NCBI GenBank assembly: GCA_964603685.1
Contig: CAZRWF010000005.1
Location: forward strand, 2,721 to 66,720
Source of the DNA: an uncultured Chitinophagaceae bacterium
Lineage (GTDB): Bacteria; Bacteroidota; Ignavibacteria; UBA10030; UBA8401
Length of the DNA: 64,000 nucleotides
Reading direction: 5' to 3'
Part shown: piece after piece, positions 1 to 64,000 of the stretch
How positions within the stretch are numbered: position 1 is the first letter of the stretch
Layout: each line of letters opens with the position of its first letter
Made by a program: the position numbers and the translations under genes
The notes under the pieces: generated by a model
What the model was told of the DNA's origin: nothing
Database searches by the model: none
Seen by the model: the letters and a program-made list of their open reading frames with translations, nothing else

Positions 1-333
1 GGTAAAGACCCCGTTTTTTCCGGGAATTGTTTTCACCTGAACCGCGGACATGATCGACGGGGCTGCTGTTTCATAATTGAACATGTGCGCATCCTGCTCC
101 ATGATCACTTCATCACCCATTTCCGTGTGCGCTTTTAAGGCCAATTGATTGCTCATACAACCGCTCGGAACGAACAGCGCTTTTTCCTTCCCCAATAGTT
201 CCGCAACCGTTTCCTGCAGAGCATTCACGGTCGGGTCCTCGCCAAACACATCGTCACCGACCTCGGCATTTGCCATCGCTTCCCTCATGGCTTTAGAGGG
301 ACGCGTCACCGTATCACTTCGAAGATCGATCAT
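1..333 (-). CDS. ltaE: Low-specificity L-threonine aldolase, N-terminal part (3' end lies beyond position 1)
   Basis: Not in the ORF track because it runs off the window edge. My own translation of the reverse strand from the ATG at 333-331 gives [76 protein letters not shown]... This is the conserved N-terminus of PLP-dependent threonine aldolases. Confidence 0.8.
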
Positions 334-344
334 TCGGGCAACTC

Positions 345-1970
345 TCACTTTCGTAAAAAACGATATACTGTTGAAATGAATATAAATACAACGGACATCA
401 TCATGCAAATTCTCGCGAACCAATCTCCGTTTCTTGAATAGAACGTCGAATAGGTCAACGGTTGAATTGTTCGTTGCCGGAAATCTTGCGTGTACATTTC
501 TGTTTGGTCAAACATTCTGCCCATCGGATCGATGAATGATGATATTCCGCCATTGGCGCAGCGAACCACCCACCGGCGGTTTTCGATTGCCCGAAGAACC
601 GCAAACTGGTTATGTTGTCTCGCCCCGGAAGTGTTTCCCCACCAGCTGTCATTGGTGATAAATACTAAAAATTCCGCTCCTTTATTCACAAACGAAGCAA
701 CAAACTCAGGAAAAATCGACTCGTAACAGACCATTGCCAAAAATTTAGATGCCGGAGAAATCGTCCCGAACACAACCGAATCTTTTGCCAAACCCCAATT
801 ACTGATCCCCACCCCCCATCGCAACGGTTCGATCAAAAAGGGGACCTGATCCGCATAGGGTATTCTTTCGGCAAAGGGGACCAATCGCATTTTGCTGTAT
901 GTTTGTATATCAGGTCTGTGTGGTTCTATAAAAAAAATCGAATTAAATGAATCGTACCGTAAGGTGGTCCCTTTCACAACACTGGCAGTGGGAGGAGCAT
1001 TATCCGGTTCATAATACTGGACTTTCACGTAACCGGAAATGAGAGAAATGTTGGCACTGTCAAAAAAAGAACGGAATTGCTGCATCTCAGAATAATACGC
1101 GGGCAAATTTAATAAGATGGCCGATTCCGGAAGTACAACAAGATCGAGAGAATCATTAAGATTGGAGCGAATAAGTTGTTGATATTGTTGAACTTGAGCC
1201 CACCTTCCTGCAAATGTATTTCCCCCTTCCCATTTTTTCCATGGATCAACATTGGGTTGAACAATTCCGACGGATATGGGCTGACGGTCGGACGAAACGA
1301 TCTCTTGTTCATTGGGTTGATAAAAATTCGGTAAAATGTATAAAATGGCAGAACTCGCGGCGAGCGTAATACTTTGTCGTCGTGGAGCACCGGAAAATGT
1401 ATTTTTTACCGTCCAATAGATCAGTACATTCATCATCAACACCCAGAATGAGACGCCGTACACTCCGGTGAGATCGACAAACTGGATCTTTTCCAGGTGA
1501 TATGTTTGCGTGTTTCCCATATGCAGCCACGGGAATGCCAATTCACCCAGCGCATACAACCACTCCATAGAAACCCACAGAAACGGCATTAAAAGAGCTG
1601 CCGCCGGGAAGTTCAACTTCCTTTTGATCCAGAAATAGACCAAACACGGCAGAGTCAATACCAGAGGTTCCCAAAAAAACAATGCGATGCCGGCGATCAT
1701 TAAATACGGGTCCTGCATGTGTGTGAAACCGCCCACCCAGTACAACGCCAACAAGGAAAAAACAAAAAACATACCGTACGTATAGTGGAAGTATCTGCTC
1801 CACGATGTCAGTGCATCTGCAAGCAGAAGAAACGGTACGAATGCAATACACGCGATGACACCGACTGTAAAGGGAGGGAATGAAAGAGCAAGCAGTACTG
1901 CTCCGCTCAAGCAAAGCATCAGAAGAAACTGCCTCCGAGGTTCAAGCGTAATTGATGATTGGACAGTCAC
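345..1970 (-). CDS. lnt: Apolipoprotein N-acyltransferase
   Basis: 541 aa. Multi-pass membrane N-terminus followed by a CN-hydrolase domain with the E/K/C triad contexts [18 protein letters not shown] and CYESIFPEF. Confidence 0.85.
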
Positions 1971-2548
1971 TTGGTCCTCAATTGTTGAAATCGTTTCTCT
2001 AAATGCGGTGAAGCTTTTTTCCAGATCGCAACAATACTCAATCCGATGAGAAGACCAAGGATGGAGCCGGCGGCAATGTCAGAAGGATAGTGAACACCAA
2101 CGTATGGCCGCGATAATGCCACAATACCGGCAAAGCCATACCAATACCATCGTTGGGCACGAAAGAACTGAGCAATAACAGCTGCAGCGGCAAAATTATT
2201 CACCGCGTGTGACGATGGAAACGACAATCCCCCGCCGCAATCGACGAGCATGCGGACGCCATCCAAAGCTCTGCATGGTCGAACTCGGCCGAATATGTCC
2301 TTAAGAAACGAACTGTTCAATTGATCGCTGAAAAACACCGTCACAATGACCAGTCCGAGGGCAATTCGACCGTTTTTTCCCCCCTTCCAAATCACGAAAA
2401 CGACGAAACACAGGACAAAAATCCTTACGGCGGTAAACTTATTCAGGTCCGTTAACACCGGAAGCACCAGATCAAACACCGGATTGGCGAGCGATTGATT
2501 GATGAAAAAGAAAAGTGCTACGTCGATCGAATAGAAAAATTCAATCAT
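1967..2548 (-). CDS. PAP2-family polyprenyl/lipid pyrophosphate phosphatase
   Basis: 193 aa membrane protein with the three PAP2 motifs: KDIFGRVRP, FPSSHA and SRPYVGVHYPSD. Overlaps lnt by 4 nt and DedA by 8 nt. Confidence 0.8.
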   Translation of the reverse strand: MIEFFYSIDVALFFFINQSLANPVFDLVLPVLTDLNKFTAVRIFVLCFVVFVIWKGGKNGRIALGLVIVTVFFSDQLNSSFLKDIFGRVRPCRALDGVRMLVDCGGGLSFPSSHAVNNFAAAAVIAQFFRAQRWYWYGFAGIVALSRPYVGVHYPSDIAAGSILGLLIGLSIVAIWKKASPHLEKRFQQLRTK

Positions 2549-3149
2549 TCTTCTTTTCCCGCTTACGATACCAGAGAAATAATCCGATCAACGCGCCAGT
2601 AATGATAAGAACTGTAACGATTTGACTGTATGCAGATAAATAAAATCCTATTGCTTCCCAATTTTCTCCCAGCAGGGTGCCGGCATAAATCAAGATGCCG
2701 TTCCATAACAATGCACTGAGGAAACAAAGTATTGCCGTCGGAATAAACTTTACTTCCGCCATACCCGCAAAAAATCCAACCACTGCTCTGGTCCCTGAGA
2801 GGAATCGATTGACGATAATCAGCCAATATCCGTAACGTCGGAACCACTCCTCCACCTTATGTACCGAATCCAGCGGTAAAAATTTTAACTTACCTTGTTC
2901 GATAATCCGAAGCCCGAACCAATCTCCGATCTTATACATCGTCATAAACCCCGTTGTACTCCCGAATGTGGCGATGGTCAAGGCGAGAAGAAAGTCGATG
3001 TGTCCGATCCCTACCAGGTATCCCCCGGCAACGATCATAACATCACTCGGGGATGGAGGAAACAAATTTTCAATGTACGCGATTACAAAAATGGCGAGAT
3101 ACACCCAGGCAGGACTTAACTGTTCCAGATATAAAATTGTCGCTTCCAT
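2541..3149 (-). CDS. DedA/SNARE-associated family membrane protein
   Basis: 202 aa polytopic protein with the DedA signature region IIVNRFLSGTRAVVGFFAGMA. Abuts ispF with no gap. Confidence 0.8.
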   Translation of the reverse strand: MEATILYLEQLSPAWVYLAIFVIAYIENLFPPSPSDVMIVAGGYLVGIGHIDFLLALTIATFGSTTGFMTMYKIGDWFGLRIIEQGKLKFLPLDSVHKVEEWFRRYGYWLIIVNRFLSGTRAVVGFFAGMAEVKFIPTAILCFLSALLWNGILIYAGTLLGENWEAIGFYLSAYSQIVTVLIITGALIGLFLWYRKREKKND

Positions 3150-3635
3150 TTACGATATTTTTATTTCATTGATCGTTGCAACCGCATATGCCACAGCTCC
3201 TTCGCCGACGCCGATAAAACCCATTCCTTCATTTGTCGTTGCTTTTACGGAGACGGCATGAATGCTCACACCGAGAATTTCTGCGATGGTCGTTCGCATT
3301 TGATCGACGTACGGAGCGATCTTCGGCCGTTCCATGACGACCGTTGTATCGATATTTCCGACTGCGTATCCCTTTGATCGCAATAATGCGACAACATTTG
3401 CCAGCAGATTGCGGCTGGAAATTCCCTTAAATGCGGGATCGGTGTCGGGAAAATGTTTACCGATATCTCCCATCGCAGCCGCTCCCAATAAGGCATCACA
3501 TATTGCATGCAGGAGAACGTCGGCGTCCGAATGCCCCAGTAGTCCGGACTCAAACGGTATTTCCACGCCACCCAGGATCAATTTCCTTTCCCGGGCAAAT
3601 CGATGAACATCAAATCCCATTCCGATTCGGGTCAT
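3150..3635 (-). CDS. ispF: 2-C-methyl-D-erythritol 2,4-cyclodiphosphate synthase
   Basis: Motifs GMGFDVHRF and [12 protein letters not shown] use the internal start [11 protein letters not shown] (3635) because the longest ORF (to 3689) would overlap the upstream acylphosphatase by 53 nt. Confidence 0.9.
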
Positions 3636-3636
3636 A

Positions 3637-3915
3637 TTACGCTTTGATCTTAAAGTTGAAAAAAAGATGATGCGGTGGTCCCCACTCAACGATTACGTTC
3701 TCTACGTTGGACATTTTGGGTCCGACCCTGAGCTCATGAATCAACAGTTCAATATCCGACCGCTTTCCCTCCACTTCCAGGTACACGGATCCGTCGGGCA
3801 GATTTTCCACGAACCCTTTCATCGCGTACTTTCGGGCGGCACGATCGGCGAACCACCGGTAGCCAACGCCTTGAACGATTCCGGAAACGGTGATCTTCGC
3901 GTTCGCGTCGTTCAT
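3637..3915 (-). CDS. acyP: Acylphosphatase
   Basis: 92 aa with the classical signature [13 protein letters not shown]. Confidence 0.85.
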
Positions 3916-4796
3916 TCTCGCTCCTGTGACCAGCCGGCCCTTACCAGTAGATTGTCCATAAATTCCGAAATTAATATCCCGACGATGATCAATCCAGCCC
4001 CGACAATTCCCATGAACCCCAATTGTTCGCTCAAGACATAATATGCCAAGACGGCGGCGATAACCGGTTCCAAAGTGAAGATGATCACCGCCCTAGTCGG
4101 CGTCGTATCCTGCTGAAATCTCGTTTGCATATATGTGGTGACGATGGTGGCACATGTTCCCATATATAACAACGAGACGATTAATTGGGTCGTCGGCTGG
4201 AATACGATGGTCTCAAAAGGGAGCACCGCGGCCGCCGTAAGTGTCGTAACCGTTACTTGAACGAATGAAAGATGCAGCACGGTCTCACCTTTGGTGTACA
4301 GATCAATGTAGACGATATACACCCCGAAGATCACCGCTGAAAGCAACACCAACAAATCTCCGCGATTGATCTCGGAACCGTCCGGGGAGGTCAATAAGAA
4401 CAGGCCGGCGGTGACGATGATGATCCCGGCAATATTTCCGATTCGCGGAAGCCGTCGCTCGAGTATAAACTGGGCGATCGGAGTAAAAATAACCATCAAT
4501 CCCGTTATAAAAGCGGATTTGGATGCCGTTGTTTGATAGATACCGTGATTTTGGATCACGATCCCGACTCCCAGCATCGCACCGAGGATTAATCCCTTTT
4601 TTATCGTCACACGCGAGATCGATCCCAACTGTCGAATGAGAAAGAGACCGAGCAGCAATGCGCCGATGCCGAAACGGGCGGCGATAAACAGCGACGGTGA
4701 TACTTCCGCCTCGCCTGCTTTGACGACAACAAACGTGCTCCCCCAAATGAACGTGGTGGCAAATAACGCCAACTCCGCCCTTCCGCGTACAGTCAT
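3912..4796 (-). CDS. EamA/DMT-superfamily transporter (about 10 TM segments)
   Basis: 294 aa with two hydrophobic half-repeats typical of EamA domains. Shares 4-nt overlaps with both neighbours. Confidence 0.75.
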   Translation of the reverse strand: MTVRGRAELALFATTFIWGSTFVVVKAGEAEVSPSLFIAARFGIGALLLGLFLIRQLGSISRVTIKKGLILGAMLGVGIVIQNHGIYQTTASKSAFITGLMVIFTPIAQFILERRLPRIGNIAGIIIVTAGLFLLTSPDGSEINRGDLLVLLSAVIFGVYIVYIDLYTKGETVLHLSFVQVTVTTLTAAAVLPFETIVFQPTTQLIVSLLYMGTCATIVTTYMQTRFQQDTTPTRAVIIFTLEPVIAAVLAYYVLSEQLGFMGIVGAGLIIVGILISEFMDNLLVRAGWSQERE

Positions 4797-5527
4797 TTGA
4801 GGTCCAATTTTTTAATGATCGATTCCGGAATGGATTTGAACACCGCCATGATGATCCGCCAGAACCATTTCGAATAGATAAAATCCTTCCCTGCTTGCTG
4901 CGCGCGGAAGATATCGCGTGCCACCTCTTCAGCGCTGGCGGTGATGATTCCCGGCGTGTTGCGTCCTTCGATCATTTTCGTGCGGATAAATCCCGGATGA
5001 ACGGTCAACACCTGCACGCGGGAAGGATACAACCGGTTCCGCAGCCCGGAGAGGAATGTTGTCATTCCCGCTTTCGCACTCGCGTACACATAGTTGCTCT
5101 TACGTCCCTTTTCCCCCGCTACGGAACTGACTCCGACGATAAACCCTTCCCTCCTCGCTTCAAAGTCGGCGGCAATGATATGCAGCATAGAGACCAATCC
5201 GGTAAAATTCGCCGTCAACACGTTGTTGGCGGCCGCAAAATCCTGTTCGGATTTTTTTTGTTCACCCAACGTTCCCGCGAGGCAGATGACACCAAACGGT
5301 TTTTCCGGCAGGGAGTCATAGAATGATTGATGGTCGGACGTTTCCGTCGCGTCGAATCGATATGCCGTTGCCGGAACGGAAAATCGAATGGAAATGTCGT
5401 TGGCATCGTTTTTCAAACGTTGGACACTACGGCTGGCAAGATATATTCCGTATCCGGCTTTCGCATATAAAAAGGCCAACGGCCGAGCGATATCCGATCC
5501 TGCGCCGATGATTAAGACATACTTCAT
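4793..5527 (-). CDS. Short-chain dehydrogenase/reductase, DprE2-like (decaprenylphospho-2-keto-ribose reductase family)
   Basis: 244 aa. Rossmann N-terminus IIGAGSDIA, an SS...Y..SK catalytic context (VSSVAGEKGRKSNYVYASAKAG) and a C-terminal WFWRIIMAVFKSIPESIIKKL tail. From memory, this resembles M. tuberculosis Rv3791. Confidence 0.75.
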   Translation of the reverse strand: MKYVLIIGAGSDIARPLAFLYAKAGYGIYLASRSVQRLKNDANDISIRFSVPATAYRFDATETSDHQSFYDSLPEKPFGVICLAGTLGEQKKSEQDFAAANNVLTANFTGLVSMLHIIAADFEARREGFIVGVSSVAGEKGRKSNYVYASAKAGMTTFLSGLRNRLYPSRVQVLTVHPGFIRTKMIEGRNTPGIITASAEEVARDIFRAQQAGKDFIYSKWFWRIIMAVFKSIPESIIKKLDLK

Positions 5528-6840
5528 GACAATCCTATCCGTTTCGACTGTAACGATTGAAAAATGGATCGTGGATCATATTTTTTTTTGATCTGCTTAA
5601 ATCGATCGGCCTGCACATAACCCTTCGCGAAAGTCTCTTTTTTCATCCGCACATCTTTGGACAAATAAATTTTTCCGCCGAACTCGGTCACCATTTCATC
5701 GAGCACGGGAAATAACGCCAACGTTTTCGGCGTGATCGGAAAATCCAGTGCCAGCGTGTATCCTTCTTCGGGAAAAGAGACGATCCCTTCCTGAACTCCA
5801 AACAGTTTGAGCACGGCCAAAAACGAACCTTCTCCCGATGAAGAAATCGTTGAAAGGATTTTTTTCAAACCGACGCGGGACCGATCTTTCGGAAGAACGA
5901 ATTGATATTGCGTAAATCCTCGTCTGCCGTAAATCCTGTTCCAGTGTGCCGCTATGTCCAAAGGGTAAAAAAACGGTTCGTAATCCACAATCGAGTCGCC
6001 CGAAATATACGTCCGAAAGCGAATTTCATTGAATAATTTGACCGTCAGAGAATTGAGTGCAAAATCCGGGAAAAAGAGCGGAACCGGAATCATCGGCCGT
6101 CGATCGATCGACAGCGGATCACGATATCGGTATCCGACTTCATCTTTGGTGGCATGTTCGCCGAGCACCAACGCTGACCGGCCGAGATGTTCACCTCTTG
6201 CGAGGCAATCGATCCACGCAACGGAATAGGTCCATCGTGCATTTTCTTCGAAGGCATCGAAGGCCGCATCGATATTTTTTGCTTTTACAACTCTTTGACG
6301 GATGTATGCGGTTTCAATTTTTTGCAGCGAAAATGTCGCCTGAAGAATAATCCCGGTGAGCCCCATTCCGCCGCAGGTGGACCAAAACAAATCCGCATGT
6401 TCGGTGCGTGAACACCGGAGGACGGAACCGTCTGCCAGCAGAAGATCGAGAGAAAGGAGATGCCGGGAAAATGAACCGGCCACATGGTGATTTTTTCCAT
6501 GAACATCCGAGGCAATCGCCCCTCCCACCGTGACGAATTTTGTTCCGGGTGTCACCGGAAGAAACCATCCGCGCGGTACGAAAATCTCCAACAATTCCGC
6601 CAACGACACTCCTGCTTCACACGTTATTGTGCCGTTTGTTTCATCGAAAGAGAGGAGATGATTCATCCGCACCATCGAAACAATCGTCGTGTTCAGGGAG
6701 GAATCGCCGTAACATCGTCCGAGCCCTCGGGCAATCAACTCGTCACCGACGGAAACGATCTGTTTCACATCGTCGACGGTCGAAGGAGAGTGCACAGTAG
6801 CATCGATGACGGGATAATTTCCCCAATTCGTCACTTTCAT
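5524..6840 (-). CDS. FAD-dependent oxidase, DprE1-like (polyprenyl-phospho-ribose 2'-oxidase family)
   Basis: 438 aa. Blocks VTVGGAIASDVHGKNHHVAGSF, LFWSTCGGMGLTGIIL, FFYPLDIAAHWNRIYGRRGFTQYQFVLP, SFLAVLKLFG and EFGGKIYLSKD line up with M. tuberculosis DprE1 as I remember it. Confidence 0.8.
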   Translation of the reverse strand: MKVTNWGNYPVIDATVHSPSTVDDVKQIVSVGDELIARGLGRCYGDSSLNTTIVSMVRMNHLLSFDETNGTITCEAGVSLAELLEIFVPRGWFLPVTPGTKFVTVGGAIASDVHGKNHHVAGSFSRHLLSLDLLLADGSVLRCSRTEHADLFWSTCGGMGLTGIILQATFSLQKIETAYIRQRVVKAKNIDAAFDAFEENARWTYSVAWIDCLARGEHLGRSALVLGEHATKDEVGYRYRDPLSIDRRPMIPVPLFFPDFALNSLTVKLFNEIRFRTYISGDSIVDYEPFFYPLDIAAHWNRIYGRRGFTQYQFVLPKDRSRVGLKKILSTISSSGEGSFLAVLKLFGVQEGIVSFPEEGYTLALDFPITPKTLALFPVLDEMVTEFGGKIYLSKDVRMKKETFAKGYVQADRFKQIKKKYDPRSIFQSLQSKRIGLS

Positions 6841-6912
6841 ATCGGAAAATACAAAAAGAATCGCTGTTAATGAAGCAGATTTTTGACACTGCCGCCGTAC
6901 GGATCACGGCGG

Positions 6913-8136
6913 TCAGTGGGTCGGTTTTTCTTTCGGAGGTGCGGAGGTAAAAAAGTCGCGGTAAAATCGTTCCGTGTAGGATTGTAATAACTGTTCGATC
7001 CGTTCCTGCTGCGGAGACCGGACGACGAGACCGGCATGATACTCTTTCCGAATCTTCCAGCAGATTTCCGGATCGTTATAACCCGAAAGGTCGGGCCATT
7101 GTTGTTTCGCGAGCGATACCATCAGTCCCGCGTACTCTTCCCGTTCAATCTTCGGCGAATATCGGGAAATATCATCGCATGTCTCGAGACGCGCCCATTC
7201 CGCCCACAGGTTCATGCCGGTCGCACCTTCGATCAATTCCACGATGTGTGCGCCGCCGACGCGCGCCGACGTCTCGAGGAAAAAATATTTGCCGTCGCCC
7301 GCTGCTTTGATATATTCCGTGTGCGATACTCCTTGCAACAATCCCAACATCGGCAGCACCGACGCATTTAATTGTTTCAATCCTTGTTCATCGCTGCTCC
7401 CCCGTTTCACCGTCCGGGTCATAAAGACGCGTCCTTCATGCGATACTTCCATCGGCGGAAGTCCGTATTTACTGACGATGGAAAAGCGGACATTTTTATT
7501 GACCAAAATGCTGTCCACATGAAATATTTCGCCAGGGATGAACTTTTCCAGAAGATAATAGGATTGTTGATCTCCGAGTTCAGCGATCTTTTGCCACAGT
7601 TCTTCCGCGGAGTGGATCTTTTTGATCCCGATCGCACCGGCAGAAAGACGGGGTTTCAACACATACGGCGGTTGAACCTTTTTCAGAAAATCATTGATGC
7701 GGTCGTAATTCAAAATGCCCACAAAGTCCGGAACGTTGATGCCCGCCTCTTTCGCTTTCATCCGCATGGCGAGTTTGTCCCGGAAATACCGTGCCGTCGT
7801 TTCCCCCATTCCGCCGATCCGCAAATGTTCGCGGAGTGTCGCCGCCTTTTCCACGTCAAAATCATCCAACGCAACGATCCGGTCGATCTGTTCCGTCCTT
7901 GCCAGATAACTGACGCCGCTGATCACATCCGGCATATGCCATTCTTTATTGACATCCGGAATATAATAAATGGCATCGATCACTTCTCTCGGCCAATCCC
8001 CCCCCTCAAGACTTTTGGAGGTCAATAACAACACTTTCCATCCTTCCCGTTTCGCCTGTCGGAGGAATTCCTGACCTTTTTCATAACTGGAGATACACAA
8101 AATTGTGTTGGGCATATAGAGACTCTCTTTGGTCAA
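6913..8136 (-). CDS. ATP-grasp domain carboxylate-amine ligase (substrate unknown)
   Basis: 407 aa with pre-ATP-grasp plus ATP-grasp organisation (YVLKPRLSAGAIGIKKI, LLEKFIPGEIFHVDS, FFLETSARVGGAHI). No signal peptide. Abuts the M14 gene with no gap. Confidence 0.7.
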   Translation of the reverse strand: MTKESLYMPNTILCISSYEKGQEFLRQAKREGWKVLLLTSKSLEGGDWPREVIDAIYYIPDVNKEWHMPDVISGVSYLARTEQIDRIVALDDFDVEKAATLREHLRIGGMGETTARYFRDKLAMRMKAKEAGINVPDFVGILNYDRINDFLKKVQPPYVLKPRLSAGAIGIKKIHSAEELWQKIAELGDQQSYYLLEKFIPGEIFHVDSILVNKNVRFSIVSKYGLPPMEVSHEGRVFMTRTVKRGSSDEQGLKQLNASVLPMLGLLQGVSHTEYIKAAGDGKYFFLETSARVGGAHIVELIEGATGMNLWAEWARLETCDDISRYSPKIEREEYAGLMVSLAKQQWPDLSGYNDPEICWKIRKEYHAGLVVRSPQQERIEQLLQSYTERFYRDFFTSAPPKEKPTH

Positions 8137-9813
8137 TTAGACGATACGGTAAATCGGATATTTCCGTTCGTGGATATCAAAATACGGCGATCTCCGGTAA
8201 AAAAAATCCAACCGCGCATCGGGATCGTTGCGGAAACGTTCCTCATGCAGACGTTCGGCAAATTCCTTTTGAAGGGCCGCATCGCCGGAGAGCATTTGCT
8301 GTGCAATCGGTTCCATCACATACGCTTCGGCATACTCTTTCCGTTCAAAGAATGCATTAAAATATCCCCAGCTGATGAACGAATCCGGTCCCTCCGGTTC
8401 CAGTAGATTGGCAATCACCCGATTTGTCCGTTGATTCATCGAAATGTAAAATGTCCCGGGCGGAAAATCCATCGTTGTCCGTTCAACGGAACATCGCACT
8501 TCGACGCAATAGCGTCCTTCATACGGTTTTGATGCAAATGCTGCGTCGGTAAATCGATACTCTTCCACGGTCACAATTTTCTTTTTGGTCAGTTGTTTTA
8601 CCTCAACGCCGTGCAACCGCAATGTTTCTACCAACGCGCGGAACTGCATTGGAATAACATATCCTTTCGGCAGTGTGACTTGCTTGGTGATCACAGAACG
8701 GTTGAAATACGGAATCGTCACATCCTTCGGCGTCGTTCCATAGCGGATAACAGTTCCGCCGGTAATAGAACTTGCTTCATAATGAGAATCTAAACCTTTG
8801 AAAACAAACGGTTCAGAATGGTCGCTTAATTCAAACTTTAGCGGCAGTGTTGTGAGTTTTTTCGCTCTTTCATCTGCTTGCCGGTTCATTTTTTTAAGGA
8901 GTGTCCGATGTTGAGAAAGATACTCCAACGTCGCTGAATTCATCGCCAGAGTGGAATACACTCTGTTGTGAAAAGGTTTGAGTGAATGTGTTTCCACCAG
9001 CAGGCCAAGCCTGTTTTGAACGGCCATATATCCGGTCGAGAGACGGGGGATCGCCGGTGTATCGACAATACCGCTTTCGATCGTTCCACTCTTAAAAACG
9101 ATATATGGGGCGGTCAAAAACCCTTGTTTTTCCACAGCGTTCACCATGAAAGGAATAAACTGATCGCTTCCCCACCAGCCGAGGGACTGATCGATATTAT
9201 CCCCTTTTTCCAGGGCATAGGAAATATGGTATCGATAATCCGCGCCGTTGGTGGTATGATTATCAATGAAAAAGTCGGGTCTCCAGGATTCAATCAGAGC
9301 AATTACAGAACGGATCTCGGGGGTTTCCGCTTTAAGATAATCGCGGTTGAGATTCAAGTTCCAGCTGTTTGTTCGCCACCCCATCTCCGCCGGTCCGTTT
9401 TGATTCGGACGGTTGAACGGGCTGATCCGTTCATGGCCGTCCACGCTCAGGACCGGAATGACCAGCAGGATGAGATTGTCCAGCAAATGAAACTTTTCTT
9501 TGGTGACCAGGATTTCCCGCAGCAGGAGCATCGACGCGTCTTTTCCTTCGATCTCCCCGGCGTGAATGCCGTTTTGGATCAATACAACGGCTTTGCCGCT
9601 CCGACGCGCCTTTGCCGGAGTAAATTCATTTCGGGAAGCAACAACAAGGCACTCGATCGACCGTCCTTGCGGAGAGGTTCCGATCGAAAACATTTTCGCA
9701 TGCGGAGTTCGTTGTTCGAATTTACGGAAGTAAGCGATCGATTCGTCGTATCGCGGTGAGTGTGTCCCGTCCGACCGTTCGAATGCCGTCGTCCAAAAGG
9801 CGGTTCGTTTCAT
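8137..9813 (-). CDS. M14-family zinc carboxypeptidase, apparently cytosolic
   Basis: Zinc and substrate motifs HAGEIEG, NLNRDY and DNHTTNG. I use the start MKRTAFW (9813) because the longest ORF would overlap the upstream UbiA gene. No obvious signal peptide. Confidence 0.75.
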   Translation of the reverse strand: MKRTAFWTTAFERSDGTHSPRYDESIAYFRKFEQRTPHAKMFSIGTSPQGRSIECLVVASRNEFTPAKARRSGKAVVLIQNGIHAGEIEGKDASMLLLREILVTKEKFHLLDNLILLVIPVLSVDGHERISPFNRPNQNGPAEMGWRTNSWNLNLNRDYLKAETPEIRSVIALIESWRPDFFIDNHTTNGADYRYHISYALEKGDNIDQSLGWWGSDQFIPFMVNAVEKQGFLTAPYIVFKSGTIESGIVDTPAIPRLSTGYMAVQNRLGLLVETHSLKPFHNRVYSTLAMNSATLEYLSQHRTLLKKMNRQADERAKKLTTLPLKFELSDHSEPFVFKGLDSHYEASSITGGTVIRYGTTPKDVTIPYFNRSVITKQVTLPKGYVIPMQFRALVETLRLHGVEVKQLTKKKIVTVEEYRFTDAAFASKPYEGRYCVEVRCSVERTTMDFPPGTFYISMNQRTNRVIANLLEPEGPDSFISWGYFNAFFERKEYAEAYVMEPIAQQMLSGDAALQKEFAERLHEERFRNDPDARLDFFYRRSPYFDIHERKYPIYRIV

Positions 9814-9815
9814 CG

Positions 9816-10688
9816 TCAAGCAAAATAGATGATGGAAATACAGGCCAGCAGCCACAACAACAGGTTTACCGCCGTCGGAATATCCTTCGTCAGAACGGCG
9901 GTCGGATTTTCCCCTTCACCACGGACGAAAACGAGAAACAGGTACCGGAAGATGCCGAACAACACAAATACTGTCGTAAAGATCAAATATTCGGAGCGGA
10001 ACATGGCGATCGTTTTTTCGGACATGGTGTACAACGAATAGGAAATGGCCATGCCTGTCGTAGTGATCAATATGATCCCGTCCAAAAATTGCACGGTGTA
10101 CGCGGTGAGCACTTTGCGTTTTGTTTCGATCTTCTCTTTTTGGATCAACACCAATTCGGCGCGCCGTTTTGATGCGGCAAGGAATAACGAAAGGAACAGC
10201 GTCGTCACGACGATCCAATGAGAAATCGACACCTGAATAGCCAACGCGCCGGCAAACACCCGCATCATAAATCCCATAGCAATGATGAACAGGTCCAAGA
10301 TGACGACATGTTTTAATACGACGGAATAACCGATTTGAAGAAGAACATAGGCCGTCACCATAAGGACAAACGACACCGGCAACATCTGCGAAATTGACAA
10401 TGCGGCGGAGAGAAGCAACAAGGCGACGGCAACGGCAGACGGAAGGGAAATTTCACCTGAAGCAACGGGGCGGTTTTTCTTCACCGGGTGAAGACGGTCC
10501 GCATCCCGGTCGAAGATATCATTGAAAACATAGACCACACTGGAGGCCAGCGAAAATGAGGCAAAGGCGAGTACGGCATTTACGACATAGTCGCGGTCCA
10601 ACAAGTGTTGAGAAAATATCAACGGCGTAAAGACGAATCCGTTCTTCAGCCATTGTTGCGGTCTGATTAGACGGAGGTACGAATTCAT
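9816..10688 (-). CDS. UbiA-family prenyl-phosphate 5-phosphoribosyltransferase (decaprenyl-phosphate phosphoribosyltransferase-like)
   Basis: 290 aa polytopic protein. N-terminal LIRPQQWLKNGFVF and the Asp-rich motif NDIFDRDADRLHPVKKNRPVASGE resemble Rv3806c-type enzymes. Confidence 0.8.
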   Translation of the reverse strand: MNSYLRLIRPQQWLKNGFVFTPLIFSQHLLDRDYVVNAVLAFASFSLASSVVYVFNDIFDRDADRLHPVKKNRPVASGEISLPSAVAVALLLLSAALSISQMLPVSFVLMVTAYVLLQIGYSVVLKHVVILDLFIIAMGFMMRVFAGALAIQVSISHWIVVTTLFLSLFLAASKRRAELVLIQKEKIETKRKVLTAYTVQFLDGIILITTTGMAISYSLYTMSEKTIAMFRSEYLIFTTVFVLFGIFRYLFLVFVRGEGENPTAVLTKDIPTAVNLLLWLLACISIIYFA

Positions 10689-11095
10689 GGCTTCTTCTTT
10701 CGTACCGGCGGGTTTTTCCGTCCAGGTGATGCCGGACGTCGGGAACGCGGTGTTGCCGGAGCCGGAACAGGATCCGCGGGGGGAACGGAACCGATCTCCA
10801 ACACGGCATCGGCGAGAAGTTTGAACCTATCTTCCATGGTATCACGAATGCGATGCCACGCATACATCACCACCATCGGGACGAGCAGCAACAAATACTC
10901 CGGCGATTGTGTGATCGGTTTCTGATAGATGAAAAAAAGCATGATATAGTAGAACATCCACAGGACCATAGTGTAAATTGCGTTCCGCCGATTATTTTCA
11001 CTCGACTTTTGATAGCGGGAAATCTCTTCCAGCAATTGTACCAAACGAATACGCGCGACTGGATCCATGTGTGTCTCCTTTTTATTCTTCGACAA
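10685..11095 (-). CDS. Hypothetical small membrane protein with a Pro/Arg/Lys-rich tail
   Basis: 136 aa with two predicted TM helices and the tail PPADPVPAPATPRSRRPASPGRKNPPVRKKKP. Overlaps UbiA by 4 nt. No recognisable family. Confidence 0.5.
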   Translation of the reverse strand: MSKNKKETHMDPVARIRLVQLLEEISRYQKSSENNRRNAIYTMVLWMFYYIMLFFIYQKPITQSPEYLLLLVPMVVMYAWHRIRDTMEDRFKLLADAVLEIGSVPPADPVPAPATPRSRRPASPGRKNPPVRKKKP

Positions 11096-11098
11096 TGT

Positions 11099-12766
11099 TC
11101 AAAAAACCGCTTGCTCCTCGTAGATTCCGAAATGTTCGACGAGGGCATTACACATCTCCCCCAGAGTGACGTAGTGTCGTGTGGCATTGAGGAAATGCGG
11201 CATCAAGTTGGATCCGTCAGCAGCCGCTTGTTTCAGAGCGCGTACGGCATCGTCACAGGCCGCTTGATTCCTGCTCTGCCGGAGATCCGCTAGGCGTTTC
11301 CGTTGGAGCACTTCCACTTCCGGTGAAATGGCAAGAATCGGAATGTCAATCTTCTCCTCTTCCTCCACATATTGATTCACGCCGACGATGATCTTCTCCT
11401 TCGTATCCAGTTCGCGCTGGTAACGATACGCCGCTTCTGCAATCTCCCGCTGGAAAAATCCTTGTTCGATTGCCGGGATGACACCGCCCAGCATTTCAAT
11501 CTTTTCAAAATATTGTTCCGCTTCCTCCTCCATCCGCGTGGTGAGTGCTTCCACAAAATAACTTCCGCCGAGCGGATCGACCACATTCGCCACACCGGTC
11601 TCATCGGCAATAATCTGCTGCGTGCGGAGAGCGATCTTCACCGCTTTATCCGATGGCAATGCCAATGTCTCATCCATGGAATTCGTATGCAGCGACTGAG
11701 TCCCCCCTAAAACACCCGCCAATGCCTGAATGGCGGTGCGAACGATGTTGTTTTCCGGCTGTTGCGCCGTTAATGTACAACCGGCCGTTTGCGTATGGAA
11801 TCGGAGAGTCCACGATTTCGGATTTTTTGCACCGTATTTATATTTCATCCGTTTCGCGTAGATTCGCCGTGCCGCTCGGAATTTGGCGATCTCTTCAAAG
11901 AAGTCGAGGTGAGAATTAAAAAAATATGAGATACGCGGAGCAAATTCATCCACATCCATTCCCGCGGCGATGCCGGCTTCGATGTAGGCAAATCCGTCGG
12001 CCAAAGTGAATGCAAGTTCCTGGACGGAGGTTGAACCGGCTTCCCGTATATGATAACCGGACACGGAGATAGGGTTAAACTGCGGAAGTTCTTTCGCGCA
12101 ATATTGAAACATATCGGTAATGATCCGCATCGACGGTTTCGGAGGATAGATCCACTCTTTCTGTGCGATGTACTCCTTTAACATGTCGTTTTGGATGGTG
12201 CCGCGCAGAACGTTGGAACGAAGTCCTTGTTTCTCGGCAACAGCAATATAAAACGCCAGGATCATCGCCGCCGGAGCATTGATGGTCATGGACGTTGTCA
12301 CCTGATCGAGCGGTATTCCTTTGAATAAGATTTCCATGTCCGCCAGCGAACTCACGGCGACACCGCAAATTCCGACCTCCCCTTCCGACAACGGATCATC
12401 GGCATCCCTCCCCATCAATGTCGGAAGATCGAATGCGGTCGAGAGTCCGGTTTGGCCGTGTTCGAGCAGATACTTGAAGCGCTGATTCGTGTCTTCCGGC
12501 GTTCCGAAGCCGGCAAATTGTCGCATCGTCCACAGCTTGCCTCGGTATCCGGATTGATGGATGCCGCGCGTATAGGGAAACTCGCCCGGAAAACCGATCT
12601 CCGACAGGTAGTTGATCTCTTTGACATCGTCCGGCGTATAGAGCATCTCCACCGGCGCTCCGCTGACCGTGGTAAATTTTACGGGACGGACTTTGGAAGA
12701 GGCGGCGGAAGATTTGTGTTTTTGTGCCGCGGCACCGATCGCTGCCGGATCGTTCACTGTTGCCAT
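11099..12766 (-). CDS. Methylmalonyl-CoA (acyl-CoA) mutase, large catalytic subunit without a B12-binding domain
   Basis: 555 aa with a strongly conserved mutase core ([39 protein letters not shown]). Ends before the cobalamin-binding domain. Confidence 0.9.
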
Positions 12767-12793
12767 GATGGTTCTCCGATATGTTTGATCGTG

Positions 12794-12827
12794 AAAAGGA
12801 ACAGCCGTGCGAATAACGGCAGGTTCC
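12794..12827 (-). terminator. Putative intrinsic terminator after the ABM gene
   Basis: On the minus strand: GGAACCUGCCGUUAUUCGCACGGCUGUUCC followed by UUUU. The stem is imperfect and the U-tract short. Confidence 0.4.
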
Positions 12828-12831
12828 GCAT

Positions 12832-13116
12832 TTATTGAACGGTGTGCACCGTCACGAGAGGATCACCCTCGATCAGTGCGATAAATTTTGGCCGAAATTC
12901 CGTATAGTGTCGGCTGCGATTATGAGCGTCGATGGAACCTTGGTCCGCCCATTCTTCATAGAAAAAAAATTGTTCCGGCCGGCGGAGATCCCGGTAAAAG
13001 CTGTACCGGATACACCCGGGCTCCTTTCGGGACGGTTCGATCATCCCGGTACAGAGAGCAATCAACTCGTTCTCAGCACCGGGACGGGAGGTGCAAAAAA
13101 CGGTAATAATTTTCAT
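12832..13116 (-). CDS. ABM-domain (antibiotic biosynthesis monooxygenase-like) protein
   Basis: 94 aa ferredoxin-like ABM pattern (CIRYSFYRD...[16 protein letters not shown]). Confidence 0.7.
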
Positions 13117-13119
13117 CGT

Positions 13120-14958
13120 TCACGTCCTGAAAAATCTCCGGTCCAGTTCCGCCAGAGAGAGTTTAATAAGCACCGGACGGCCGTGCGGACAGACGTACGG
13201 CATAGCGGTGGCGAACAATTGATCGATCAGCGAGCGCATTTCTGTTTCGCTCAGTTTCTCCCCCGCTTTGATCGCCGCTTTGCACGAAAATGACTTGGCA
13301 ATGTTGTCACGCGCATCCAATTTTACGCGCAGTTGATTGTTTTTAAATTCATCGAGAATATCCTGAAGAATGTTCGATTCCGTTCCCGCTTTCACTTCCG
13401 GCGGGACACCTTCCAGAACGAACGTATTTTTCCCGAACGGCCGCGTTTCAAATCCGATCGAATGGAGGAACGGCAGCAGTTCGGCGGTCAACGAAAAATC
13501 GCCGGCAGGAAGCTGAATGGTTTGCGGAAACAACAGCTGCTGAGACGAGGGGACGGAATTGTTCATTCTGGTCAATGCCCGTTCGTACAGAATCCGTTCA
13601 TGAGCAACGTGCTGATCGATGATCATCAATCCGGAACGGATCTGTGTCAGGATATATTTGTTGTGCAGCTGCCAGATCGCTTTCCCTTCCTGCGCTTCGC
13701 TTTCCCTTGTGCCGTGTTGCACCCGGACCGGCGTATCATCCGGCGGTGACACCGGGTGCATCGGCGAGCGTGCAAAAATCTGATCGAGCGTTGCATTCAA
13801 ATCGAACGGCACCGATTCTCCGGACAACGGCGGCGGCGAGAAACTTGCATCAATGTTTCCGGATGTCGGCACCGGCCGCGGCGCATCGGAATACAGACGG
13901 GGAAATGCCGTATGCCGCAATGAAGAAAAATCGTCCGACGGGCGTTGGAACTCCACCGTCGGCGTAATGTCGCTGTTCCCCAGCGCTTTGCGGACAACGG
14001 ACATCACGATGCGATAGATATGCTGTTCATCCGCGAATTTCACTTCCATCTTCGACGGGTGCACATTCACATCCACTTTGTGCGGATCGATTTCAATCAT
14101 CAGGAGAAAAAACGGAAAATTTCCCTTCTCGACCAAATGTTCGTAGCCGGAGAAGACCGCGTGATTGATCGAGCGACTCATGATAAATCGTTTGTTCAAA
14201 AAAACGAACTGGTCCACCTTCGATTTCCGGGCAAAGTCCGGCTTCCCGATATATCCGGAAATCGACATCAACTCCGTCGTTTCGTGCAGCGGAATCAGCG
14301 TCGCAAAATGCCGCTCGCCGAAGAGTGTTTTCAGTCGATCTTCCAGCGTTTGTGACGGGAGTGCCAGAATCGTATCGTCATCACTGACGAATTCCACGGC
14401 GATCTCCGGTTTCGACAAGACGAGCCGCTGGATCGTGTCATAGATGTGTTTAAATTCGGTGTTGTTGGATTTTAAAAATTGACGGCGGGCCGGCGTGTTG
14501 TAGAAAAGGTTTTTTACGCTGATGGTTGTCCCCACCGGATGGGCCGTTTTCGTCCGCTCTTTCACTTCGCTTCCTTCAATCCGCACCAGCGTTCCCACCG
14601 CGTCTTCGGAACGACGGGTTTTCAATTCCACCTGGGCCACAGCGGCGATGGAGGCGAGCGCTTCACCGCGGAATCCCAACGTCCGAATATTCTCCAGATC
14701 CTCATACGTTACGATCTTGCTCGTGGCGTGGCGGGCGAACGACTTGACGGCATCCTCCTCCCCCATCCCTTTCCCGTTGTCGACGAATTGGATGAGAGTT
14801 TTGCCCGCATTGGTGACGGTGATGGTGATGGACGTCGCGCCGGCATCGATGGAATTTTCGAGCAATTCTTTCACGACGGAATCGGGGCGCTGTACCACTT
14901 CTCCGGCGGCGATCTTGTTCGCGAGATGATCGGGCAATATGTTGATGACGGATGCCAT
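13120..14958 (-). CDS. mutL: DNA mismatch repair protein MutL
   Basis: GHKL ATPase N-terminus MASVINILPDHLANKIAAGEVVQRP and DNGKGM. C-terminal dimerisation/endonuclease region DQHVAHERILYE. The start is trimmed from the longest ORF (15324) to 14958, which gives a TAATG junction with the epimerase gene. Confidence 0.9.
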   Translation of the reverse strand: MASVINILPDHLANKIAAGEVVQRPDSVVKELLENSIDAGATSITITVTNAGKTLIQFVDNGKGMGEEDAVKSFARHATSKIVTYEDLENIRTLGFRGEALASIAAVAQVELKTRRSEDAVGTLVRIEGSEVKERTKTAHPVGTTISVKNLFYNTPARRQFLKSNNTEFKHIYDTIQRLVLSKPEIAVEFVSDDDTILALPSQTLEDRLKTLFGERHFATLIPLHETTELMSISGYIGKPDFARKSKVDQFVFLNKRFIMSRSINHAVFSGYEHLVEKGNFPFFLLMIEIDPHKVDVNVHPSKMEVKFADEQHIYRIVMSVVRKALGNSDITPTVEFQRPSDDFSSLRHTAFPRLYSDAPRPVPTSGNIDASFSPPPLSGESVPFDLNATLDQIFARSPMHPVSPPDDTPVRVQHGTRESEAQEGKAIWQLHNKYILTQIRSGLMIIDQHVAHERILYERALTRMNNSVPSSQQLLFPQTIQLPAGDFSLTAELLPFLHSIGFETRPFGKNTFVLEGVPPEVKAGTESNILQDILDEFKNNQLRVKLDARDNIAKSFSCKAAIKAGEKLSETEMRSLIDQLFATAMPYVCPHGRPVLIKLSLAELDRRFFRT

Positions 14959-15974
14959 TATTGCTTTAAAGTCACTCCCAGTCCCGGCTGCGTGGTTAAG
15001 GCCAATGTTCCCCGGATATTCCGCACACCGGCGAACGGATCGTTGGAGATCAACACATTGCCGTCCAGATCCGCATAATCCAACAGCGGACTGACATGAG
15101 CGCCGGCGGAGATACCGACGGCGGTTTCGATCATACATCCCATCATCACTTTCATGTTCAACGCACGCGCGGTGTTGATCATCCTCATCGCTTCGCGGAG
15201 GCCGGTACATTTCATCAACTTGATGTTGATGCCGTCGTACGCTTTGGCCAATTTCGGAATTTCGGAAAGCCGCAGTACACTTTCGTCCGCAATCAACGGC
15301 AGATCGGACTTCTCCCGCAGCCATTGGATATCGTCGAACTGTTCGGCCGGCATCGGTTGTTCGACGAATTCAACGTTTTGATCCTTTAACCATTTAATCC
15401 GCTCAAGCGCGAGGTGTTTGTCCTTCCAACCCTCGTTCGCATCAACGTACAGCACTTTGTCCGTGATCTTCCGGATCGTAGTGATCATCTCTTCGTCATT
15501 CTCCGAGCCGACCTTCACTTTCAGGATCGGATATTCTTCCGCTTCATGAACTTTTTGCTCGACCACTTCTTTGGAATCGATGGCAATGGTAAAAGAACAG
15601 GCGGCGGTTTTGGCCGGATTCAATCCCCATAATTGATACAACGGCACATGTAATTTTTTCCCGATCCAATCGTGGAGCGCAAGATCGACGGCACATTTGG
15701 CCGAGGTGTTGCCCGGCGCCGCCGCATCCACGTACGATAGGATTTCTTCCAGCTGGAACGGCGATTCGAACCTTTTCAGATCAAGGCGTTGTAAAAAAGC
15801 GGTGATCGTCTCGAGCGATTCGCCGTACCGTTTGGTGGGAGATGCTTCGCCGTAGGCGATGATGCCGTCATGTTCGAGTTCGAGGATAATCACGGGAGCG
15901 ATATCGCGGGCGCTCCGGGAAATCCGAAACGTGTGTTTGAGACGGAGATCGTATTGCTTCCAGGTCAGAGTCAT
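14958..15974 (-). CDS. Dipeptide (L-Ala-D/L-Glu-type) epimerase, enolase superfamily
   Basis: 338 aa with enolase-superfamily metal-ligand and catalytic blocks (KVKVG, YVDANEGW, FVEQP, IADES). Confidence 0.85.
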   Translation of the reverse strand: MTLTWKQYDLRLKHTFRISRSARDIAPVIILELEHDGIIAYGEASPTKRYGESLETITAFLQRLDLKRFESPFQLEEILSYVDAAAPGNTSAKCAVDLALHDWIGKKLHVPLYQLWGLNPAKTAACSFTIAIDSKEVVEQKVHEAEEYPILKVKVGSENDEEMITTIRKITDKVLYVDANEGWKDKHLALERIKWLKDQNVEFVEQPMPAEQFDDIQWLREKSDLPLIADESVLRLSEIPKLAKAYDGINIKLMKCTGLREAMRMINTARALNMKVMMGCMIETAVGISAGAHVSPLLDYADLDGNVLISNDPFAGVRNIRGTLALTTQPGLGVTLKQ

Positions 15975-16006
15975 AGCGGATTAAGAATGATGTGGCGGTC
16001 GACCGT

Positions 16007-16957
16007 TCAGTGATTCTCTTGTTCAAATAATGCGCGAACGAACTTTTCCGGATCAAACGGCTGCAGATCCCCGATCTGTTCACCGACGCCGATAAACCGC
16101 ACCGGCCGCTGCACGGCGTTGCTGACGGCGAAGATCACTCCCCCTTTCGCCGTCCCATCCAGTTTGGTGAGTACGATGCCGGTTACTCCGACCGCCTCAT
16201 TAAACATCTTCGCCTGCTGAATCGCATTTTGTCCGGTCGTGGCATCCAGCACCAACAGCACTTCGTGCGGTGCTTCGGCGCTCACCTTGGTGATGACCCG
16301 TTTGATCTTTTTGAGTTCTTCCATCAGGTTCGTTTTCGTGTGGAGCCGCCCGGCGGTATCGACGATCACGACCTCCGCTCCGCGCGATTTAGCCGCCTGC
16401 ACGGTGTCGAAGGCGACAGCGGCAGGGTCAGAACCGTGCAGCTGCTGGACGATCTCCACTCCGGCACGTTTCGCCCAAATTTCCAATTGTTCGTTCGCCG
16501 CTGCACGAAACGTATCGGCGGCACCGATAAGAACAGTGCGGCCGGCCGAGCGGTAATTGTGCGCTAATTTTCCGATAGTGGTCGTTTTACCGACACCGTT
16601 CACTCCAACGACCATGATCACATACGGTGCGGTGTGCGGCGGAAAAGCGAAAGGATCGGCGGCAGTGATTCCCGCAATAAGTGCGGCTTCCGCCTCGTCA
16701 CGGACAAGGGCGTTCAGTTCTTCCGTCGTTTCATATTTTTTTTCGCGCGCCCGCCGTTCGATATTGTCAATAATCCTGCGCGTTGCGGAGACTCCCACAT
16801 CGCTGGAGAGAAATATCTCCTCCAGTTGTTTCAAAAAATCCTCGTCGATCTTCCCTTTGGCAAACACCAGACGATTCACTTTTGCGACAAGCGAATCGCG
16901 CGTCTTACTCAATCCCTCTTTTAATCGCGACAGCGTTAATGAATCAAAAAAACCCAA
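16007..16957 (-). CDS. ftsY: Signal recognition particle receptor FtsY (short form, NG domain only)
   Basis: GTPase motifs GVNGVGKTTTIGKLA, DTAGR and TKLDGTAKGG. Confidence 0.9.
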   Translation of the reverse strand: MGFFDSLTLSRLKEGLSKTRDSLVAKVNRLVFAKGKIDEDFLKQLEEIFLSSDVGVSATRRIIDNIERRAREKKYETTEELNALVRDEAEAALIAGITAADPFAFPPHTAPYVIMVVGVNGVGKTTTIGKLAHNYRSAGRTVLIGAADTFRAAANEQLEIWAKRAGVEIVQQLHGSDPAAVAFDTVQAAKSRGAEVVIVDTAGRLHTKTNLMEELKKIKRVITKVSAEAPHEVLLVLDATTGQNAIQQAKMFNEAVGVTGIVLTKLDGTAKGGVIFAVSNAVQRPVRFIGVGEQIGDLQPFDPEKFVRALFEQENH

Positions 16958-16996
16958 AACTTTTTTTCCTTTATTGAGTCACATGAACAAAAATTA

Positions 16997-17566
16997 TCAT
17001 TGAGCGGAGTTCTTGTTGCCGTATTGATGCAACGTTTCAAAAAACCGGCGTCCATAGACAATCAATGAAAACCCGAGCAAACCGATGCTGAGCCATTGAA
17101 AAAACAGATATGCCGCGTGCAATGATGGATACCCCAGAACCGGAAAGACCAGCGTGAGCGCTAATATGGAGACAGCCACTTTTCCCGACATCAAGGAGGG
17201 CAAAATAATCCCTGTTTTCTTTTTGATATATAATCCGGCCAAAAAAATGATCAGATCACGCGTCAACACCGTCACGGCGAACCATAAGGGAATATCGCCA
17301 AAAAACGTCAGCATTACAACAATAGCGCCGATGGCGACCTTGTCGGCGAGCGGATCGATCACTTTCCCGAATTCGGATACTTCATTTCGCCGGCGCGCCA
17401 CATATCCATCCAACGCATCGGTCGCCACCGCGATGAGGATGATGAACAATGCAATTTCCCGGTGGAATGGAACCGGCGTGATCAAATAATACACCGCCGG
17501 CACCATCAAAACGATCCGGCTAATCGATAATGCATTCGAAATGGTCCACCATCCGGTTGTATTCAT
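16997..17566 (-). CDS. pgsA: CDP-alcohol phosphatidyltransferase (PgsA-like)
   Basis: Motif DALDGYVARRRNEVSEFGKVIDPLADK. I use the start MNTTGWW (17566, an ATGA overlap with the protease gene). The longest ORF extends 123 nt into the upstream gene. Confidence 0.75.
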   Translation of the reverse strand: MNTTGWWTISNALSISRIVLMVPAVYYLITPVPFHREIALFIILIAVATDALDGYVARRRNEVSEFGKVIDPLADKVAIGAIVVMLTFFGDIPLWFAVTVLTRDLIIFLAGLYIKKKTGIILPSLMSGKVAVSILALTLVFPVLGYPSLHAAYLFFQWLSIGLLGFSLIVYGRRFFETLHQYGNKNSAQ

Positions 17567-20500
17567 CGGATCACCGCAAATTTTCCCAATGTTGTGTTCT
17601 GCGATTGATGTTGATCGTTCAATTGTTCCACACGATACAAATAGATTCCCGTCGAAACAACTCTGCCCCGATGATCCCGGAGATCCCATGAAATACCCTC
17701 ACGGGTCGTCATGCGGTCGAAAACTTTGATGATTTCGCCGGTCGACGCAAAAATTGTGATGCGGCAGTTTTCCGGGAGATGGACAAACGATATTTTTTCC
17801 GAAGACCGGACGGGATTCGGAAAGACAACGATATCTGATATCGATGAAATCGGTTGATCGATGGAGAGTGTTTGGTCTCTGTCGGTATCAAGTGCCCTGC
17901 CGGATATCGAACGGACTTGTCGGGACACCTTCACCTCCAACCGGAGAGCAATGGAAAAAAGATTTTGCTCCACACACCTCAGCAAGACCGTGGTTGGGGA
18001 CAACGAATCGACGCCGGCGACCGTAAAAGTCCTGATGGAGTTTTTAACAGCATAGTACGCAATGTTCCGGGCGGTCTCTCCGACGGGAATTTCATTAAAT
18101 TCCACAATGATGCTGTTCGGGGAATGTCGGGAAATGCTCCGGACAAAAAACTTCTGTACGGATACCATGCCGGCAGTAAACGTAAACGATGCGGTGGTAT
18201 CCCCTTCCAATCCTTCCGCATCGGTCAACCAGACAATCCGTATCACATGGGAACCGGAATCGATCGTGCGCGGGAGTGTCACAAGAAGAGTCCGCGCCGA
18301 GGTCCAAAGTGCGGACGAAGAGAAGATCGTCGTATCGACCGCGAATCGTGCGCTCAACGCTAGATCCGATCGTATATCGAACGATACCGTCACCATTAAC
18401 TGATCGGTCGAAAGTTGTCGAATCGCAGTGATCGTCGCCGGAAGATGCGGCACTGCTGAGACCACCGGAGTTCGTTCGCTTTCTGCAGTAGAGACCGAAG
18501 CGACGGAATAATAATATTTTATTCCGGTGGTCAGCAATGTATCTGTCCATTCCCGTTGATTCGAAAGAGTTTGTATCGCGAACAGTGAATCGAGAGCAGT
18601 TCCCCGATAGATTTTTGTCGTTGGCACCGATGTATTCCACCGAAGCCGTATGGAGGAAGCAGAGAGTGGAACCGCATAAAGACCGTACGGAGGTGTCGTC
18701 ACCGTCGGATCGGCAACGGACCAAAATTCCGTTCGGTTGTTCGTATGAAATCCGATATCCGCAGCGCCGTCGCCGTCAAAATCGCTGACGATCACGGAAT
18801 TGCTCTGCGATGAATGGGTCCACCGCGATACGAACGTTTTCTGAACGGCATCCCATGCAAAAACATATAAAAATGGATTGAAGGAAAGGAAAAGCATGTC
18901 GCGATCGTCCGTCATCCGTAATTTTCCTGCCGCAATGCCGTTATCGTATCGGCTCCCCCCTTTGACGCCTGCAAAATGATATTCCCAAATTTTTGTCACG
19001 GACCCCGGCCCGGCGGACGGCACATGGGAAAAAACGCGGACGGTCCAGACCGGAACGTTGTATTCGCGATCATCATTGGCATCAATCGAACTGTGTCCCG
19101 CTACGACAATGTCCTGAATACCGTCGCCGGTGAAGTCACCCGCAGCGATAAAATCACTAGTCGAAAAAAGGTCGGACGTGTCGACCGCCGCAAGGGTGAA
19201 ATCCAGCGATTGCGACGACTGTTGGCGGTACATCAAGAGGTCGCCGTCATGATCCGCAAAGATGATCTCTTTTTTGCCAGAATTGGTAAAGTCACCGACA
19301 ATCGTTCGCGGCGGACCGAATTGATTCCTCGCTTCATTGCTCAACGGCGGTGTTGGATTTGGTAAGTGGTCGACTATACCATATGCGGCATTACCTAAAT
19401 CAGCATAGATCAAATATTCAGAAGAACTTCGTGCGATGATCTCATCTTTTCCGTCACCATTCAAATCAACGATTTGACTTGCCCAGACATCGGTCGAATC
19501 GGACCAGATCACCGCAGAGAAAAATCGTTTGCCGGCGGTATCGACGCGAAAAAGATTGGAGACCCCTCTGTCCTGCACAAGTACAGATGGAGTTTGTCCG
19601 TTTAATCGTGCAAAACCTCGGGGGACCCACGATCGCGCGGCAGAATCCTGCGCCACAAACGCCCCGGCAATAAATCCGAACGCTTTTGTTTTCCCGAAAT
19701 CATTGTCCCGCGTATATTCATTCAAAACAACATGCGGCACTCCCCCGATGTGTGTTGTGGAATTCAACAAAAACCCTTTCGGGAGGGAAAAACTTTTTTG
19801 TGTAAATCCTACGGTTGAGAGAGAAGTAATCGGATGTTCGATCTCAAAAAGCTCGAAACCGGCCGATATCGTCGTAGGAAAACGGACTTGCCTCCCAGTA
19901 TCGGAATTTTCACTAAAAACAGTGTAAAATTCGAATTTTTCACCGGGAGTGATAATATTTCTACCCAGAAAGAAATGATGATTTCGTAACGTTCCGAGTG
20001 ATCGAATTGATTGGAAATTGACCGTTCCCTTTTTCCGGTAATACAGATATCCGTCCGTTAGCCGGTCAGTTCGAGCTTCGATCAGTCCGGTAAACTCTGT
20101 TCCGATGATCACGGAATCCCGGAATCGGAACGACGTAACGGTCGGCGGTGAGTGTGCGATCTGTATTCGTTGAAGTGCGACGAGGTCGTTTCCTTTGCTA
20201 TTTTTTACTATTAACTTTAAAACATAAACTCCATCTATAAATGAGTTTAGCGCTAAAAAAATGATGGTGTCTCGAACAAGTATTCTATTGTTCAGAACCT
20301 TCAAGTCTGTCCATTCTGACGGTTGGTCGCCGCGTCCGATCTGCAGCCGGACGGAAGCGAGGTATGGTGATTTAGCCGAAACGATGACCGGCGTACCATT
20401 CGTTGAGAGGATATCGTCCAGTCCGGGAGAATGGATTGTTGCTTCCGAACCGGAACCGGCCGTGGCGGCAAGAGCGTTCACCACTCCCGCTCCGGTGAAT

Positions 20501-21792
20501 TTGTCCCAACCGGCACCTTCAACATCAACGGCGGTGTTCATTAACAAACCGCGAATTTCGTCATTGGTAAACACAATACCTGGCTGATTCTGCAGACGTT
20601 TTCTTTTTTCTAACGATAACAAAAGGGCTGATACTCCGGAAACATGCGGTGCAGCTGCCGATGTTCCGGAGAACTGATCGGTATACTTCCCTCCCGGCAG
20701 CGTGGTGACGATTCCTTCGCCGGGTGCAACAAGGTCAAGCCCCGGACCATAGGCCGAGAAGAAAGAACGTCTGTTAAGTTGATTGCTTGAACCGATTGAC
20801 ATTACTTCATTTAGATCGGACGGATAATGCGGAAACTCGCTTCCATCATTACCGCTGGAGGCAACCAAAACAATATTTTTTGAGTGGGCATACCGGATGG
20901 CATCGTGCAGGATTGAAGAACGTACGATATCTCCAAAACTCATATTGATTACCTCGGCGCCATTATCCGCTGCATAGACCACTGCCGCGGCAATGTCGAT
21001 ATCGTTCCCGTTGCCGTTTTTTCCGAATGCCCGGAGAGGTAGGAGGCGGGCGATGGTAACTCCTGCGGATCCGACCGAATTATTGGATTGCGCCCCGATG
21101 ATGCCGGCGACTGCGGTACCGTGTCCATGTTCGTCGTCCGGATCATTATCCTGCATGTTCCAGTCCCCGATATCTTCCGTTTCGAAATCAACGAAATCAT
21201 ATCCTTTCCAATCATCAACGAAGCCGTTTCCGTCGTCATCGACTCCGTTTGACTCCTTCCCGTCCCCCCGCTCCCCCGCATTAAACGCGATTACATTTCG
21301 GAGATCGGGATGGTCATCATCAATTCCGGTATCGATAACACCGATGACGGAGGGGGGTAGCGTCAGATCGATCGCGCCACTGTTCCAGAGTGATGTGATG
21401 CCGATCTGCTGCAAATTCCATTGAGATCCGAATGCCGAATCGTTCGGGATGGATCGGACAGAATACCGTACGACCGGTTGGAAATATTCCACCGCTGCCT
21501 GGTTCATCACGGAACGAACGACTGCTTCAGGTATCTCTTGCGAAAAACGAACGATGGCATACCGGTGCCATGGAAACGATGTTGTGCCGGTTCGCCCGGA
21601 AGCAGAGAACGGTTGTGAGGAAAAGGATGGTGGGGCGGTGCGCGCAGAACGAACGGCGGAAGTGCTTTGCCGGAGTATGGGATGTATAACCGAAGAGTCG
21701 GCACTCCCTTCTTTCACCTTCAGCACATACGTTTGGGGAAAAATTACCGATACGACGAATGGAATACCATACCAAAGCGATTTCCAACGCAT
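17563..21792 (-). CDS. Secreted S8 subtilisin-family peptidase with FG-GAP/VCBS repeats, an Fn3-like region and a T9SS (Por) C-terminal sorting domain
   Basis: 1409 aa. Catalytic D/H/S contexts VIGVIDTGID, HGHGTAVAGIIG and SGTSAAAPHVSG. FG-GAP-like repeats (DLNGDGKDEII, GDFTGDGIQDIVV, SDFDGDGAADIGF). C-terminal roughly 85 aa VVFPNPV...GIYLYRVE...GKFAVIR is typical of Por_Secre_tail. Confidence 0.85.
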   Translation of the reverse strand: MRWKSLWYGIPFVVSVIFPQTYVLKVKEGSADSSVIHPILRQSTSAVRSARTAPPSFSSQPFSASGRTGTTSFPWHRYAIVRFSQEIPEAVVRSVMNQAAVEYFQPVVRYSVRSIPNDSAFGSQWNLQQIGITSLWNSGAIDLTLPPSVIGVIDTGIDDDHPDLRNVIAFNAGERGDGKESNGVDDDGNGFVDDWKGYDFVDFETEDIGDWNMQDNDPDDEHGHGTAVAGIIGAQSNNSVGSAGVTIARLLPLRAFGKNGNGNDIDIAAAVVYAADNGAEVINMSFGDIVRSSILHDAIRYAHSKNIVLVASSGNDGSEFPHYPSDLNEVMSIGSSNQLNRRSFFSAYGPGLDLVAPGEGIVTTLPGGKYTDQFSGTSAAAPHVSGVSALLLSLEKRKRLQNQPGIVFTNDEIRGLLMNTAVDVEGAGWDKFTGAGVVNALAATAGSGSEATIHSPGLDDILSTNGTPVIVSAKSPYLASVRLQIGRGDQPSEWTDLKVLNNRILVRDTIIFLALNSFIDGVYVLKLIVKNSKGNDLVALQRIQIAHSPPTVTSFRFRDSVIIGTEFTGLIEARTDRLTDGYLYYRKKGTVNFQSIRSLGTLRNHHFFLGRNIITPGEKFEFYTVFSENSDTGRQVRFPTTISAGFELFEIEHPITSLSTVGFTQKSFSLPKGFLLNSTTHIGGVPHVVLNEYTRDNDFGKTKAFGFIAGAFVAQDSAARSWVPRGFARLNGQTPSVLVQDRGVSNLFRVDTAGKRFFSAVIWSDSTDVWASQIVDLNGDGKDEIIARSSSEYLIYADLGNAAYGIVDHLPNPTPPLSNEARNQFGPPRTIVGDFTNSGKKEIIFADHDGDLLMYRQQSSQSLDFTLAAVDTSDLFSTSDFIAAGDFTGDGIQDIVVAGHSSIDANDDREYNVPVWTVRVFSHVPSAGPGSVTKIWEYHFAGVKGGSRYDNGIAAGKLRMTDDRDMLFLSFNPFLYVFAWDAVQKTFVSRWTHSSQSNSVIVSDFDGDGAADIGFHTNNRTEFWSVADPTVTTPPYGLYAVPLSASSIRLRWNTSVPTTKIYRGTALDSLFAIQTLSNQREWTDTLLTTGIKYYYSVASVSTAESERTPVVSAVPHLPATITAIRQLSTDQLMVTVSFDIRSDLALSARFAVDTTIFSSSALWTSARTLLVTLPRTIDSGSHVIRIVWLTDAEGLEGDTTASFTFTAGMVSVQKFFVRSISRHSPNSIIVEFNEIPVGETARNIAYYAVKNSIRTFTVAGVDSLSPTTVLLRCVEQNLFSIALRLEVKVSRQVRSISGRALDTDRDQTLSIDQPISSISDIVVFPNPVRSSEKISFVHLPENCRITIFASTGEIIKVFDRMTTREGISWDLRDHRGRVVSTGIYLYRVEQLNDQHQSQNTTLGKFAVIR

Positions 21793-23295
21793 TCAGGTTT
21801 CGAGATCGTTCTTATCGGTGACATTCTCGATCGGAGCCGGATATTTTCCGCCAAAACATGCAGTGCAATACCCTTTTTTCTCTCCCGACGGAACGGAAGC
21901 AAGCATTTTTTTGGGCGAAAGGTACTGAATGCTGTCGACACCGAGTTCTTTCCTGATCTTTTCGATATCTTCGCCGCATTGTACGGCGATCAGATCTTCC
22001 CTGTTCGGAAAATCCATCCCATAATAACACGAGTTGACGATCGGCGGTGAGGTGATGCGGAAATGAATCTCCTTCGGACCTGCTTCTTTGATCAGTTTCA
22101 CCAGCTGCTTGGACGTCGTACCGCGAACGATAGAATCGTCCACCACCACAACTTTTTTTCCTTTTAACACCCCTTTGACGGTGTTAAATTTCGTCTTCAC
22201 TTTCATCTCGCGCATTCCCTGTTCGGGCTGAATGAAGGTGCGGCCGACGTAGTGATTTCTGATCAATCCCAGTTCCAGTTTCGTTTTGATCCCTTGTTTG
22301 ATTGATTCGGTCACAAAACCGAGCGCTGCCGTATTGCTGGAGTCCGGAACGCTTATGACAATGGTTTTTTCGTCGTGGTCCGGCGCCACCGGAGATTCTT
22401 GTGCGAGAGATTTTCCCAATTTCCGCCGGACTTTGTCGACACTTTCGCCGAACACGTGGCTGTCCGGCCGGGAAAAATAGATATATTCAAAAATACAATG
22501 ATGCGATTTTGAAACGGTCCGGTTGATCGAATACGACGTCAACGGTTGTTTGGAATCGGCCCGCTTATCAATTACCAATATCTCTCCCGGTTCGACATCA
22601 CGAATGTATTTCGCATCAATGATATCGAACGCGCACGTTTCGCTGGCGACGACGTAACTGCCATCCTTCTCCCCGAGCGCCAGCGGACGAAATCCGTGAA
22701 CATCGCGCGCTGCCACCAGGAATGAATCGGTCATGATCAGAAGCGAAAATGCCCCTTCCACCACATCGATCGCCTCTCGGATCTGATCAATCTGTTTTTT
22801 TTGCCGGCTCCGTGCGATCAAATGCAGAAACAGCTCCGTGTCCGACGTTGTTTGAAAGATCGTCCCGTCGTCCTGCAGGCGCTTCCGGATGGTCCGGTAG
22901 TTCGTCAAATTGCCGTTGTGTGCCACGCCGAGATTGCCGTCGCGGTAATTTACGATGAGCGGCTGAATGTTTTTATCGTTGTTCGCCGATCCGGTGGTGG
23001 AATACCGATTATGCCCGATGGCGGAACGTCCTATCAATTGCGTGGTGAGCATCTGCTGGTCTTTAAAAACATCCGTCACCAAACCCATCCCTTTGACGAG
23101 ATGAAAATGGGATCGACGGGTCTCCCCGCGAAATTCGCACGACACGATACCGCTCGCTTCCTGTCCGCGGTGTTGAAGCGAATGGAGCCCGTAATAGGTC
23201 AACACGGATGCATTTGCATGATCGAGCACGCCGAAAATTCCGCAGGCAGCCCGCGGTTTGTCATTAACGAACCGTTTGAGGTTTTTTGATTTCAT
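21793..23295 (-). CDS. purF: Amidophosphoribosyltransferase
   Basis: Ntn Cys context ACGIFGV followed by a PRTase domain (VVVVDDSIVRGTT). Abuts both neighbours with no gap. Confidence 0.9.
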   Translation of the reverse strand: MKSKNLKRFVNDKPRAACGIFGVLDHANASVLTYYGLHSLQHRGQEASGIVSCEFRGETRRSHFHLVKGMGLVTDVFKDQQMLTTQLIGRSAIGHNRYSTTGSANNDKNIQPLIVNYRDGNLGVAHNGNLTNYRTIRKRLQDDGTIFQTTSDTELFLHLIARSRQKKQIDQIREAIDVVEGAFSLLIMTDSFLVAARDVHGFRPLALGEKDGSYVVASETCAFDIIDAKYIRDVEPGEILVIDKRADSKQPLTSYSINRTVSKSHHCIFEYIYFSRPDSHVFGESVDKVRRKLGKSLAQESPVAPDHDEKTIVISVPDSSNTAALGFVTESIKQGIKTKLELGLIRNHYVGRTFIQPEQGMREMKVKTKFNTVKGVLKGKKVVVVDDSIVRGTTSKQLVKLIKEAGPKEIHFRITSPPIVNSCYYGMDFPNREDLIAVQCGEDIEKIRKELGVDSIQYLSPKKMLASVPSGEKKGYCTACFGGKYPAPIENVTDKNDLET

Positions 23296-24891
23296 TTACC
23301 GTATCACCGTATCCTTTAACCAATGAAGATCGTCCGTGGCGGGGTAGTCGGTTGTAAAATGCAGTCCCCTGCTCTCTTTCCGTTCCAACGCGGAGCGGAT
23401 GATCAATTCCGACACACAGGCAAGATTGCGGAGTTCGATCAATCCTTCCGAGACTTTCGTTCTGTTGTAAAAATCGCGCACTTCATCCCGGATAAGATTG
23501 ATCCGTCGTTGCGCCCGTTCCAGCCGGTGCGTGGAACGGACGATGCCGACATAATCCCACATTAACTGCTGGATCTCCCGGCGGTTATGCGATACCAGTA
23601 CCCATTCTTCGCCGTTGATCGTTCCGGAATCGTCCCAATCCGGAATTCCCGGCGGCGGTTGTGATGTCCGGGAAAATTGGTTCGTGATCGCATCAACCGC
23701 TCGATGAGAGAACACCACAGCTTCCAATAAGGAGTTGCTGGCGAGCCGATTCGCGCCATGAAGTCCGGTCATGCTCACTTCCCCCACGGAATACAATCCG
23801 GTGACGGAGGTGGCCCCCATTGCATCGGTGACCACGCCGCCGCAGGAATAATGGGCCGCCGGCACTACCGGGACACGATCGGCCGTAATATCGATACCGA
23901 ATTTCAGGCAGCGTTCATATATGTTCGGGAAATGTTGCTTGACTGCGGACGGATCCAAATGTGTGAGATCCAGATAGACATATTCATCGCCGCTCCGCTT
24001 CAATTCCGTATCAATGGCGCGGGCAACTATATCGCGCGGTGCCAGCGAGGCCTGCGCGTCGTACCGCTTCATAAAATCCTCTCCGCGCCGGTTCCGCAAT
24101 ACCGCGCCGAAACCTCGCACCGCTTCAGAGATCAAAAATGAGGGGGATCCGGAATTGAACAACGTGGTCGGATGAAATTGGATAAATTCCATGTTCGCAA
24201 TCGTTGCGCCGGCGCGATACGCCATCGCAATGCCGTCGCCGGTGGCGATCAGCGGATTGGTCGTATGGAGATACACTTGACCGGCGCCGCCGGTCGCCAG
24301 CATGGTGGTTTTTGCCAGAAATGTCCGAACGATGTTTTTTTCCACATCAAGCACATATGCCCCCCAGCAATGGGTGGAATCGAGCGATTTTTTTTCCGCA
24401 CCGAACAGATGGTGTTCCGTGATGAGGTCGATGGAGATGTGATTTTCAAATACGGTGATGTTGGGGTGATTGGCAATCTTGTGCAGCAAGGCGCGTTCGA
24501 TCTCTTTACCCGTCAGGTCCGCTGCATGGACGATCCGGTGCTTCGAATGTCCCCCCTCTTTTCCCAGATCCAATCCTTTGCCGTTCTGGGTGAATTGCAC
24601 TCCCAGCCGGATCAATTCGTCGATCCGTGCAGGCCCTTCTTTCACGACGATCTCCACGATCTCCCGGTGACAAAGGTACGAACCGGCTTTCATGGTATCG
24701 TCGATGTGATGGTCAAATGAATCCGATTGTGAAATGACCGCCGCAATTCCTCCCTGGGCATAATTCGTATTGGATTCCGCCTTCTCTTTTTTGGTCACGA
24801 TCGCAACCGTTCCAAGCTCGGCCGCTTTTAATGCGAACGACAGGCCGGCGATACCGCTTCCAATGACCAAAAAATCGGACTGGATCTTCAT
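23296..24891 (-). CDS. nadB: L-aspartate oxidase
   Basis: FAD fold DFLVIGSGIAGLSFA, plus YAQGGIAA and HYSCGGV. Start trimmed to MKIQSD (24891). Confidence 0.9.
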   Translation of the reverse strand: MKIQSDFLVIGSGIAGLSFALKAAELGTVAIVTKKEKAESNTNYAQGGIAAVISQSDSFDHHIDDTMKAGSYLCHREIVEIVVKEGPARIDELIRLGVQFTQNGKGLDLGKEGGHSKHRIVHAADLTGKEIERALLHKIANHPNITVFENHISIDLITEHHLFGAEKKSLDSTHCWGAYVLDVEKNIVRTFLAKTTMLATGGAGQVYLHTTNPLIATGDGIAMAYRAGATIANMEFIQFHPTTLFNSGSPSFLISEAVRGFGAVLRNRRGEDFMKRYDAQASLAPRDIVARAIDTELKRSGDEYVYLDLTHLDPSAVKQHFPNIYERCLKFGIDITADRVPVVPAAHYSCGGVVTDAMGATSVTGLYSVGEVSMTGLHGANRLASNSLLEAVVFSHRAVDAITNQFSRTSQPPPGIPDWDDSGTINGEEWVLVSHNRREIQQLMWDYVGIVRSTHRLERAQRRINLIRDEVRDFYNRTKVSEGLIELRNLACVSELIIRSALERKESRGLHFTTDYPATDDLHWLKDTVIR

Positions 24892-24903
24892 ATTTGGAAT
24901 ATA

Positions 24904-24947
24904 CAAAAAAGAGAAATAAAAAAGGCGTCCCGTAACCGAGACGCCTT
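24904..24947 (-). terminator. Rho-independent terminator after the small OMP gene
   Basis: On the minus strand: AAGGCGUC-UCGGUUACGG-GACGCCUU (perfect 8-bp stem) followed by UUUUUUAUUUCUCUUUUUU. Confidence 0.7.
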
Positions 24948-24970
24948 GGATACTTCCGATCTTATTCAGA

Positions 24971-25648
24971 TTAGAAGTAAATATGCAATGTTGCACCACC
25001 GGCGCTGAAGTTCAACAGGTTCATGCTGCTGGAACCCGGAGCTTTCACTGTTGCCGCACCTTGAATGGTGGTTTCGCTGTCAGCGCCGGAAACCATCTGG
25101 AGCAAGCCCAAACGATATTCAGCGGAGAGGCTGATCTCGTTGTACAGATAGAATTCTGCACCAGCGATACCTGCCAACGACAGAGAGAATCCATCAGTCG
25201 GACGGAAGTTTGTCACTTCAACTGTGGCACCGTTCGGAACGGGGCTCGGGTTGGAGGGTTTGTTGCTGGAGGAACCGAGAGCAACGCCAACGCCAGCGCC
25301 CATGTACGGTTTCACACGTGCACCGCCCATGTACATCAAATAATCGGCACCCAATGCGAGATCGAACGTGGATTGTTCAGCATCGGAGTTTCCGGTCGTT
25401 GCGGAGGGGGTGGTGGTGCTGGTCGTTCCGACCTGTAATCCCAAGCGAACTGCAGCATCGCTGCTCAAGAAATAGGTTAAACCAAGTCCGCCCATCGGAC
25501 CTGTTCCGGCAAGACCGAATGCTCCGAGTCCGCCGAAAGTAAAGTTCAATGATTTAGCGCCTGCTTGATTACCTGCCGGGGCATCCTGTGCGAGCACAAC
25601 GCCGCACATCATCACAACTGCAAGAACTACTGCCAAAAATTTTTTCAT
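24971..25648 (-). CDS. Small outer-membrane beta-barrel protein (OmpW/OmpA-barrel-like)
   Basis: 225 aa from MKKFLAVVLAVVMMCGVVLAQDA (signal peptide). Alternating amphipathic strands and a terminal ...GGATLHIYF aromatic. AAGGAG Shine-Dalgarno 8 nt upstream. The longer ORF start was rejected. Confidence 0.6.
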   Translation of the reverse strand: MKKFLAVVLAVVMMCGVVLAQDAPAGNQAGAKSLNFTFGGLGAFGLAGTGPMGGLGLTYFLSSDAAVRLGLQVGTTSTTTPSATTGNSDAEQSTFDLALGADYLMYMGGARVKPYMGAGVGVALGSSSNKPSNPSPVPNGATVEVTNFRPTDGFSLSLAGIAGAEFYLYNEISLSAEYRLGLLQMVSGADSETTIQGAATVKAPGSSSMNLLNFSAGGATLHIYF

Positions 25649-25708
25649 TTTGGTGACTCCTTTATAGTGAATATGGATAAGTGAATTAGGTATCGTAAAG
25701 GCACTGCA

Positions 25709-25737
25709 AATATATAAGGGGTTTGCCGAATTGTCAA
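25709..25737 (-). promoter_or_regulatory. Sigma70-type promoter for the small OMP gene
   Basis: On the minus strand: TTGACA, 17 nt spacer, TATATT. It lies about 60 nt upstream of the ATG at 25648. Confidence 0.5.
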
Positions 25738-25759
25738 GAGTAAATAATTGAGGCAAACC

Positions 25760-27049
25760 TCAAAAGTAGATGATTATTGAAGAACCTATCGTCGTTGAAC
25801 CGTGCGTGATCTCACCAAAAGGGGCATATTGTTGCGTATACTCAGTCATAGAGACCGAAAGGTCCAAAGCGAAGATATCCGATATATAACCGGATCCGAA
25901 CGCCAGACCCGTCCCGGTTACTTGATTTTTGGTTGCGACATATTCTTCCGTTACGGGATTGAAGAGATAGTCTGCCAGTACGGTCGGAAACGTCTTAAAT
26001 CCTGCCCGCAGCGGAATCACCCCCTGATCGAGCACAATCAGATATTCCGCACCGACACGAAATTGATTTAAGTTTTCATCACTTTCGCTCAGCCGGTCGC
26101 TGAAGGAGACCGCTCCTCCTCCGGCGGAGGTTTTGATGTTATTACCGCTGAAGGATCGGATTTCATAATCCGCGGCGACCGTCAAATTGTCCCCCAACCG
26201 GTACGACGTTCCGAATCCGATCATGAGCGGCATCGATACATCTTGTTCGATGGCAAGTCGTTGTTTGCCGACGGAGGGATCAGATTCAAAGTCCACATCA
26301 TAATCCCCTTCGGATGAAAGGGTGAACGGAGTGCGAAACGTGACGCCGAATTTTAACGGCACAGGTCCGCTTTTTAATCCTTCCAGGTCGATCATCCCGC
26401 CGATCACGACGTTAAATCCGGAGAAATCGGAAGAAAATTTCGTTTGGTCGCGCAGCGTCGTCGATCCGTTCGTCCCCACAACAATCTCTTCCCGCTCCTG
26501 ACCGCCGATCCAAATATTTGCGGACATTCCCAAAGACAAAAACGGAAGTAGTTTCACACCGATTGCCGGAGTGATCGTATTCACACCGCCGGTTGCTTCG
26601 ATCCGCTGCCGGATTTTGATTTCATTGTTGAAATTATCCTCAAATTCGAAATCGCGGCGCCGCACCTCCGAAAAATCCAACTGCCGCTGGAAAGCGACGG
26701 CGACCACAATGTTGTTCTCCCCACCGCTCTTGAGCGGAATGGCCACACTTCCGAAATTCATGTTGAAGACTGTCTGTTGCTCTTCGGAATTAAACGTAGC
26801 ATCCGCCTTATCCGTATAAGCGGAATTTTCTCCGATCACACGCGTCACCACGGAGGCCTCCGCCCGTTCGAGTTGCGACAATCCGGCCGGATTCCATACG
26901 ACCGCCGTCGCATCGTCCGCCAATCCGATAAATGCGCCGCCGAATCCCTCCGCACGCGCACCGGCCCCGGTCAAATTAAAATCCGGAGTTTTGTCCTGTG
27001 CAACCGCAGCGGAGCAGATCAGAAACAATACTATCGATCGTATTCGCAT
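25760..27049 (-). CDS. Outer-membrane beta-barrel protein, FadL/PorV(LptO)-like
   Basis: 429 aa with a signal peptide. N-terminal signature GAGARAEGFGGAFIGLADDATAVVWNPAGLSQL is shared by the FadL, PorV and UPF0164 families. Ends in ...SSIIIYF. Confidence 0.6.
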   Translation of the reverse strand: MRIRSIVLFLICSAAVAQDKTPDFNLTGAGARAEGFGGAFIGLADDATAVVWNPAGLSQLERAEASVVTRVIGENSAYTDKADATFNSEEQQTVFNMNFGSVAIPLKSGGENNIVVAVAFQRQLDFSEVRRRDFEFEDNFNNEIKIRQRIEATGGVNTITPAIGVKLLPFLSLGMSANIWIGGQEREEIVVGTNGSTTLRDQTKFSSDFSGFNVVIGGMIDLEGLKSGPVPLKFGVTFRTPFTLSSEGDYDVDFESDPSVGKQRLAIEQDVSMPLMIGFGTSYRLGDNLTVAADYEIRSFSGNNIKTSAGGGAVSFSDRLSESDENLNQFRVGAEYLIVLDQGVIPLRAGFKTFPTVLADYLFNPVTEEYVATKNQVTGTGLAFGSGYISDIFALDLSVSMTEYTQQYAPFGEITHGSTTIGSSIIIYF

Positions 27050-27064
27050 GATGATCCTTCTTGA

Positions 27065-28303
27065 TTATTTGATGATAACTTTGTCGCCAACCTGAATTTC
27101 CTGTTCGGTTTCGATCGGTTTCACCGTGGCAAATTTATCCTGCACTTGGATGACGATGATCTCTCCCAGCCGTGTCACTTTTTTTCCGAGGATTTCGCCG
27201 GAGATGGGATGTTTGATACTCTCTCCCTGACGAAACACCACACACTTGGTCCCTTTTCGAACGCCATTCACTCCGCCGATGTCGATATATAACTCGTCCG
27301 GATCGACTTTGATGATATCCCCTTCGATGATCGGAAGTTCATTATAGAGCATCGTTGCGACATTGGAGACGGCCATATCGATCGCTTCGGTGGAGGTGGA
27401 CTCCGAAACGATATCCTGAGCGATCAACGTTTCCGCCGTCTCTACATCCACCAAACGTGCAGAGACCTTCACTCCCGTTCCGGCAGCGGAGATTGTTCCG
27501 ATGACGAGAGCATCCGCACCGGCAATCTTGCCGAGTTTGACAGCCGATTTATCATCGACAAATCCCGATGCCTGCATCTTTTGTTCCGCAACAATTTTGT
27601 CGATAGCCGAACGTTCGATCACTTTAAACCGACGCAAGTTCACCAATTCGTTGATCATTTCGTTCGTCACGGTCTCTTTCCATGCGGCAGCAGGACCCGC
27701 CGCGTCGAACGGCAATACGGCCACCGCGAGCCGGGAACCGACCTGTGTCGCTTTATTCGGATCATATTTTTTTGTCACGATCAGCAGGCTGTTTTTCTGC
27801 GGTTGTGCGGTCAGCGGTACGGAAGTGCTGACGGCCGGCTCCGTTACTTTCGGTTTCGATTTATCCTCCACTCGCGTTACGTCGGCGACCGGAACTGTCT
27901 CTTTTTTCGGCGGAGGAACCGGTTCGGTTTTTTTGACGATCTTCGGCGGTGCTACCCCACCCGTGATCTTCCGATAAAATTCCTCCGCCCGTTCGGTCGA
28001 GCGGTAGGCCATCGATAGTTCCAATTCGGCTTTTGCCGCGTCGATCTCCCCCAGCATATAGTGCGCAATGCCGATCTCGCGGTGCGGATAATATTCGATG
28101 AATCGGGTGCCGTACGTCCGTTTCCGTTGCACATCTTCGAACTCTAAAGAGACGGCCGATTTGAATTCAATAATCGCCCGCTGCCAATCCTGTTTGGCAA
28201 CATATTCGAGTCCGGCATTATAGTAGTTATAAAATTTGTTTTGCGACGGAAGGAGAGCCGGGAGGAGGAAAAAAACAAGAATACATGCCAGTCGTTTTTT
28301 CAT
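27065..28303 (-). CDS. Secreted TPR-like plus CsgG/LpoB-like domain protein with a C-terminal beta-barrel (SH3/FlgT_C-like) domain
   Basis: 412 aa with a signal peptide and a TPR-like helix pair. The middle block LAVAVLPFDAAG...LVNLRRFKVIERSAIDKIVAEQKMQASGFVDD...GADALVIGTIS is typical of CsgG/HfaB/LpoB-type periplasmic domains. Confidence 0.55.
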   Translation of the reverse strand: MKKRLACILVFFLLPALLPSQNKFYNYYNAGLEYVAKQDWQRAIIEFKSAVSLEFEDVQRKRTYGTRFIEYYPHREIGIAHYMLGEIDAAKAELELSMAYRSTERAEEFYRKITGGVAPPKIVKKTEPVPPPKKETVPVADVTRVEDKSKPKVTEPAVSTSVPLTAQPQKNSLLIVTKKYDPNKATQVGSRLAVAVLPFDAAGPAAAWKETVTNEMINELVNLRRFKVIERSAIDKIVAEQKMQASGFVDDKSAVKLGKIAGADALVIGTISAAGTGVKVSARLVDVETAETLIAQDIVSESTSTEAIDMAVSNVATMLYNELPIIEGDIIKVDPDELYIDIGGVNGVRKGTKCVVFRQGESIKHPISGEILGKKVTRLGEIIVIQVQDKFATVKPIETEQEIQVGDKVIIK

Positions 28304-28324
28304 ACGGATTCGAAAGATTGAACG

Positions 28325-28353
28325 ATTATAGACAAATCAACCGAGAGAATCAA
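28325..28353 (-). promoter_or_regulatory. Sigma70-type promoter for the outer-membrane trio
   Basis: On the minus strand: TTGATT, 17 nt spacer, TATAAT. It lies in the 60-nt gap between argD and the CsgG-like gene. Confidence 0.5.
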
Positions 28354-28363
28354 CGTCCACCAA

Positions 28364-29542
28364 TCACCGGCCAAAAAAGCGGAGCGCTTCATCGAGCACG
28401 TCCACCAATCGGTCGAATTCCTCTTTCCCGGCAATCAACGGCGGCAGAATGCGAATAACGGTGTTGGCGGTGGAATTGACCAGGACGCCGTTCGCTAGGA
28501 TCCGTTCCACGACGGGTGCACTGTCGATCGTCAGCTCCACTCCGATCATGTATCCGAACACCCGTACATCGGCAATAATGCGATGGGCAGACTTCAACGC
28601 CTCCATACGGCCGGAAAAATATTCGGCCGTTTGTTGGACATGATGCAAAAACGATTCGGTCATCACGGTGTCGATCACCGCAATTCCGGCCGCGCAGGAA
28701 ACGGGATTCCCGCCGAACGTCGTTCCGTGTACGCCGTACGACCAAACGTCGGCAACCTTTTTCGAACCGATGATGGCGCCGACCGGCAATCCCCCGCCGA
28801 TCGGCTTGGCAACCGTAATGATATCCGGAACAAATCCGAAATGTTGATAACCAAAAAGGGTCCCGGTTCGTCCGATACCGGATTGGATCTCATCCGCAAC
28901 AATCAGAAATCCGAATTTTTCCCGTAATGCGGTGAGCGCCTCCACGAATGGCCGTGATACTCCGACAATCCCCCCTTCGCCCTGAATACACTCGAGAAGA
29001 ACCGCAGCGGTGGAACCATCCACTTTTGATTCGAGATCGGCGACATTGTTAAATTCAATGGAGCCGCAATTCGGAAGGAACGGCTCATACCCGTCCCGAT
29101 ATTTTTCCTTATCCATCAGCGACAGCGCACCCATCGTTCTGCCGCTGAAACCGTTGCTCATTCCATAGATCATTTTTTTTCCGAGCGGTTTCCCCCATTT
29201 GCGGACCAGTTTGATGGTTCCTTCGACCGCTTCGGTTCCGCTGTTTGAGAAAAAGATTTTGTCGAATCCAGACAACCGCAGCAGCCGTTCAGCCAGCTGC
29301 AACTGAGGTTCCTGTATGAAAAAATTGGACAGGTGCGTGTATTTCCGCACCTGTGTTTCCACCGCCGCAATAACCGCCGGATGTGCATAGCCGAGAGCGT
29401 TGACGGCAAGACCGGAAAACATGTCGAGATATTTTTTCCCGTCCGTCGTGTACAAATAACACCCTTCGCCTCGTTCGACCGTCAACGGCAAACGTTTGTA
29501 GGTATGGAAGAAGAGGTGTGCTTCTTTTTCTTTTGCGTTCAT
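28364..29542 (-). CDS. argD: Class-III aminotransferase (acetylornithine aminotransferase-like)
   Basis: 392 aa with SNSGTEAVEGTIKL, ADEIQSGIGRTG and the PLP-lysine context TVAKPIGGG. Confidence 0.85.
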   Translation of the reverse strand: MNAKEKEAHLFFHTYKRLPLTVERGEGCYLYTTDGKKYLDMFSGLAVNALGYAHPAVIAAVETQVRKYTHLSNFFIQEPQLQLAERLLRLSGFDKIFFSNSGTEAVEGTIKLVRKWGKPLGKKMIYGMSNGFSGRTMGALSLMDKEKYRDGYEPFLPNCGSIEFNNVADLESKVDGSTAAVLLECIQGEGGIVGVSRPFVEALTALREKFGFLIVADEIQSGIGRTGTLFGYQHFGFVPDIITVAKPIGGGLPVGAIIGSKKVADVWSYGVHGTTFGGNPVSCAAGIAVIDTVMTESFLHHVQQTAEYFSGRMEALKSAHRIIADVRVFGYMIGVELTIDSAPVVERILANGVLVNSTANTVIRILPPLIAGKEEFDRLVDVLDEALRFFGR

Positions 29543-30144
29543 GATTCTTTGGGGGGAGGTTTCAGTGTGGAAAATAACAGATGGAAAAAACCGATCCGAT
29601 CCGACAGCGCGTCGATCGGTCCATTGTTGGTGATCTGAAAATCGGACAATTCCAGCATTTCATCCGCGGAGATTTGGTTTTTCATTCTTGCCAGGACTGA
29701 TTCGGCGGTGACGTTATCCCGTTTGCTCACCCGGCTGATACGCAATTCTTCCTCCGCCAACACCGCAAGGACATAATCGACCTGTTGAAACATCCCGGAC
29801 TCGAACAACAACGCCGCTTCTACCATTGCATACTTACCGGCGTGCTGCCGTTTTTTCCATTCCGTGAACCGCTCGAAAACTTTGGGATGGATAATGGAAT
29901 TCAGGAGTGCCAGTTGATCCGGATCTGAAAAGACAACGGCGGCCAGTTTTTTTCTGTCGATCGTCCGTTCATCCGACAAAATCGTTTCACCGAAAGCCGC
30001 AACAATCTCCCCGAATGCTTCACCGTCGGATATCTCTTTCGCAACGGCATCCGCATTGAAGATACTGGTCCCCTTTTTTTCGAAGAGAGCACAGACCGTC
30101 GATTTTCCGCTGCCGATTCCGCCAGTAACGCCGATAACGACCAT
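29539..30144 (-). CDS. coaE: Dephospho-CoA kinase
   Basis: P-loop VIGVTGGIGSGKSTV; 201 aa. Confidence 0.9.
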   Translation of the reverse strand: MVVIGVTGGIGSGKSTVCALFEKKGTSIFNADAVAKEISDGEAFGEIVAAFGETILSDERTIDRKKLAAVVFSDPDQLALLNSIIHPKVFERFTEWKKRQHAGKYAMVEAALLFESGMFQQVDYVLAVLAEEELRISRVSKRDNVTAESVLARMKNQISADEMLELSDFQITNNGPIDALSDRIGFFHLLFSTLKPPPKES

Positions 30145-30153
30145 GCCGTTCCT

Positions 30154-31713
30154 TTATTTAGCGAAGGAGACTGAACGGACTTCCCGGATCACGACCACTT
30201 TGATCTGTCCGGGATATTCCATTTCTTGCTGGATCTTACGGGCGATGTCGTGTGCCAATTGATCGGCTTGTGCATCATCCACTTTATCGTGTTCCACAAT
30301 CACGCGGATCTCGCGTCCTGCCTGGATGGCGTACGTGGCAGAAACTCCTTTAAATGATTTGGCGATCTCTTCGAGTTTTTCCAGTCTTTTTGCATAGCCT
30401 TCTACCGATTCCCTCCGTGCTCCGGGGCGTGCACCGCTGATGGAATCGGCCGCCTGCACCAGTGCTGCAATCGGATGTTCCATCGGAATGTCATCATGGT
30501 GCGCACCAACGGCGTTTACCACAATCGCATGTTCGTTGTATTTGCGAGTCATTTCCAATCCGATGATGGCATGCGGACCTTCGATACTGCGGTCGGCCGT
30601 TTTTCCGATATCGTGCAGCAACCCTGCCCGTTTAGCCAAATTGACATCAATGCCCAGTTCCGCCGCCATCACGCCGCACAAATAGGCCACTTCGATGCTG
30701 TGCTGCAGCAAATTTTGACCGTAACTCGTCCGGTACTTCATTTTGCCGATATGTTTGATAATCTCGGCATGGGCTCCGGGAAGTCCTACTTCAAGTAAAG
30801 TATTCTCACCGACACGCAGCACCTCCTCCTCAAGTTCCGCTTTCACCTTCTCCACCACTTCTTCAATCCTTGCAGGGTGGATCCGACCGTCCGCGATAAG
30901 GCGCTCCAAAGATACTCGTGCAACTTCTCGCCGAAACGCGTCAAATCCCGACAGGATAACAGCTTCCGGCGTGTCATCGACGATAACATCTACCCCGGTG
31001 GCCGCTTCGAATGCACGGATATTTCTCCCTTCCCGGCCGATGATGCGCCCTTTCATCTCGTCCCCCTGGATCTGCAGAACGCTGACGGTGGTTTCGACCG
31101 CATGATCCGCTGCCGAGCGCTGAATTGCTTGAACGATCACTTTTTGCGCCTCCCGTTTGGCCTCTTCCTTCACTTTGTCGCGGATATCCTTGAGGGTCTG
31201 CGATGCTTCCGTTTTGACGGAATCGATCAGGTTATCGAGGAGCAATTTCCGCGCTTCTTCGCGGGACATTCCCGACGCCCGTTCCAGGCGGACATTTTCT
31301 TCGCTGATCATTTTTTCCAGGTCCGCCGATTTTTGATGGAGATCTGCCGCCTTGGCTTCGTTCTGTTTTTGCTGCGCCTGGACCTCTTTTTCTTTTTTAT
31401 TCAGCAATTCCACTTTCCGGTCGATGTTTTCTTCCCGGGAATCGAGCTGCTTTTCGTATGCCTGCAGTTTATTTCGTTTTTGATTCGCTTCGTTCTCGAA
31501 TTCATGCTTTTTTTTGTACCATTCATCCTTTACTTCGAGCAGTTTTTCTTTGTGCACCGCAGCGGCATCCCGTTCCGCATCCGCGACGATCTTTTTCGCA
31601 CGTTCTTCGGCGGACACAATTTTTCCCTTCCCGATCGACGATGTTACAAACCACCCGGCGGCAAACCCCGCACCGGCGGCGGCCACGACAATGATAATCA
31701 CTTGCAATTCCAT
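30154..31713 (-). CDS. rny: Ribonuclease Y
   Basis: N-terminal TM helix, coiled coil, KH domain (GRIIGREGRNIRAFE) and HD domain (LLHDIGK). Confidence 0.92.
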   Translation of the reverse strand: MELQVIIIVVAAAGAGFAAGWFVTSSIGKGKIVSAEERAKKIVADAERDAAAVHKEKLLEVKDEWYKKKHEFENEANQKRNKLQAYEKQLDSREENIDRKVELLNKKEKEVQAQQKQNEAKAADLHQKSADLEKMISEENVRLERASGMSREEARKLLLDNLIDSVKTEASQTLKDIRDKVKEEAKREAQKVIVQAIQRSAADHAVETTVSVLQIQGDEMKGRIIGREGRNIRAFEAATGVDVIVDDTPEAVILSGFDAFRREVARVSLERLIADGRIHPARIEEVVEKVKAELEEEVLRVGENTLLEVGLPGAHAEIIKHIGKMKYRTSYGQNLLQHSIEVAYLCGVMAAELGIDVNLAKRAGLLHDIGKTADRSIEGPHAIIGLEMTRKYNEHAIVVNAVGAHHDDIPMEHPIAALVQAADSISGARPGARRESVEGYAKRLEKLEEIAKSFKGVSATYAIQAGREIRVIVEHDKVDDAQADQLAHDIARKIQQEMEYPGQIKVVVIREVRSVSFAK

Positions 31714-31727
31714 ACGGACTCCGATTT

Positions 31728-31926
31728 AAAATAAAAAACCCGCGTATCAACCGCAGACAAGTGTTGAAAGAACCCTCTTTCATAACACGGTGGGGGCCGC
31801 CAAATCGTTTCTTACTTCCACTGTTTGCTATTCCGCCGAAGCGGACAACCCGAAGGCTTTTGCAATGTCCGGACCGAAATCCGGATGAGGCCTGTAATAT
31901 TACGCTTGTGAGCTGAGCTCCCTATA
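31728..31926 (-). ncRNA. Candidate structured small RNA of about 200 nt (possibly 6S/SsrS-like) between zapA and rny
   Basis: The 289-nt gap has no credible ORF. Minus-strand elements: a promoter-like TAGACA, 16 nt, TATAGT (31933-31960); hairpins UCCGGA-UUUCGG-UCCGGA, two UUCG tetraloop stems (AGCC-UUCG-GGUU and UCCGC-UUCG-GCGGA) and GAAAG-AGGGUU-CUUUC; and a terminator CUGCG-GUUGAUA-CGCGG plus UUUUUUAUUUU (31728-31757). Placing a 6S RNA downstream of zapA matches E. coli synteny. No covariance model was run. Confidence 0.35.
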
Positions 31927-32002
31927 AATAAAACTATAGGTTCTTTATTTATATTGTCTATGGCTGACAGTGCGGGTATACTGTGTTGGACTCTCCTTCT
32001 CT

Positions 32003-32296
32003 TTACGATTCTGTGCTGTTGATGCTCGTATCAAGATAATTCGTGATTTTCGACAATTCATATCCCAATGTTGATACGAGCTGTGATCCCTTTTCTTTTT
32101 CCTTATAAAGGTCTTCAGTGATGTTCAGCGCAGCGAGGACGGAAATAGTGAGCGGCGGCTGCTCCGGGATCTTGTCGTGCACGCTGTTGATCATCGCGTC
32201 GACATGATTGGCAACCTTTTTAGTGAACTCTTCGCTTTCTCCGCGAAGAGGATATTCGGAACCGAATATTTTAACACGAACGCTTTTTCTGTCCAT
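32003..32296 (-). CDS. zapA: Cell division protein ZapA
   Basis: 97 aa; the VRVKIFGSEYPLRGE... pattern plus a C-terminal coiled coil. Confidence 0.8.
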   Translation of the reverse strand: MDRKSVRVKIFGSEYPLRGESEEFTKKVANHVDAMINSVHDKIPEQPPLTISVLAALNITEDLYKEKEKGSQLVSTLGYELSKITNYLDTSINSTES

Positions 32297-32344
32297 AGGT
32301 CGTAAAAAGAGGGTGAGTTTCTGTCAGCCGATAAAAACTTTCCC

Positions 32345-32692
32345 TTAAGGTGCTAAATATTGATCCAATTTCGAGAGGACGTTCCTCAATCGTTGCTGGA
32401 GTTGCCGTTTTTCTTCCGCATCCAAGTTCACCGCCTGTTTTGCCGTCGCCGCACCGGAATGTAATTCCTGCGTTAACGCATCGATCCGGGTTTGGCGCAG
32501 CAGCACCTCCTGTTTGGCGAGATGAAGTTCCTCTTCCAACTCTTCGATCTTCATCGAAAGACGTTTTCGTTCTTCCCGCAAGGTGGAGATCAAGAGCGAT
32601 GCTTCACGCGCTTTGTCCCATAAGGACGCCAGCGCATTCTCCACACTGTTCACGGCATCCGATGTTTCTTGTTCGATATTCTGATCCACCAT
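32345..32692 (-). CDS. Coiled-coil protein (ZapB-like cell-division-associated protein, tentative)
   Basis: 115 aa with heptad-rich sequence (KIEELEEELHLAKQEVLLRQTRIDALTQEL). Sits directly upstream of zapA. Confidence 0.5.
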   Translation of the reverse strand: MVDQNIEQETSDAVNSVENALASLWDKAREASLLISTLREERKRLSMKIEELEEELHLAKQEVLLRQTRIDALTQELHSGAATAKQAVNLDAEEKRQLQQRLRNVLSKLDQYLAP

Positions 32693-35127
32693 TATATGCT
32701 TCTCAGCGCTGCGTCAAAAGTTTTGTTCACGGTGTGCGACACGTTCATTATCAATGTATCGATCTCGGAATCTTTAAGAGTTTTTTCCGCGGAGTTGATG
32801 CTCACGGAAAACGCGATACTTTTTTTCCCCTCCCCGATCGATGCACCTTCAAACAGATCGAAGACTCGAACGCCGGTGATCAATACCGGATCAACCGACT
32901 GAATTTTTTTCACCATATCTCCCGCACGGACGGTCGACGGAACGACAAATGCCAAATCACGAACAACCGTCGGGAATTTTGAGACCGGCGTATACCGCTT
33001 AACCCGCTCCAAACCCGTCACTACACCAAGATCGATCTCGGCATAAAACACTTCCTTCTCGATCTTGAACTTCTTTAAGACTTTCGGCACACACCGTCCG
33101 ATAAAACCGACATAAGTGTTATTGATTTCAATGCCTATCGTCAATTCAGTTAAAGAAGTTGGTGCATTGTAATAAATTAAATCGCTATTGTCAAGACCAA
33201 TACAGGCGAGTAATTGTTGAACAGCCCCTTTCAAATCGAAGATATCCACTGCTCTTTCTTTTTCACACCAATTCTGCTGAACGGAATTGCCGGAAAACAG
33301 CAGTCCTAGAACTTGTTTTTCATCGACGCCCGGAACGACCGTTCGGGAGGAGGGGTCACCGGAATTTGCAAATGTTGTTCCGATCTCGAAGATTTGCACT
33401 CGCTCCGCACCGTGATTGTAGTTATAGGCGACAGCCGAAAGCATGGTGGACAGCAACGACGGCCGGAGCACCTCCAATTCCACGCTGAGAGGATTTTTCA
33501 CTTTGAGCGGGGCGGAAGTGAATAATTCACCGGTCGGAACATCGATGAGGCTGTTCGATAAAATTTCGTTCCAACCGTTCGATTCACACCAATAACGAAG
33601 CGCAGTGATTTTTTGCTCTGTCGCGGATGGGGGCGTAAAGACGACATTGCCCGATGATTTGTTTTCGATGTTGTCGTAGCCGTATAACCGCGCCACTTCT
33701 TCGATCAAATCGATCTCTTGTTCGATATCCGGTCGAAAGGTCGGAACAGAACAGACAAAGGCATCTCCGGTCCGATCACCGTCGATCTTCATGCCGACGG
33801 CGGCGAGAAGCCGGATGATCTGTTGTGACGATAAAGATGTTCCCAAAATATCGTTTACACGGGACGTGCGAACGGAAATTTTCCGTTCGGCAATAGGATG
33901 AGGATAGACATCCACGATCCCGTCGGCGATCGTACCTCCTGTCAATTCTGCGATCAGTTCCGCCGCACGCAGCGAAGCCGCGGCGGTCATGTTCGGATCG
34001 ACACCTCGTTCAAACCGGTACGAGGCATCGGTGCTGATCCCCAATCGTTTGGACGTTTTGCGGATACTCGTCGGAGAAAAATATGCCGCTTCCAAGACAA
34101 CGGTAACCGTGGCGGGAGAAATTTCCGAATTCTCTCCTCCCATCACTCCGCCGATGGCGATCGATCGTTTTCCGTCGCAGATCATCAACTCCGTTCCGGC
34201 AAGCTGATGTTTTTTTCCATCCAACGTTACGAACGATTCTCCGGCCGCGGCACTTTTGACAATGATCTTTTTATCGGCGATCCTGTCATAATCGAATGCG
34301 TGAAGCGGCTGGCCGTACTCGAGCATCACAAAATTTGTCACATCGACCACCGCATTGATCGGTCGAAGACCCGCTGCCGTTATGGCCTGTTTCAACCATT
34401 CGGGAGATTCCTGCACTTTTACATTGTCGATGATCCGGGCGGTATACCGAGGACAATCCTCCGCATTTTCCAACCGGACGGAGATTCGATCCGCCGTTGC
34501 CGGAGTGGTCCCCTTTTTTCCATTGCCGGAGGGAATCTGAAGTTGTTTGTCATAAGCTGCCGCAAGATCGCGGGCAACTCCGATATGTCCGAGACAATCG
34601 GGGCGATTCGGCGTGATACCAATCTCAAAAACTGCATCATTCTCTCCTAAAAATTCCGACAGCGATATTCCGACCGTTGCCGACGGATTGAGCACCATAA
34701 TCCCGCTCCCATCCTCCCCCAATCCCATCTCTTTTGCGGAACAGATCATACCGGAGGATTCCACCCCGCGGATGGTCGCTTTGGAGAGGACAAACGGATT
34801 TCCGGAGGGATCATGTTGATTGTGAGGAACGACTGCACCGACAAGACCGACGATCACCTTTTGACCGGCAGCGACATTCGGTGCACCGCACACGATCGAC
34901 AGCGGGCCGCCGGATTGACCGGTTGACACCGTGCAGACCCGGAGACGGTCCGCATTCGGATGTTTTTCCACGGAAAGGACTTCACCGACCACAAACCGGT
35001 CGAATTTTTTTCCGCGATCCTCCATCGCTTCCACTTCCAGCCCGAGACTCGTTAATTTCTCAGCCACTGCATCGGGGCTTTCCGTTAGATCAATGTAACG
35101 CCGTAACCAATTGTAACTGATACGCAT
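32692..35127 (-). CDS. pheT: Phenylalanine--tRNA ligase beta subunit
   Basis: 811 aa. tRNA-binding N-terminus MRISYNWLRRYIDL, then B3/4, B5 and FDX-ACB regions. Confidence 0.92.
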   Translation of the reverse strand: MRISYNWLRRYIDLTESPDAVAEKLTSLGLEVEAMEDRGKKFDRFVVGEVLSVEKHPNADRLRVCTVSTGQSGGPLSIVCGAPNVAAGQKVIVGLVGAVVPHNQHDPSGNPFVLSKATIRGVESSGMICSAKEMGLGEDGSGIMVLNPSATVGISLSEFLGENDAVFEIGITPNRPDCLGHIGVARDLAAAYDKQLQIPSGNGKKGTTPATADRISVRLENAEDCPRYTARIIDNVKVQESPEWLKQAITAAGLRPINAVVDVTNFVMLEYGQPLHAFDYDRIADKKIIVKSAAAGESFVTLDGKKHQLAGTELMICDGKRSIAIGGVMGGENSEISPATVTVVLEAAYFSPTSIRKTSKRLGISTDASYRFERGVDPNMTAAASLRAAELIAELTGGTIADGIVDVYPHPIAERKISVRTSRVNDILGTSLSSQQIIRLLAAVGMKIDGDRTGDAFVCSVPTFRPDIEQEIDLIEEVARLYGYDNIENKSSGNVVFTPPSATEQKITALRYWCESNGWNEILSNSLIDVPTGELFTSAPLKVKNPLSVELEVLRPSLLSTMLSAVAYNYNHGAERVQIFEIGTTFANSGDPSSRTVVPGVDEKQVLGLLFSGNSVQQNWCEKERAVDIFDLKGAVQQLLACIGLDNSDLIYYNAPTSLTELTIGIEINNTYVGFIGRCVPKVLKKFKIEKEVFYAEIDLGVVTGLERVKRYTPVSKFPTVVRDLAFVVPSTVRAGDMVKKIQSVDPVLITGVRVFDLFEGASIGEGKKSIAFSVSINSAEKTLKDSEIDTLIMNVSHTVNKTFDAALRSI

Positions 35128-35137
35128 ACAGGTTTTA

Positions 35138-36163
35138 TTAAAACTGATTTAGAAATCGCACATCGTTTTCGAAAAAGAGTCGGATATCATCCACTCCATA
35201 CCGTAACAGAGAGATTCTGTCCACACCCATTCCGAACGCAAATCCAGAATATTGCTCCGGATCCAGCGAACAGTTTTTCAAGACATTCGGATGGATCATT
35301 CCGGCCCCTAATACTTCGAGCCAGCCGGTCTGTTTACAGATCCGGCACCCTTTGCCGCTGCAGAGGAAACAGGTGATATCCATTTCCAGACTCGGTTCGG
35401 TAAAAGGGAAATAACTCGGCCGGAAACGGTATTTGATTCCGCTGCCGTAAAAATTTTTTGCGAAAGTGATCAATGTCCCTTTTAAATCGGCAAACGTAAC
35501 ATGCCGGTCGACATATACGCCGTCCACCTGATGAAAGAAGTAATTGCTCCGGGCGCTGACTGCTTCATTTCTGAAGACCCTTCCCGGCATGATCACCCGG
35601 ATCGGCGGCGGGCCTTGCTGCATCACCCGGATTTGGACCGGCGTGGTGTGCGTGCGGAGGACGAGGTCGTCCTTGACAAAAAAGGTATCCTGCATGTCCC
35701 GGGCAGGATGGTGGGGCGCAAAATTCAGTGCTTCAAAATTGTGATAATCATCTTCCACTTCCGGACCATAGGCGATGCCGAAACCCATTGCGACAAAAAT
35801 CGCTTTGATCTCTTCGATGGTGCGGGTGATCGGATGGCGCGTCCCTTTCGGCCGTTCCCGTCCGGGAAGAGTGACATCGACGTCCGGACCGGTGGCAACT
35901 GCCGAGGCGTTCAGTTCATTTTTTTTCGTTTGGTACGATTCTTCGGCAGAGCGTTTCAGGAGATTGATCTGTTGACCGACAAGCGGCTTTTCGCCGGCGG
36001 GGACGGATTTCAGGTCTTCATACAGGGAAGCGATCTTTCCGCTGCGGGAAAGATATTGGATGCGGAAGGTTTCGAGGGATTCGGCGGACGCGATGGCGGG
36101 AAGCGCCGACTCGATTTCCGCACGGATTCCGGAAATTTTTTGATCGAGAGTCATGGATTCCAT
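35138..36163 (-). CDS. pheS: Phenylalanine--tRNA ligase alpha subunit
   Basis: Class II motifs FRPSYFPFTEPS and GFAFGMGVDRI. Confidence 0.92.
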   Translation of the reverse strand: MESMTLDQKISGIRAEIESALPAIASAESLETFRIQYLSRSGKIASLYEDLKSVPAGEKPLVGQQINLLKRSAEESYQTKKNELNASAVATGPDVDVTLPGRERPKGTRHPITRTIEEIKAIFVAMGFGIAYGPEVEDDYHNFEALNFAPHHPARDMQDTFFVKDDLVLRTHTTPVQIRVMQQGPPPIRVIMPGRVFRNEAVSARSNYFFHQVDGVYVDRHVTFADLKGTLITFAKNFYGSGIKYRFRPSYFPFTEPSLEMDITCFLCSGKGCRICKQTGWLEVLGAGMIHPNVLKNCSLDPEQYSGFAFGMGVDRISLLRYGVDDIRLFFENDVRFLNQF

Positions 36164-36171
36164 CTTCTTCT

Positions 36172-36220
36172 AAAAGAAAAAACTCCCCACCGCCGTTGAA
36201 CAACCACGTACGATGGGAAG
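36172..36220 (-). terminator. Terminator/attenuator-like hairpin between rplT and pheS
   Basis: On the minus strand: CUUCCCAUCG...CGGUGGGGAG (10-bp stem with 2 G-U pairs) followed by UUUUUUCUUUU. It ends only 8 nt before the pheS ATG. Confidence 0.55.
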
Positions 36221-36227
36221 TTTTGGA

Positions 36228-36575
36228 TTACGCTTTGACAAAGTTGACGATCTCGGCGAACGCTTCCGGATTATGAACGGCCAATTCCGCCAACACCTTT
36301 CGGTTGATGTTGACCTCTTTTTTGTTCAAACCGGAGATCAGTTTCGAATAGGTGATACCGTGCAACCGGGCGGCGGCGTTGATCCGCGCGATCCATAATT
36401 GCCGGTAGGTCCGTTTTTTTGCTTTACGATCGCGATACGCATATTGCATCCCTTTGTCCAAGTGATGCTTTGCGATGGTGATCAGCTTGCTTCTCGCACC
36501 CCAGTAACCTTTCGCTTGCGCCAAAATGCGCTTGCGACGGCGATGGGAGGCAACTTTATTCTGCGAACGAGGCAT
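36228..36575 (-). CDS. rplT: 50S ribosomal protein L20
   Basis: [29 protein letters not shown]... Confidence 0.95.
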
Positions 36576-36625
36576 CGTTGCTCTTCTCCTTTAGTGATGA
36601 TAGTGAATGGAACGGTGAATGAAAC

Positions 36626-36817
36626 TTACAACAACAACATTTTGATCTTCTTCGCATCGGCTTTGGAGACGAGTCCCGGTTTCCGGAGACGGCGTTTCCG
36701 TTTCGTGGTTTTGCTCGTCAGAATGTGGCGGCGGTTCATTTTCCGCCGTTTGATCTTGCCGGTCGCGGTGACGCCGAATGTTTTCCGGGCGCTGCGATGC
36801 GATTTCATTTTTGGCAT
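36626..36817 (-). CDS. rpmI: 50S ribosomal protein L35
   Basis: [31 protein letters not shown]... Confidence 0.9.
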
Positions 36818-36832
36818 ATACGGTACCTTCGT

Positions 36833-37405
36833 TTATGATTGTGCTTTTGCTTTTTCTTTCTCTTTTTCCAGTTTTTCTATCCGTGCTTTCGCCGTTTTGT
36901 CCGGCGTAAAGATCATGATCATATAACGTCCTTCCATCTTCGCCGGCTGGTCCACTTTCGAATACATCGCCAGCCGTTCCGTCAACCGGTTCAACAGATC
37001 TTCCCCCAGCTCTTTATAGGCCACTTCGCGTCCTTTGAAGATCACGGTCGCCTTCACTTTGTCCCCCTCTTCCAGGAATTTGATGGCGTGTTTCGTCTTG
37101 AACTCAAAATCATGCGTGTCCGTATTCGGATGGAAGCGCAATTCTTTCAGCTGGGACACATGCTGATGTTTTTTCTGCAGCTTCTCTTTTTTCTGCAGTT
37201 CGTACTTGAACTTGCCGAAATCCATGATCTTGCAGACGGGAGGAACGGCCGTCGGGACGACTTCGATCAGGTCCTTCCCTTTTTGCACCGCAATGGCCAA
37301 TGCTTCTTTCGGGGACATGACGCCTAATTGCCCGCCGCCATCTTCGATCACGCGGATGGAATCTCCGCGAATCTCTTCGTTAATCCGAGGTCGCTTTTCT
37401 TTAAT
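36833..37405 (-). CDS. infC: Translation initiation factor IF-3, with a predicted ATT start codon
   Basis: The conserved N-terminus (I)KEKRPRINEEIRGDSIRVIEDGGGQLGVM extends upstream of the tracked GTG. An in-frame ATT at 37405-37403 lies 7 nt after AGGAGA. Non-AUG starts are the rule for infC. Confidence 0.88.
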   Translation of the reverse strand: MKEKRPRINEEIRGDSIRVIEDGGGQLGVMSPKEALAIAVQKGKDLIEVVPTAVPPVCKIMDFGKFKYELQKKEKLQKKHQHVSQLKELRFHPNTDTHDFEFKTKHAIKFLEEGDKVKATVIFKGREVAYKELGEDLLNRLTERLAMYSKVDQPAKMEGRYMIMIFTPDKTAKARIEKLEKEKEKAKAQS

Positions 37406-37446
37406 AAGAATTTCTCCTGTTGTTATAAAAAGAGTGAGTCAATATA

Positions 37447-39363
37447 CTACTTTTCTTGCAATATTTTTTCGATAATTTGCGCCACACCCATCGCCCCGAG
37501 ATCACCCTGTTTGTGACGCCGGACGGAGACTGCGTCGGCCCCCTTTTCCTTTTCGCCGACAACGAGCATGTACGGGATCTTTTTCACTTCATGTTCGCGG
37601 ATTTTATAACCGATCTTTTCGTTCCGGGTATCCGCTTCCACGCGAATACCGGCGGCGGTAAGCCGCGACACCACCGACCGGGCAAATTCATTCTGCGCAT
37701 CGGTAATCGGCAAAACGACCGCTTGAACGGGCGCAAGCCAGAGCGGGAAATCCCCCGCATAATGTTCGATCAAAATGGACATAAAACGCTCCATAGAACC
37801 GAACGGAGCGCGGTGAATAATCACCGGACGGTGTTTATTGCCGTCGCTGCCGATATATTCCAAGCCAAACCGTTCCGGCATCACATAATCCACCTGCACG
37901 GTGCCGAGCTGCCATTGTCGTCCCAATGCGTCTTTGACGATAAAATCAAACTTCGGTCCGTAGAATGCCGCCTCTCCCGTTCCGATAAAATAGTCGAGTT
38001 TCATTTCATCGGCCACTTCTCGGATCTCCCGTTCGGCCTGGTCCCACATCTCCGGCGCCCCCGCATATTTCGCGGGATTGTTCGGATCACGGAACGACAG
38101 GCGGGTCTTCACCGGCATGCCGAACGTCGTGAATACGAGCTGCGTCAACTCAATGGCATTAATCAACTCGCTCTTCAGTTGATCGTGCGTACAATAGATG
38201 TGCGCATCATCCTGCGTAAAGCCGCGCACCCGGGTTAATCCGGTCAATTCGCCGGACTGTTCGTACCGGTATACAGTGCCGAATTCCGCAAGGCGGACCG
38301 GCAGGTCGCGGTAGGAGCGCGGTTTACTCGAATAGATCTGATGATGATGAGGACAGTTCATCGGTTTCAGAACATATTCCTCTTCTTCCACTTTCATCGG
38401 CGCATATTGCGACTCGGCATAATAGGGATAATGTCCGCTCGTCCGATAAAGATTCAAATTGCCGATATGCGGAGTGATTACTTCGGTATATCCCCGCTTT
38501 ACCAATTCCGATTTGATGAACTCTTCCAGTTTCCGTCGAACGATGGTTCCTTTGGGGAGCCAGATCGGCAGTCCGCTCCCGACATTCGGCGAGATCATGA
38601 ACAATTCGAGTTCCACACCGAGTTTTCGGTGATCGCGGCGTTTCGCCTCTTCGATGCGGAAGAGATAATCGTCCAATTCCTGTTTGGTGGGAAACGTGAT
38701 GCCGTAGATCCGCTGAAGCATCTTGTTCTTTTCGCTCCCGCGCCAATACGCACCTGCGATGCTCAACAATTTGACGAACTTCAGCTTTCCGGTGGAGGGA
38801 ATGTGGGGACCGTAACAGAGATCCGTAAAATTTCCCTGATGATACATACTGATCTGCTGTCCTTTAAAATCTTCCAGCAGTTCCAACTTGTACGGATCAC
38901 CTTTTTTGGTGAAGTACGCGTATGCTTCATCCCACGAAACTTCTTTACGTTCGAACGGCACATCCCGTTTGAACAATTCAGCCATCTTCTCTTCCAGGGA
39001 TTTCAGATCGTCCGCCGTCAGCGAATGATCCCCCATGTCGATGTCATAATAAAATCCGTTTTCGATCGGCGGGCCGATGCCGAATTTCGTTCCGGGAAAC
39101 ACCGCTTCGATTGCCTCTGCCATCACATGGGCGGAACTGTGCCAATACGTCGACTTCCCTTCATCGTTTTCCCAGGTGAGAATCTTGATCGATGCGTCGC
39201 TCGTAATCGGACGGCTGAGATCCCACACGGCGTTGTTCACCGAAATCGCAAGCGCTTTTTTTGCGAGAGAATTGCTGATTCCTTCGGTAATCTGCGCTCC
39301 GGTAATTCCCTGCGGGAATTCTTTGGATGCTCCGTCCGGAAATGTAATTTTTATTGAGGACAT
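37447..39363 (-). CDS. thrS: Threonine--tRNA ligase
   Basis: TGS N-terminus MSSIKITFPDG, an editing domain, the class II core (HRDHRKLG, MNCPHH) and an anticodon-binding domain. Start trimmed to 39363. Confidence 0.92.
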   Translation of the reverse strand: MSSIKITFPDGASKEFPQGITGAQITEGISNSLAKKALAISVNNAVWDLSRPITSDASIKILTWENDEGKSTYWHSSAHVMAEAIEAVFPGTKFGIGPPIENGFYYDIDMGDHSLTADDLKSLEEKMAELFKRDVPFERKEVSWDEAYAYFTKKGDPYKLELLEDFKGQQISMYHQGNFTDLCYGPHIPSTGKLKFVKLLSIAGAYWRGSEKNKMLQRIYGITFPTKQELDDYLFRIEEAKRRDHRKLGVELELFMISPNVGSGLPIWLPKGTIVRRKLEEFIKSELVKRGYTEVITPHIGNLNLYRTSGHYPYYAESQYAPMKVEEEEYVLKPMNCPHHHQIYSSKPRSYRDLPVRLAEFGTVYRYEQSGELTGLTRVRGFTQDDAHIYCTHDQLKSELINAIELTQLVFTTFGMPVKTRLSFRDPNNPAKYAGAPEMWDQAEREIREVADEMKLDYFIGTGEAAFYGPKFDFIVKDALGRQWQLGTVQVDYVMPERFGLEYIGSDGNKHRPVIIHRAPFGSMERFMSILIEHYAGDFPLWLAPVQAVVLPITDAQNEFARSVVSRLTAAGIRVEADTRNEKIGYKIREHEVKKIPYMLVVGEKEKGADAVSVRRHKQGDLGAMGVAQIIEKILQEK

Positions 39364-39375
39364 CGATTCTATACC

Positions 39376-39409
39376 AAAAAAAAATCGGAGGAACGTGCAA
39401 TCTCCGATT
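39376..39409 (-). terminator. Intrinsic terminator/operator-like hairpin 12 nt upstream of the thrS start
   Basis: On the minus strand: AAUCGGAG-AUUGCACGUUC-CUCCGAUU followed by nine U. Confidence 0.6.
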
Positions 39410-39435
39410 TTTGCCATCGTAAATTTTGCTATGAC

Positions 39436-39464
39436 AATTTAAGGAAAATCGATGAAAAATGCAA
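39436..39464 (-). promoter_or_regulatory. Possible sigma70-type promoter between tRNA-Val and thrS
   Basis: On the minus strand: TTGCAT, 17 nt spacer, TAAATT. Confidence 0.3.
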
Positions 39465-39514
39465 TGAATCGGCGATTTATTTGACGGCGGAATCGGGGAA
39501 AAACGGAAGGTGAG

Positions 39515-39592
39515 TGGTGGACTCTAGAGGATTCGAACCTCTGACCTCTACCGTGTCAAGGTAGCGCTCTAAACCAACTGAGCTAAGAGTCC
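39515..39592 (-). tRNA. tRNA-Val (anticodon GAC), CCA encoded
   Basis: Hand-folded cloverleaf: acceptor GGACUCU/AGAGUCC, D arm GCUC/GAGC, anticodon stem CUACC/GGUAG with loop UUGACAC, variable loop AGGUC, T arm AGAGG-UUCGAAU-CCUCU, then discriminator A plus CCA. All stems are perfect. Confidence 0.9.
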
Positions 39593-39606
39593 ATTGTGCC
39601 GGTACG

Positions 39607-39639
39607 CAACAAAAATGGCACATCCACCATCGATGTACC
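39607..39639 (-). terminator. Rho-independent terminator closing the surface locus
   Basis: On the minus strand: GGUACAUC-GAUGGUG-GAUGUGCC (8 bp, one G-U) followed by AUUUUUGUUG. It begins about 45 nt after the stop of the OmpA-domain gene. Confidence 0.6.
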
Positions 39640-39684
39640 ATTTTGACGTGATAAAATACGACAAAGAGGGTGAAATTCCAACTA

Positions 39685-42600
39685 CTATTTCACCCGCTCG
39701 AATTCCACGCGCCGGTTTTTTGCTCTCCCCTCTTCCGTTTTGTTGGAGGCGATCGGATTGGCCGGTCCAAATCCTTGCGGCATCAACCGCCGCGATTCCA
39801 CCCCTTTGCTGACGAGATACGCCGCAACCTCTTTGGCGCGGTTCAAAGACATCCGACGATTCGCATTCGCGTTTCCGGTATTGTCGGTGTACCCGTTAAT
39901 CTGAATGGCGATGTCGGGATTGGCTTTCAGCATCTCGGCAATATTATCCAACACCACTTTCGATTCCGCCGTCAACGTTGCTTTCGACAGTTCGAAGATG
40001 ATCCCCTCCATCACGATCGGACCGGAGGAGGTTTCCCGGAGGGACTCAAGCAACTTCACCGCTTCGACCACCTTCTCCACCACATTGATGCTCGGCCGTT
40101 CGATATCCACAAATGTCGTTTCAAGCGGAACGGCTGCGGAATTGATGTTCGCTTTGACGATAATCGTCGCATCGGCGGAACGCACGATCGCGGTCTCGTC
40201 GAATTCATTGGTGATAGTCGCGTATGTTCTCTTTTTGAAGACCGTGTCCCGCGCCGCCGATTGCAACCGGGCGGAATAGGTGATGACGTTGGCACCCGAA
40301 CGAAGTAGGCCTCCGAGATCCATCGACGCGATGCGGAAAAATTCCAGTTGCATTGCATTCTGTTTTTCGGAGGAGGAGATCGCCATAGACCGGATGCGGA
40401 ACGAAAGATTGCGCGAAGGGACCGGAATTCCGTTCACAAAGAACGAACGATCGTTGACGATAAAATTGGAGGGCAACGTGTCGATGATCTTTGCTTCGGT
40501 GATTTTTTTGTTCGGATCGATATACAGCGCCGTTTTAAAGAAAAGATCGTCTCCCACGGTGACCGTGACGGAATCAGAGAGGTGATTGGAAACGCGCGGG
40601 TCGGAGGCCGACGTGTTGAGTTCCGATGTTTCGATCCGGTTCTTCATCGTATCCAATACGATGTTGTCGGTATAGACATGCCCTCCTTCCACGATAATGC
40701 TGTCCGTCGACATCACCGCAACGGAAGAAGCGGAAGTGAGTACGGTCCGCACTTTCGGGAACGATGTTACAATAGCGGAATAGGAGAGTTTTCCGAAATA
40801 GACAGCATTCCCTTTTCCGATGTTCCAACGAATATTGTTCCCCGACATGACCGGATTAATCCGCTTGCCGTTGAACAACGCGCTGTTTGGAATAAGCGTC
40901 AACCGTTCATGAAGATGATCTTCGATGGTCACTTTCTCCACAGGGCGGTTTCCCGAATACGCAAAGGCAATGAACATTTTGACGGTATCCACTCTGATCT
41001 TCCGGAGCGTATCGTCATAGAGATATTTCGGAATGGCCTGCCGCACCGCGGTTACTTTGTTTACTTTGGCGACCGAATGTTTAATTGAATCGGAGACAGA
41101 CCGGCGGACATAAAAATTGGCCCGAGCAATGCCGCTTTCGGTTACCCGAACGAATCGCGACGTGGGGTCTTTGGCAAACGCATTGTTTCCGGCAATCAGC
41201 CGGTCGTTGTTCGGCAGCGTCCGCTCGTTCACGCGCAACACATGTTGGCCCGGTTTCACTTCCGGCAGAGAAAACTTACCGTCATCGCCGGTGATGATCT
41301 TCGTTCCGTCTTCCATCCACAATTCCACATCTTTAATCCCGGTCTCCCCCTTGTCCTGATACGCATTCCGGTTGTCGTCGTAAAACACTTTGCCGATGAT
41401 CAATCCTTTTTCCGTAAACACACCCGGGCGGACGGTCACCTGCCATTGGGACGGTGAGGATACGAGCGTCGTTCCGAGACCGGCCACAGCACTGGCATAC
41501 GCCGTGTTGACACCTTCACTTTCCATGGCATCGGCACCGATGGCGAGTTGATATACCAGAAGTGACTGTTTCGACGAAGGGATCGTGTCGGTCATGTTCC
41601 ACCGGAGCTGGTTGTTGACCGGATCGATTACCGGTTCCACGGGCTTACCATTATACCGGGCGGAATTTTTCACATACTGAAATGCGTACGGAAGCAGATC
41701 ATAGATTCCTGTGTTGCGCAGGAATTGCGGACTGGAATTCGAAACGACGATTTGATACGTGACGATATCGCCGATCTCCGTTACTTTTTTATTGCCGGTT
41801 TTGACAATCTTCAGGAATGAGGCAATGTTCGGATTTTCATTGATACGCAACGTCGTATCCTTTCGGGCAAGGATCGAATCTCCCTTCATGACATACGCGT
41901 GCGACGTAATGGCGACATCGTTTCTCAGGGCGAAGTCCGTCACCAGTTTTAACGAAACGGAGTCCGTTACCCCCGGAGCAAGCGAACCAAGATAGATTGT
42001 GGAGACGCTGTCGACGATTTTTGTGGAATCCAGCGAGGATTTCGCCAGTGAGATTCCGCTCAGTCCGGCAGAAAAGAGCGTATCGACGATCCTGATACCG
42101 CGAATGCTGTCGGTCCCGGTATTGGAAAAACGGAATACATGGCGGATGCTATCCCCGGCGATGATCGTGTCGCGCGGTACCGTGAAGGAATTGGAGAATA
42201 CCAGATTCCCTTTGGAACGGATCGTGGTTGTGAGCGTGCTGTTCGCGGATAACAGATGCGACGAATACCAGAACCGGTTCATGATCCGCGTGCTGTCGGG
42301 TATGTTGGATGACACAATAAATCGTATCGTGACGGAATCCGACGTTAACGTTTTCAGAGTATCTTTCGTCCACCGAACGACACGGGTTACGGAATCGTAC
42401 AACGCCGGTGTGAAATTTCCGGACGACGCCGACACGAACCGTACGAACGGGGACAACGTATCCGTAACGGCGACGGTACGATGTTCCACGTTGCCGGTAT
42501 TGACAATCCGCGCCGACACCGTCACCGTATCCCCCGCCGAGGCGGTCGATGGACCGGCCGCCGTAAAACTCACCGTCGAATCGAGCGTGATCTGCAGATT

Positions 42601-44424
42601 CAGATTAACGGTCACCGTTCCGGAAGAGGTGTCGCTGACAAACGTAAATCCGGTAAAATTCGGGAACGCAGCACTATCCACCGAAATAACGTACCGCGCC
42701 GGACGCAGCCCTTCAAACTTAAACCGGCCGTTGGCATCCGTTTTTTGCTGTTGCACGCGGGTCAGGAGATTTTGCCGCTGCAATGTCCGAATGTTCGGAC
42801 TCCGGACGTTCGATGGGGCCAACGAATCCAGAAACACCGTAACACTTTCTGCCGGCACCGGAGTGCCGGATATTTTGTATTCGATCCTTCCGGAAATCAC
42901 GTTCGGAATAACAATGGGCGGCAGCGGAAATTTCGTCGGGTCCACTTCGGTCTGGGTTTTGACCGAATCTCCGAATTTATCCAGTACGACAATCTCCAAA
43001 AGATATTTCGTGATATCCTTATTGAGCGCGATGAAAAATTTACCGTCGCTCTTCGTTGTGTCGACGCCGACAATGCTGTTGCGCGCATCGGTCACGCGGG
43101 CGATGGCGCCTTGCAACGGGACTTTGTTAATACCGCTGACGACGGCACCGGTAACGGCACCGGGATAAATATAAATGTTTGCGGTATCGCTTTTGGTTCC
43201 GAGAGAGGGAGTTCCGGCTACCGCCGTAATTCGGGAGCGGAGAATTTCATTCTGCACGTTCACCGTTCGAAATCGAACGGAAGCCGATCCGTTCTGTACG
43301 GTTGTTGGGAATGTCGTTGCACCGTTATGAAAAGTACCGATCGTCGCCGTCAATGTTATCGGTGTTCCGTCGGGCAATATTGTTCCCAGAGAGTCTTTCA
43401 CCGTTACCGAAACGAGAGAGCTGTCCTTGTTCACTTGTCCAAATACAAATTCCGGCTGCGGAACAATGGCCACTGATTTCGGAAGGATGGGGACGATTCG
43501 GGTTATCGTCGTCGATCGATCCCCTTCCGGATCATTGGTTGAAAAAGTGCGTACGGAATGGAGAAGGTCCACATGTCCGATGTTGACCGCCGTGCGAATA
43601 TCAACGGTGAAGGAACGTGAGGAGAAAGCAGGAACAGATCCGATCGACCATTTTACGGTGCGTTGATTGTTCGACACACTGTCCGGTGTGATGGACGATG
43701 CAAAATAACTGCCGTGTGTTGAGATAGAATCATACACCACCGTTCCCGTTGCGGGAACATTCCCCTGATTCACCACCGTGACGGTGTACCGCAACACTCT
43801 CCCCGAACCGACAACCGGTTGTTCGGGGACCAAAGAAATCGCGATCCGCGGAAACATGCTGATGACAAACGTTTTTGCCGTTGACCGGATTGAATTCTCC
43901 CACGAAATATCCGCGTTCATGGTCAGTTGTGTGTTCACCGCAAGGTTGCTGTCGACAATAACTTTTACCCGGACGGTATCGCTTCTTCCGGGGGGAACGT
44001 TGAAAACGCGCCACGTGACCGTCGATCCGGAGATCACACCGCCGGTCGATCCGGGTAGGAACTTCATTCCCGCCGGCGGAAGAACACCTTCGATCAACGC
44101 CGTATCCGCCGTTTGATTTCCGACATTTCTATAGACCAAAGCAACGGCGAGCGTTTCTTTGCTGAAGACGAGCGAATCGGGATTGCCAAAGGAGATCTCA
44201 AAATTCGGCGCCTCCACAACAGTGAAGGTGACGATATTTGTCAGGACCGTATCACTCGGGAAGGACCGGTATTGAAAAACCGAACGGGCTTGGTTGGAGA
44301 TCGGAGTATTGGGGGCGGTTTGAGCCCGCAGGACGCCATCCGCGAACAATCCGATCAGCGCGATGGCGATCATCATCGTCGATCGGAATGTTGTTCTGAT
44401 GATATGTCGTACGGTGGCCGTCAT
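39685..44424 (-). CDS. 1579-aa secreted multi-domain protein: DUF11-type repeats, CarboxypepD_reg-like and SdrD B-like domains, C-terminal OmpA peptidoglycan-binding domain
   Basis: Signal peptide-like N-terminus. DUF11-type blocks (e.g. GDIVTYQIVVSNSSPQFLRNTGIYDLLPYAFQYVKNS). SdrD-B-like GKVFYDDNRNAYQDKGETGIKDVELWMEDGTKIITGDDGKFSL (about 41215-41400). OmpA_C block INGYTDNTGNANANRRMSLNRAKEVAAYL...NRRVEFERV (about 39688-40020). Confidence 0.75.
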   Translation of the reverse strand: MTATVRHIIRTTFRSTMMIAIALIGLFADGVLRAQTAPNTPISNQARSVFQYRSFPSDTVLTNIVTFTVVEAPNFEISFGNPDSLVFSKETLAVALVYRNVGNQTADTALIEGVLPPAGMKFLPGSTGGVISGSTVTWRVFNVPPGRSDTVRVKVIVDSNLAVNTQLTMNADISWENSIRSTAKTFVISMFPRIAISLVPEQPVVGSGRVLRYTVTVVNQGNVPATGTVVYDSISTHGSYFASSITPDSVSNNQRTVKWSIGSVPAFSSRSFTVDIRTAVNIGHVDLLHSVRTFSTNDPEGDRSTTITRIVPILPKSVAIVPQPEFVFGQVNKDSSLVSVTVKDSLGTILPDGTPITLTATIGTFHNGATTFPTTVQNGSASVRFRTVNVQNEILRSRITAVAGTPSLGTKSDTANIYIYPGAVTGAVVSGINKVPLQGAIARVTDARNSIVGVDTTKSDGKFFIALNKDITKYLLEIVVLDKFGDSVKTQTEVDPTKFPLPPIVIPNVISGRIEYKISGTPVPAESVTVFLDSLAPSNVRSPNIRTLQRQNLLTRVQQQKTDANGRFKFEGLRPARYVISVDSAAFPNFTGFTFVSDTSSGTVTVNLNLQITLDSTVSFTAAGPSTASAGDTVTVSARIVNTGNVEHRTVAVTDTLSPFVRFVSASSGNFTPALYDSVTRVVRWTKDTLKTLTSDSVTIRFIVSSNIPDSTRIMNRFWYSSHLLSANSTLTTTIRSKGNLVFSNSFTVPRDTIIAGDSIRHVFRFSNTGTDSIRGIRIVDTLFSAGLSGISLAKSSLDSTKIVDSVSTIYLGSLAPGVTDSVSLKLVTDFALRNDVAITSHAYVMKGDSILARKDTTLRINENPNIASFLKIVKTGNKKVTEIGDIVTYQIVVSNSSPQFLRNTGIYDLLPYAFQYVKNSARYNGKPVEPVIDPVNNQLRWNMTDTIPSSKQSLLVYQLAIGADAMESEGVNTAYASAVAGLGTTLVSSPSQWQVTVRPGVFTEKGLIIGKVFYDDNRNAYQDKGETGIKDVELWMEDGTKIITGDDGKFSLPEVKPGQHVLRVNERTLPNNDRLIAGNNAFAKDPTSRFVRVTESGIARANFYVRRSVSDSIKHSVAKVNKVTAVRQAIPKYLYDDTLRKIRVDTVKMFIAFAYSGNRPVEKVTIEDHLHERLTLIPNSALFNGKRINPVMSGNNIRWNIGKGNAVYFGKLSYSAIVTSFPKVRTVLTSASSVAVMSTDSIIVEGGHVYTDNIVLDTMKNRIETSELNTSASDPRVSNHLSDSVTVTVGDDLFFKTALYIDPNKKITEAKIIDTLPSNFIVNDRSFFVNGIPVPSRNLSFRIRSMAISSSEKQNAMQLEFFRIASMDLGGLLRSGANVITYSARLQSAARDTVFKKRTYATITNEFDETAIVRSADATIIVKANINSAAVPLETTFVDIERPSINVVEKVVEAVKLLESLRETSSGPIVMEGIIFELSKATLTAESKVVLDNIAEMLKANPDIAIQINGYTDNTGNANANRRMSLNRAKEVAAYLVSKGVESRRLMPQGFGPANPIASNKTEEGRAKNRRVEFERVK

Positions 44425-46094
44425 TGTATTTTTACCGAAAATTCAACCGTTCCGGAAGAATTTGCTGCCAGTGTGCCGATACTGACTGTAAGCATGGTGC
44501 GGTTTCCGGAAATGTTTTGGATAGATACGGACGGATGATTGTCCGCAACGGCGATCCCGTTTACTTTAATGCTGTTCACCACATAGGATGTCGACAACGG
44601 AGCGGTATCAATGACGGAAAAGTTTGTCACTGGAACGGATCCGATATTGACGAACCCGATCGTATAGGTCACCACACCGCCGGCCGGCTGGCTTCCGACC
44701 GGAAAAACGCTTTTGGTCATCTCCACCAGCGGTTCATTTACGGTGGTCACGACGGTTGCCGTATCTTTTTTCTGTCCATTTCCCGACGATGATGCGATGA
44801 CCGCAAGTGTGTCTCGAATTCCGACGGCGAACGAACGCGGAACGATGACCCGAGCGAAAATTCGCACACTGTCCCCGATCGCGACCGAATCTACATCCGC
44901 ACCAAAGGCACCGTTGGTATTGGTCAATTCCGGATCCCCGGCGTCGGGAAGCGCGTTGTTATTTCCATCCCGGAAAAATTTCCAGGCAAATCCCCGCGTT
45001 GACGTGTGCGACAATTCGATCACATCTTTGAACGAACCGACATTCCGGACCGAATACCGGTACCACGCCGTGTCTGCCGGTTCTTTGACAAGAGCGGATG
45101 AGGTGCAGACGATGTCGACGCCGTATTCCGGGGTACCGGAAACGGTCAATAGAACGGTGTTGCTGACGGTGTAATACGCATTATTGCCGACCGAATAATT
45201 GATGCCGAACGATGCCGGAATGACGGTGCCCGCGGAAATTCCGTTGTTGATCTGCACGGTCAAGGTGATCGTCACCGATTGACCGGCGGCAAGAGTGCCG
45301 ATATTCCAGGAGAACGGCGTCGACGATCCCGAGAACGTTCCGATCGTCGTCGTCCCCCCCACCAATGTGACCGCTCCATTCGGGGTGTGTTGAATCACCA
45401 GATTGGCCGCCGCTACCGATCCGGAATTGGTGAGGACATAGGTGTACGTTACATTTTGTCCGGCACCGGGGGTCGGGTTGTTGATTGTGACACCGGGATT
45501 CAGAGGATCGATCCCCGCCGTTTGTACGGTGGTCACGTATACGCCGGATACTGTACGGAGGGAATCGAACAAAGATTTTACGACAACAGTCGCACTGTCC
45601 TTTGCACCGTTTAACGTGACATCTTTCGGCACAGAGATCCGCACTACCGCCGCAAATTGAGCATCGGCAATCAGCGAAGGTGATTGTGTGATCGCGCCGG
45701 CCGCCGCTTCGGACGATTGCAGAATTCCGTCACTGTTAAGATCACGGAAAATTCTTGCCGTCCAACCGCGCGATGAGGCAACGGACAAACGGGCGGCATC
45801 CGTACCGTTTCCCGAATTGGTAATCACGACCGGATAATCTGCAGACGTGCTGTCGCTGGCTGTCGTCACGGAATTCGAGGGGGGTGAAATATTAAAGGAG
45901 CCCTTTTGAGCCACTGTGATCGTCAACGCGGCAGAATATACCGTATCGATAACCGCACCGCTGCGGGTGGAGAATGTGACGCGCGATCGGGATTGAATTA
46001 TTGTTCCTGCCGGAGTTCCTGCGGCAAATACTTCCCCGGCGAGCAGCACGAACATCAATGCGAATGCGGCGGTATGTTGTTTCGACGTTGTCAT
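44421..46094 (-). CDS. 557-aa secreted DUF11/CARDB-like repeat protein (paralog A)
   Basis: Signal peptide ...LLAGEVFA/AGTPAGT. Repeated beta-sandwich modules with the signature ITNSGNGTD...W...F.D.N.DG. C-terminal DUF11 module ends ...GTVEFSVKIQ. ATGA overlap with the downstream gene. Confidence 0.7.
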   Translation of the reverse strand: MTTSKQHTAAFALMFVLLAGEVFAAGTPAGTIIQSRSRVTFSTRSGAVIDTVYSAALTITVAQKGSFNISPPSNSVTTASDSTSADYPVVITNSGNGTDAARLSVASSRGWTARIFRDLNSDGILQSSEAAAGAITQSPSLIADAQFAAVVRISVPKDVTLNGAKDSATVVVKSLFDSLRTVSGVYVTTVQTAGIDPLNPGVTINNPTPGAGQNVTYTYVLTNSGSVAAANLVIQHTPNGAVTLVGGTTTIGTFSGSSTPFSWNIGTLAAGQSVTITLTVQINNGISAGTVIPASFGINYSVGNNAYYTVSNTVLLTVSGTPEYGVDIVCTSSALVKEPADTAWYRYSVRNVGSFKDVIELSHTSTRGFAWKFFRDGNNNALPDAGDPELTNTNGAFGADVDSVAIGDSVRIFARVIVPRSFAVGIRDTLAVIASSSGNGQKKDTATVVTTVNEPLVEMTKSVFPVGSQPAGGVVTYTIGFVNIGSVPVTNFSVIDTAPLSTSYVVNSIKVNGIAVADNHPSVSIQNISGNRTMLTVSIGTLAANSSGTVEFSVKIQ

Positions 46095-46116
46095 CGGAAT
46101 ACGATTGAGCGCTCCG

Positions 46117-47799
46117 TTAATTGATCGTTGCTTTATACGTTATCGTTCCGGCGGCCGATTGACCGGCGATTGATCCGATCGTCACCGTGATCCGTTTTTT
46201 CCCTTCGACCGTCGTCACCGATACTTCGTCGCCGTCCGCCGCATCGGTCTTCGCGACCCCACCCAGCGTGACGGAATTCGACACATAGGTCATATTCTCC
46301 GCCTCCGTTTCGGCAATCAGAACGTTGTATGCTTTACCGTGACCGGTATTTTGATATGTAACGGTAAATGTCATTTCCGATCCCGGAGGTTGATTCCCGG
46401 AAGGAAGGACGCTTCGGACCAGTACGATCGACGGTATATTGATCGTCGTGGTCGCATTGGCGCTTTGAAATTTGGACTGGTCGAACGACGACTTGACGGT
46501 GAATGTCGTCACATCCTGCGTTTGATCCCCAGAAACGAGCGGGACGATTAACCGGGCCAGCACTTTAACACTGTCGTATGCCGCAACGGAATCGACATCC
46601 ACACCGCCGGCCGCATTCGTGTTCGTCAGCGCCACATCGCCGGTATTCCACACGCCGTTACCGTTGACATCCTTAAAATACGTCCACGTATAACTTTTGG
46701 AGGAACTGTATTCCATTTCCAACACGTCTTTCGCATTGCCGATGTTCTTCACCGTGAAGGGATAATACAACGTGTCTTCCTGTTCCTTCGCTGCGGTAAC
46801 AACCAGCGGAGAAATTTCGACCCCTCGAATGACACCGACCGCAGCAGAGGGATTATTGGAATGGACGGTAAACGTCACACCGCCGACCGTATAGGTGACG
46901 GCAATCGTGTTGTTCAACACCGAACCGTTGGAAAGTCCGCTCAAAACCTGCAGTGTAATCGAGACCGTCACCGAACTTCCGGGATTGATCGTGCCGATGT
47001 TCCAGAGGATCGGATTGGAGGATGTATTCACCGTTCCCGAGGTTGAAGTCGCGGAGACAAAAGAGAATAATGATGTGTTGAACAAATCGCTGAACGACAC
47101 TCCCGTGGCCGCCACGCTGCCATTGTTGGTCACGGTCATCGTATACACAACATTATCACCCGGCGAAGGATTGGTGGGGGTGACGGACAATCCCGAACTG
47201 ACATTCGAAAAATTGGCCGTATTCACCGTCGTACGCGCCTGGGACGTATTGGTCTTGTTTCCGTCGAACTGCGATGTCGCGGTGATCACGGTGGTGTCGA
47301 CCTGTCCGTTCAACGACGCATCGCGCGGCGTGAAGATGCGGAGAAAGACTTTATAGGTCCCGTCCGCAGCGATTGCCGCTGTCTGCGTGACCGCTCCGGC
47401 ATTGATCTCCGATGTTTGTAGAATGCCGTCACCGTTGCTGTCCACATAGAAGGAACGTGACCAGGACTTGGACGAAACGGACGAAAGCGTAAACTGATCG
47501 CTGCCGTTTCCGGAGTTCGTGATTGTCACCGGGTATTCCGTAAACACGCTGTCCCGCGACGTTGTTTTCGCATTGGTGGCGGGGGAAATATTTACGGAAG
47601 CGATTTGGGCCACAACAAAGTTGATGTAATTCGAGTACACCGTATCGACGCGTGCGCCGCTGGCGGTCGAATACGTCACCTTCGATCGGGTTTGAATTTG
47701 CGTCCCCGCCGGCGTTCCGGCGGCCTGCAGAAAATGTATGCCGGCGAACACCAGCAAGCATCCCCAGATCCGCCAATGAGCGGTAGTCATGATTTTCAT
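46117..47799 (-). CDS. 560-aa secreted DUF11/CARDB-like repeat protein (paralog B)
   Basis: Colinear with paralog A and, by eye, roughly 40-45% identical over the first 150 mature residues (AAGTPAGTQIQTRSKVTYSTASGA...). C-terminal DUF11 module ends ...GTITYKATIN. Confidence 0.7.
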   Translation of the reverse strand: MKIMTTAHWRIWGCLLVFAGIHFLQAAGTPAGTQIQTRSKVTYSTASGARVDTVYSNYINFVVAQIASVNISPATNAKTTSRDSVFTEYPVTITNSGNGSDQFTLSSVSSKSWSRSFYVDSNGDGILQTSEINAGAVTQTAAIAADGTYKVFLRIFTPRDASLNGQVDTTVITATSQFDGNKTNTSQARTTVNTANFSNVSSGLSVTPTNPSPGDNVVYTMTVTNNGSVAATGVSFSDLFNTSLFSFVSATSTSGTVNTSSNPILWNIGTINPGSSVTVSITLQVLSGLSNGSVLNNTIAVTYTVGGVTFTVHSNNPSAAVGVIRGVEISPLVVTAAKEQEDTLYYPFTVKNIGNAKDVLEMEYSSSKSYTWTYFKDVNGNGVWNTGDVALTNTNAAGGVDVDSVAAYDSVKVLARLIVPLVSGDQTQDVTTFTVKSSFDQSKFQSANATTTINIPSIVLVRSVLPSGNQPPGSEMTFTVTYQNTGHGKAYNVLIAETEAENMTYVSNSVTLGGVAKTDAADGDEVSVTTVEGKKRITVTIGSIAGQSAAGTITYKATIN

Positions 47800-47823
47800 T
47801 GTTGACCCCCTTCAATAATTTCT

Positions 47824-48909
47824 TTATCGAACCACTGCTTTGAATGAAACAATCCCCTCTTCACCCGGGAGAATTTTTTTCGTGATTTTCCATTGAATCG
47901 AGATGACCGCCGATTGTTGCGGAGGTGTCACCGTCGACCGGACCACGGTAATCTCGCAATCCTCCCCTGCCGCGGAATTTTCCACGTACGTCATGTTTGC
48001 GGGGACATCATTGGTGATTGTCGCATCCTGTGCGAACGCCGTGCCGATGTTGTGGTAGAGAACGGAATAGGTAACCGTATCCCCCGGAAAGGGATTCATA
48101 CGATCGGCCGAATTGATCAACGCCAGCTCCGTTGTTTCTTTTTTGGAACTGTTCATCACCTCCAGATGCGAAGCTTGGATGGCCGATTTTTCAAAATTTT
48201 TCACCGTTGTCGCATTCACGCGGAAGGACAACACCTCGGTTTCCGCTCCGGCGGAAGAGACATTTTCGGACGACACCACAACGGTTTTTCCCGGTCCTTT
48301 TTGTTCTCCCGCTGCGGTCGTGACTGCCGTTCCGGCAATGCCGGAGATCAGCACAAACGGATAATCCGCCTTCCCCTTTTCCACCCGTGTCGTCAGCACT
48401 CCGTTTGCACCGACCGGGCGGAGATATCCGTCCCCGAACAGTGTGAGCATGGCGGAATACGTTTTGTTGGGAACAGATTTTACTTTCAGCGCAACGGTCA
48501 CCGTTTTCCCGAGCGGCATCGTTTCATCGGCAACGATATTGGATTCCCACGTAACGGTCACGGCATTTGCCCCTGTGCCGGAAGAGTACACTGCGGTTGT
48601 TTTCAGGCCGGTCGATTGGACTTTAGCTTTTGCCGCAAAATCTTTCGCCGTAACGGAAAGAATCGTCTTCTGCCCCTCGTTGAGCCGTAAAAAAACGAAC
48701 GATTGATCGGTGTTATTCGAAAGCCAGAATCCGAATGTCGATTCCTCTTTCGGATTTTTGACGGGCCGGACAACCGCAAAGGCGATCTTCCCGCTTTTCG
48801 TTTTACCCGGAGTATTCACTTGCAGCTGATAGTCATGCAGCTTCAATTGCGTACCTTGCGAAAACGCCAATGAGCTGACAATCAAACTCACGATGAGGAA
48901 TGTTTTCAT
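47824..48909 (-). CDS. 361-aa secreted protein: unique N-terminal about 255 aa plus a C-terminal DUF11 module
   Basis: Signal peptide MKTFLIVSLIVSSLAFSQG. C-terminal PFPGDTVTYSVLYHNIGTAFAQDATITNDVPANMTYVENS...GIVSFKAVVR. AGGAG 7 nt upstream. Confidence 0.65.
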   Translation of the reverse strand: MKTFLIVSLIVSSLAFSQGTQLKLHDYQLQVNTPGKTKSGKIAFAVVRPVKNPKEESTFGFWLSNNTDQSFVFLRLNEGQKTILSVTAKDFAAKAKVQSTGLKTTAVYSSGTGANAVTVTWESNIVADETMPLGKTVTVALKVKSVPNKTYSAMLTLFGDGYLRPVGANGVLTTRVEKGKADYPFVLISGIAGTAVTTAAGEQKGPGKTVVVSSENVSSAGAETEVLSFRVNATTVKNFEKSAIQASHLEVMNSSKKETTELALINSADRMNPFPGDTVTYSVLYHNIGTAFAQDATITNDVPANMTYVENSAAGEDCEITVVRSTVTPPQQSAVISIQWKITKKILPGEEGIVSFKAVVR

Positions 48910-48925
48910 TTCGATGCTCCTGCGA

Positions 48926-51900
48926 TTAGTTGACGATCGTTTTAAACTTTATTTGTTTGTATGATCCCGGTGACACCGTGGCAAACGTGACCGTGATGGT
49001 CGTTCCGGCAACGGTCACTTCGTCCCCATCCGAAGCATTCGTTTTTGCCGTACCGTTCACTTCGATCCCTTTGCCGACGTCGAATCCGTTCGCCAGAAAT
49101 GTGGTATTGGCGGGGATCGTATAGACCGCCGAGACCGATGTTGCGTTGGATGTACCGTTGTTACTGTACTTCAGCGTATAGACCAATGTGTCCCCGGGAA
49201 CAGGATTTTGATGACTGACCACATTGGTGTCGATGGAAATATTGGCAATGTTGGTGATCGCGATCGATGTCGAAACATCTTCCACGTTGGAACCGCCGAA
49301 ATCGATCTGCGCCGTATTGGCGATCGATTCCAACACATCCATCAGCGAATCGGTATTGGCGGTGAATGTCCGGGACGTGGATGCACCGCTCGCCAACGAG
49401 AAGGATGGCCATGTCACCGTACCTCCTACCAGACTGCCGTTTCCGTTGTTGACCCGCCCAGAAATATTGCCCCCGTTGCTGATGCTTCCGGACTTCAAAA
49501 TAAGGTTGTCATCGAGGGGATCGGTCACCACAATCGTCCCCTTGGTGACATTATACGGATTTGTGATCGATATAGTATAGAGCAAAGAATCCCCCGCGTG
49601 TGCGGTACCGCCGTTAATGTCGGACACGGTTTTGGACGAGACATTGGAACCGATGCCCCAATCCCCGACAATCGAAGAAGTAAGGCCTGATGATTCCACA
49701 TAGTTCGCCACGCTGTCAAAGGAGGTCGCGTTCCGATTTTGCCACGAAGTGCCGTATTGCCACAATTTCATTAATGTTTCATTCAAACTGTTCGCTTCAC
49801 TGTTTTCGTAATGCAGCCGCAGCGTGCTGGTCAATCCGCTGCCGCCGGTGATGGCGATGTTTACCGTCCTATCGACGGCGACAAATGTCGGCGAAGCAGG
49901 CGTTGCGGACGCGACCGTCATCGTCACCGAACTGGGAGGCGTACCGGCCGTGAACACTATGGTGGTATTCGGGCCTTCAAACGCGTACGGCGTAGATAAA
50001 GCGAATACATGCGTACGCGTGACCGTACCGAAAATTATTCCATTGCCGGTCCGGGTTCCGGTGATCGTCAACGTGTTGGCTCCGGTCGAAATCGTGCCGG
50101 AATTCATATCGACATTCACCGTTTGGATGTTTCCGGCAGCCGTTACGGTCGTGGCACTTTGCGTTTTATTCACCACAAGTTCATAAAATGTGGTAGCTCC
50201 GGTGATGGTCGATGCCGAACCGCCGGCAAACACAATTTTCGATGTAGCGGCGGCGAATGATCCGGTGGTGGTCCAATGGCCGTATACCGTATCGGTGGTC
50301 GCTCCTGCATTTAATGTGGTACCGGCTCCCACCGTTACATTTCCCATAATCCTCAACGCTCCGGCGATGGTTTTCGTCCCTCCCGTTGCCGTATGAAGAT
50401 TATTATAGAGAAAGGCAGGAATCGATTGTGCGCCGCTGCCGGAAAATTCGATCGTACTTCCGGAAACGACATATTCCCCTCCCGAAAATGTTGCTGCCGG
50501 AATAAATTGTTCGGCAATGCCGATCGTTCCGGAGGCGAGAGTCACCGCATTGGCGCCACGGCTGCCGCTCAGTTTTAGTGTATGGTACGCAAACGCCGGA
50601 ATGGTTTGCGCCCCTGTTCCGTTAAAATCGACGGCGCTGTTGGTGAAGGACAACGTTCCGCCGCTCATGGAAACTGCCAGCGTCCCGGCGATTCTCACCG
50701 TATCGCTCGGAGCAACGACAACAGTATTCCCCCCGCGTGCTCCGCTGATTGAAAGATGGTGATACGCAAACGGAACAATCGTCTGTGCTCCCGTTCCATT
50801 GTAAGCAATCTTGCTGCCGGAAACGATGTACCCGCCGGATGTGAAACTCGCCGCGATGTTCAAAGAATCGGCCACGCTGATCGTATCACCGGAAACCAAT
50901 GTCACGGAATTTGTCGTCCGTGCACCGCTGATGCGCAGCGAGTGGTAGGAAAACGCAGGAATCGTCTGTGCACCGGATCCGTTAAAGTCCACAATGCTCC
51001 CGTTCACGGCATACGATACCGATGAGGCGCTGATTGTCAGCGATCCCGCCACACCGATCGTATCGCTGTTCGCCATGGTGACCGTGTTGCCGCCGCGCGC
51101 ACCGCTGATTGTCATGTTGTGATAATCGAACGCCGGAACCGTTTGGGCACCCGCTCCGTTAAATTCGATCGTATTCCCCGTTCTCACATACGAACCGCCG
51201 GTAAACGTTGCGGTCGGAGTGAACGTACCGGAGACAGAAATTGTACCGTTCGGCAGCGTAACGGAATTATTTCCGCGGGCACCGCTGATTCCGAGATGGA
51301 CGTAGGAATTTGCTTTGACGGATTGTGCTCCGGTGCCGAAATAATTTACCGTATTGTTTGACGCAGAAGCCGTCAGCGTACCGGTCGCCAGCAACGTATC
51401 GCTCACGGCGAGCACGGCGCCGGAACCGTTTATCCAGGTCGATCCGGCGGCATCACCGATTAACCGTGCCATCGCAATGCTGCCGCTGTTCGTCACCGTA
51501 TTTCCGGATCCGATACGAACACGGTACAGCGTGTCGTTTGTCGCCGTCATCACTTTATTGGTTCCCGAGACGAACAATGTCGATGTGCCGGTCGTTTTTC
51601 CGCCGGTGCCGGAGAGCGTATCCTGGTCCGAATCGTTCCATCGAATCTGACCCGAACCGCTCCATTGTCCGCTGAACGCAAAATTGCCGTACAGATCAAG
51701 CCGGTATCCGCCGTCCGACAATTCCGCTCCTGAAGCGATCGACACGTTGGTGATTTCGCGGTCATCCACCAATGAAACGATGTGGGGACTTACGATAAAT
51801 ACTTTATCCCGCTTTTTGGGGACTTTGTTCAAATCCCATGTGGCGGCCGTCGACCAATTTCCGGTGACTACGGAAGTGTATGTTTCCGAACTCCCTTTTC

Positions 51901-54900
51901 CCACGGCAAATTCACTGAAGGAGGAGACGTTCATCGCCCGGACACTGGTGGATGTAATCACCCCGACTGTCGCGTCGCTCCACACGCCGTTATCTTTTTT
52001 AACGACCAGCATGTCCGAAAAATCACTGATACCGGCATCGACATCGCCGGCGATCCAATTGACCGTCATATTGTAGGAATCGAACACCGTGCCGTTATTG
52101 ATCACGATCCAATAACGGTTGACGGTGGAATCGGCAAACACACCGGCATTCGCAACATCCGGATGATCCCCGTTGACGGTTTTTGCCGTCACATATCCGG
52201 CGTTCGATACTGTTCCGAATGATATAGTCACGGGGAGATAATTCGAGGAGGAGCCGATCGCATACGTGATCGAGTCTGATCCCGGGGTGAAATACCGTTT
52301 TAAAAATCCGTTCACGTATCCGGACGTACGCGTCAACGATCCGGTGGAGGTGATCGTGACCGAATCCGACGTCGCCGTGACGATGCCGTTCGTCAACGTC
52401 AACACGCCGTTCACGATCATATCGTCCGACAACGTGATACCGTTCGACGTATTATTCAATTCCATATTTGTGAACGATCCCGTCCCCGCAATCCTGTGCT
52501 CACTCGTGCCGTTGAACAAAATTTTTCCCGCTCCGGTGTGCGCACCGTCGTTCTGGATGCTATCCTTCACGGTGATCGTAAAGCCGCCGTCGGCAAATGT
52601 CGCGCCGGCGCCGATGGTCAAATTCTGATCGACGATCATTCCGGCAGCGGCTGTTTTTGTTCCGCCGCCGCTGATGCGGAGACTATGATAGGTGTGTGCC
52701 GTGACCGTTTGTGTTCCACCTGAAGAATCATACCCGAATGTTCCGCCGACCAACGAAACCGTTCCGGCGACGGTAGGAAAGGCACCGCGTGTGCTGACGA
52801 TACCGCTGTATTGCGTAAAATTACCGCTCACCGACAACGTCTTTCCGGCAAGAATGGTCACACGCGCCGTATCGTTATGGACGATCAGATCGTTGCAGTA
52901 GGCGTCCACATTCACCGTGATCGTATCCTTACCGTCGAACACGATATGGTTCCCCGACGTCGGGACACTATGCGAACTCCAATTGTAATCATCTCCCCAG
53001 TTGTACGTTCCAGCCCCTTTCGTCCAATAAAACGTCAACGAAGCTTCACCGACCGCAAAATCGCCGAATCCCGTAATCCCGGTTGTTTTTGTACTGGTGG
53101 AATTTCGCACGTTGATCGTGGAAGGACTCCATGTGGTGTTGTACCGTTTTACGAAGAAGTACGCCGTATTGGCACCCGCATCGATATCGCCGGCAACAAA
53201 ATTGAACGTCGCATCATACGTACTGAAAGTCAATCCCGCACCGGATAATGTGTAGAACCGGTTCACATCTTTATATTCATCGAGTCCGGAATATTTCACC
53301 TGCGGATGATCCACCGCTGTTTGGCTCGCCATAACCGTTCCACCGACGCTCACCGATTGGAAAGTCAATTCGACGGGAGTGTAATTCGTCGCATCTCCGA
53401 CTTGGAACGTATAGGTTTGCGGGGACCCGCTCACTCCGATGGTCTTTTGGAGAAATCCGTGCACATGTCCCGCCGTTCGCGATGTCCCCGGGAAGACGGA
53501 ACAGGAAATAACGTTGCTGCCGGTGGTCATCACGCCGGACGTGAGGACCAAAATGCTGTCGACGGTGAAGTTCGCATTGACAGTTGCCCCGTTGATATCG
53601 TTCAGTTCGAGAATTCGGAACGAGCCGCCGCCGGAAATCTGATGCGCCGAGGAACCACCGGCGAGGAGAGTTTTCCCGGTACCGGAGCCGGTATTGACGG
53701 TGTTGTTGGAAATATTCCCTTTCACTGTGAGCGTATAGATACTGTCGCTCAGCGTCGCCCCGCTGATCGACAGATTGCCGTTCACCGTGGCATTTCCCGA
53801 CAACTTTTTCCAATTGCTTCCGCTGACGGTAAGATGTTGATAATAGGCCCAACCGTTGACGGTCTGCGGCGAAGTTCCGTTAAAATCGATCGTATTTCCG
53901 GTGAGGGTATGACCGGTCGCCGTTCCCGGCGTGAACACCGATGCGATCCCGACCGATGACGGAAATGTTTTGTTGAAATTACTCAGAATCAGATTTCCGT
54001 AATTTCCCGGCAATATATTCTGTCCGTTCGACCCTTTGCTATAATTCACCGTTCCGATCGCATCGCTGGAGATCGTTCCGGACGTCACTGCGGTCGCATT
54101 GGCGATATATAAGGTCATTGTACCGACACCCAAATTACCGGCAACGAGTTTCAACGAGTCGGTCACCGTCAACGAATCGGACATGTTAACACCGGCACTA
54201 TTGTTGATTTCCAACTTGTTCACCGTTCGTGCCGTGGGAGTGGTGGTGAACACCCCCGTGGATTGGAGCGCGCTTCCGGCAAAAATATAATTTGCCAGAC
54301 TGCTGTACGTCCGCGTTCCGGTCACCTGAACATTTCCGGTTGCACCGGCGGAGGTGATGCCGTCAACGGACGACGATTCGAGCGTGCCGTTCACCAAAAG
54401 GGTGAACGATCCGCCGCCGCTCAATACACTGGAACCGGCGAATGCGAGCCAGGAACCGCTGTGCACACGGTAATTGACCGTATTGGAGACGGTCCCTCCG
54501 GACGTGTATACTTGACGGGAAGTTCCGTTAAAGACGATGGTGCCGGACCCGGTACTCGTTTCGGTGATCACTCCGGATGTATGCGTAAAATTCCCTCCGA
54601 CTTTCAAACTATCCACCGAAGCGGAACCGCTCAGATTCAACGAGTCGCCGGACATCAGAACGCTCCCGGAAACCGTCAAATGGACGGCAGCCGTGGACGT
54701 GGTGACAAACCGCAATGTGCTGCCGGTTCCGCGCACGACGAGACTGTCGCCAATCGTCACCGTGTACGCCGTCGCTCCGGTCTGTTTCATTAGCACTTTG
54801 CTTGTTCCCTCCACTTTAAAACTTCCGCCGATGGTCTTGGATGCGGCCGTATTATTGTTGATCAGCAATTGCTGTCCGTTGGTGTTCAACACCTCAAAAT

Positions 54901-57900
54901 TTCCGTTCACCGTTACCGGATTTCCCGCCAGCGCAATCACGGCGCTTTGCGCGGCATTGTTCCAGACGAAATTTCCGAACGTCTGCGCAAGACTCGTCGG
55001 TACGGTATTGGTCGTACCGGTGATCTCCACCGTTGAATTCGCATTCCACGTGGTGGTCATTCCGACATTGATCGCACTGCCATTCACGTCATGGATATAC
55101 TTCCCGCCGCTCATATACACCGCCGAGGGTCCGCCGTTGACGCTGAATGTTCCGGCATCCCATTTCACCGTTCCATACACGGTCAGATCCGTACCGGCAC
55201 CATTCCGAATTTGCAGTGTGCCGCCCGTTCCGATCACCAACGTCCCCCCTTCTTCCACCACAATCTGGTCCTGTCCGTTCGTCACACCGGAAAGATTGGT
55301 GGTGACCGTCACCGTATGCCCGTTTCGAATCGTAATTTGCCCGCTGGCCAGCACCGGCGAAGAGACGGCGTTCACCCAATTCGTTCCGTCGAAGCGTTCC
55401 CAGACATTGGTGAAATCATTCCATGTCCCGGATCCTTTGGAGCGAAAAGCGTTGTTCGCATCGCGCAATCCGATGATATAGATACCCAAGGAGTCGATCC
55501 CGAGCGCTTGATTGGTCGTCGTAGTTCGTGTTCCGGCCGTTGTACTATCCCAGAACGAACCATTATACCAGTTCATCCGGAATGTGGCTGATCCTGCTAT
55601 ATCACAATCACCTGCCACATAGGTAAGAGTTAGGTTGTATCCGCTCGCCGTGTTATAGACAAGATCGGAATATCGGGTCTGCCAATAGCGATTGACATTA
55701 TCCGCTGGATTGACGAACGACGTTGCGGATTCCGGATGCTCTTCGGCGACTGTGGAGACGGTCAACGTTCCGGCAACAGAAACGGAGGCAAAAACGAATT
55801 GTGCCGGCGTATAATTATTGCCTGTTCCAATCTCGTACGTAACGGTGACATTCGATCCGGTTCCGACAGATTTTTTCAACCATCCGGTAACATGTCCTGA
55901 GTTCCGCGAAACTGTTCCTGATGACGAAATAATGACGGTATCGGACGCATTGGTGATGTTACCGTTGAGCAATCGTAACGTTCCGTTGATCGTCATATTA
56001 CCTGTCAGTGTGATCCCGTTGGCGTTGTTCACTTTCAGATTGGTAAAGGATCCTCCGCCGCTGATGCTTTGAGCAGTTGATCCGGACAGATCGAGATAAT
56101 TCGTTCCGTTCTGCGTTCCATTATTGATCACATTACCCAAAACGCGCATCGTGTCGGCACTCGAGACGGTCAGGGTTACGGAACCACCGATCGTCAATGT
56201 TCCGGTGACGGTATCGGCACCGGATTGTTGGGTTTTTGTTCCGGAAGTACTGAGGGTAAGATTATTATAGAGGAACGAAGGAATATTTTGCGCTCCCGAA
56301 CCGTTAAAATCCATTGTATTGCCGGTGATAGTATGTCCGGCGGCTGAACCGGAAGTAAAGACGTTCGCAACCCCGACAACTCCTGCGGGAAGAATTTTCG
56401 TAAAATTACTGAATGTTAAATTGCCGTAGTTCATCGCCAGCACGGTTTGACCATTGCTGCTTTGATTATAATTGATCGTTCCGGTGGCAGCACTGGTGAC
56501 CGTTCCGCCGGATGAAACGTTACCATTAAGCGTGAGCGTATTGGTTTGGATATCCATCGTTCCGGAAAGCACGGCGAACGAATCCGAAACGGTGACGCTG
56601 TTCTGAAGTGTGAGCGTACCGGAAGATTTGCTCACGGTCAATTTATTGAATGTTTCACCCGATGGGTCGATCACCGATTGAGCACCCGTTCCGTTGAACG
56701 TTACTTTTCCCGCACCGGGGGTGAACGTTTGACTGTTGTTTTCCCAATGCCGCGCGACGCCAATGTCCAATCCGTTCGCGTTCAGTGTTCCGGCAGTGAT
56801 GGTGAGATCGTTCAAGACCGTCAATCCGTTCGTGATCAGTTGCGCCGTCGCATTCGAGCTGTTGACGACAAAATTATAGACAGGAATGGAAACGTTCACT
56901 CTCATCGTTTGCGCCGCCGGAGTCAAACCGGTGTATCCTATTTGAACCGTTCCCCCGGTTACCGAATAGCTCGTAAAGCCCGACAACACAAATCCCAGAT
57001 CTTCGGCACCGGTTCCTCCTTCTTTTTTCACGATTATCGTACCGCCGCTCATAACAAAATTGGATCCGGCGAGACTGATGTTAAACGGAGCGTAGGTGGC
57101 GGACGTACTTCCCGAATCGGCCACGATCATCGTGCCGCCGGTCATCGTCAAATCGGTGATGACGTACGCATTGTTCGGAATAAATCCGCCGCGCACCAGA
57201 ACTGTGCCGCCGTTGATCGTGAAGGCGCCGCCGGACGAGATCAAATTGTGTCCGGTGTTGTTTCCGATCGTGACCGTACCGGCCTGAACGCGAAATTCAC
57301 CGGCAACCGTCAGACTCCCTCCCGTTGTGGATAAAGATGCCGAGGCATGATTGACGCGGATCCCTCCGCTCGAAGGAATCGAAGCGGCGGCGGTGAACGG
57401 TGTTACCGACGCACCCGTCGCCAGATTGAACGTTCCGTTCGTCAAGGTCAAAAAATTCGTCGTCGAAACCGAAAAATTCGTCGCAAAAATATCCAAAATA
57501 TTCGAGCGGGACGTACCCATATTCAATGTCATCAAATAGAATCGGGTGGAATCGCCGTTGCCGTTGACGGTCTGTGTCCCATTTTTATTGAAGGTCACGG
57601 CACACCGGCTGTCCGCATCGGTCGCCATGACGAACCGTCCGCTGTTGGCAATGTTGCCGGAAACCGTCAGCGTATGTGACGAGGTGTTCGAAACGCCGTT
57701 CACGCGAAAGACGGCGCCGGCATTCACCGTCACGTTGCCGATCACCGTGATGCTGCGCGCGGTGTTGTCGTCCCCGATTAACAGCGTTCCGCTGGCCCCC
57801 TGACCGACGGTGAGACTATTCACCGTCACAGTCGAATCGATCACAATCACGGTTCCGTCCGCAATGGTCGCGTTGTCCGAAATTCCCGGAACCACACTGG

Positions 57901-59032
57901 TGGACCACACGGCAGGATTTTTCCATGAACCGGACGTGATGGTGTACGGCGCTCCGGCGGAAAGGGTGGCCTGATTTCCCGCCAATGCTGTGCTTAACCG
58001 GCCTTCGTTCACCGCGTAGACTTTAAAATAGTACGTCGTTCCGGCGAGTAATCCGGTTGCAGCGTAGGATGTTGCATTGGCCGCCGTTTGGCCGAGAAAA
58101 TTGTACGTCGCTCCTCCGTCATCCGAGCCATAAACGGCAAATCCGACTTCATTCCATAACGTATCGACCCAGTTCAACGTCATGCCGGTCTGTGACACAC
58201 CGGTGAACGTTAATGTATGCGGTGCATTCATATCCGGCGGCGTAAACGTCAACCGGGATCCGGAGGCCGGCATCGTTACCAGATTGTGCGTTTCGGTCGC
58301 CGAAAACGTGGCGGTGTTTGCGGTCTGTTGCACCTGCAACTGGTCCGGCTGTGCCGTTCCACTCATGGTCGGACCGTTAATACCGATCGTATACGTGAAG
58401 CCGAAGGTCCCCTGATTCATCGTGGAATAATTGTATTCGATCACCCCGGAACTTTCGTACAATTTCGCCTGGAAGTTCAAATCGGGTGTCGTATTCCCGT
58501 ACACCGCCATGCTGATCCATTCCACGGTCAGGACTCTGTTCGGAGCGACGCCGGTGACGGAATATTTGATACCGTCACCCAAAGGATCGGTGCCGCCGTC
58601 CGTCGTCAAGTCGTCGTAAAAAGGTGCCAGAGCGGTCAGAGTTCCGGTGGTTCCGGAAAATTGTGCGTTCACATAACTGTAGGCCCCGCCGTCCGGACCG
58701 CCGAGCGCCGTCGAAGAAGAAAAGTCGATAAAACCGTTGGTCGAAACAGAAAAATGCGTGTACCGAACACCGCGGTACCAAAAATCAAATCCGATCTCGA
58801 TCTGAAAACTGCGGTTGTCGTCCAAATTAAAATTTCCGTTGGAGCTGTTTCGCCAATTCGGGACCGATGATCCGGTGAGATCAATACTGTTATACGTGTT
58901 GCCGGTGGTGCGGGCGACCGTATATCGCGCGAGGGTTTGTCCCATTACGATCGTTGATGCCGCAAGAGACAACAAGGCGGCAACGGTGATCCACCGTGTT
59001 TGCCCTGTCCTATAAATGCTCTTTTCGTTCAT
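48926..59032 (-). CDS. Giant 3368-aa secreted protein: NIDO-like N-terminal domain, Fn3, repetitive beta-helix-like modules, C-terminal DUF11 modules
   Basis: Uninterrupted 10.1 kb ORF with a signal peptide. NIDO-like IGFDFWYRGVRYTHFSVSTNGFIDF (about 58418-58825). Fn3 (about 57992-58231). Many G/T/S/N-rich repeats of the form ..FNG.GAQ.IP.F.Y..L.ISG. Ends ...GSYKQIKFKTIVN. Confidence 0.8.
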   Translation of the reverse strand: MNEKSIYRTGQTRWITVAALLSLAASTIVMGQTLARYTVARTTGNTYNSIDLTGSSVPNWRNSSNGNFNLDDNRSFQIEIGFDFWYRGVRYTHFSVSTNGFIDFSSSTALGGPDGGAYSYVNAQFSGTTGTLTALAPFYDDLTTDGGTDPLGDGIKYSVTGVAPNRVLTVEWISMAVYGNTTPDLNFQAKLYESSGVIEYNYSTMNQGTFGFTYTIGINGPTMSGTAQPDQLQVQQTANTATFSATETHNLVTMPASGSRLTFTPPDMNAPHTLTFTGVSQTGMTLNWVDTLWNEVGFAVYGSDDGGATYNFLGQTAANATSYAATGLLAGTTYYFKVYAVNEGRLSTALAGNQATLSAGAPYTITSGSWKNPAVWSTSVVPGISDNATIADGTVIVIDSTVTVNSLTVGQGASGTLLIGDDNTARSITVIGNVTVNAGAVFRVNGVSNTSSHTLTVSGNIANSGRFVMATDADSRCAVTFNKNGTQTVNGNGDSTRFYLMTLNMGTSRSNILDIFATNFSVSTTNFLTLTNGTFNLATGASVTPFTAAASIPSSGGIRVNHASASLSTTGGSLTVAGEFRVQAGTVTIGNNTGHNLISSGGAFTINGGTVLVRGGFIPNNAYVITDLTMTGGTMIVADSGSTSATYAPFNISLAGSNFVMSGGTIIVKKEGGTGAEDLGFVLSGFTSYSVTGGTVQIGYTGLTPAAQTMRVNVSIPVYNFVVNSSNATAQLITNGLTVLNDLTITAGTLNANGLDIGVARHWENNSQTFTPGAGKVTFNGTGAQSVIDPSGETFNKLTVSKSSGTLTLQNSVTVSDSFAVLSGTMDIQTNTLTLNGNVSSGGTVTSAATGTINYNQSSNGQTVLAMNYGNLTFSNFTKILPAGVVGVANVFTSGSAAGHTITGNTMDFNGSGAQNIPSFLYNNLTLSTSGTKTQQSGADTVTGTLTIGGSVTLTVSSADTMRVLGNVINNGTQNGTNYLDLSGSTAQSISGGGSFTNLKVNNANGITLTGNMTINGTLRLLNGNITNASDTVIISSSGTVSRNSGHVTGWLKKSVGTGSNVTVTYEIGTGNNYTPAQFVFASVSVAGTLTVSTVAEEHPESATSFVNPADNVNRYWQTRYSDLVYNTASGYNLTLTYVAGDCDIAGSATFRMNWYNGSFWDSTTAGTRTTTTNQALGIDSLGIYIIGLRDANNAFRSKGSGTWNDFTNVWERFDGTNWVNAVSSPVLASGQITIRNGHTVTVTTNLSGVTNGQDQIVVEEGGTLVIGTGGTLQIRNGAGTDLTVYGTVKWDAGTFSVNGGPSAVYMSGGKYIHDVNGSAINVGMTTTWNANSTVEITGTTNTVPTSLAQTFGNFVWNNAAQSAVIALAGNPVTVNGNFEVLNTNGQQLLINNNTAASKTIGGSFKVEGTSKVLMKQTGATAYTVTIGDSLVVRGTGSTLRFVTTSTAAVHLTVSGSVLMSGDSLNLSGSASVDSLKVGGNFTHTSGVITETSTGSGTIVFNGTSRQVYTSGGTVSNTVNYRVHSGSWLAFAGSSVLSGGGSFTLLVNGTLESSSVDGITSAGATGNVQVTGTRTYSSLANYIFAGSALQSTGVFTTTPTARTVNKLEINNSAGVNMSDSLTVTDSLKLVAGNLGVGTMTLYIANATAVTSGTISSDAIGTVNYSKGSNGQNILPGNYGNLILSNFNKTFPSSVGIASVFTPGTATGHTLTGNTIDFNGTSPQTVNGWAYYQHLTVSGSNWKKLSGNATVNGNLSISGATLSDSIYTLTVKGNISNNTVNTGSGTGKTLLAGGSSAHQISGGGSFRILELNDINGATVNANFTVDSILVLTSGVMTTGSNVISCSVFPGTSRTAGHVHGFLQKTIGVSGSPQTYTFQVGDATNYTPVELTFQSVSVGGTVMASQTAVDHPQVKYSGLDEYKDVNRFYTLSGAGLTFSTYDATFNFVAGDIDAGANTAYFFVKRYNTTWSPSTINVRNSTSTKTTGITGFGDFAVGEASLTFYWTKGAGTYNWGDDYNWSSHSVPTSGNHIVFDGKDTITVNVDAYCNDLIVHNDTARVTILAGKTLSVSGNFTQYSGIVSTRGAFPTVAGTVSLVGGTFGYDSSGGTQTVTAHTYHSLRISGGGTKTAAAGMIVDQNLTIGAGATFADGGFTITVKDSIQNDGAHTGAGKILFNGTSEHRIAGTGSFTNMELNNTSNGITLSDDMIVNGVLTLTNGIVTATSDSVTITSTGSLTRTSGYVNGFLKRYFTPGSDSITYAIGSSSNYLPVTISFGTVSNAGYVTAKTVNGDHPDVANAGVFADSTVNRYWIVINNGTVFDSYNMTVNWIAGDVDAGISDFSDMLVVKKDNGVWSDATVGVITSTSVRAMNVSSFSEFAVGKGSSETYTSVVTGNWSTAATWDLNKVPKKRDKVFIVSPHIVSLVDDREITNVSIASGAELSDGGYRLDLYGNFAFSGQWSGSGQIRWNDSDQDTLSGTGGKTTGTSTLFVSGTNKVMTATNDTLYRVRIGSGNTVTNSGSIAMARLIGDAAGSTWINGSGAVLAVSDTLLATGTLTASASNNTVNYFGTGAQSVKANSYVHLGISGARGNNSVTLPNGTISVSGTFTPTATFTGGSYVRTGNTIEFNGAGAQTVPAFDYHNMTISGARGGNTVTMANSDTIGVAGSLTISASSVSYAVNGSIVDFNGSGAQTIPAFSYHSLRISGARTTNSVTLVSGDTISVADSLNIAASFTSGGYIVSGSKIAYNGTGAQTIVPFAYHHLSISGARGGNTVVVAPSDTVRIAGTLAVSMSGGTLSFTNSAVDFNGTGAQTIPAFAYHTLKLSGSRGANAVTLASGTIGIAEQFIPAATFSGGEYVVSGSTIEFSGSGAQSIPAFLYNNLHTATGGTKTIAGALRIMGNVTVGAGTTLNAGATTDTVYGHWTTTGSFAAATSKIVFAGGSASTITGATTFYELVVNKTQSATTVTAAGNIQTVNVDMNSGTISTGANTLTITGTRTGNGIIFGTVTRTHVFALSTPYAFEGPNTTIVFTAGTPPSSVTMTVASATPASPTFVAVDRTVNIAITGGSGLTSTLRLHYENSEANSLNETLMKLWQYGTSWQNRNATSFDSVANYVESSGLTSSIVGDWGIGSNVSSKTVSDINGGTAHAGDSLLYTISITNPYNVTKGTIVVTDPLDDNLILKSGSISNGGNISGRVNNGNGSLVGGTVTWPSFSLASGASTSRTFTANTDSLMDVLESIANTAQIDFGGSNVEDVSTSIAITNIANISIDTNVVSHQNPVPGDTLVYTLKYSNNGTSNATSVSAVYTIPANTTFLANGFDVGKGIEVNGTAKTNASDGDEVTVAGTTITVTFATVSPGSYKQIKFKTIVN
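50390..51360 (-). repeat. In-frame tandem array of about 5.3 degenerate copies of a 177-183 nt (59-61 aa) unit inside the giant gene
   Basis: The landmark ccgctgat recurs at 50742, 50925, 51102 and 51282, with the variant ccgctcag at 50565. Protein unit: F(N/S)G.GAQ(T/S)(I/V)PAF.Y(H/N).(L/M).ISGARG.N.VT............(G/S).Y...G..I. Confidence 0.75.
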
Positions 59033-59056
59033 GGGTACTCTGAAAATACTTAAAAG

Positions 59057-62000
59057 TTATTTGTGAAAATAATTCAAAATCTTTTCGGTGAATTTCGCAC
59101 GAACCGACAGGAACGGTCCGGCCGATTGATAGTCGCGTCCGACGAGGTCTTTGTCCTCGGTGCCGACAAAATTGTATCCAACGGCAAAGCGGAGATTTTC
59201 GAACACCACATTGCCGATCTCCGCACTGTATCCGTGTTTCGCCGATTGAGAATTGGCCTGTCCGGCAATACGGGAACTCAGGATCCGGTATTCCGCCGCA
59301 ACATCGAAGCTGTTCCAGCGCAAGTCGTATTCCGCCCGGAGCAGGTAGAAATCGGTCACGGCTGATGCCGACAGGCCGTAGGCCTCATCCGTCGCATATT
59401 TGAGCGCATACTTGGTGCCGATTTCCAAACCGAAAACCGGTTCGATGAAAGTATGGAGCGAAACGATATCCGCGGAGGAGGAGGTGTTCGGCATAACGAC
59501 GCCGTTCCGTTCGATTCTCTTTTCATACTTGCCGATCGCATTCAGCCAATCCATTTCCGTCGGACGGTAGGCGATGCCGATCGCATTATCGAACTTGGAG
59601 AGCGTGCCGCTTCCGGCCGGCGTTCCGATCTGTTGCGCCGAAAGGACGCCATCGGAGAAAGTGGACGACGGCGTTTGCGGAGCGATTCTCTGTTCCACAT
59701 AATACGTGAATTTGTCGATCACGGTAAAGTCGTTCGCCAATCGGATGTCACCGGCGAAGGAAAGGTTCTTTCTCACCGCTTGGGTATTTTTTGCATACTC
59801 CCCTTTAATCGTCGCTTTGTACGATTCTTTCGGCAGATATTCCAAACCTAACGAAAGTGCATCATTGTCGTTCGTCTTCGCTTCCGCCAGTTGGCGATCC
59901 AACGCACGAGTCCGTTCGAATGCCGCATTGGCCGTCACTTCTTCCGACAATTTCGTTGTGTTCTTTAAGCCGATGCTCGCCTGGTTCCGTTTGCCGTTGA
60001 TTCCGTTACCGATTTCGTACCGGCCGGTCATCGTCGTTCCGTATCCGAGTTCCGATCCGACGCCGAAGATGGTGGAACTTCCGCTGCCGATATAGAAACG
60101 CTGCTGTGCGGACAGCGTTATGTCGTCCGTCACCCGGTATTCCGCGCCGATGGCTGCGCTGGAGGGTGTGATCTGTTCTTTCGCCGAACTGCTGATACTT
60201 TGTTCGTATTCACCGGTCAGGTTAATCCGATCGTTCGCGCGTACGGTCGTTTTCGCGTTGATCAACGTCGATTGTTTCGTGTCAACCAACGCTGTATCCA
60301 TGCGGGCGCTTTCGTATCGCAGATTTTCCGCACGGAGTGCGATGGTGGCAAAACTGCTGATCTTCCGTTCCGCACCGCCGGTGATGGAATGAACGTTCAC
60401 AGAGGCGTTACCGCTCGTTTGTTGTTGGGAATAAAAATCCGCCATGAGTTTTGTCTCAAACAGTCCGTCATACACACCGCCCACGCCGTATTTCGTCGAA
60501 CCGAGTTCTGCAGCACCGCCGGCTCCGGCCGTTTGGTTGACGAAACCGGATTCCACTTTGCGGAAATACGATTTCACTTGCATCCGGTCGATCGGTGCAC
60601 CGCCGAGTTCGATTTTCCACGCCGCACCGCTGTTCGACACGTCAGAGCCGTGTGCCACTTCCACATTCGTTTGCAGGCGGTCGGCATACGAATACCGCGT
60701 ATACACGCCAAGCACGGTGTAATTGGTCGGCATCCGTTCTTCCGTCACCGCCGTCGCGCCGATCGTCCACCCTTTCAGAATCCGTTGTTCTGCCTGCACG
60801 CCGGTGACGTAGTTCGTCGGGAAACCCGATTGAGATTCGTACGAAACGACGATGTACACCGGATTTCCCGCTTGATCGATGCTGTTCACCGGTTGTTTGA
60901 AGAACAATGTTCCTTGAACGTAGTCGATCTCATAATCACCGAAGCGGGATTTTTCGGCACGGTTGACGATCACTTCATTGTGCCGTTTGTCGCGCGTTTC
61001 GATTCTGATTTTTTCCGAACCCGGAACAACGTTGCTCACACCGAGGAAATAATATCCCGAAATACCTTGTCCGCGGATCTCATCCTGCACCACTTTCCGG
61101 TCAGTGACCGTCGCAAATACATCCGCTTTGCCGGTGCGCGATTCATAATGACCGCTGATGCCGGTGAATGTCCGGTCGTACCGGGCCAGTTCGTTCTGAC
61201 CAAACGCCGTATTAAAATCGCCGAACATCAGATACGAACGGTTCAATTCCAATTTGAGGAAGAACGGATTGCTTGTCTGTGCCGTATAGTCCACGCGACT
61301 GTTGTCGCCATAGATGGAATAGAGCACATCCGGATCAAGATCGCGGAAGAGCCGGTCCTTCTGGCGGCGTTGATTGTCGAACGAAGCCGTCAGAAGATAT
61401 TTTTCCATCACGGTTCCCCGTCCGTAGAAGGCGAGGCGTCCTTCGGAATGGAATCCGTCGTCGATGGCCGACCGGTTTTTGATTCCGGTAAGATTGCCGG
61501 AAGCGGACAACAGCGATCCTTCGGCATCCGCGGAACCGACGATCATCAACGGCACGATCGGTGTCGTAAATTCGATCTCTTGTGCAGCGGAGACATTACC
61601 CCACGATGCGGCGATGGTGGAAACAAGCGATGCGGAGGGAGACTGAATGCCGAACCGTACTTTCCCGCTGTCAATTCTCACTTGAATGCCGTCCTGATTC
61701 GGATCCACATCCGTCGCGACAATTCCGGCGGTGTCGCTGGTAAGGGTCACATGGTACATTCCGGGAATGATGACGCCGAATTTGTCTTTCACAATCGCTT
61801 CGAACGAAGACGTGGTGCGTCCGTCCGCAACAAATGCATTCGCCGCGGAGACGATGTCGATCGCGTGCGGTTCACCGGCGACATGCATCCGCACGGTATC
61901 CGTTTCCGGGAACAATCCGTGCGCAACGACCGCAAACGTTACCGGGCCTTGTTCGACGGCGATATTCAGGAAATCATGGACTCCGTCCGGACGAACCGTA

Positions 62001-62194
62001 CCGGAATCGACGGCCGTACCGTTCATCCACAACACGACCTTCGTCCCCGGGGCGGCAGAGATGATCACCGCTTGGCGCGTCATCATGCTGACCTCGTTCT
62101 GCGCGGGCGTTACGATCTGCAGCCGTTGAGCGAACGAAACGCTCGCAGCGGCGATCAGAATCAAAAGGTGATATGTAAGATGTCGGAGTTTCAC
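59057..62194 (-). CDS. 1045-aa putative outer-membrane beta-barrel protein with N-terminal Ig-like (Big_1-type) domains; GTG start
   Basis: Signal peptide MKLRHLTYHLLILIAAASVSFAQ. Big_1-like ADGRTTSSFEAIVKDKFGVIIPGMYHVTLTS. About 800 aa of alternating amphipathic, aromatic-capped strands (e.g. FYLLRAEYDLRWNSFDVAAEYRIL, NLRFAVGYNFVG, GPFLSVRAKF). Confidence 0.55.
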   Translation of the reverse strand: MKLRHLTYHLLILIAAASVSFAQRLQIVTPAQNEVSMMTRQAVIISAAPGTKVVLWMNGTAVDSGTVRPDGVHDFLNIAVEQGPVTFAVVAHGLFPETDTVRMHVAGEPHAIDIVSAANAFVADGRTTSSFEAIVKDKFGVIIPGMYHVTLTSDTAGIVATDVDPNQDGIQVRIDSGKVRFGIQSPSASLVSTIAASWGNVSAAQEIEFTTPIVPLMIVGSADAEGSLLSASGNLTGIKNRSAIDDGFHSEGRLAFYGRGTVMEKYLLTASFDNQRRQKDRLFRDLDPDVLYSIYGDNSRVDYTAQTSNPFFLKLELNRSYLMFGDFNTAFGQNELARYDRTFTGISGHYESRTGKADVFATVTDRKVVQDEIRGQGISGYYFLGVSNVVPGSEKIRIETRDKRHNEVIVNRAEKSRFGDYEIDYVQGTLFFKQPVNSIDQAGNPVYIVVSYESQSGFPTNYVTGVQAEQRILKGWTIGATAVTEERMPTNYTVLGVYTRYSYADRLQTNVEVAHGSDVSNSGAAWKIELGGAPIDRMQVKSYFRKVESGFVNQTAGAGGAAELGSTKYGVGGVYDGLFETKLMADFYSQQQTSGNASVNVHSITGGAERKISSFATIALRAENLRYESARMDTALVDTKQSTLINAKTTVRANDRINLTGEYEQSISSSAKEQITPSSAAIGAEYRVTDDITLSAQQRFYIGSGSSTIFGVGSELGYGTTMTGRYEIGNGINGKRNQASIGLKNTTKLSEEVTANAAFERTRALDRQLAEAKTNDNDALSLGLEYLPKESYKATIKGEYAKNTQAVRKNLSFAGDIRLANDFTVIDKFTYYVEQRIAPQTPSSTFSDGVLSAQQIGTPAGSGTLSKFDNAIGIAYRPTEMDWLNAIGKYEKRIERNGVVMPNTSSSADIVSLHTFIEPVFGLEIGTKYALKYATDEAYGLSASAVTDFYLLRAEYDLRWNSFDVAAEYRILSSRIAGQANSQSAKHGYSAEIGNVVFENLRFAVGYNFVGTEDKDLVGRDYQSAGPFLSVRAKFTEKILNYFHK

Positions 62195-62203
62195 GTTATT
62201 GGC

Positions 62204-62233
62204 GGAACTACCCGGATCACTCCGGATAGTTCC
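62204..62233 (-). promoter_or_regulatory. Strong intercistronic stem-loop (12 bp) between the upstream DUF11 gene and the barrel gene
   Basis: On the minus strand: GGAACUAUCCGG-AGUGAU-CCGGGUAGUUCC (one G-U). No U-tract follows. It sits in a 48-nt gap. Confidence 0.55.
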
Positions 62234-62242
62234 AAAAGAGCA

Positions 62243-64000
62243 TTAGTTCACTTTCATCGTATATTTGACCTGCCGTTTTCCGCCGGCCGCAAGTGTTGTC
62301 ACCGTGGTGACATACCCGCCCGTATGTTTTTTGATCGTTCCATACAAAGTTCCGGCCGTCGACGGATGATTCGGAATCGTCACATGATCGGAGTTGGCTG
62401 CTTCCGTTCCGGTCACGAGATCCCACAGGTACGCCGAGTTGGAGACGTTCGTCATGTTCGCATTGTTCGCGATATTGTCCTCGATGATGACGTCTTTCGC
62501 TTCACCATCCCCCGTGTTTTCGATAAGCACATAGATTGTCACGGAATCGCCCGGCATAATCGACGCTAAGCTGTTCGTGCTGACCGTATCGCCGGCCGTC
62601 GCTTGGTGAATCTTTTTCGAGCGGGTCACGACGATATTCGGCAACAGCGGATCGACTTGGCCATGGAGATTGTAATCGGTCGGGATGTTGACTGAATCGC
62701 GACGCGAGTTGACATGGTGACGGATGTGGGTGATCGCCGTGGTCAATCCGCTCGGAACCGCCATGCGGATGTACACCGTGATGCTGGCACCTTTGGCGAT
62801 CAATTTGGTGGTATTGAGATCGGCACCGCCGCCGCCGGATGCGAACAAGGAATCCTGCGAACCGCTGAACCCGGCACCGGTCACTTCATACCAGAACCGT
62901 CCGGTGCTCCACGTCCCTTGCGACGCAGTGTTATACCGTACATTAAATCCGTCCTGACCGTTGCTGTTGTTGGTAATGGTGTAAGCAAACGTCACTGTAT
63001 CGCCCGGATCGGCCGATTCGGTCGTATCGACAATGGCGATGTCGGATTGCTGCAAGAAGGATTTGAACAAGACGCTGAACGATTGCGGCGAATTCGCGAT
63101 CACGCGGGTGCGTCCGATTTTTCCGTTCGTGGAATCGTTGTAGGTAACGGATAACGTCGGTGTGCGCGTCGTTCCTTCCAGGACGCTGTGTAAATCCGCC
63201 ATCAACAGGAATAAACTGTCGGCGGAATCGGTCGTCGAGGAACCGCCGTTCGACGCCACGGTGCCGAGGTTATAGGAGCGGGACGATCCCGAACCGGACC
63301 AGTTCGTTCCGGAAGAGAACGTTTGATTCGCATCGAACGTCACGGTGATGGTGACATTCTCCGCACGGCCGGAGCCGGCGTTCGACACCGTTGCGTTGTA
63401 TCCGGTGGTCGCACCGGGACGATATCCGGCCTGACCGCGGGTGACCGACAACGTCAACTTGGATTGTTTCACGCGGGTGGTCCGTTCCACGGTGGACGAA
63501 AGAGCATTTTGGAACGAAGCGGCCACGGCGCGCGGACCGGTCGCATCGGTGTTCAGATACGTCGTATCGGTCATGTTCGCGGTGGAACGGGTAAAGAAGC
63601 TGATGACGATGTTGTTCTTGTCATACAAATATCCCGAACCGGTGCTGTCCGCTTCCGATTTGAGATACAGCTTCGCATACACGGTCGCGTTGCCGTCGTT
63701 CGTCACGGTGTCCTGAAGGACGTTTTTATTCGTGCCGAGCAGCGCTTCCGTGAGGCCGGCATTTTTGTACCAGCCGATGCTGTCCAAATACGATGCACCG
63801 CCGGTGACATTAGCCAGGAATTGAAATTTATCCTGACCGTTACCGTTGTTGGTGACCGTCATGGTGTATACGATATATCCGCCGTCGTATGCTTCGCCGC
63901 TGGACGTTCCGACGTTGAGCGTGGAAGCCGGCCGATGGGCCACGTAGACGCTGACGGAACCGTTCACGGCGGACATCGCCGAACCGTTTTTATCGTTGTA
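62243..64000 (-). CDS. Secreted multi-DUF11/CARDB-like repeat protein, C-terminal 585+ aa (5' end beyond the window)
   Basis: The reading frame stays open to the window edge (YNDKNGSAMSAVNG...). Modules such as YTMTVTNNGNGQDKFQF, YNATVSNAGSGRAENVTITV and FAYTITNNSNGQDGFNVRY. The C-terminal DUF11 module ends ...GKRQVKYTMKVN. Confidence 0.7.
   Translation of the reverse strand, partial: YNDKNGSAMSAVNGSVSVYVAHRPASTLNVGTSSGEAYDGGYIVYTMTVTNNGNGQDKFQFLANVTGGASYLDSIGWYKNAGLTEALLGTNKNVLQDTVTNDGNATVYAKLYLKSEADSTGSGYLYDKNNIVISFFTRSTANMTDTTYLNTDATGPRAVAASFQNALSSTVERTTRVKQSKLTLSVTRGQAGYRPGATTGYNATVSNAGSGRAENVTITVTFDANQTFSSGTNWSGSGSSRSYNLGTVASNGGSSTTDSADSLFLLMADLHSVLEGTTRTPTLSVTYNDSTNGKIGRTRVIANSPQSFSVLFKSFLQQSDIAIVDTTESADPGDTVTFAYTITNNSNGQDGFNVRYNTASQGTWSTGRFWYEVTGAGFSGSQDSLFASGGGGADLNTTKLIAKGASITVYIRMAVPSGLTTAITHIRHHVNSRRDSVNIPTDYNLHGQVDPLLPNIVVTRSKKIHQATAGDTVSTNSLASIMPGDSVTIYVLIENTGDGEAKDVIIEDNIANNANMTNVSNSAYLWDLVTGTEAANSDHVTIPNHPSTAGTLYGTIKKHTGGYVTTVTTLAAGGKRQVKYTMKVN

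Follow-up and report, generated by a model that had tools for sequence, protein, structure and literature searches.

The window analysed here, a stretch of 64,000 nucleotides from an uncultured Ignavibacteria-type bacterium, contains an operon of seven genes on the minus strand; the product of one of them is a rod-like surface protein of very great length (Table 1). Adjacent genes are separated by gaps of 16-48 nt or overlap by 4 nt, and the operon is conserved in five other species-level assemblies; synteny of the downstream partners holds in L001/L022 and L024 and, in part, in L023, L025 and L026. The orthologues of g577, whose true start is placed outside the window, begin with ...SFA|AGTRAGTLLTSTATINYND. 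The 154 homologues of g1045 are all labelled 'hypothetical', and this protein matches nothing known. Among the operon proteins no Pfam match to PapD-like chaperone or Usher families was found.

An earlier note, made from the sequence alone, had described a single 10.1-kb reading frame of 3368 aa. The gene is real, and nearly all of the features described in that note lie where it had placed them. Full-length, colinear orthologues of 3373-3384 aa (61-67% identity, 100% query coverage) are present in four independent metagenome assemblies. The residue count agrees with the description of a G/T/S/N/V-rich protein with few charged residues: T, G, S, V and N contribute 14.6, 12.3, 11.1, 8.8 and 8.4%, D, E, K and R together 9.8%, and there are four Cys. 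As Table 1 shows, a head domain is followed by an Fn3 domain, four capped right-handed beta-helix segments, a complete CLIPPER domain and a CLIPPER domain that ends after its penultimate strand.

Table 1. Features of the giant protein and its operon partners; nucleotide positions are those of the window.
Feature	Residues	Nucleotides	Strand	Remarks
Giant-protein ORF		48926..59032	-	3368 aa, ATG start
Signal peptide	1-31	58940..59032	-	sequence; predicted signal peptidase I cut VMG|QTLARY, giving N-terminal Gln
Head domain	32-268 (237 aa)	58229..58939	-	all-beta, divergent NIDO-superfamily (supported by A1 alignment, AF2, hhalign)
Fn3 domain	270-347	57992..58225	-	Pfam PF00041, E 5e-7, 30.3 bits (cut-off 25)
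Beta-helix segment 1	~360-1039	55916..57955	-	W-rich G8-like cap SGSWKNPAVWS...
Sandwich A	1040-1195	55448..55915	-	NYTP, EHP, VNRYW, GDCDIAG; A4 profile E 7e-57
Beta-helix segment 2	1196-1849	53486..55447	-	cap GTWNDFTNVWERFDGTNWV
Sandwich B	1850-1998	53039..53485	-	NYTP, DHP, VNRFY, GDIDAG, FGDFAVG; A4 profile E 2e-59
Beta-helix segment 3	1999-2230	52343..53038	-	cap FYWTKGAGTYNWGDDYNWS, weak Amnionless-N/G8-like match
Sandwich C	2231-2384	51881..52342	-	NYLP, DHP, VNRYW, GDVDAG, FSEFAVG; AF2, A4 profile E 1e-65
Beta-helix segment 4	2385-2984	50081..51880	-	cap TGNWSTAATWDLNKVP; holds the 59-61-aa repeats
59-61-aa repeat run	~2566-2880	50393-51337	-	within segment 4
~145-aa domain	2985-3128	49649..50080	-	at the place of a fourth sandwich; ..LRLHYENSEANSLNE..MKLWQYGTSWQ..
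CLIPPER/DUF11 domain 1, complete	3133-3245	49298..49636	-	candidate isopeptide triad K3134, D3171, N3239
CLIPPER domain 2, truncated	3260-3368	48929..49255	-	ends ...SPGSYKQIKFKTIVN* directly after penultimate strand
g577		62243 to beyond 64000	-	upstream partner; true start outside window
g1045		59057-62194	-	upstream partner; weak Big_1 match and ~800 aa of putative barrel-like sequence
g361		47824-48909	-	downstream partner
g560		46117-47799	-	downstream partner
g557		44421-46094	-	downstream partner
g1579		39685-44424	-	downstream partner; Pfam DUF11 x4, SdrD_B, OmpA_C

The signal peptide noted earlier comprises residues 1-31. Its predicted cleavage site is followed by a mature start, A/G-Q-(S/T)-x-A-x-Y, which is kept across the orthologues in alignment A1. 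The head behind it contains the NIDO-like core F.IEIGFDFWYRGVRYTHFSVSTNGFIDF...LAPFYDDL; DD, GFDF.Y.G, NG, the D of APFYDD and an R, Q, E, G and Y are invariant in the same alignment. AF2 modelled the head with a pLDDT of 82.8 and a pTM of 0.87. A fold search of the PDB with this model gave no match (best E 0.078, TM<=0.25), so the NIDO question was settled by profiles. Pfam NIDO (PF06119, gathering threshold 25 bits) did not match residues 31-268 even at E<=10, and had no match anywhere in the genome; a direct Pfam assignment was thus dropped. Two distant members of the head family score just 19-22 bits against the same model, over profile positions 3-53. When the A1 profile was aligned by hhalign with four bacterial NIDO domains that pass the Pfam threshold, the result was a probability of 97.7% and an E-value of 2.2e-12 over 123 columns. 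Furthermore, the A1 HMM matches 16 of 20 NIDO-bearing ORFs from the same phylum at E<=1e-3 (Z=1e6), with E-values from 1e-21 to 1e-5. The profile comparisons support the assignment of the head as a divergent NIDO-superfamily domain that falls below the Pfam cut-off.

Members of PF06119 include nidogen, MUC4 and alpha-tectorin, plus bacterial proteins. The core common to these and the giant's head is DD...GFxFxxYG..Y....(I/V)s.NG.i.F ... APF(W/Y).D ... FQv.l, whereas the C-terminal 'GDMQWTTG' part of the classical domain lies beyond the 123 aligned columns and is absent from the head. The head also differs in coming from a far larger uncurated family, here mostly of bacterial surface proteins, with 19,135 clusters at 50% identity and often several copies. 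Its partner domains in the sample scanned are typical of bacterial surface proteins, T9SS tails among them. The earlier wording, a 'eukaryote-like NIDO-type' domain, is therefore apt in its second half and misleading in its first, as the family that contains the head is bacterial and very large. The head ties the animal NIDO domains of nidogen, MUC4 and tectorin to a huge bacterial radiation that could be used for the study of structure and function; no match to its NIDO-related fold was found here among solved structures. Both the head family and the terminal sandwich described below are abundant and lack a curated model; their structures are now modelled with confidence and their boundaries defined.

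One Fn3 domain had been placed at about 57992-58231, which is where Pfam finds it to within a few nucleotides. A sequence search of the whole giant against the PDB returned fibronectin matches only (fibronectin and FN3con). For the remainder of the rod we modelled one unit (residues 1996-2386) with AF2. The model (pLDDT 93.3, pTM 0.89) is a capped right-handed parallel beta-helix followed by a beta-sandwich, in keeping with the long beta-solenoid or fibre that had been proposed. Its rungs are short and three-stranded, with regular strands of 3-4 residues between model residues ~30 and 205. The fold neighbours of this unit are weak (tailspikes, EspC and Ag43), and a viral fold library gave generic beta-helix matches only. 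The other units are assigned to the same predicted fold by homology or composition. In segment 1 the cap has a weak Pfam G8 match (residues 376-429, E 0.0033) and a self-BLAST shows homology between residues 790-1039 and the modelled helix; residues 360-790 would be beta-helix to judge from composition and cap only. Residues 1599-1809 of segment 2 align with 790-1000 in the self-BLAST, and the N-terminal half of this segment is presumably helical as well.

A right-handed parallel beta-helix that serves as a long rigid spacer is known from beta-helix adhesins and rods such as Ag43, pertactin and EspC, from TpsA/FHA proteins and from phage tailspikes, and in these too the number of repeats differs between relatives. 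Unlike them, the giant has no translocator barrel or TPS domain, its helix is split into four capped segments by sandwich domains, and the structural matches are weak.

Segment 4 holds the run of 59-61-aa repeats that had been seen by eye. The mark GxGAQ(S/T)(V/I) recurs at residues 2566, 2626, 2685, 2746, 2805 and 2865, a spacing of 60, 59, 61, 59 and 60. The repeats are beta-helix rungs, and the self-BLAST pairs them with the helical portions of units 1-3. They are old, with 55-63% DNA identity between units; the longest exact word in common is 13 nt. TRF reported no tandem repeats in the gene, and a tandem-repeat hot spot or recent slippage at the DNA level was thereby ruled out; copy number among orthologues still varies, from 0 to 16.

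The first three beta-helix segments each end in a beta-sandwich of 150 aa with the pattern NYxP...DHP...VNRYW. The earlier note had counted at least three super-modules with such a core, and the VNR(Y/F)(W/Y) motifs are indeed found near the positions it gave (residues 1113, 1923 and 2304, i.e. nt 55696, 53266 and 52123), with NYxP, (D/E)HP and F(G/S)(D/E)FA in register across the three units. A module length of 350-380 aa did not hold: from cap to sandwich the units measure 836, 803, 386 and 744 aa. The three units are 35-45% identical, and their BLAST similarity is confined to the C-terminal ~390 aa of each. The ~145-aa domain after segment 4 is kept in orthologues, and the self-BLAST pairs its beginning with that of sandwich C; as the A4 profile fails to detect it as a fourth sandwich (E 1), the domain was left unassigned.

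Of 301 genomes sampled from the phylum, 61 contain the terminal sandwich. The best fold matches of this sandwich in the PDB, albeit weak, are to GAIN subdomain B and the ZU5-UPA (FIIND) domains: sandwich C matches 4dlo (prob 1.0, E 0.049, 166 columns, rmsd 4.9 A) and 7crw (prob 0.98), and 8oek, 6m3p and 8hc0 are further matches. The last strand of the sandwich, SF(S/G)(D/E)FAVG, recalls the strand that is cleaved in these domains. However, the E-values range from 0.04 to 0.7, there is no sequence similarity, and neither a conserved His nor a Ser/Thr/Cys nucleophile is present; the +1 residue is mostly Gly, with Ser in unit 3 only, and the cleavage motif HL|T or (H/S)F|S is not conserved. Autoproteolysis of the GAIN/FIIND kind was therefore rejected as a general feature of the sandwich. 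Matches of the sandwich profile to titin Fn3 over 50 residues in PDB sequences were judged spurious.

The two DUF11-type modules of the earlier description were both recovered by Pfam and NCBIfam at the C-terminus (PF01345, 25.6 bits with a threshold of 24.6; TIGR01451, 38.5 with a threshold of 24), the second of them truncated. Domain 1 alone covers positions 9-97 of Pfam DUF11 and 15-119 of DUF7619 and has a weak TIGR04226 match. Its K3134, D3171 and N3239 sit in the expected motifs and are, by motif alone and by analogy with 9IFR, a candidate isopeptide triad. Domain 2 stops at a pattern that matches the penultimate strand of complete domains. It has neither the first-strand Lys (ISIDTNVVS instead) nor the Asn-bearing last strand, and Asn is the last residue in 25 of 34 orthologues. 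The end-points of DUF7619 separate truncated from complete domains, whereas those of Pfam DUF11 by themselves do not. A search of the C-terminal 244 aa against PDB sequences gave compositional matches to internalin LRRs and did not retrieve 9IFR.

Such an end is shared by five proteins of the operon: the giant, g577, g361, g560 and g557 all terminate in a CLIPPER domain without its last strand. In four of the neighbours, the mature N-terminus is conserved across 5-6 species to a much higher degree than the remainder of the chain. Those of g577, g560 and g557 carry a hyper-conserved AGT(P/R)AGTxIQSRSRVxY, and that of g1579 a hyper-conserved QTAPNTxITNQAKAxYQY. We appended these peptides to the truncated C-termini and scored the chimeras against Pfam DUF7619. 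The C-terminus of the giant alone scored 17.9 bits; with the peptides of g560, g557, g1579 and g577 the scores were 24.0, 26.5, 27.1 and 25.0 bits, and with peptides from orthologues 25.1 and 25.9 bits. The match of domain 2 reaches positions ~57-100 alone and 118-121 only when a neighbour's peptide is appended. A reversed peptide gave 17.6 bits and six shuffled peptides gave 17.0-17.7 bits. Comparable increases were obtained for g557 (17.4 to 31.3 bits), g560 (17.1 to 25.1 and 26.9) and g361 (15.8 to 22.9-27.0), and the N-terminus of g361 used as a peptide gave no gain. The gains are modest, 6-14 bits, and two unrelated, beta-prone N-termini gain 2 bits (20.0 with the giant). The test indicates that the peptides resemble the family-typical last strand; it speaks of resemblance and not of binding. 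What appears to be new at this locus is this pairing of five strand-less CLIPPER ends with four neighbouring N-termini that resemble the missing strand. A DUF11 match that ran through the TAA stop of g560 was discarded as spurious; beyond the stop it crosses the intergenic spacer and enters the start of g557 in the wrong frame.

The giant is an acceptor without a donor peptide, since the head takes up its N-terminus; in g1579 a donor peptide is present, and an OmpA peptidoglycan-binding domain stands in place of an acceptor. This asymmetry would fit a polar fibre joined by donor strands, with the giant at its tip. Whether the giant is a Sec-exported fibrillar surface protein at the distal tip of a multi-subunit fibre, built from the conserved seven-gene operon, is in our judgement evenly balanced. 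We propose more tentatively, and slightly against the balance, that it serves as tip adhesin in a Gram-negative surface fibre of a class so far undescribed, in which the N-terminal strand of each following subunit completes a strand-less CLIPPER domain in trans, a dedicated ~1000-aa protein provides passage through the outer membrane, an OmpA-anchored protein forms the base, and a 50-80-nm rod carries the NIDO-superfamily head.

According to this model, subunits would join by donor-strand complementation, with a logic like that of chaperone-usher systems but a CnaA-like fold. As the giant can only accept a strand it would cap the far end, and as g1579 can only donate one it would be the wall-anchored base; the putative 1045-aa outer-membrane protein g1045 would act as passage or platform. 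With ~22 residues to a rung, the beta-helix of ~2,170 residues would keep the head at a distance of some 50-80 nm from the cell, in a position to bind a putative ligand. Because the isopeptide Lys is missing from its last domain, the junction of the giant is probably non-covalent, and a covalent lock is not general, as four of the five acceptor domains lack the first-strand Lys; an isopeptide would be conceivable between g557 (Lys) and g1579 (Asn). Either g560 or g557 may also complement itself. The earlier view of the giant as the distal component of the locus gains weight from the finding that it alone combines a truncated C-terminal CLIPPER domain with the absence of a donor-like N-terminal peptide.

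The giant could instead be a stand-alone fibrillar adhesin or matrix protein, with DUF11 as an ordinary stalk, neighbours that are separate adhesins, and an unrelated route of export or retention. DUF11/CLIPPER domains are commonly stalks of single-chain adhesins, and in other FCB bacteria these repeats occur in many giants that are T9SS cargo as single proteins. Moreover, Pfam DUF11 matches often end near position 97-103 in internal domains too, so that model by itself does not reveal a truncation. We nevertheless regard this explanation as rather unlikely: the five terminal domains all stop at the identical structural point, the hyper-conserved N-termini of the neighbours score as the missing strand and their shuffled versions do not, the tight operon is conserved across species, and the donor/acceptor asymmetry would have to be a coincidence.

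That the giant travels as T9SS cargo, its last DUF11-like beta-sandwich serving as a C-terminal sorting domain (CTD) too divergent to be recognised, is improbable. The genome is rich in such cargo (111 matches to PF18962, none of them on contig C5), homologous repeat proteins elsewhere have PF18962, and CTDs are likewise beta-sandwiches of ~80-100 aa. Yet neither Pfam nor NCBIfam (PF18962/TIGR04183) finds a CTD in the giant, whose last domain scores as DUF11/TIGR01451 and is otherwise seen on its operon partners only; the two other NIDO-like proteins of the genome carry standard CTDs. The earlier note was thus right that the giant has no T9SS tail. The tail that it ascribed to the S8 protease (17563-21792) is unconfirmed, since that protein has no PF18962 match at E<=1e-3. 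Signs of type V secretion (C-terminal barrel, TPS, Omp85/POTRA) gave no Pfam or NCBIfam match in the giant or g1045.

Improbable, too, is a surface enzyme that degrades or binds polysaccharides, with the beta-helices as pectate-lyase or tailspike-like catalytic domains. The fold searches do return tailspikes, pectate-lyase-like proteins and an endodextranase, but these matches are weak (PDB E>=0.04, TM<=0.29; one viral-library match at E 1.5e-4), Pfam detects no catalytic family in the giant, acidic residues make up just 5.5%, and conservation falls on structural residues (G, W, Y, P, R). An assembly artefact, in which repeats collapsed or were chimerically joined into one long frame, is so unlikely that it can be set aside, although the source genome is a draft of 188 contigs and the gene has internal repeats: the four assemblies with colinear, full-coverage orthologues, repeat units that share exact words of <=13 nt at most, the empty TRF search and the uniform composition along the sequence all argue against it.

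Taken alone, the giant is another repeat-rich surface protein of an uncultured bacterium. If the fibre-tip model is correct, donor-strand polymerisation would have arisen here independently, with neither a PapD-type chaperone nor a known usher, and the tip subunit at this locus would be unusually elaborate. The donor/acceptor asymmetry makes a testable prediction of tip identity and of fibre assembly outside the T9SS in a T9SS-rich bacterium.

The features that define chaperone-usher subunits (a missing strand, donor extensions and a tip without an extension) are found here as an analogy of logic only. Like the giant, whose binding role is putative, the tip adhesins FimH and PapG have a binding head followed by an Ig-like domain without its last strand; the tip carries no N-terminal extension, the other subunits do, the pilus has a tip-to-base polarity, and among the genes of the operon is one for an outer-membrane protein, in the present case a predicted one. 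The incomplete fold here is the CnaA-like CLIPPER/DUF11 domain and not a pilin, however, and its complementation is a proposal from sequence patterns. Further differences are the chaperone and usher families missing from the operon proteins, the OmpA wall anchor of the putative base subunit, and the 3368-aa beta-helix rod, which makes the giant about ten times the size of FimH.

In fibrillar adhesins, including some with OmpA anchors, CLIPPER is well established as a building block of the stalk (bioRxiv 10.1101/2025.04.25.650565). B9T28_05395 from Acinetobacter silvestris (PDB 9IFR; same reference) resembles the present system in its DUF11/CLIPPER domains, its N-terminal putative adhesive domain, its Gram-negative surface location and its OmpA-type anchor, which is carried here by g1579. 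Head, stalk and anchor form one polypeptide in that protein, whereas here they are distributed over several; the stalk of the giant is a predicted beta-helix in place of CLIPPER repeats, and its last CLIPPER domain differs in the Lys and the Asn-bearing strand that it lacks.

The gene of the giant protein has 3368 open codons and an ATG start. T, G, S, V and N account for 55 % of the residues and D, E, K and R for 9.8 %, with four Cys; these counts bear out the earlier note, which described a G/T/S/N/V-rich protein with almost no charged stretches. The Fn3 domain claimed there was recovered with Pfam, and both claimed DUF11-type modules are present at the C-terminal end. The NYxP, (D/E)HP and F(G/S)(D/E)FA elements of its conserved core are in register with the three VNR(Y/F)(W/Y) sites. 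Self-BLAST resolved three units, 35-45 % identical, and a run of shorter repeats.

Beyond the giant itself, 33 orthologue-like proteins (P0002-P0034; 41-67 % identity) were found in other metagenome assemblies; the labelled contigs are named 'Ignavibacteriales bacterium' or 'Bacteroidota bacterium'. Four of them, with 3373-3384 aa, span 100 % of the query. The internal repeats share 55-63 % DNA identity with a longest common word of 13 nt, and Tandem Repeats Finder reported no repeats in the gene. Because full-length orthologues exist and the repeats are so dissimilar, an assembly artefact is unlikely. We are highly confident that the giant is real and that it is exported as a rod-like protein of the cell surface.

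Features of the giant and of its operon neighbours (g followed by the length in aa)
Feature	Nucleotides	Residues of giant	Strand	Basis or content
g577, first gene of operon, cut by window end	62243-64000			DUF11
g577 mature N-terminus	63950-64000
g1045	59057-62194			weak Big_1 match, ~800 aa putative barrel-like sequence
Giant, between g1045 and g361	48926..59032		(-)
Fn3 domain	57992-58225	270-347	(-)	Pfam fn3 match
VNR(Y/F)(W/Y) core	55696	1113	(-)	motif scan
VNR(Y/F)(W/Y) core	53266	1923	(-)	motif scan
VNR(Y/F)(W/Y) core	52123	2304	(-)	motif scan
Sandwich, unit 1	55448-55915		(-)
Sandwich, unit 2	53039-53485		(-)
Sandwich, unit 3	51881-52342		(-)
Domain in fourth-sandwich position		2985-3128		place in chain
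g361, g560, g557, downstream of giant				DUF11
g560 mature N-terminus	47715-47799
g557 mature N-terminus	46010-46094
g1579, last gene of operon				DUF11 x4, SdrD_B, OmpA_C
g1579 mature N-terminus	44300-44330

The long beta-solenoid or fibre expected in the earlier note agrees with an AlphaFold2 model of one unit, residues 1996-2386. This model, for which 26 orthologous and paralogous units were aligned, is very confident (pLDDT 93.3, pTM 0.89). It comprises a Trp-rich cap, FYWTKGAGTYNWGDDYNWS, with weak similarity to G8/Amnionless-N, then a right-handed beta-helix of short three-strand rungs, about 175 residues long, and a 150-aa beta-sandwich bearing the conserved core. The cap motif recurs at residues ~369, 1200, 2001 and 2389, one behind every sandwich; the giant is thus made up of four units, each running from cap to terminal domain, with lengths of 836, 803, 386 and 744 residues. 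The run of 59-61-aa repeats in the earlier note corresponds to GxGAQ(S/T)(V/I) marks from residue 2566 to 2865, spaced by 60, 59, 61, 59 and 60 residues. These repeats align in self-BLAST with the helical portions of other units, so each represents a block of about three rungs. Across 34 orthologues there are 0-16 such repeats and 2-5 sandwiches, which indicates that the giant has varied in length during evolution; the low DNA identity of the repeats speaks against a hot spot where slippage is still going on.

No Pfam model exists for the sandwich, and no PDB entry is related to it in sequence. The host genome has five copies: the giant carries three, and two ORFs of 2239 and 4698 aa carry one apiece. 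Of the 301 genomes sampled from the phylum, 61 have the sandwich, with a concentration in the order to which the window belongs. The domain in the fourth-sandwich position is not recognised by the sandwich profile. The helix part of the model gave fold matches to tailspikes, EspC and Ag43. GAIN and FIIND domains are autoproteolytic. The best fold neighbours of the sandwich are GAIN subdomain B and ZU5-UPA/FIIND, with a Foldseek probability of 0.98-1.0 yet E values of 0.04-0.07, and we treat this likeness as a lead only. No conserved nucleophile or His occurs at the corresponding sandwich strand, and cleavage is in general not predicted. The last strand in unit 3 reads SSF-SEFAVG, and most unit 3 orthologues retain F-S where units 1 and 2 carry L-G and F-G.

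Residues 32-268, the head, gave no Pfam match even at E<=10, and the NIDO model found nothing in the whole host genome. The AlphaFold2 model from an alignment of 25 head relatives is all-beta and confident (pLDDT 82.8, pTM 0.87); Foldseek found no counterpart among solved structures (best E 0.078, TM<=0.25). A profile search of 1.84 billion representative proteins returned 19,135 clusters at E<=1e-3 and 9,036 at E<=1e-10, in which the domain is frequently present in several copies per protein. Sampled members also carry T9SS tails, Fn3, cadherin, TIG and GEVED, and no Pfam model covers the head itself. Two distant members score 19-22 bits on PF06119 (cut-off 25). Of 301 genomes of the phylum, 21 have NIDO domains above the Pfam threshold, and the head profile matches most of the ORFs that carry them (at Z=1e6, E 1e-21 to 1e-5). 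Aligned by hhalign with four classical bacterial NIDO domains, it gave 97.7 % probability (E 2e-12, 123 columns). By these profile comparisons the head is a divergent NIDO-superfamily domain below the NIDO family's own threshold. Thus, of the 'eukaryote-like NIDO-type' domain claimed earlier, the NIDO likeness stands at the superfamily level only and 'eukaryote-like' does not. The giant contains two large uncurated domain families.

As the earlier note stated, the giant lacks a T9SS tail: Pfam and NCBIfam searches found no sorting domain in it, while the genome has 111 PF18962 matches. Two more proteins of the genome have NIDO-like heads (C47:7744-8412 and C132:444-1127, in ORFs of 1364 and 1448 aa), and both terminate in ordinary T9SS sorting domains (PF18962), so that one head type is associated with two export routes in one genome. 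By the criterion of defining domains, the giant is neither T9SS cargo nor an autotransporter nor a TpsA. The T9SS tail attributed to a protease elsewhere in the window was not found: the 1409-aa subtilase at 17563-21792 (Peptidase_S8 and FG-GAP repeats) has no PF18962 match at E<=1e-3, and the window's contig has none anywhere.

The giant lies in a tight co-directional gene block with gaps of 16-48 nt and one 4-nt overlap. Two other assemblies have all seven genes in identical order, and three more agree as far as the locus is visible in them. DUF11 is now called CLIPPER; it is a CnaA-like stalk domain, often with an isopeptide bond, and belongs to fibrillar adhesins, some of which have OmpA anchors (bioRxiv 10.1101/2025.04.25.650565). 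The C-terminal DUF11 domains of the giant, g577, g361, g560 and g557 all end at one common structural point. Where complete domains show '..W.IG.L.PG....V.F.V.V', the giant has '..ITVTFATVSPGSYKQIKFKTIVN*' and the neighbours have four equivalents; the last strand with its Asn, 'LNNTIAVTY' in a complete g560 domain, is absent from all five. The Pfam DUF11 match to the last g560 domain (46078-46398) overruns the TAA stop by 13 codons. We judge this extension, which enters the spacer and the out-of-frame g557 start, to be spurious; it shows how far the truncated domain falls short of the model end.

Peptides resembling the missing strand occur at mature N-termini: AGTPAGT(V/I)IQSRSRVxY in g560 and g557, AGTRAGTxLTSTATIxY in g577 and QTAPNTxITNQAKAxYQY, or QTAPNTxI(S/T)NQA(K/R), in g1579. 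They are almost invariant across 5-6 species, against 45-73 % overall protein identity. When neighbour peptides were appended to a truncated domain and the chimeras scored with Pfam DUF7619, those of g577, g560, g557 and g1579 raised the score by 6-14 bits and moved the match end from profile position ~57-100 to 118-121. The giant's complete internal CLIPPER domain attains position 119 unaided. One reversed and six shuffled peptides gave zero gain, as did the g361 N-terminus, and two unrelated N-termini gave 2 bits.

Uniquely in the operon, the giant has an acceptor (truncated domain) and no donor (N-terminal peptide), in line with the head model, in which its N-terminus is an integral strand. 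Unlike the other operon proteins, g1579 ends in OmpA and is a donor only. The simplest reading of this pattern is a polar fibre in which the giant would form the tip, the DUF11 subunits would lie between tip and base, g1579 would be the wall-anchored base and g1045 would provide outer-membrane passage. We give the tip role about an even chance; the assembly model adds moderate extra interest to the giant. Its acceptor lacks the isopeptide Lys (ISIDTNVVS), so that this junction is probably non-covalent; the one between g557 (Lys) and g1579 (Asn) could be covalent. The logic of the tip matches that of chaperone-usher pilus tip adhesins, but the fold differs, chaperone and usher families are missing from the operon, and the OmpA base and beta-helix rod are not those of such pili. 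We rate the giant as a variant among the fibrillar surface adhesins.

The g1045 family contains 154 proteins, all 'hypothetical' and uniformly 1000-1055 aa long, with occasional Big_1 or Invasin_D3 matches. Two long contigs each carry a pair of paralogues (P0289 and P0338, P0265 and P0347), so some genomes probably have more than one such locus. In orthologues of g577 (~620 aa) the start lies ~45 codons further upstream and opens a signal peptide ending in ...SFA before AGTRAGT..., and the ATG at 63976 is thus not the true start. The g557 stop and g1579 start overlap by 4 nt (44421-44424, ATGA-type), an arrangement suggesting that the last fibre subunit and the OmpA-anchored protein are translationally coupled.

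Follow-up and report, generated by a model that had tools for sequence, protein, structure and literature searches.

The window, i.e. the whole stretch of 64,000 nucleotides analyzed here, harbors a seven-gene operon on the minus strand (Table 1), in which the gene of a predicted giant outer-membrane barrel and that of a stalk protein are separate (split form). The 1045-aa open reading frame described by the initial annotation, which left its strand unstated, was borne out on the minus strand, and both peptides quoted there were found in the translation, ADGRTTSSFEAIVKDKFGV...AAQEIEFT corresponding to aa 123-210 and NLRFAVGYNFVGTEDKDLVGRDYQSAGPFLSVRAKF plus 10 aa to the C-terminus.

Table 1 Features of the operon and of the barrel gene, with positions in the window.
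Feature	Position	Strand	Basis
First operon gene, CLIPPER/DUF11 subunit	62243-64000, extends past window	-	Pfam DUF11, TIGR01451, end-module HMM
Intercistronic stem-loop, first subunit gene/barrel gene	62204-62233	-	Sequence, orthologous loci, covariation
Gene of the 1045-aa Ig-Ig-giant-barrel outer-membrane protein (P0001), predicted	59057-62194	-	ORF list and translation, homologues, AlphaFold2
Signal peptide, aa 1-23, SPase I type (..SFA/Q)	62126-62194	-	Sequence; N-terminal helix in AlphaFold2 model
Ig-like domain 1, aa 26-105	61880-62119	-	AlphaFold2 strands, pLDDT 87-90
Ig-like domain 2, aa 111-210, Big_1/Invasin_D3-like	61565-61864	-	Pfam sub-cut-off, AlphaFold2 pLDDT 84-90, Foldseek
Predicted transmembrane β-barrel, aa 217-1036, 38 strands	59087-61546	-	DSSP of model, alternating hydrophobicity, Foldseek
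Loop motif DRLFRDLDPDxLYSIYGDNS, aa 278-305, strands 3/4	61280-61363	-	Alignment, conservation profile
Inserted β-sandwich, aa 366-455, strands 7/8	60830-61099	-	Conservation, independent AlphaFold2 fold
Last barrel strand, β-signal-like end (G-P-F-L-S-V-R-A-K-F)	59090-59119	-	Sequence; 10-aa tail after
3368-aa giant protein, fn3 and DUF11	48926-59032	-	Pfam, termini, end-module HMM
361-aa protein, C-terminal CLIPPER end-module only	47824-48909	-	Pfam, termini, end-module HMM
Two paralogous subunits, 560 and 557 aa	44421-47799	-	Pfam, termini, end-module HMM
1579-aa stalk-and-anchor protein	39685-44424	-	Pfam, NCBIfam, BLASTP vs fused proteins

The barrel gene starts with GTG (62194-62192) and no Shine-Dalgarno motif precedes it, both as described before. 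These two features were rejected as signs of the low expression which had been argued from them: orthologues of the barrel gene start with ATG, TTG or GTG, so that the GTG codon is not conserved, and the Shine-Dalgarno motif is present in only 12 of the 34 genes of the window and missing from thrS, pheS and pheT too, so that its absence is normal in this genome. The stem-loop reported ahead of the gene proved to be real. Its sequence, GGAACTATCCGGA gtga TCCGGGTAGTTCC, forms 12-13 bp with a GUGA/AGUGAU loop and without a U-tract, and it recurs at orthologous loci, where all 180 of 180 cells are paired and 11 of 12 pairs are altered on both sides in a compensatory manner. None of 500 shuffles matched the real value and slid controls collapsed; a comparison with Rfam gave no match.

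The protein begins with a cleavable signal peptide (MKLRHLTYHLLILIAAASVSFA/Q) without a lipobox Cys, and the signal peptide assigned earlier is supported by both the sequence and the modelled N-terminal helix. In the AlphaFold2 model the signal peptide is followed by two Ig-like domains, one at aa 26-105 and one at aa 111-210. Residues R68, D70, F75 and G83 of the first are invariant in the alignment, while the second is matched by Big_1 (E 4e-4, aa 113-209) and Invasin_D3 (E 0.018) in Pfam, both under the curated cut-off. Among 41 homologues matches to Big_1 were found in 17 and to Invasin_D3 in 10, and Foldseek relates the second domain to intimin D0-D1 and to invasin. Thus the Big_1-like fold proposed by the initial annotation holds as a modelled β-sandwich which recurs in the family, although its Pfam match is weak and below the cut-off.

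Behind the Ig-like domains the AlphaFold2 model, calculated from an alignment of 41 sequences (mean pLDDT 78.8, pTM 0.59), continues as an uninterrupted run of antiparallel strands from aa 217 to aa 1036 (820 aa). By DSSP we count 38 strands in this region, seven before and 31 after an inserted domain, with the short strands 3-5 included. Turns on one side of the barrel are short (mean ~3 aa) and the loops on the opposite side long (mean ~10 aa); the even strand number and this alternation of short turns and long loops are consistent with a 38-strand barrel. Furthermore, most of the 38 strands exhibit membrane-type alternating hydrophobicity across the alignment, in agreement with the roughly 800 aa of amphipathic strands noticed before, and in the last strand K1034 is invariant and F1035 at least 90% conserved. 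The structure prediction and strand count, which had been suggested as a check, therefore yielded a predicted barrel of 38 DSSP strands at a pTM of 0.59. Mean-field direct-coupling analysis of 346-367 barrel sequences (Meff ~250) placed, after removal of the dominant gap artefacts, only 11% of the adjacent hairpins, the positive control, above the 95th percentile of non-neighbours and has no power for the pairing of strands 1 and 38. From the model, aa 217-1036 are predicted to form a giant outer-membrane β-barrel of ~38 strands, which to our knowledge is more than in any solved outer-membrane barrel.

Two segments of the barrel region stand out by their conservation. The loop at aa 278-305, with D287, P288, Y292, Y295, G296, D297 and S299 invariant, ranks with the best-conserved stretches of the protein, yet was modelled with a pLDDT below 50. 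The insert at aa 366-455 (RGxGISGxY...GSE...DYxIDYxxGTLFFKQP...NPVxIxVxYE), which likewise ranks with the best-conserved regions across the family, was modelled alone with a pLDDT of 94 and a pTM of 0.84. Despite this confident fold no match to usher plug domains was obtained, and since the best fold matches are weak ones to the Ig-like domains that decorate phage tail proteins (E 4e-3 or worse), we rejected the insert as an usher-type plug on structural grounds.

No family of Pfam or NCBIfam matches the barrel, and sequence and profile searches of the PDB with the barrel protein returned nothing below E 0.1. The best Foldseek matches of the barrel are SprA, SlpA, MtrB, LptD and FimD, the largest barrels known, but as generic giant barrels they reach TM values of at most 0.24. 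For LptD, BamA/TamA, TonB-dependent receptors, FadL and general porins no significant match to a family model or solved member was found. A barrel is hence predicted and no homology to a characterised porin or transporter emerged, the two points on which the proposal of the initial annotation had been made to depend. Some members of the family match the generic porin models OMP_b-brl and Porin_4 weakly, below threshold.

Ushers have a barrel of 24 strands, whose plug lies between strands 6 and 7, as well as two C-terminal domains, and they work with a PapD-like periplasmic chaperone. The present protein resembles FimD and PapC in combining a predicted barrel with β-sandwich domains that are probably periplasmic and with a β-sandwich inserted within the barrel sequence, and its operon likewise comprises tip-, shaft- and terminator-like subunits which are apparently joined by strand complementation. 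It differs in having ~38 instead of 24 strands, an insert on the loop side between strands 7 and 8 instead of 6 and 7, only a 10-aa tail instead of C-terminal domains, no chaperone gene, and CnaA-like CLIPPER subunits. Usher identity (PF00577) was rejected, as neither the target nor the 41 homologues gave a Pfam match and hhalign of the profile against E. coli FimD returned a probability of 1.1%. A profile comparison of the kind proposed earlier thus revealed no relation to FimD. A 16-residue resemblance in this comparison, DFLNIxVPxGPV against YDIYNSTVPPGPF, is not significant.

The barrels of type V systems have 12 strands (16 for Vb). In the fused form, which constitutes the majority of the family, a passenger-like stalk precedes the barrel, Big_1/invasin-type Ig domains adjoin it, and there is a domain for binding peptidoglycan, OmpA in this family as opposed to LysM in intimin. 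The barrel here is three times larger, however, several subunits have genes of their own, and in the window stalk and barrel are split. Autotransporter and inverse autotransporter identity were both rejected: the target has no match to Autotransporter, IAT_beta or ShlB, and IAT_beta matched 2 of the 41 homologues at E 0.033. The domain order described as opposite to that of intimin is correct for this protein, but the common form of the family, with the stalk N-terminal and the barrel C-terminal, resembles a classical autotransporter in layout, differing in size and sequence. SprA, the 36-strand translocon of the T9SS, comprises ~2400 aa with an SprA_N domain (PF14349) and passes folded proteins. 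The barrel predicted here is of similar size and SprA is the top Foldseek match; nevertheless the TM values are 0.19-0.20, the target lacks a Pfam match to SprA_N, and the cargo lacks T9SS C-terminal domains. Identity with SprA was rejected on the missing SprA_N match, on TM values of at most 0.2 and on the presence of the genome's own SprA elsewhere, as a separate gene on another contig. An usher was not found in the genome.

The closest description concerns Deinococcus radiodurans AAF11946, UID71982 and UID69687, which are predicted 38-strand barrels with N-terminal invasin D3 Ig-like domains (SI Table S3, PMC9388160). Compared by description only, the stated architecture is the same and the same strand number was reached independently as a DSSP count of the model; the N-terminal Ig-like domains of the present protein are of the invasin-D3 type according to weak Big_1/Invasin_D3 matches, AlphaFold2 and Foldseek. 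The Deinococcus proteins appear solely in that supplementary table, without function, partners or family description (PMC9388160), and this line was the only trace of the system found in literature searches on DUF11, TIGR01451 or CLIPPER together with outer-membrane barrels.

All operon proteins carry Sec signal peptides, and according to Pfam, NCBIfam and the termini they bear neither a T9SS C-terminal domain nor any other secretion signal; no chaperone-like gene was found among the operon products with Pfam and NCBIfam. The first subunit, whose start was read from the contig, begins with MKNASFF..., and its signal peptide is followed by AGTRAGT; it has the motif at its N-terminus as well as the end-module at its C-terminus, as do the 560- and 557-aa paralogues (AGTPAGT...). 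The 3368-aa protein has the end-module and no AGTxAGT motif and is therefore a candidate for the distal part. The 1579-aa protein combines the N-terminal motif with four DUF11 domains, CarboxypepD_reg, SdrD_B and a C-terminal OmpA peptidoglycan-binding domain; the 350 aa between its SdrD_B and OmpA domains exhibit no similarity to the Ig domains of the barrel protein. The barrel protein itself, the sole membrane protein of the cassette, lacks the N-terminal motif as well as the CLIPPER end-module of the subunits.

The barrel protein has 154 homologues of full length (31-73% identity), and the family comprises 2433 clusters at E<=1e-30. Its named members are all diderm and stem from Ignavibacteria, Balneolaceae, Marinimicrobia, KSB1 and Latescibacterota as well as from Gemmatimonadota, Verrucomicrobiota and Beta- and Deltaproteobacteria. 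Genes with CLIPPER end-modules lie within 10 kb of the barrel in 71 of 80 loci of other genomes, and the nine loci without them are all on contigs shorter than 14 kb. In the 3.18-Mb genome the end-module is found only in six operon proteins and in one open reading frame on a small contig, which is probably part of a second copy of the cassette, broken into fragments, with barrel pieces on contigs C155 and C47. Co-occurrence with DUF11 proteins, proposed earlier as a test, is thus evident from the 71 of 80 loci and from the near restriction of the module to the operon genome-wide. The operon of the window conforms to the layout of the cassette, in which the barrel adjoins or is fused to secreted CLIPPER proteins with a common N-terminal motif and a CLIPPER module that is truncated at the C-terminus.

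Fusions specify the partner. An N-terminal DUF11/CLIPPER-SdrD stalk is fused to the barrel in ~80% of the 118 full-length representatives, namely in 88 stalk-barrel fusions and in six more that carry a C-terminal extension as well; of the others, two have the C-terminal extension only and 22 are stand-alone. In Balneolaceae (24 of 33 genomes) a single ~2400-aa reading frame comprises stalk, Ig-barrel and OmpA, along which BLASTP aligns, in this order, aa 864-1124 of the 1579-aa protein, the barrel protein and the OmpA domain of the 1579-aa protein; the two parts of the latter are hence the flanks of the barrel in the fused homologues. Stand-alone barrels fall mostly into one clade (85 of 99 tips, support 0.96) nested in fused forms, and in 38 stand-alone loci a stalk gene homologous to the stalk module of the 1579-aa protein ends directly upstream of the barrel gene.

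In many lineages the barrel has an OmpA domain fused to it or encoded beside it, and Deinococcus SlpA, which combines a 30-strand barrel with a domain that binds peptidoglycan, ties the outer membrane to peptidoglycan (PMC9388160). These observations, with SlpA among the best fold matches, would suit an envelope connector combined with a large porin, in which the barrel and the OmpA protein link the two layers in analogy to SlpA, the stalks are periplasmic, and the association with adhesin genes is structural, not secretory. We regard this as decidedly unlikely. OmpA is absent from most members, the 88 of 118 representatives being stalk and barrel only, and the CLIPPER stalks and the 3368-aa fn3/DUF11 protein are typical parts of surface adhesins. 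The cassette is also patchy, being present in 33 of 201 genomes of the phylum and sometimes in two copies, and is therefore unlike a core envelope tether. Weak generic porin matches could likewise point to a channel that is not for proteins, either a porin taking up material captured by the fibre or a polysaccharide exporter. The cassette contains no transport, TonB, glycosyltransferase or polysaccharide genes, however, no significant match to a transporter family exists, and a fusion to adhesin stalks is hard to account for on this basis, so that we consider such a channel highly improbable.

The role as translocon or platform for the DUF11 neighbours, put forward by the initial annotation, is in keeping with the predicted barrel, the lack of homology to known transporters, the linkage to DUF11 proteins and the fusions, although the function itself is only inferred from them. 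An OmpA domain must be periplasmic. With the CLIPPER stalk at the surface, the chain must therefore cross the outer membrane. Because the barrel adjoins or is fused to adhesin-stalk proteins, we lean, with some reserve, towards the barrel as the conduit in the outer membrane, and at the same time the collar, for a CLIPPER fibre that is anchored on peptidoglycan and threaded through it. CLIPPER/DUF11 stalks are known as surface structures of fibrillar adhesins with an OmpA-like anchor (PMC12617251), and the operon partners share with these both the stalk domain and the OmpA-type anchoring. For BsaA, 'exchange and lock' fibres with donor-strand exchange, sometimes isopeptide-locked, were proposed (PMC11580942), for a TasA-like fold of Gram-positive source in contrast to the present subunits. 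Neither report describes an outer-membrane barrel partner or an outer-membrane crossing route (PMC12617251, PMC11580942).

In such a conduit, serving a Sec-dependent fibre of CLIPPER (DUF11) proteins without chaperone or sortase, the barrel of ~38 strands would be inserted by BAM with its two Ig-like domains probably facing the periplasm. The loop at aa 278-305 and the sandwich at aa 366-455 would then project from the outer side, probably bending across or into the lumen to form a gate or a seat for the substrate. The 1579-aa stalk protein, held on the peptidoglycan by its C-terminal OmpA domain, would have its N-terminal stalk threaded outward through the barrel lumen. The remaining operon proteins, two tip-like and three shaft-like, may join the stalk head to tail, the N-terminal strands of each subunit filling in the CLIPPER module that is left incomplete at the C-terminus of its neighbour, and these subunits may reach the surface via the same pore. 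If stalk threading and subunit export share one pore, the barrel would therefore be both conduit and collar, acting like an usher or an autotransporter barrel while being unrelated to both. Against the conduit stand the pTM of 0.59, an insert unlike usher plugs and a barrel without the subunit motifs; a 38-strand pore would also require a sealing partner, and the other subunits may instead be exported by a general pathway.

Alternatively, the barrel might serve as an anchor only, exporting and holding just its partner stalk as a giant autotransporter in trans, while the other subunits travel via T9SS, T2SS or vesicles and dock outside. The usual form, with the stalk N-terminal to the barrel as in classical autotransporters, the SprA of the genome and the lack of a motif common to barrel protein and subunits are compatible with it. 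The subunits, on the other hand, lack a T9SS C-terminal domain or any other recognisable export signal, ~38 strands far exceed the need of one threaded chain, and phyla that have no T9SS, e.g. Proteobacteria and Verrucomicrobiota, possess the cassette too; we therefore judge an anchor-only role to be unlikely.

Going beyond conduit and collar, we tentatively raise a wider reading that we do not yet hold probable: the barrel could be the outer-membrane machine of an unrecognised, widespread diderm pilus or adhesin pathway, a single-chain barrel of ~38 strands, the largest known, which would release pre-folded CLIPPER subunits that join via split domains, some perhaps isopeptide-locked, without chaperone, sortase, ATPase or known secretion system. 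Within the same reading the Ignavibacteria form would be a natural fission, and barrel and stalk-anchor would therefore work in trans.

How Gram-negative CLIPPER adhesins with an OmpA-type anchor cross the outer membrane is left unexplained in the paper which defined the domain (PMC12617251), and the barrel family, thousands of unannotated proteins in many diderm phyla, is a concrete candidate. If confirmed, it would represent a new route of outer-membrane secretion and assembly and a new upper limit on the size of single-chain barrels; if the split domains lock covalently, they would offer a natural parallel to tag-and-catcher protein ligation. For experiments the stand-alone form is the most convenient, since deletion or expression of the barrel leaves the stalk untouched.

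Translation of the ORF list placed the barrel gene on the minus strand as an ORF of 1045 aa with a GTG start. All peptides quoted in the initial annotation were found in it, and it begins, as had been claimed, with a signal peptide, which is of the standard cleavable kind. Every gene of the operon part of the window lies on the same strand, and the housekeeping genes thrS, infC and pheST come after the seventh operon gene. The first subunit gene is immediately preceded, just past the right edge of the window, by a 311-aa ORF that carries an excisionase/MerR-type helix-turn-helix at its N-terminus (..FTTNDVAKILRVDKSTVKRWTDEGKL..) and is a possible candidate regulator of the fibre operon.

Table. 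Positions of the features, and which proteins carry the N-terminal motif or the C-terminal CLIPPER (DUF11) module. Positions without prefix refer to the window; C numbers are contigs of its own genome (G000), L016 is a homologous locus.
Feature	Position	Strand	N-terminal motif	C-terminal module
311-aa helix-turn-helix ORF	G000:C5:66985-67917	minus
Operon gene 1, CLIPPER/DUF11 subunit	62243 to past window edge	minus	yes	yes
Hairpin	62204-62233	minus
Operon gene 2, barrel gene	59057-62194	minus	no	no
Operon gene 3, 3368-aa fn3/DUF11 giant	48926-59032	minus	no	yes
Operon gene 4, 361-aa protein	47824-48909	minus	no	yes
Operon gene 5, 560-aa subunit (paralogue)	46117-47799	minus	yes	yes
Operon gene 6, 557-aa subunit (paralogue)	44421-46094	minus	yes	yes
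Operon gene 7, 1579-aa DUF11/SdrD_B anchor, C-terminal OmpA domain	39685-44424	minus	yes	no
Fused proteins			yes	no
Envelope genes (three, adjoining)	24971-28303	minus
1409-aa subtilase	17563-21792	minus
Second barrel paralogue, fragments	C155:2675-3805; C47:1-447
Additional CLIPPER end-module protein	C174:133-2718
Fused 2392-aa protein (Balneolaceae, G176)	L016:6945-14123

The AlphaFold2 model, calculated from an alignment of 41 sequences (31-73% identity), reached a mean pLDDT of 78.8 and a pTM of 0.59. In it, aa 26-105 and aa 111-210 each form a beta-sandwich domain, followed from aa 217 to 1036 by an unbroken run of antiparallel strands, save for a compact beta-domain inserted at aa 366-455. 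The proposed Big_1-like fold is backed by the second sandwich and by a sub-threshold Pfam Big_1 match (aa 113-209), while NCBIfam gave no match. Counting DSSP elements, the predicted barrel comprises 38 strands, 7 before and 31 after the inserted domain. Short connections averaging about 3 aa alternate with longer ones that average about 10 aa and reach at most 37, which in the model corresponds to the usual periplasmic turns and external loops; from this parity, the Ig domains are predicted to be periplasmic, and the aa 278-305 loop and the inserted domain to arise on the outer side. Across the alignment, hydrophobicity alternates in most strands, and conservation of the barrel wall is moderate, the aa 278-305 loop and the inserted domain being among the best-conserved parts. 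Folded in isolation, the inserted domain reached pLDDT 94 and pTM 0.84; its fold matches were confined to generic Ig-like decoration domains, and its identification as an usher plug was rejected.

Neither as single sequence nor as profile did the barrel match any family in Pfam, NCBIfam or the PDB, and hhalign against FimD gave a probability of 1%. No usher was found in the G000 genome, and its SprA is a separate gene. By every membership test the protein fails as usher, autotransporter barrel, SprA, LptD/BamA or porin. Foldseek with the whole model ranked SprA, Deinococcus SlpA and MtrB first, followed by FimD and LptD; since the TM-scores did not exceed 0.24, we read these matches as generic giant-barrel likeness and not as kinship. 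An exhaustive profile search, counted as 50%-identity clusters, unveiled a family of 5224 clusters at E<=1e-3 (2433 at E<=1e-30). Its named members, diderm throughout, come from Ignavibacteria, Balneolaceae, Marinimicrobia, KSB1, Latescibacterota, Gemmatimonadota, Verrucomicrobiota and Beta- and Deltaproteobacteria and are annotated as "hypothetical", "OmpA family" or "repeat protein". A full-text literature search combining DUF11, CLIPPER or TIGR01451 with outer-membrane barrels retrieved no account of the system; the sole published trace found is SI Table S3 of PMC9388160, whose Deinococcus proteins are listed with the architecture predicted for the barrel protein.

PF01345/DUF11, now named CLIPPER, forms the stalks of fibrillar adhesins; the domain is CnaA-like and often has an isopeptide bond, and some Gram-negative CLIPPER adhesins end in an OmpA-like anchor (PMC12617251). 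The suggested co-occurrence of the barrel with DUF11-terminated proteins was borne out by an HMM built from the C-terminal module common to five operon proteins: end-module genes were present at 71 of 80 barrel-homologue loci, the other nine all lying on contigs <14 kb. Across the 3.18-Mb genome this HMM matched only the six non-barrel operon proteins (its five source proteins and the 1579-aa anchor) and one small-contig ORF. Two pieces of another barrel paralogue (about 37% identity) sit at contig ends, so that G000 probably carries a second, unassembled copy of the fibre system. The end-module protein outside the operon is likewise located at a contig end, and two related genomes (G109 and G161) hold two full system copies each.

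The barrel is further tied to the stalk by a series of fusions. In 24 of 33 sampled Balneolaceae genomes it forms part of a single ORF of about 2400 aa, in the order DUF11/CarboxypepD_reg/SdrD_B stalk, Ig-barrel, OmpA. By BLASTP, fused proteins of several phyla match aa 864-1124 of the 1579-aa anchor and then the barrel protein, the match to the anchor's OmpA domain following the barrel in OmpA-bearing fusions. Of the best representatives, 118 with a complete barrel were sorted by form: 88 were stalk-barrel fusions, six such fusions with a C-terminal extension, two carried the extension only and 22 were stand-alone. In 38 stand-alone loci the barrel gene closely follows the end of a stalk gene, and in a FastTree phylogeny of 260 barrels one clade (support 0.96) holds 85 of 99 stand-alone tips; under midpoint rooting, which is an assumption, parsimony yields a fused ancestor. 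From tally, adjacency and tree, we conclude that the window holds a fission form whose stalk-anchor gene was shifted to the operon end. What it contributes is a stand-alone barrel and a separate OmpA-anchored stalk, connected by the fusion/fission series. In the fused protein of L016, the barrel is followed by about 450 aa that include an OmpA domain and further similar-looking repeats, so that peptidoglycan may be bound by more than one unit. The product of the adjoining downstream gene exceeds 2300 aa and has GEVED and SWM_repeat matches and four strong DUF11 domains.

With regard to a mechanism, the OmpA domain of the anchor would bind peptidoglycan in the periplasm, with the CLIPPER stalk at the cell surface. 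Because such stalks are surface structures and the OmpA domain is periplasmic, the anchor chain would have to cross the outer membrane. As the cassette encodes no membrane protein other than the barrel, which is also the evolutionary fusion partner of the stalk, we read the barrel as the probable conduit and collar for the stalk. The subunits possess Sec signal peptides and no further recognisable export signal, so exit through the same very wide pore would be the simplest route. The distribution of the C-terminal module and of the N-terminal motif (AGTxAGT.I... / TAPNTPISNQA..., placed after the signal peptide) matches a putative tip, shaft and anchor logic. In this proposed working the barrel protein would resemble an usher or autotransporter barrel, but it differs from them by every family membership test.

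The stem-loop reported ahead of the barrel gene was confirmed and is conserved. Across 15 orthologous loci, hand-cut and hence a somewhat favourable selection, 180 of 180 cells pair and 11 of 12 pairs changed on both sides; none of 500 shuffles equalled this pairing and shifted registers collapsed. It lacks a U-tract and an Rfam match. The loop is conserved (GAGUGAU / AGUAAUA; orthologous positions in L018-L079), and the hairpin may serve in processing, stabilisation or protein binding and so set the subunit-to-barrel stoichiometry. Two features taken as signs of low expression did not hold: the missing Shine-Dalgarno sequence is uninformative because only 12 of 34 window genes have the motif, and the start codon differs among orthologues.

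Elsewhere in the window, a large secreted protease, a subtilase (Peptidase_S8) with FG-GAP repeats, has no evident connection to the fibre operon. The three adjoining envelope genes encode a 412-aa protein with CsgG, FlgT_C, TolB_N and LpoB-like matches, a barrel with a sub-threshold FadL/TodX-like match and a small OMP_b-brl protein. Together they could form a secretion module, of curli type or another, or a lipoprotein module, with no relation to the operon.
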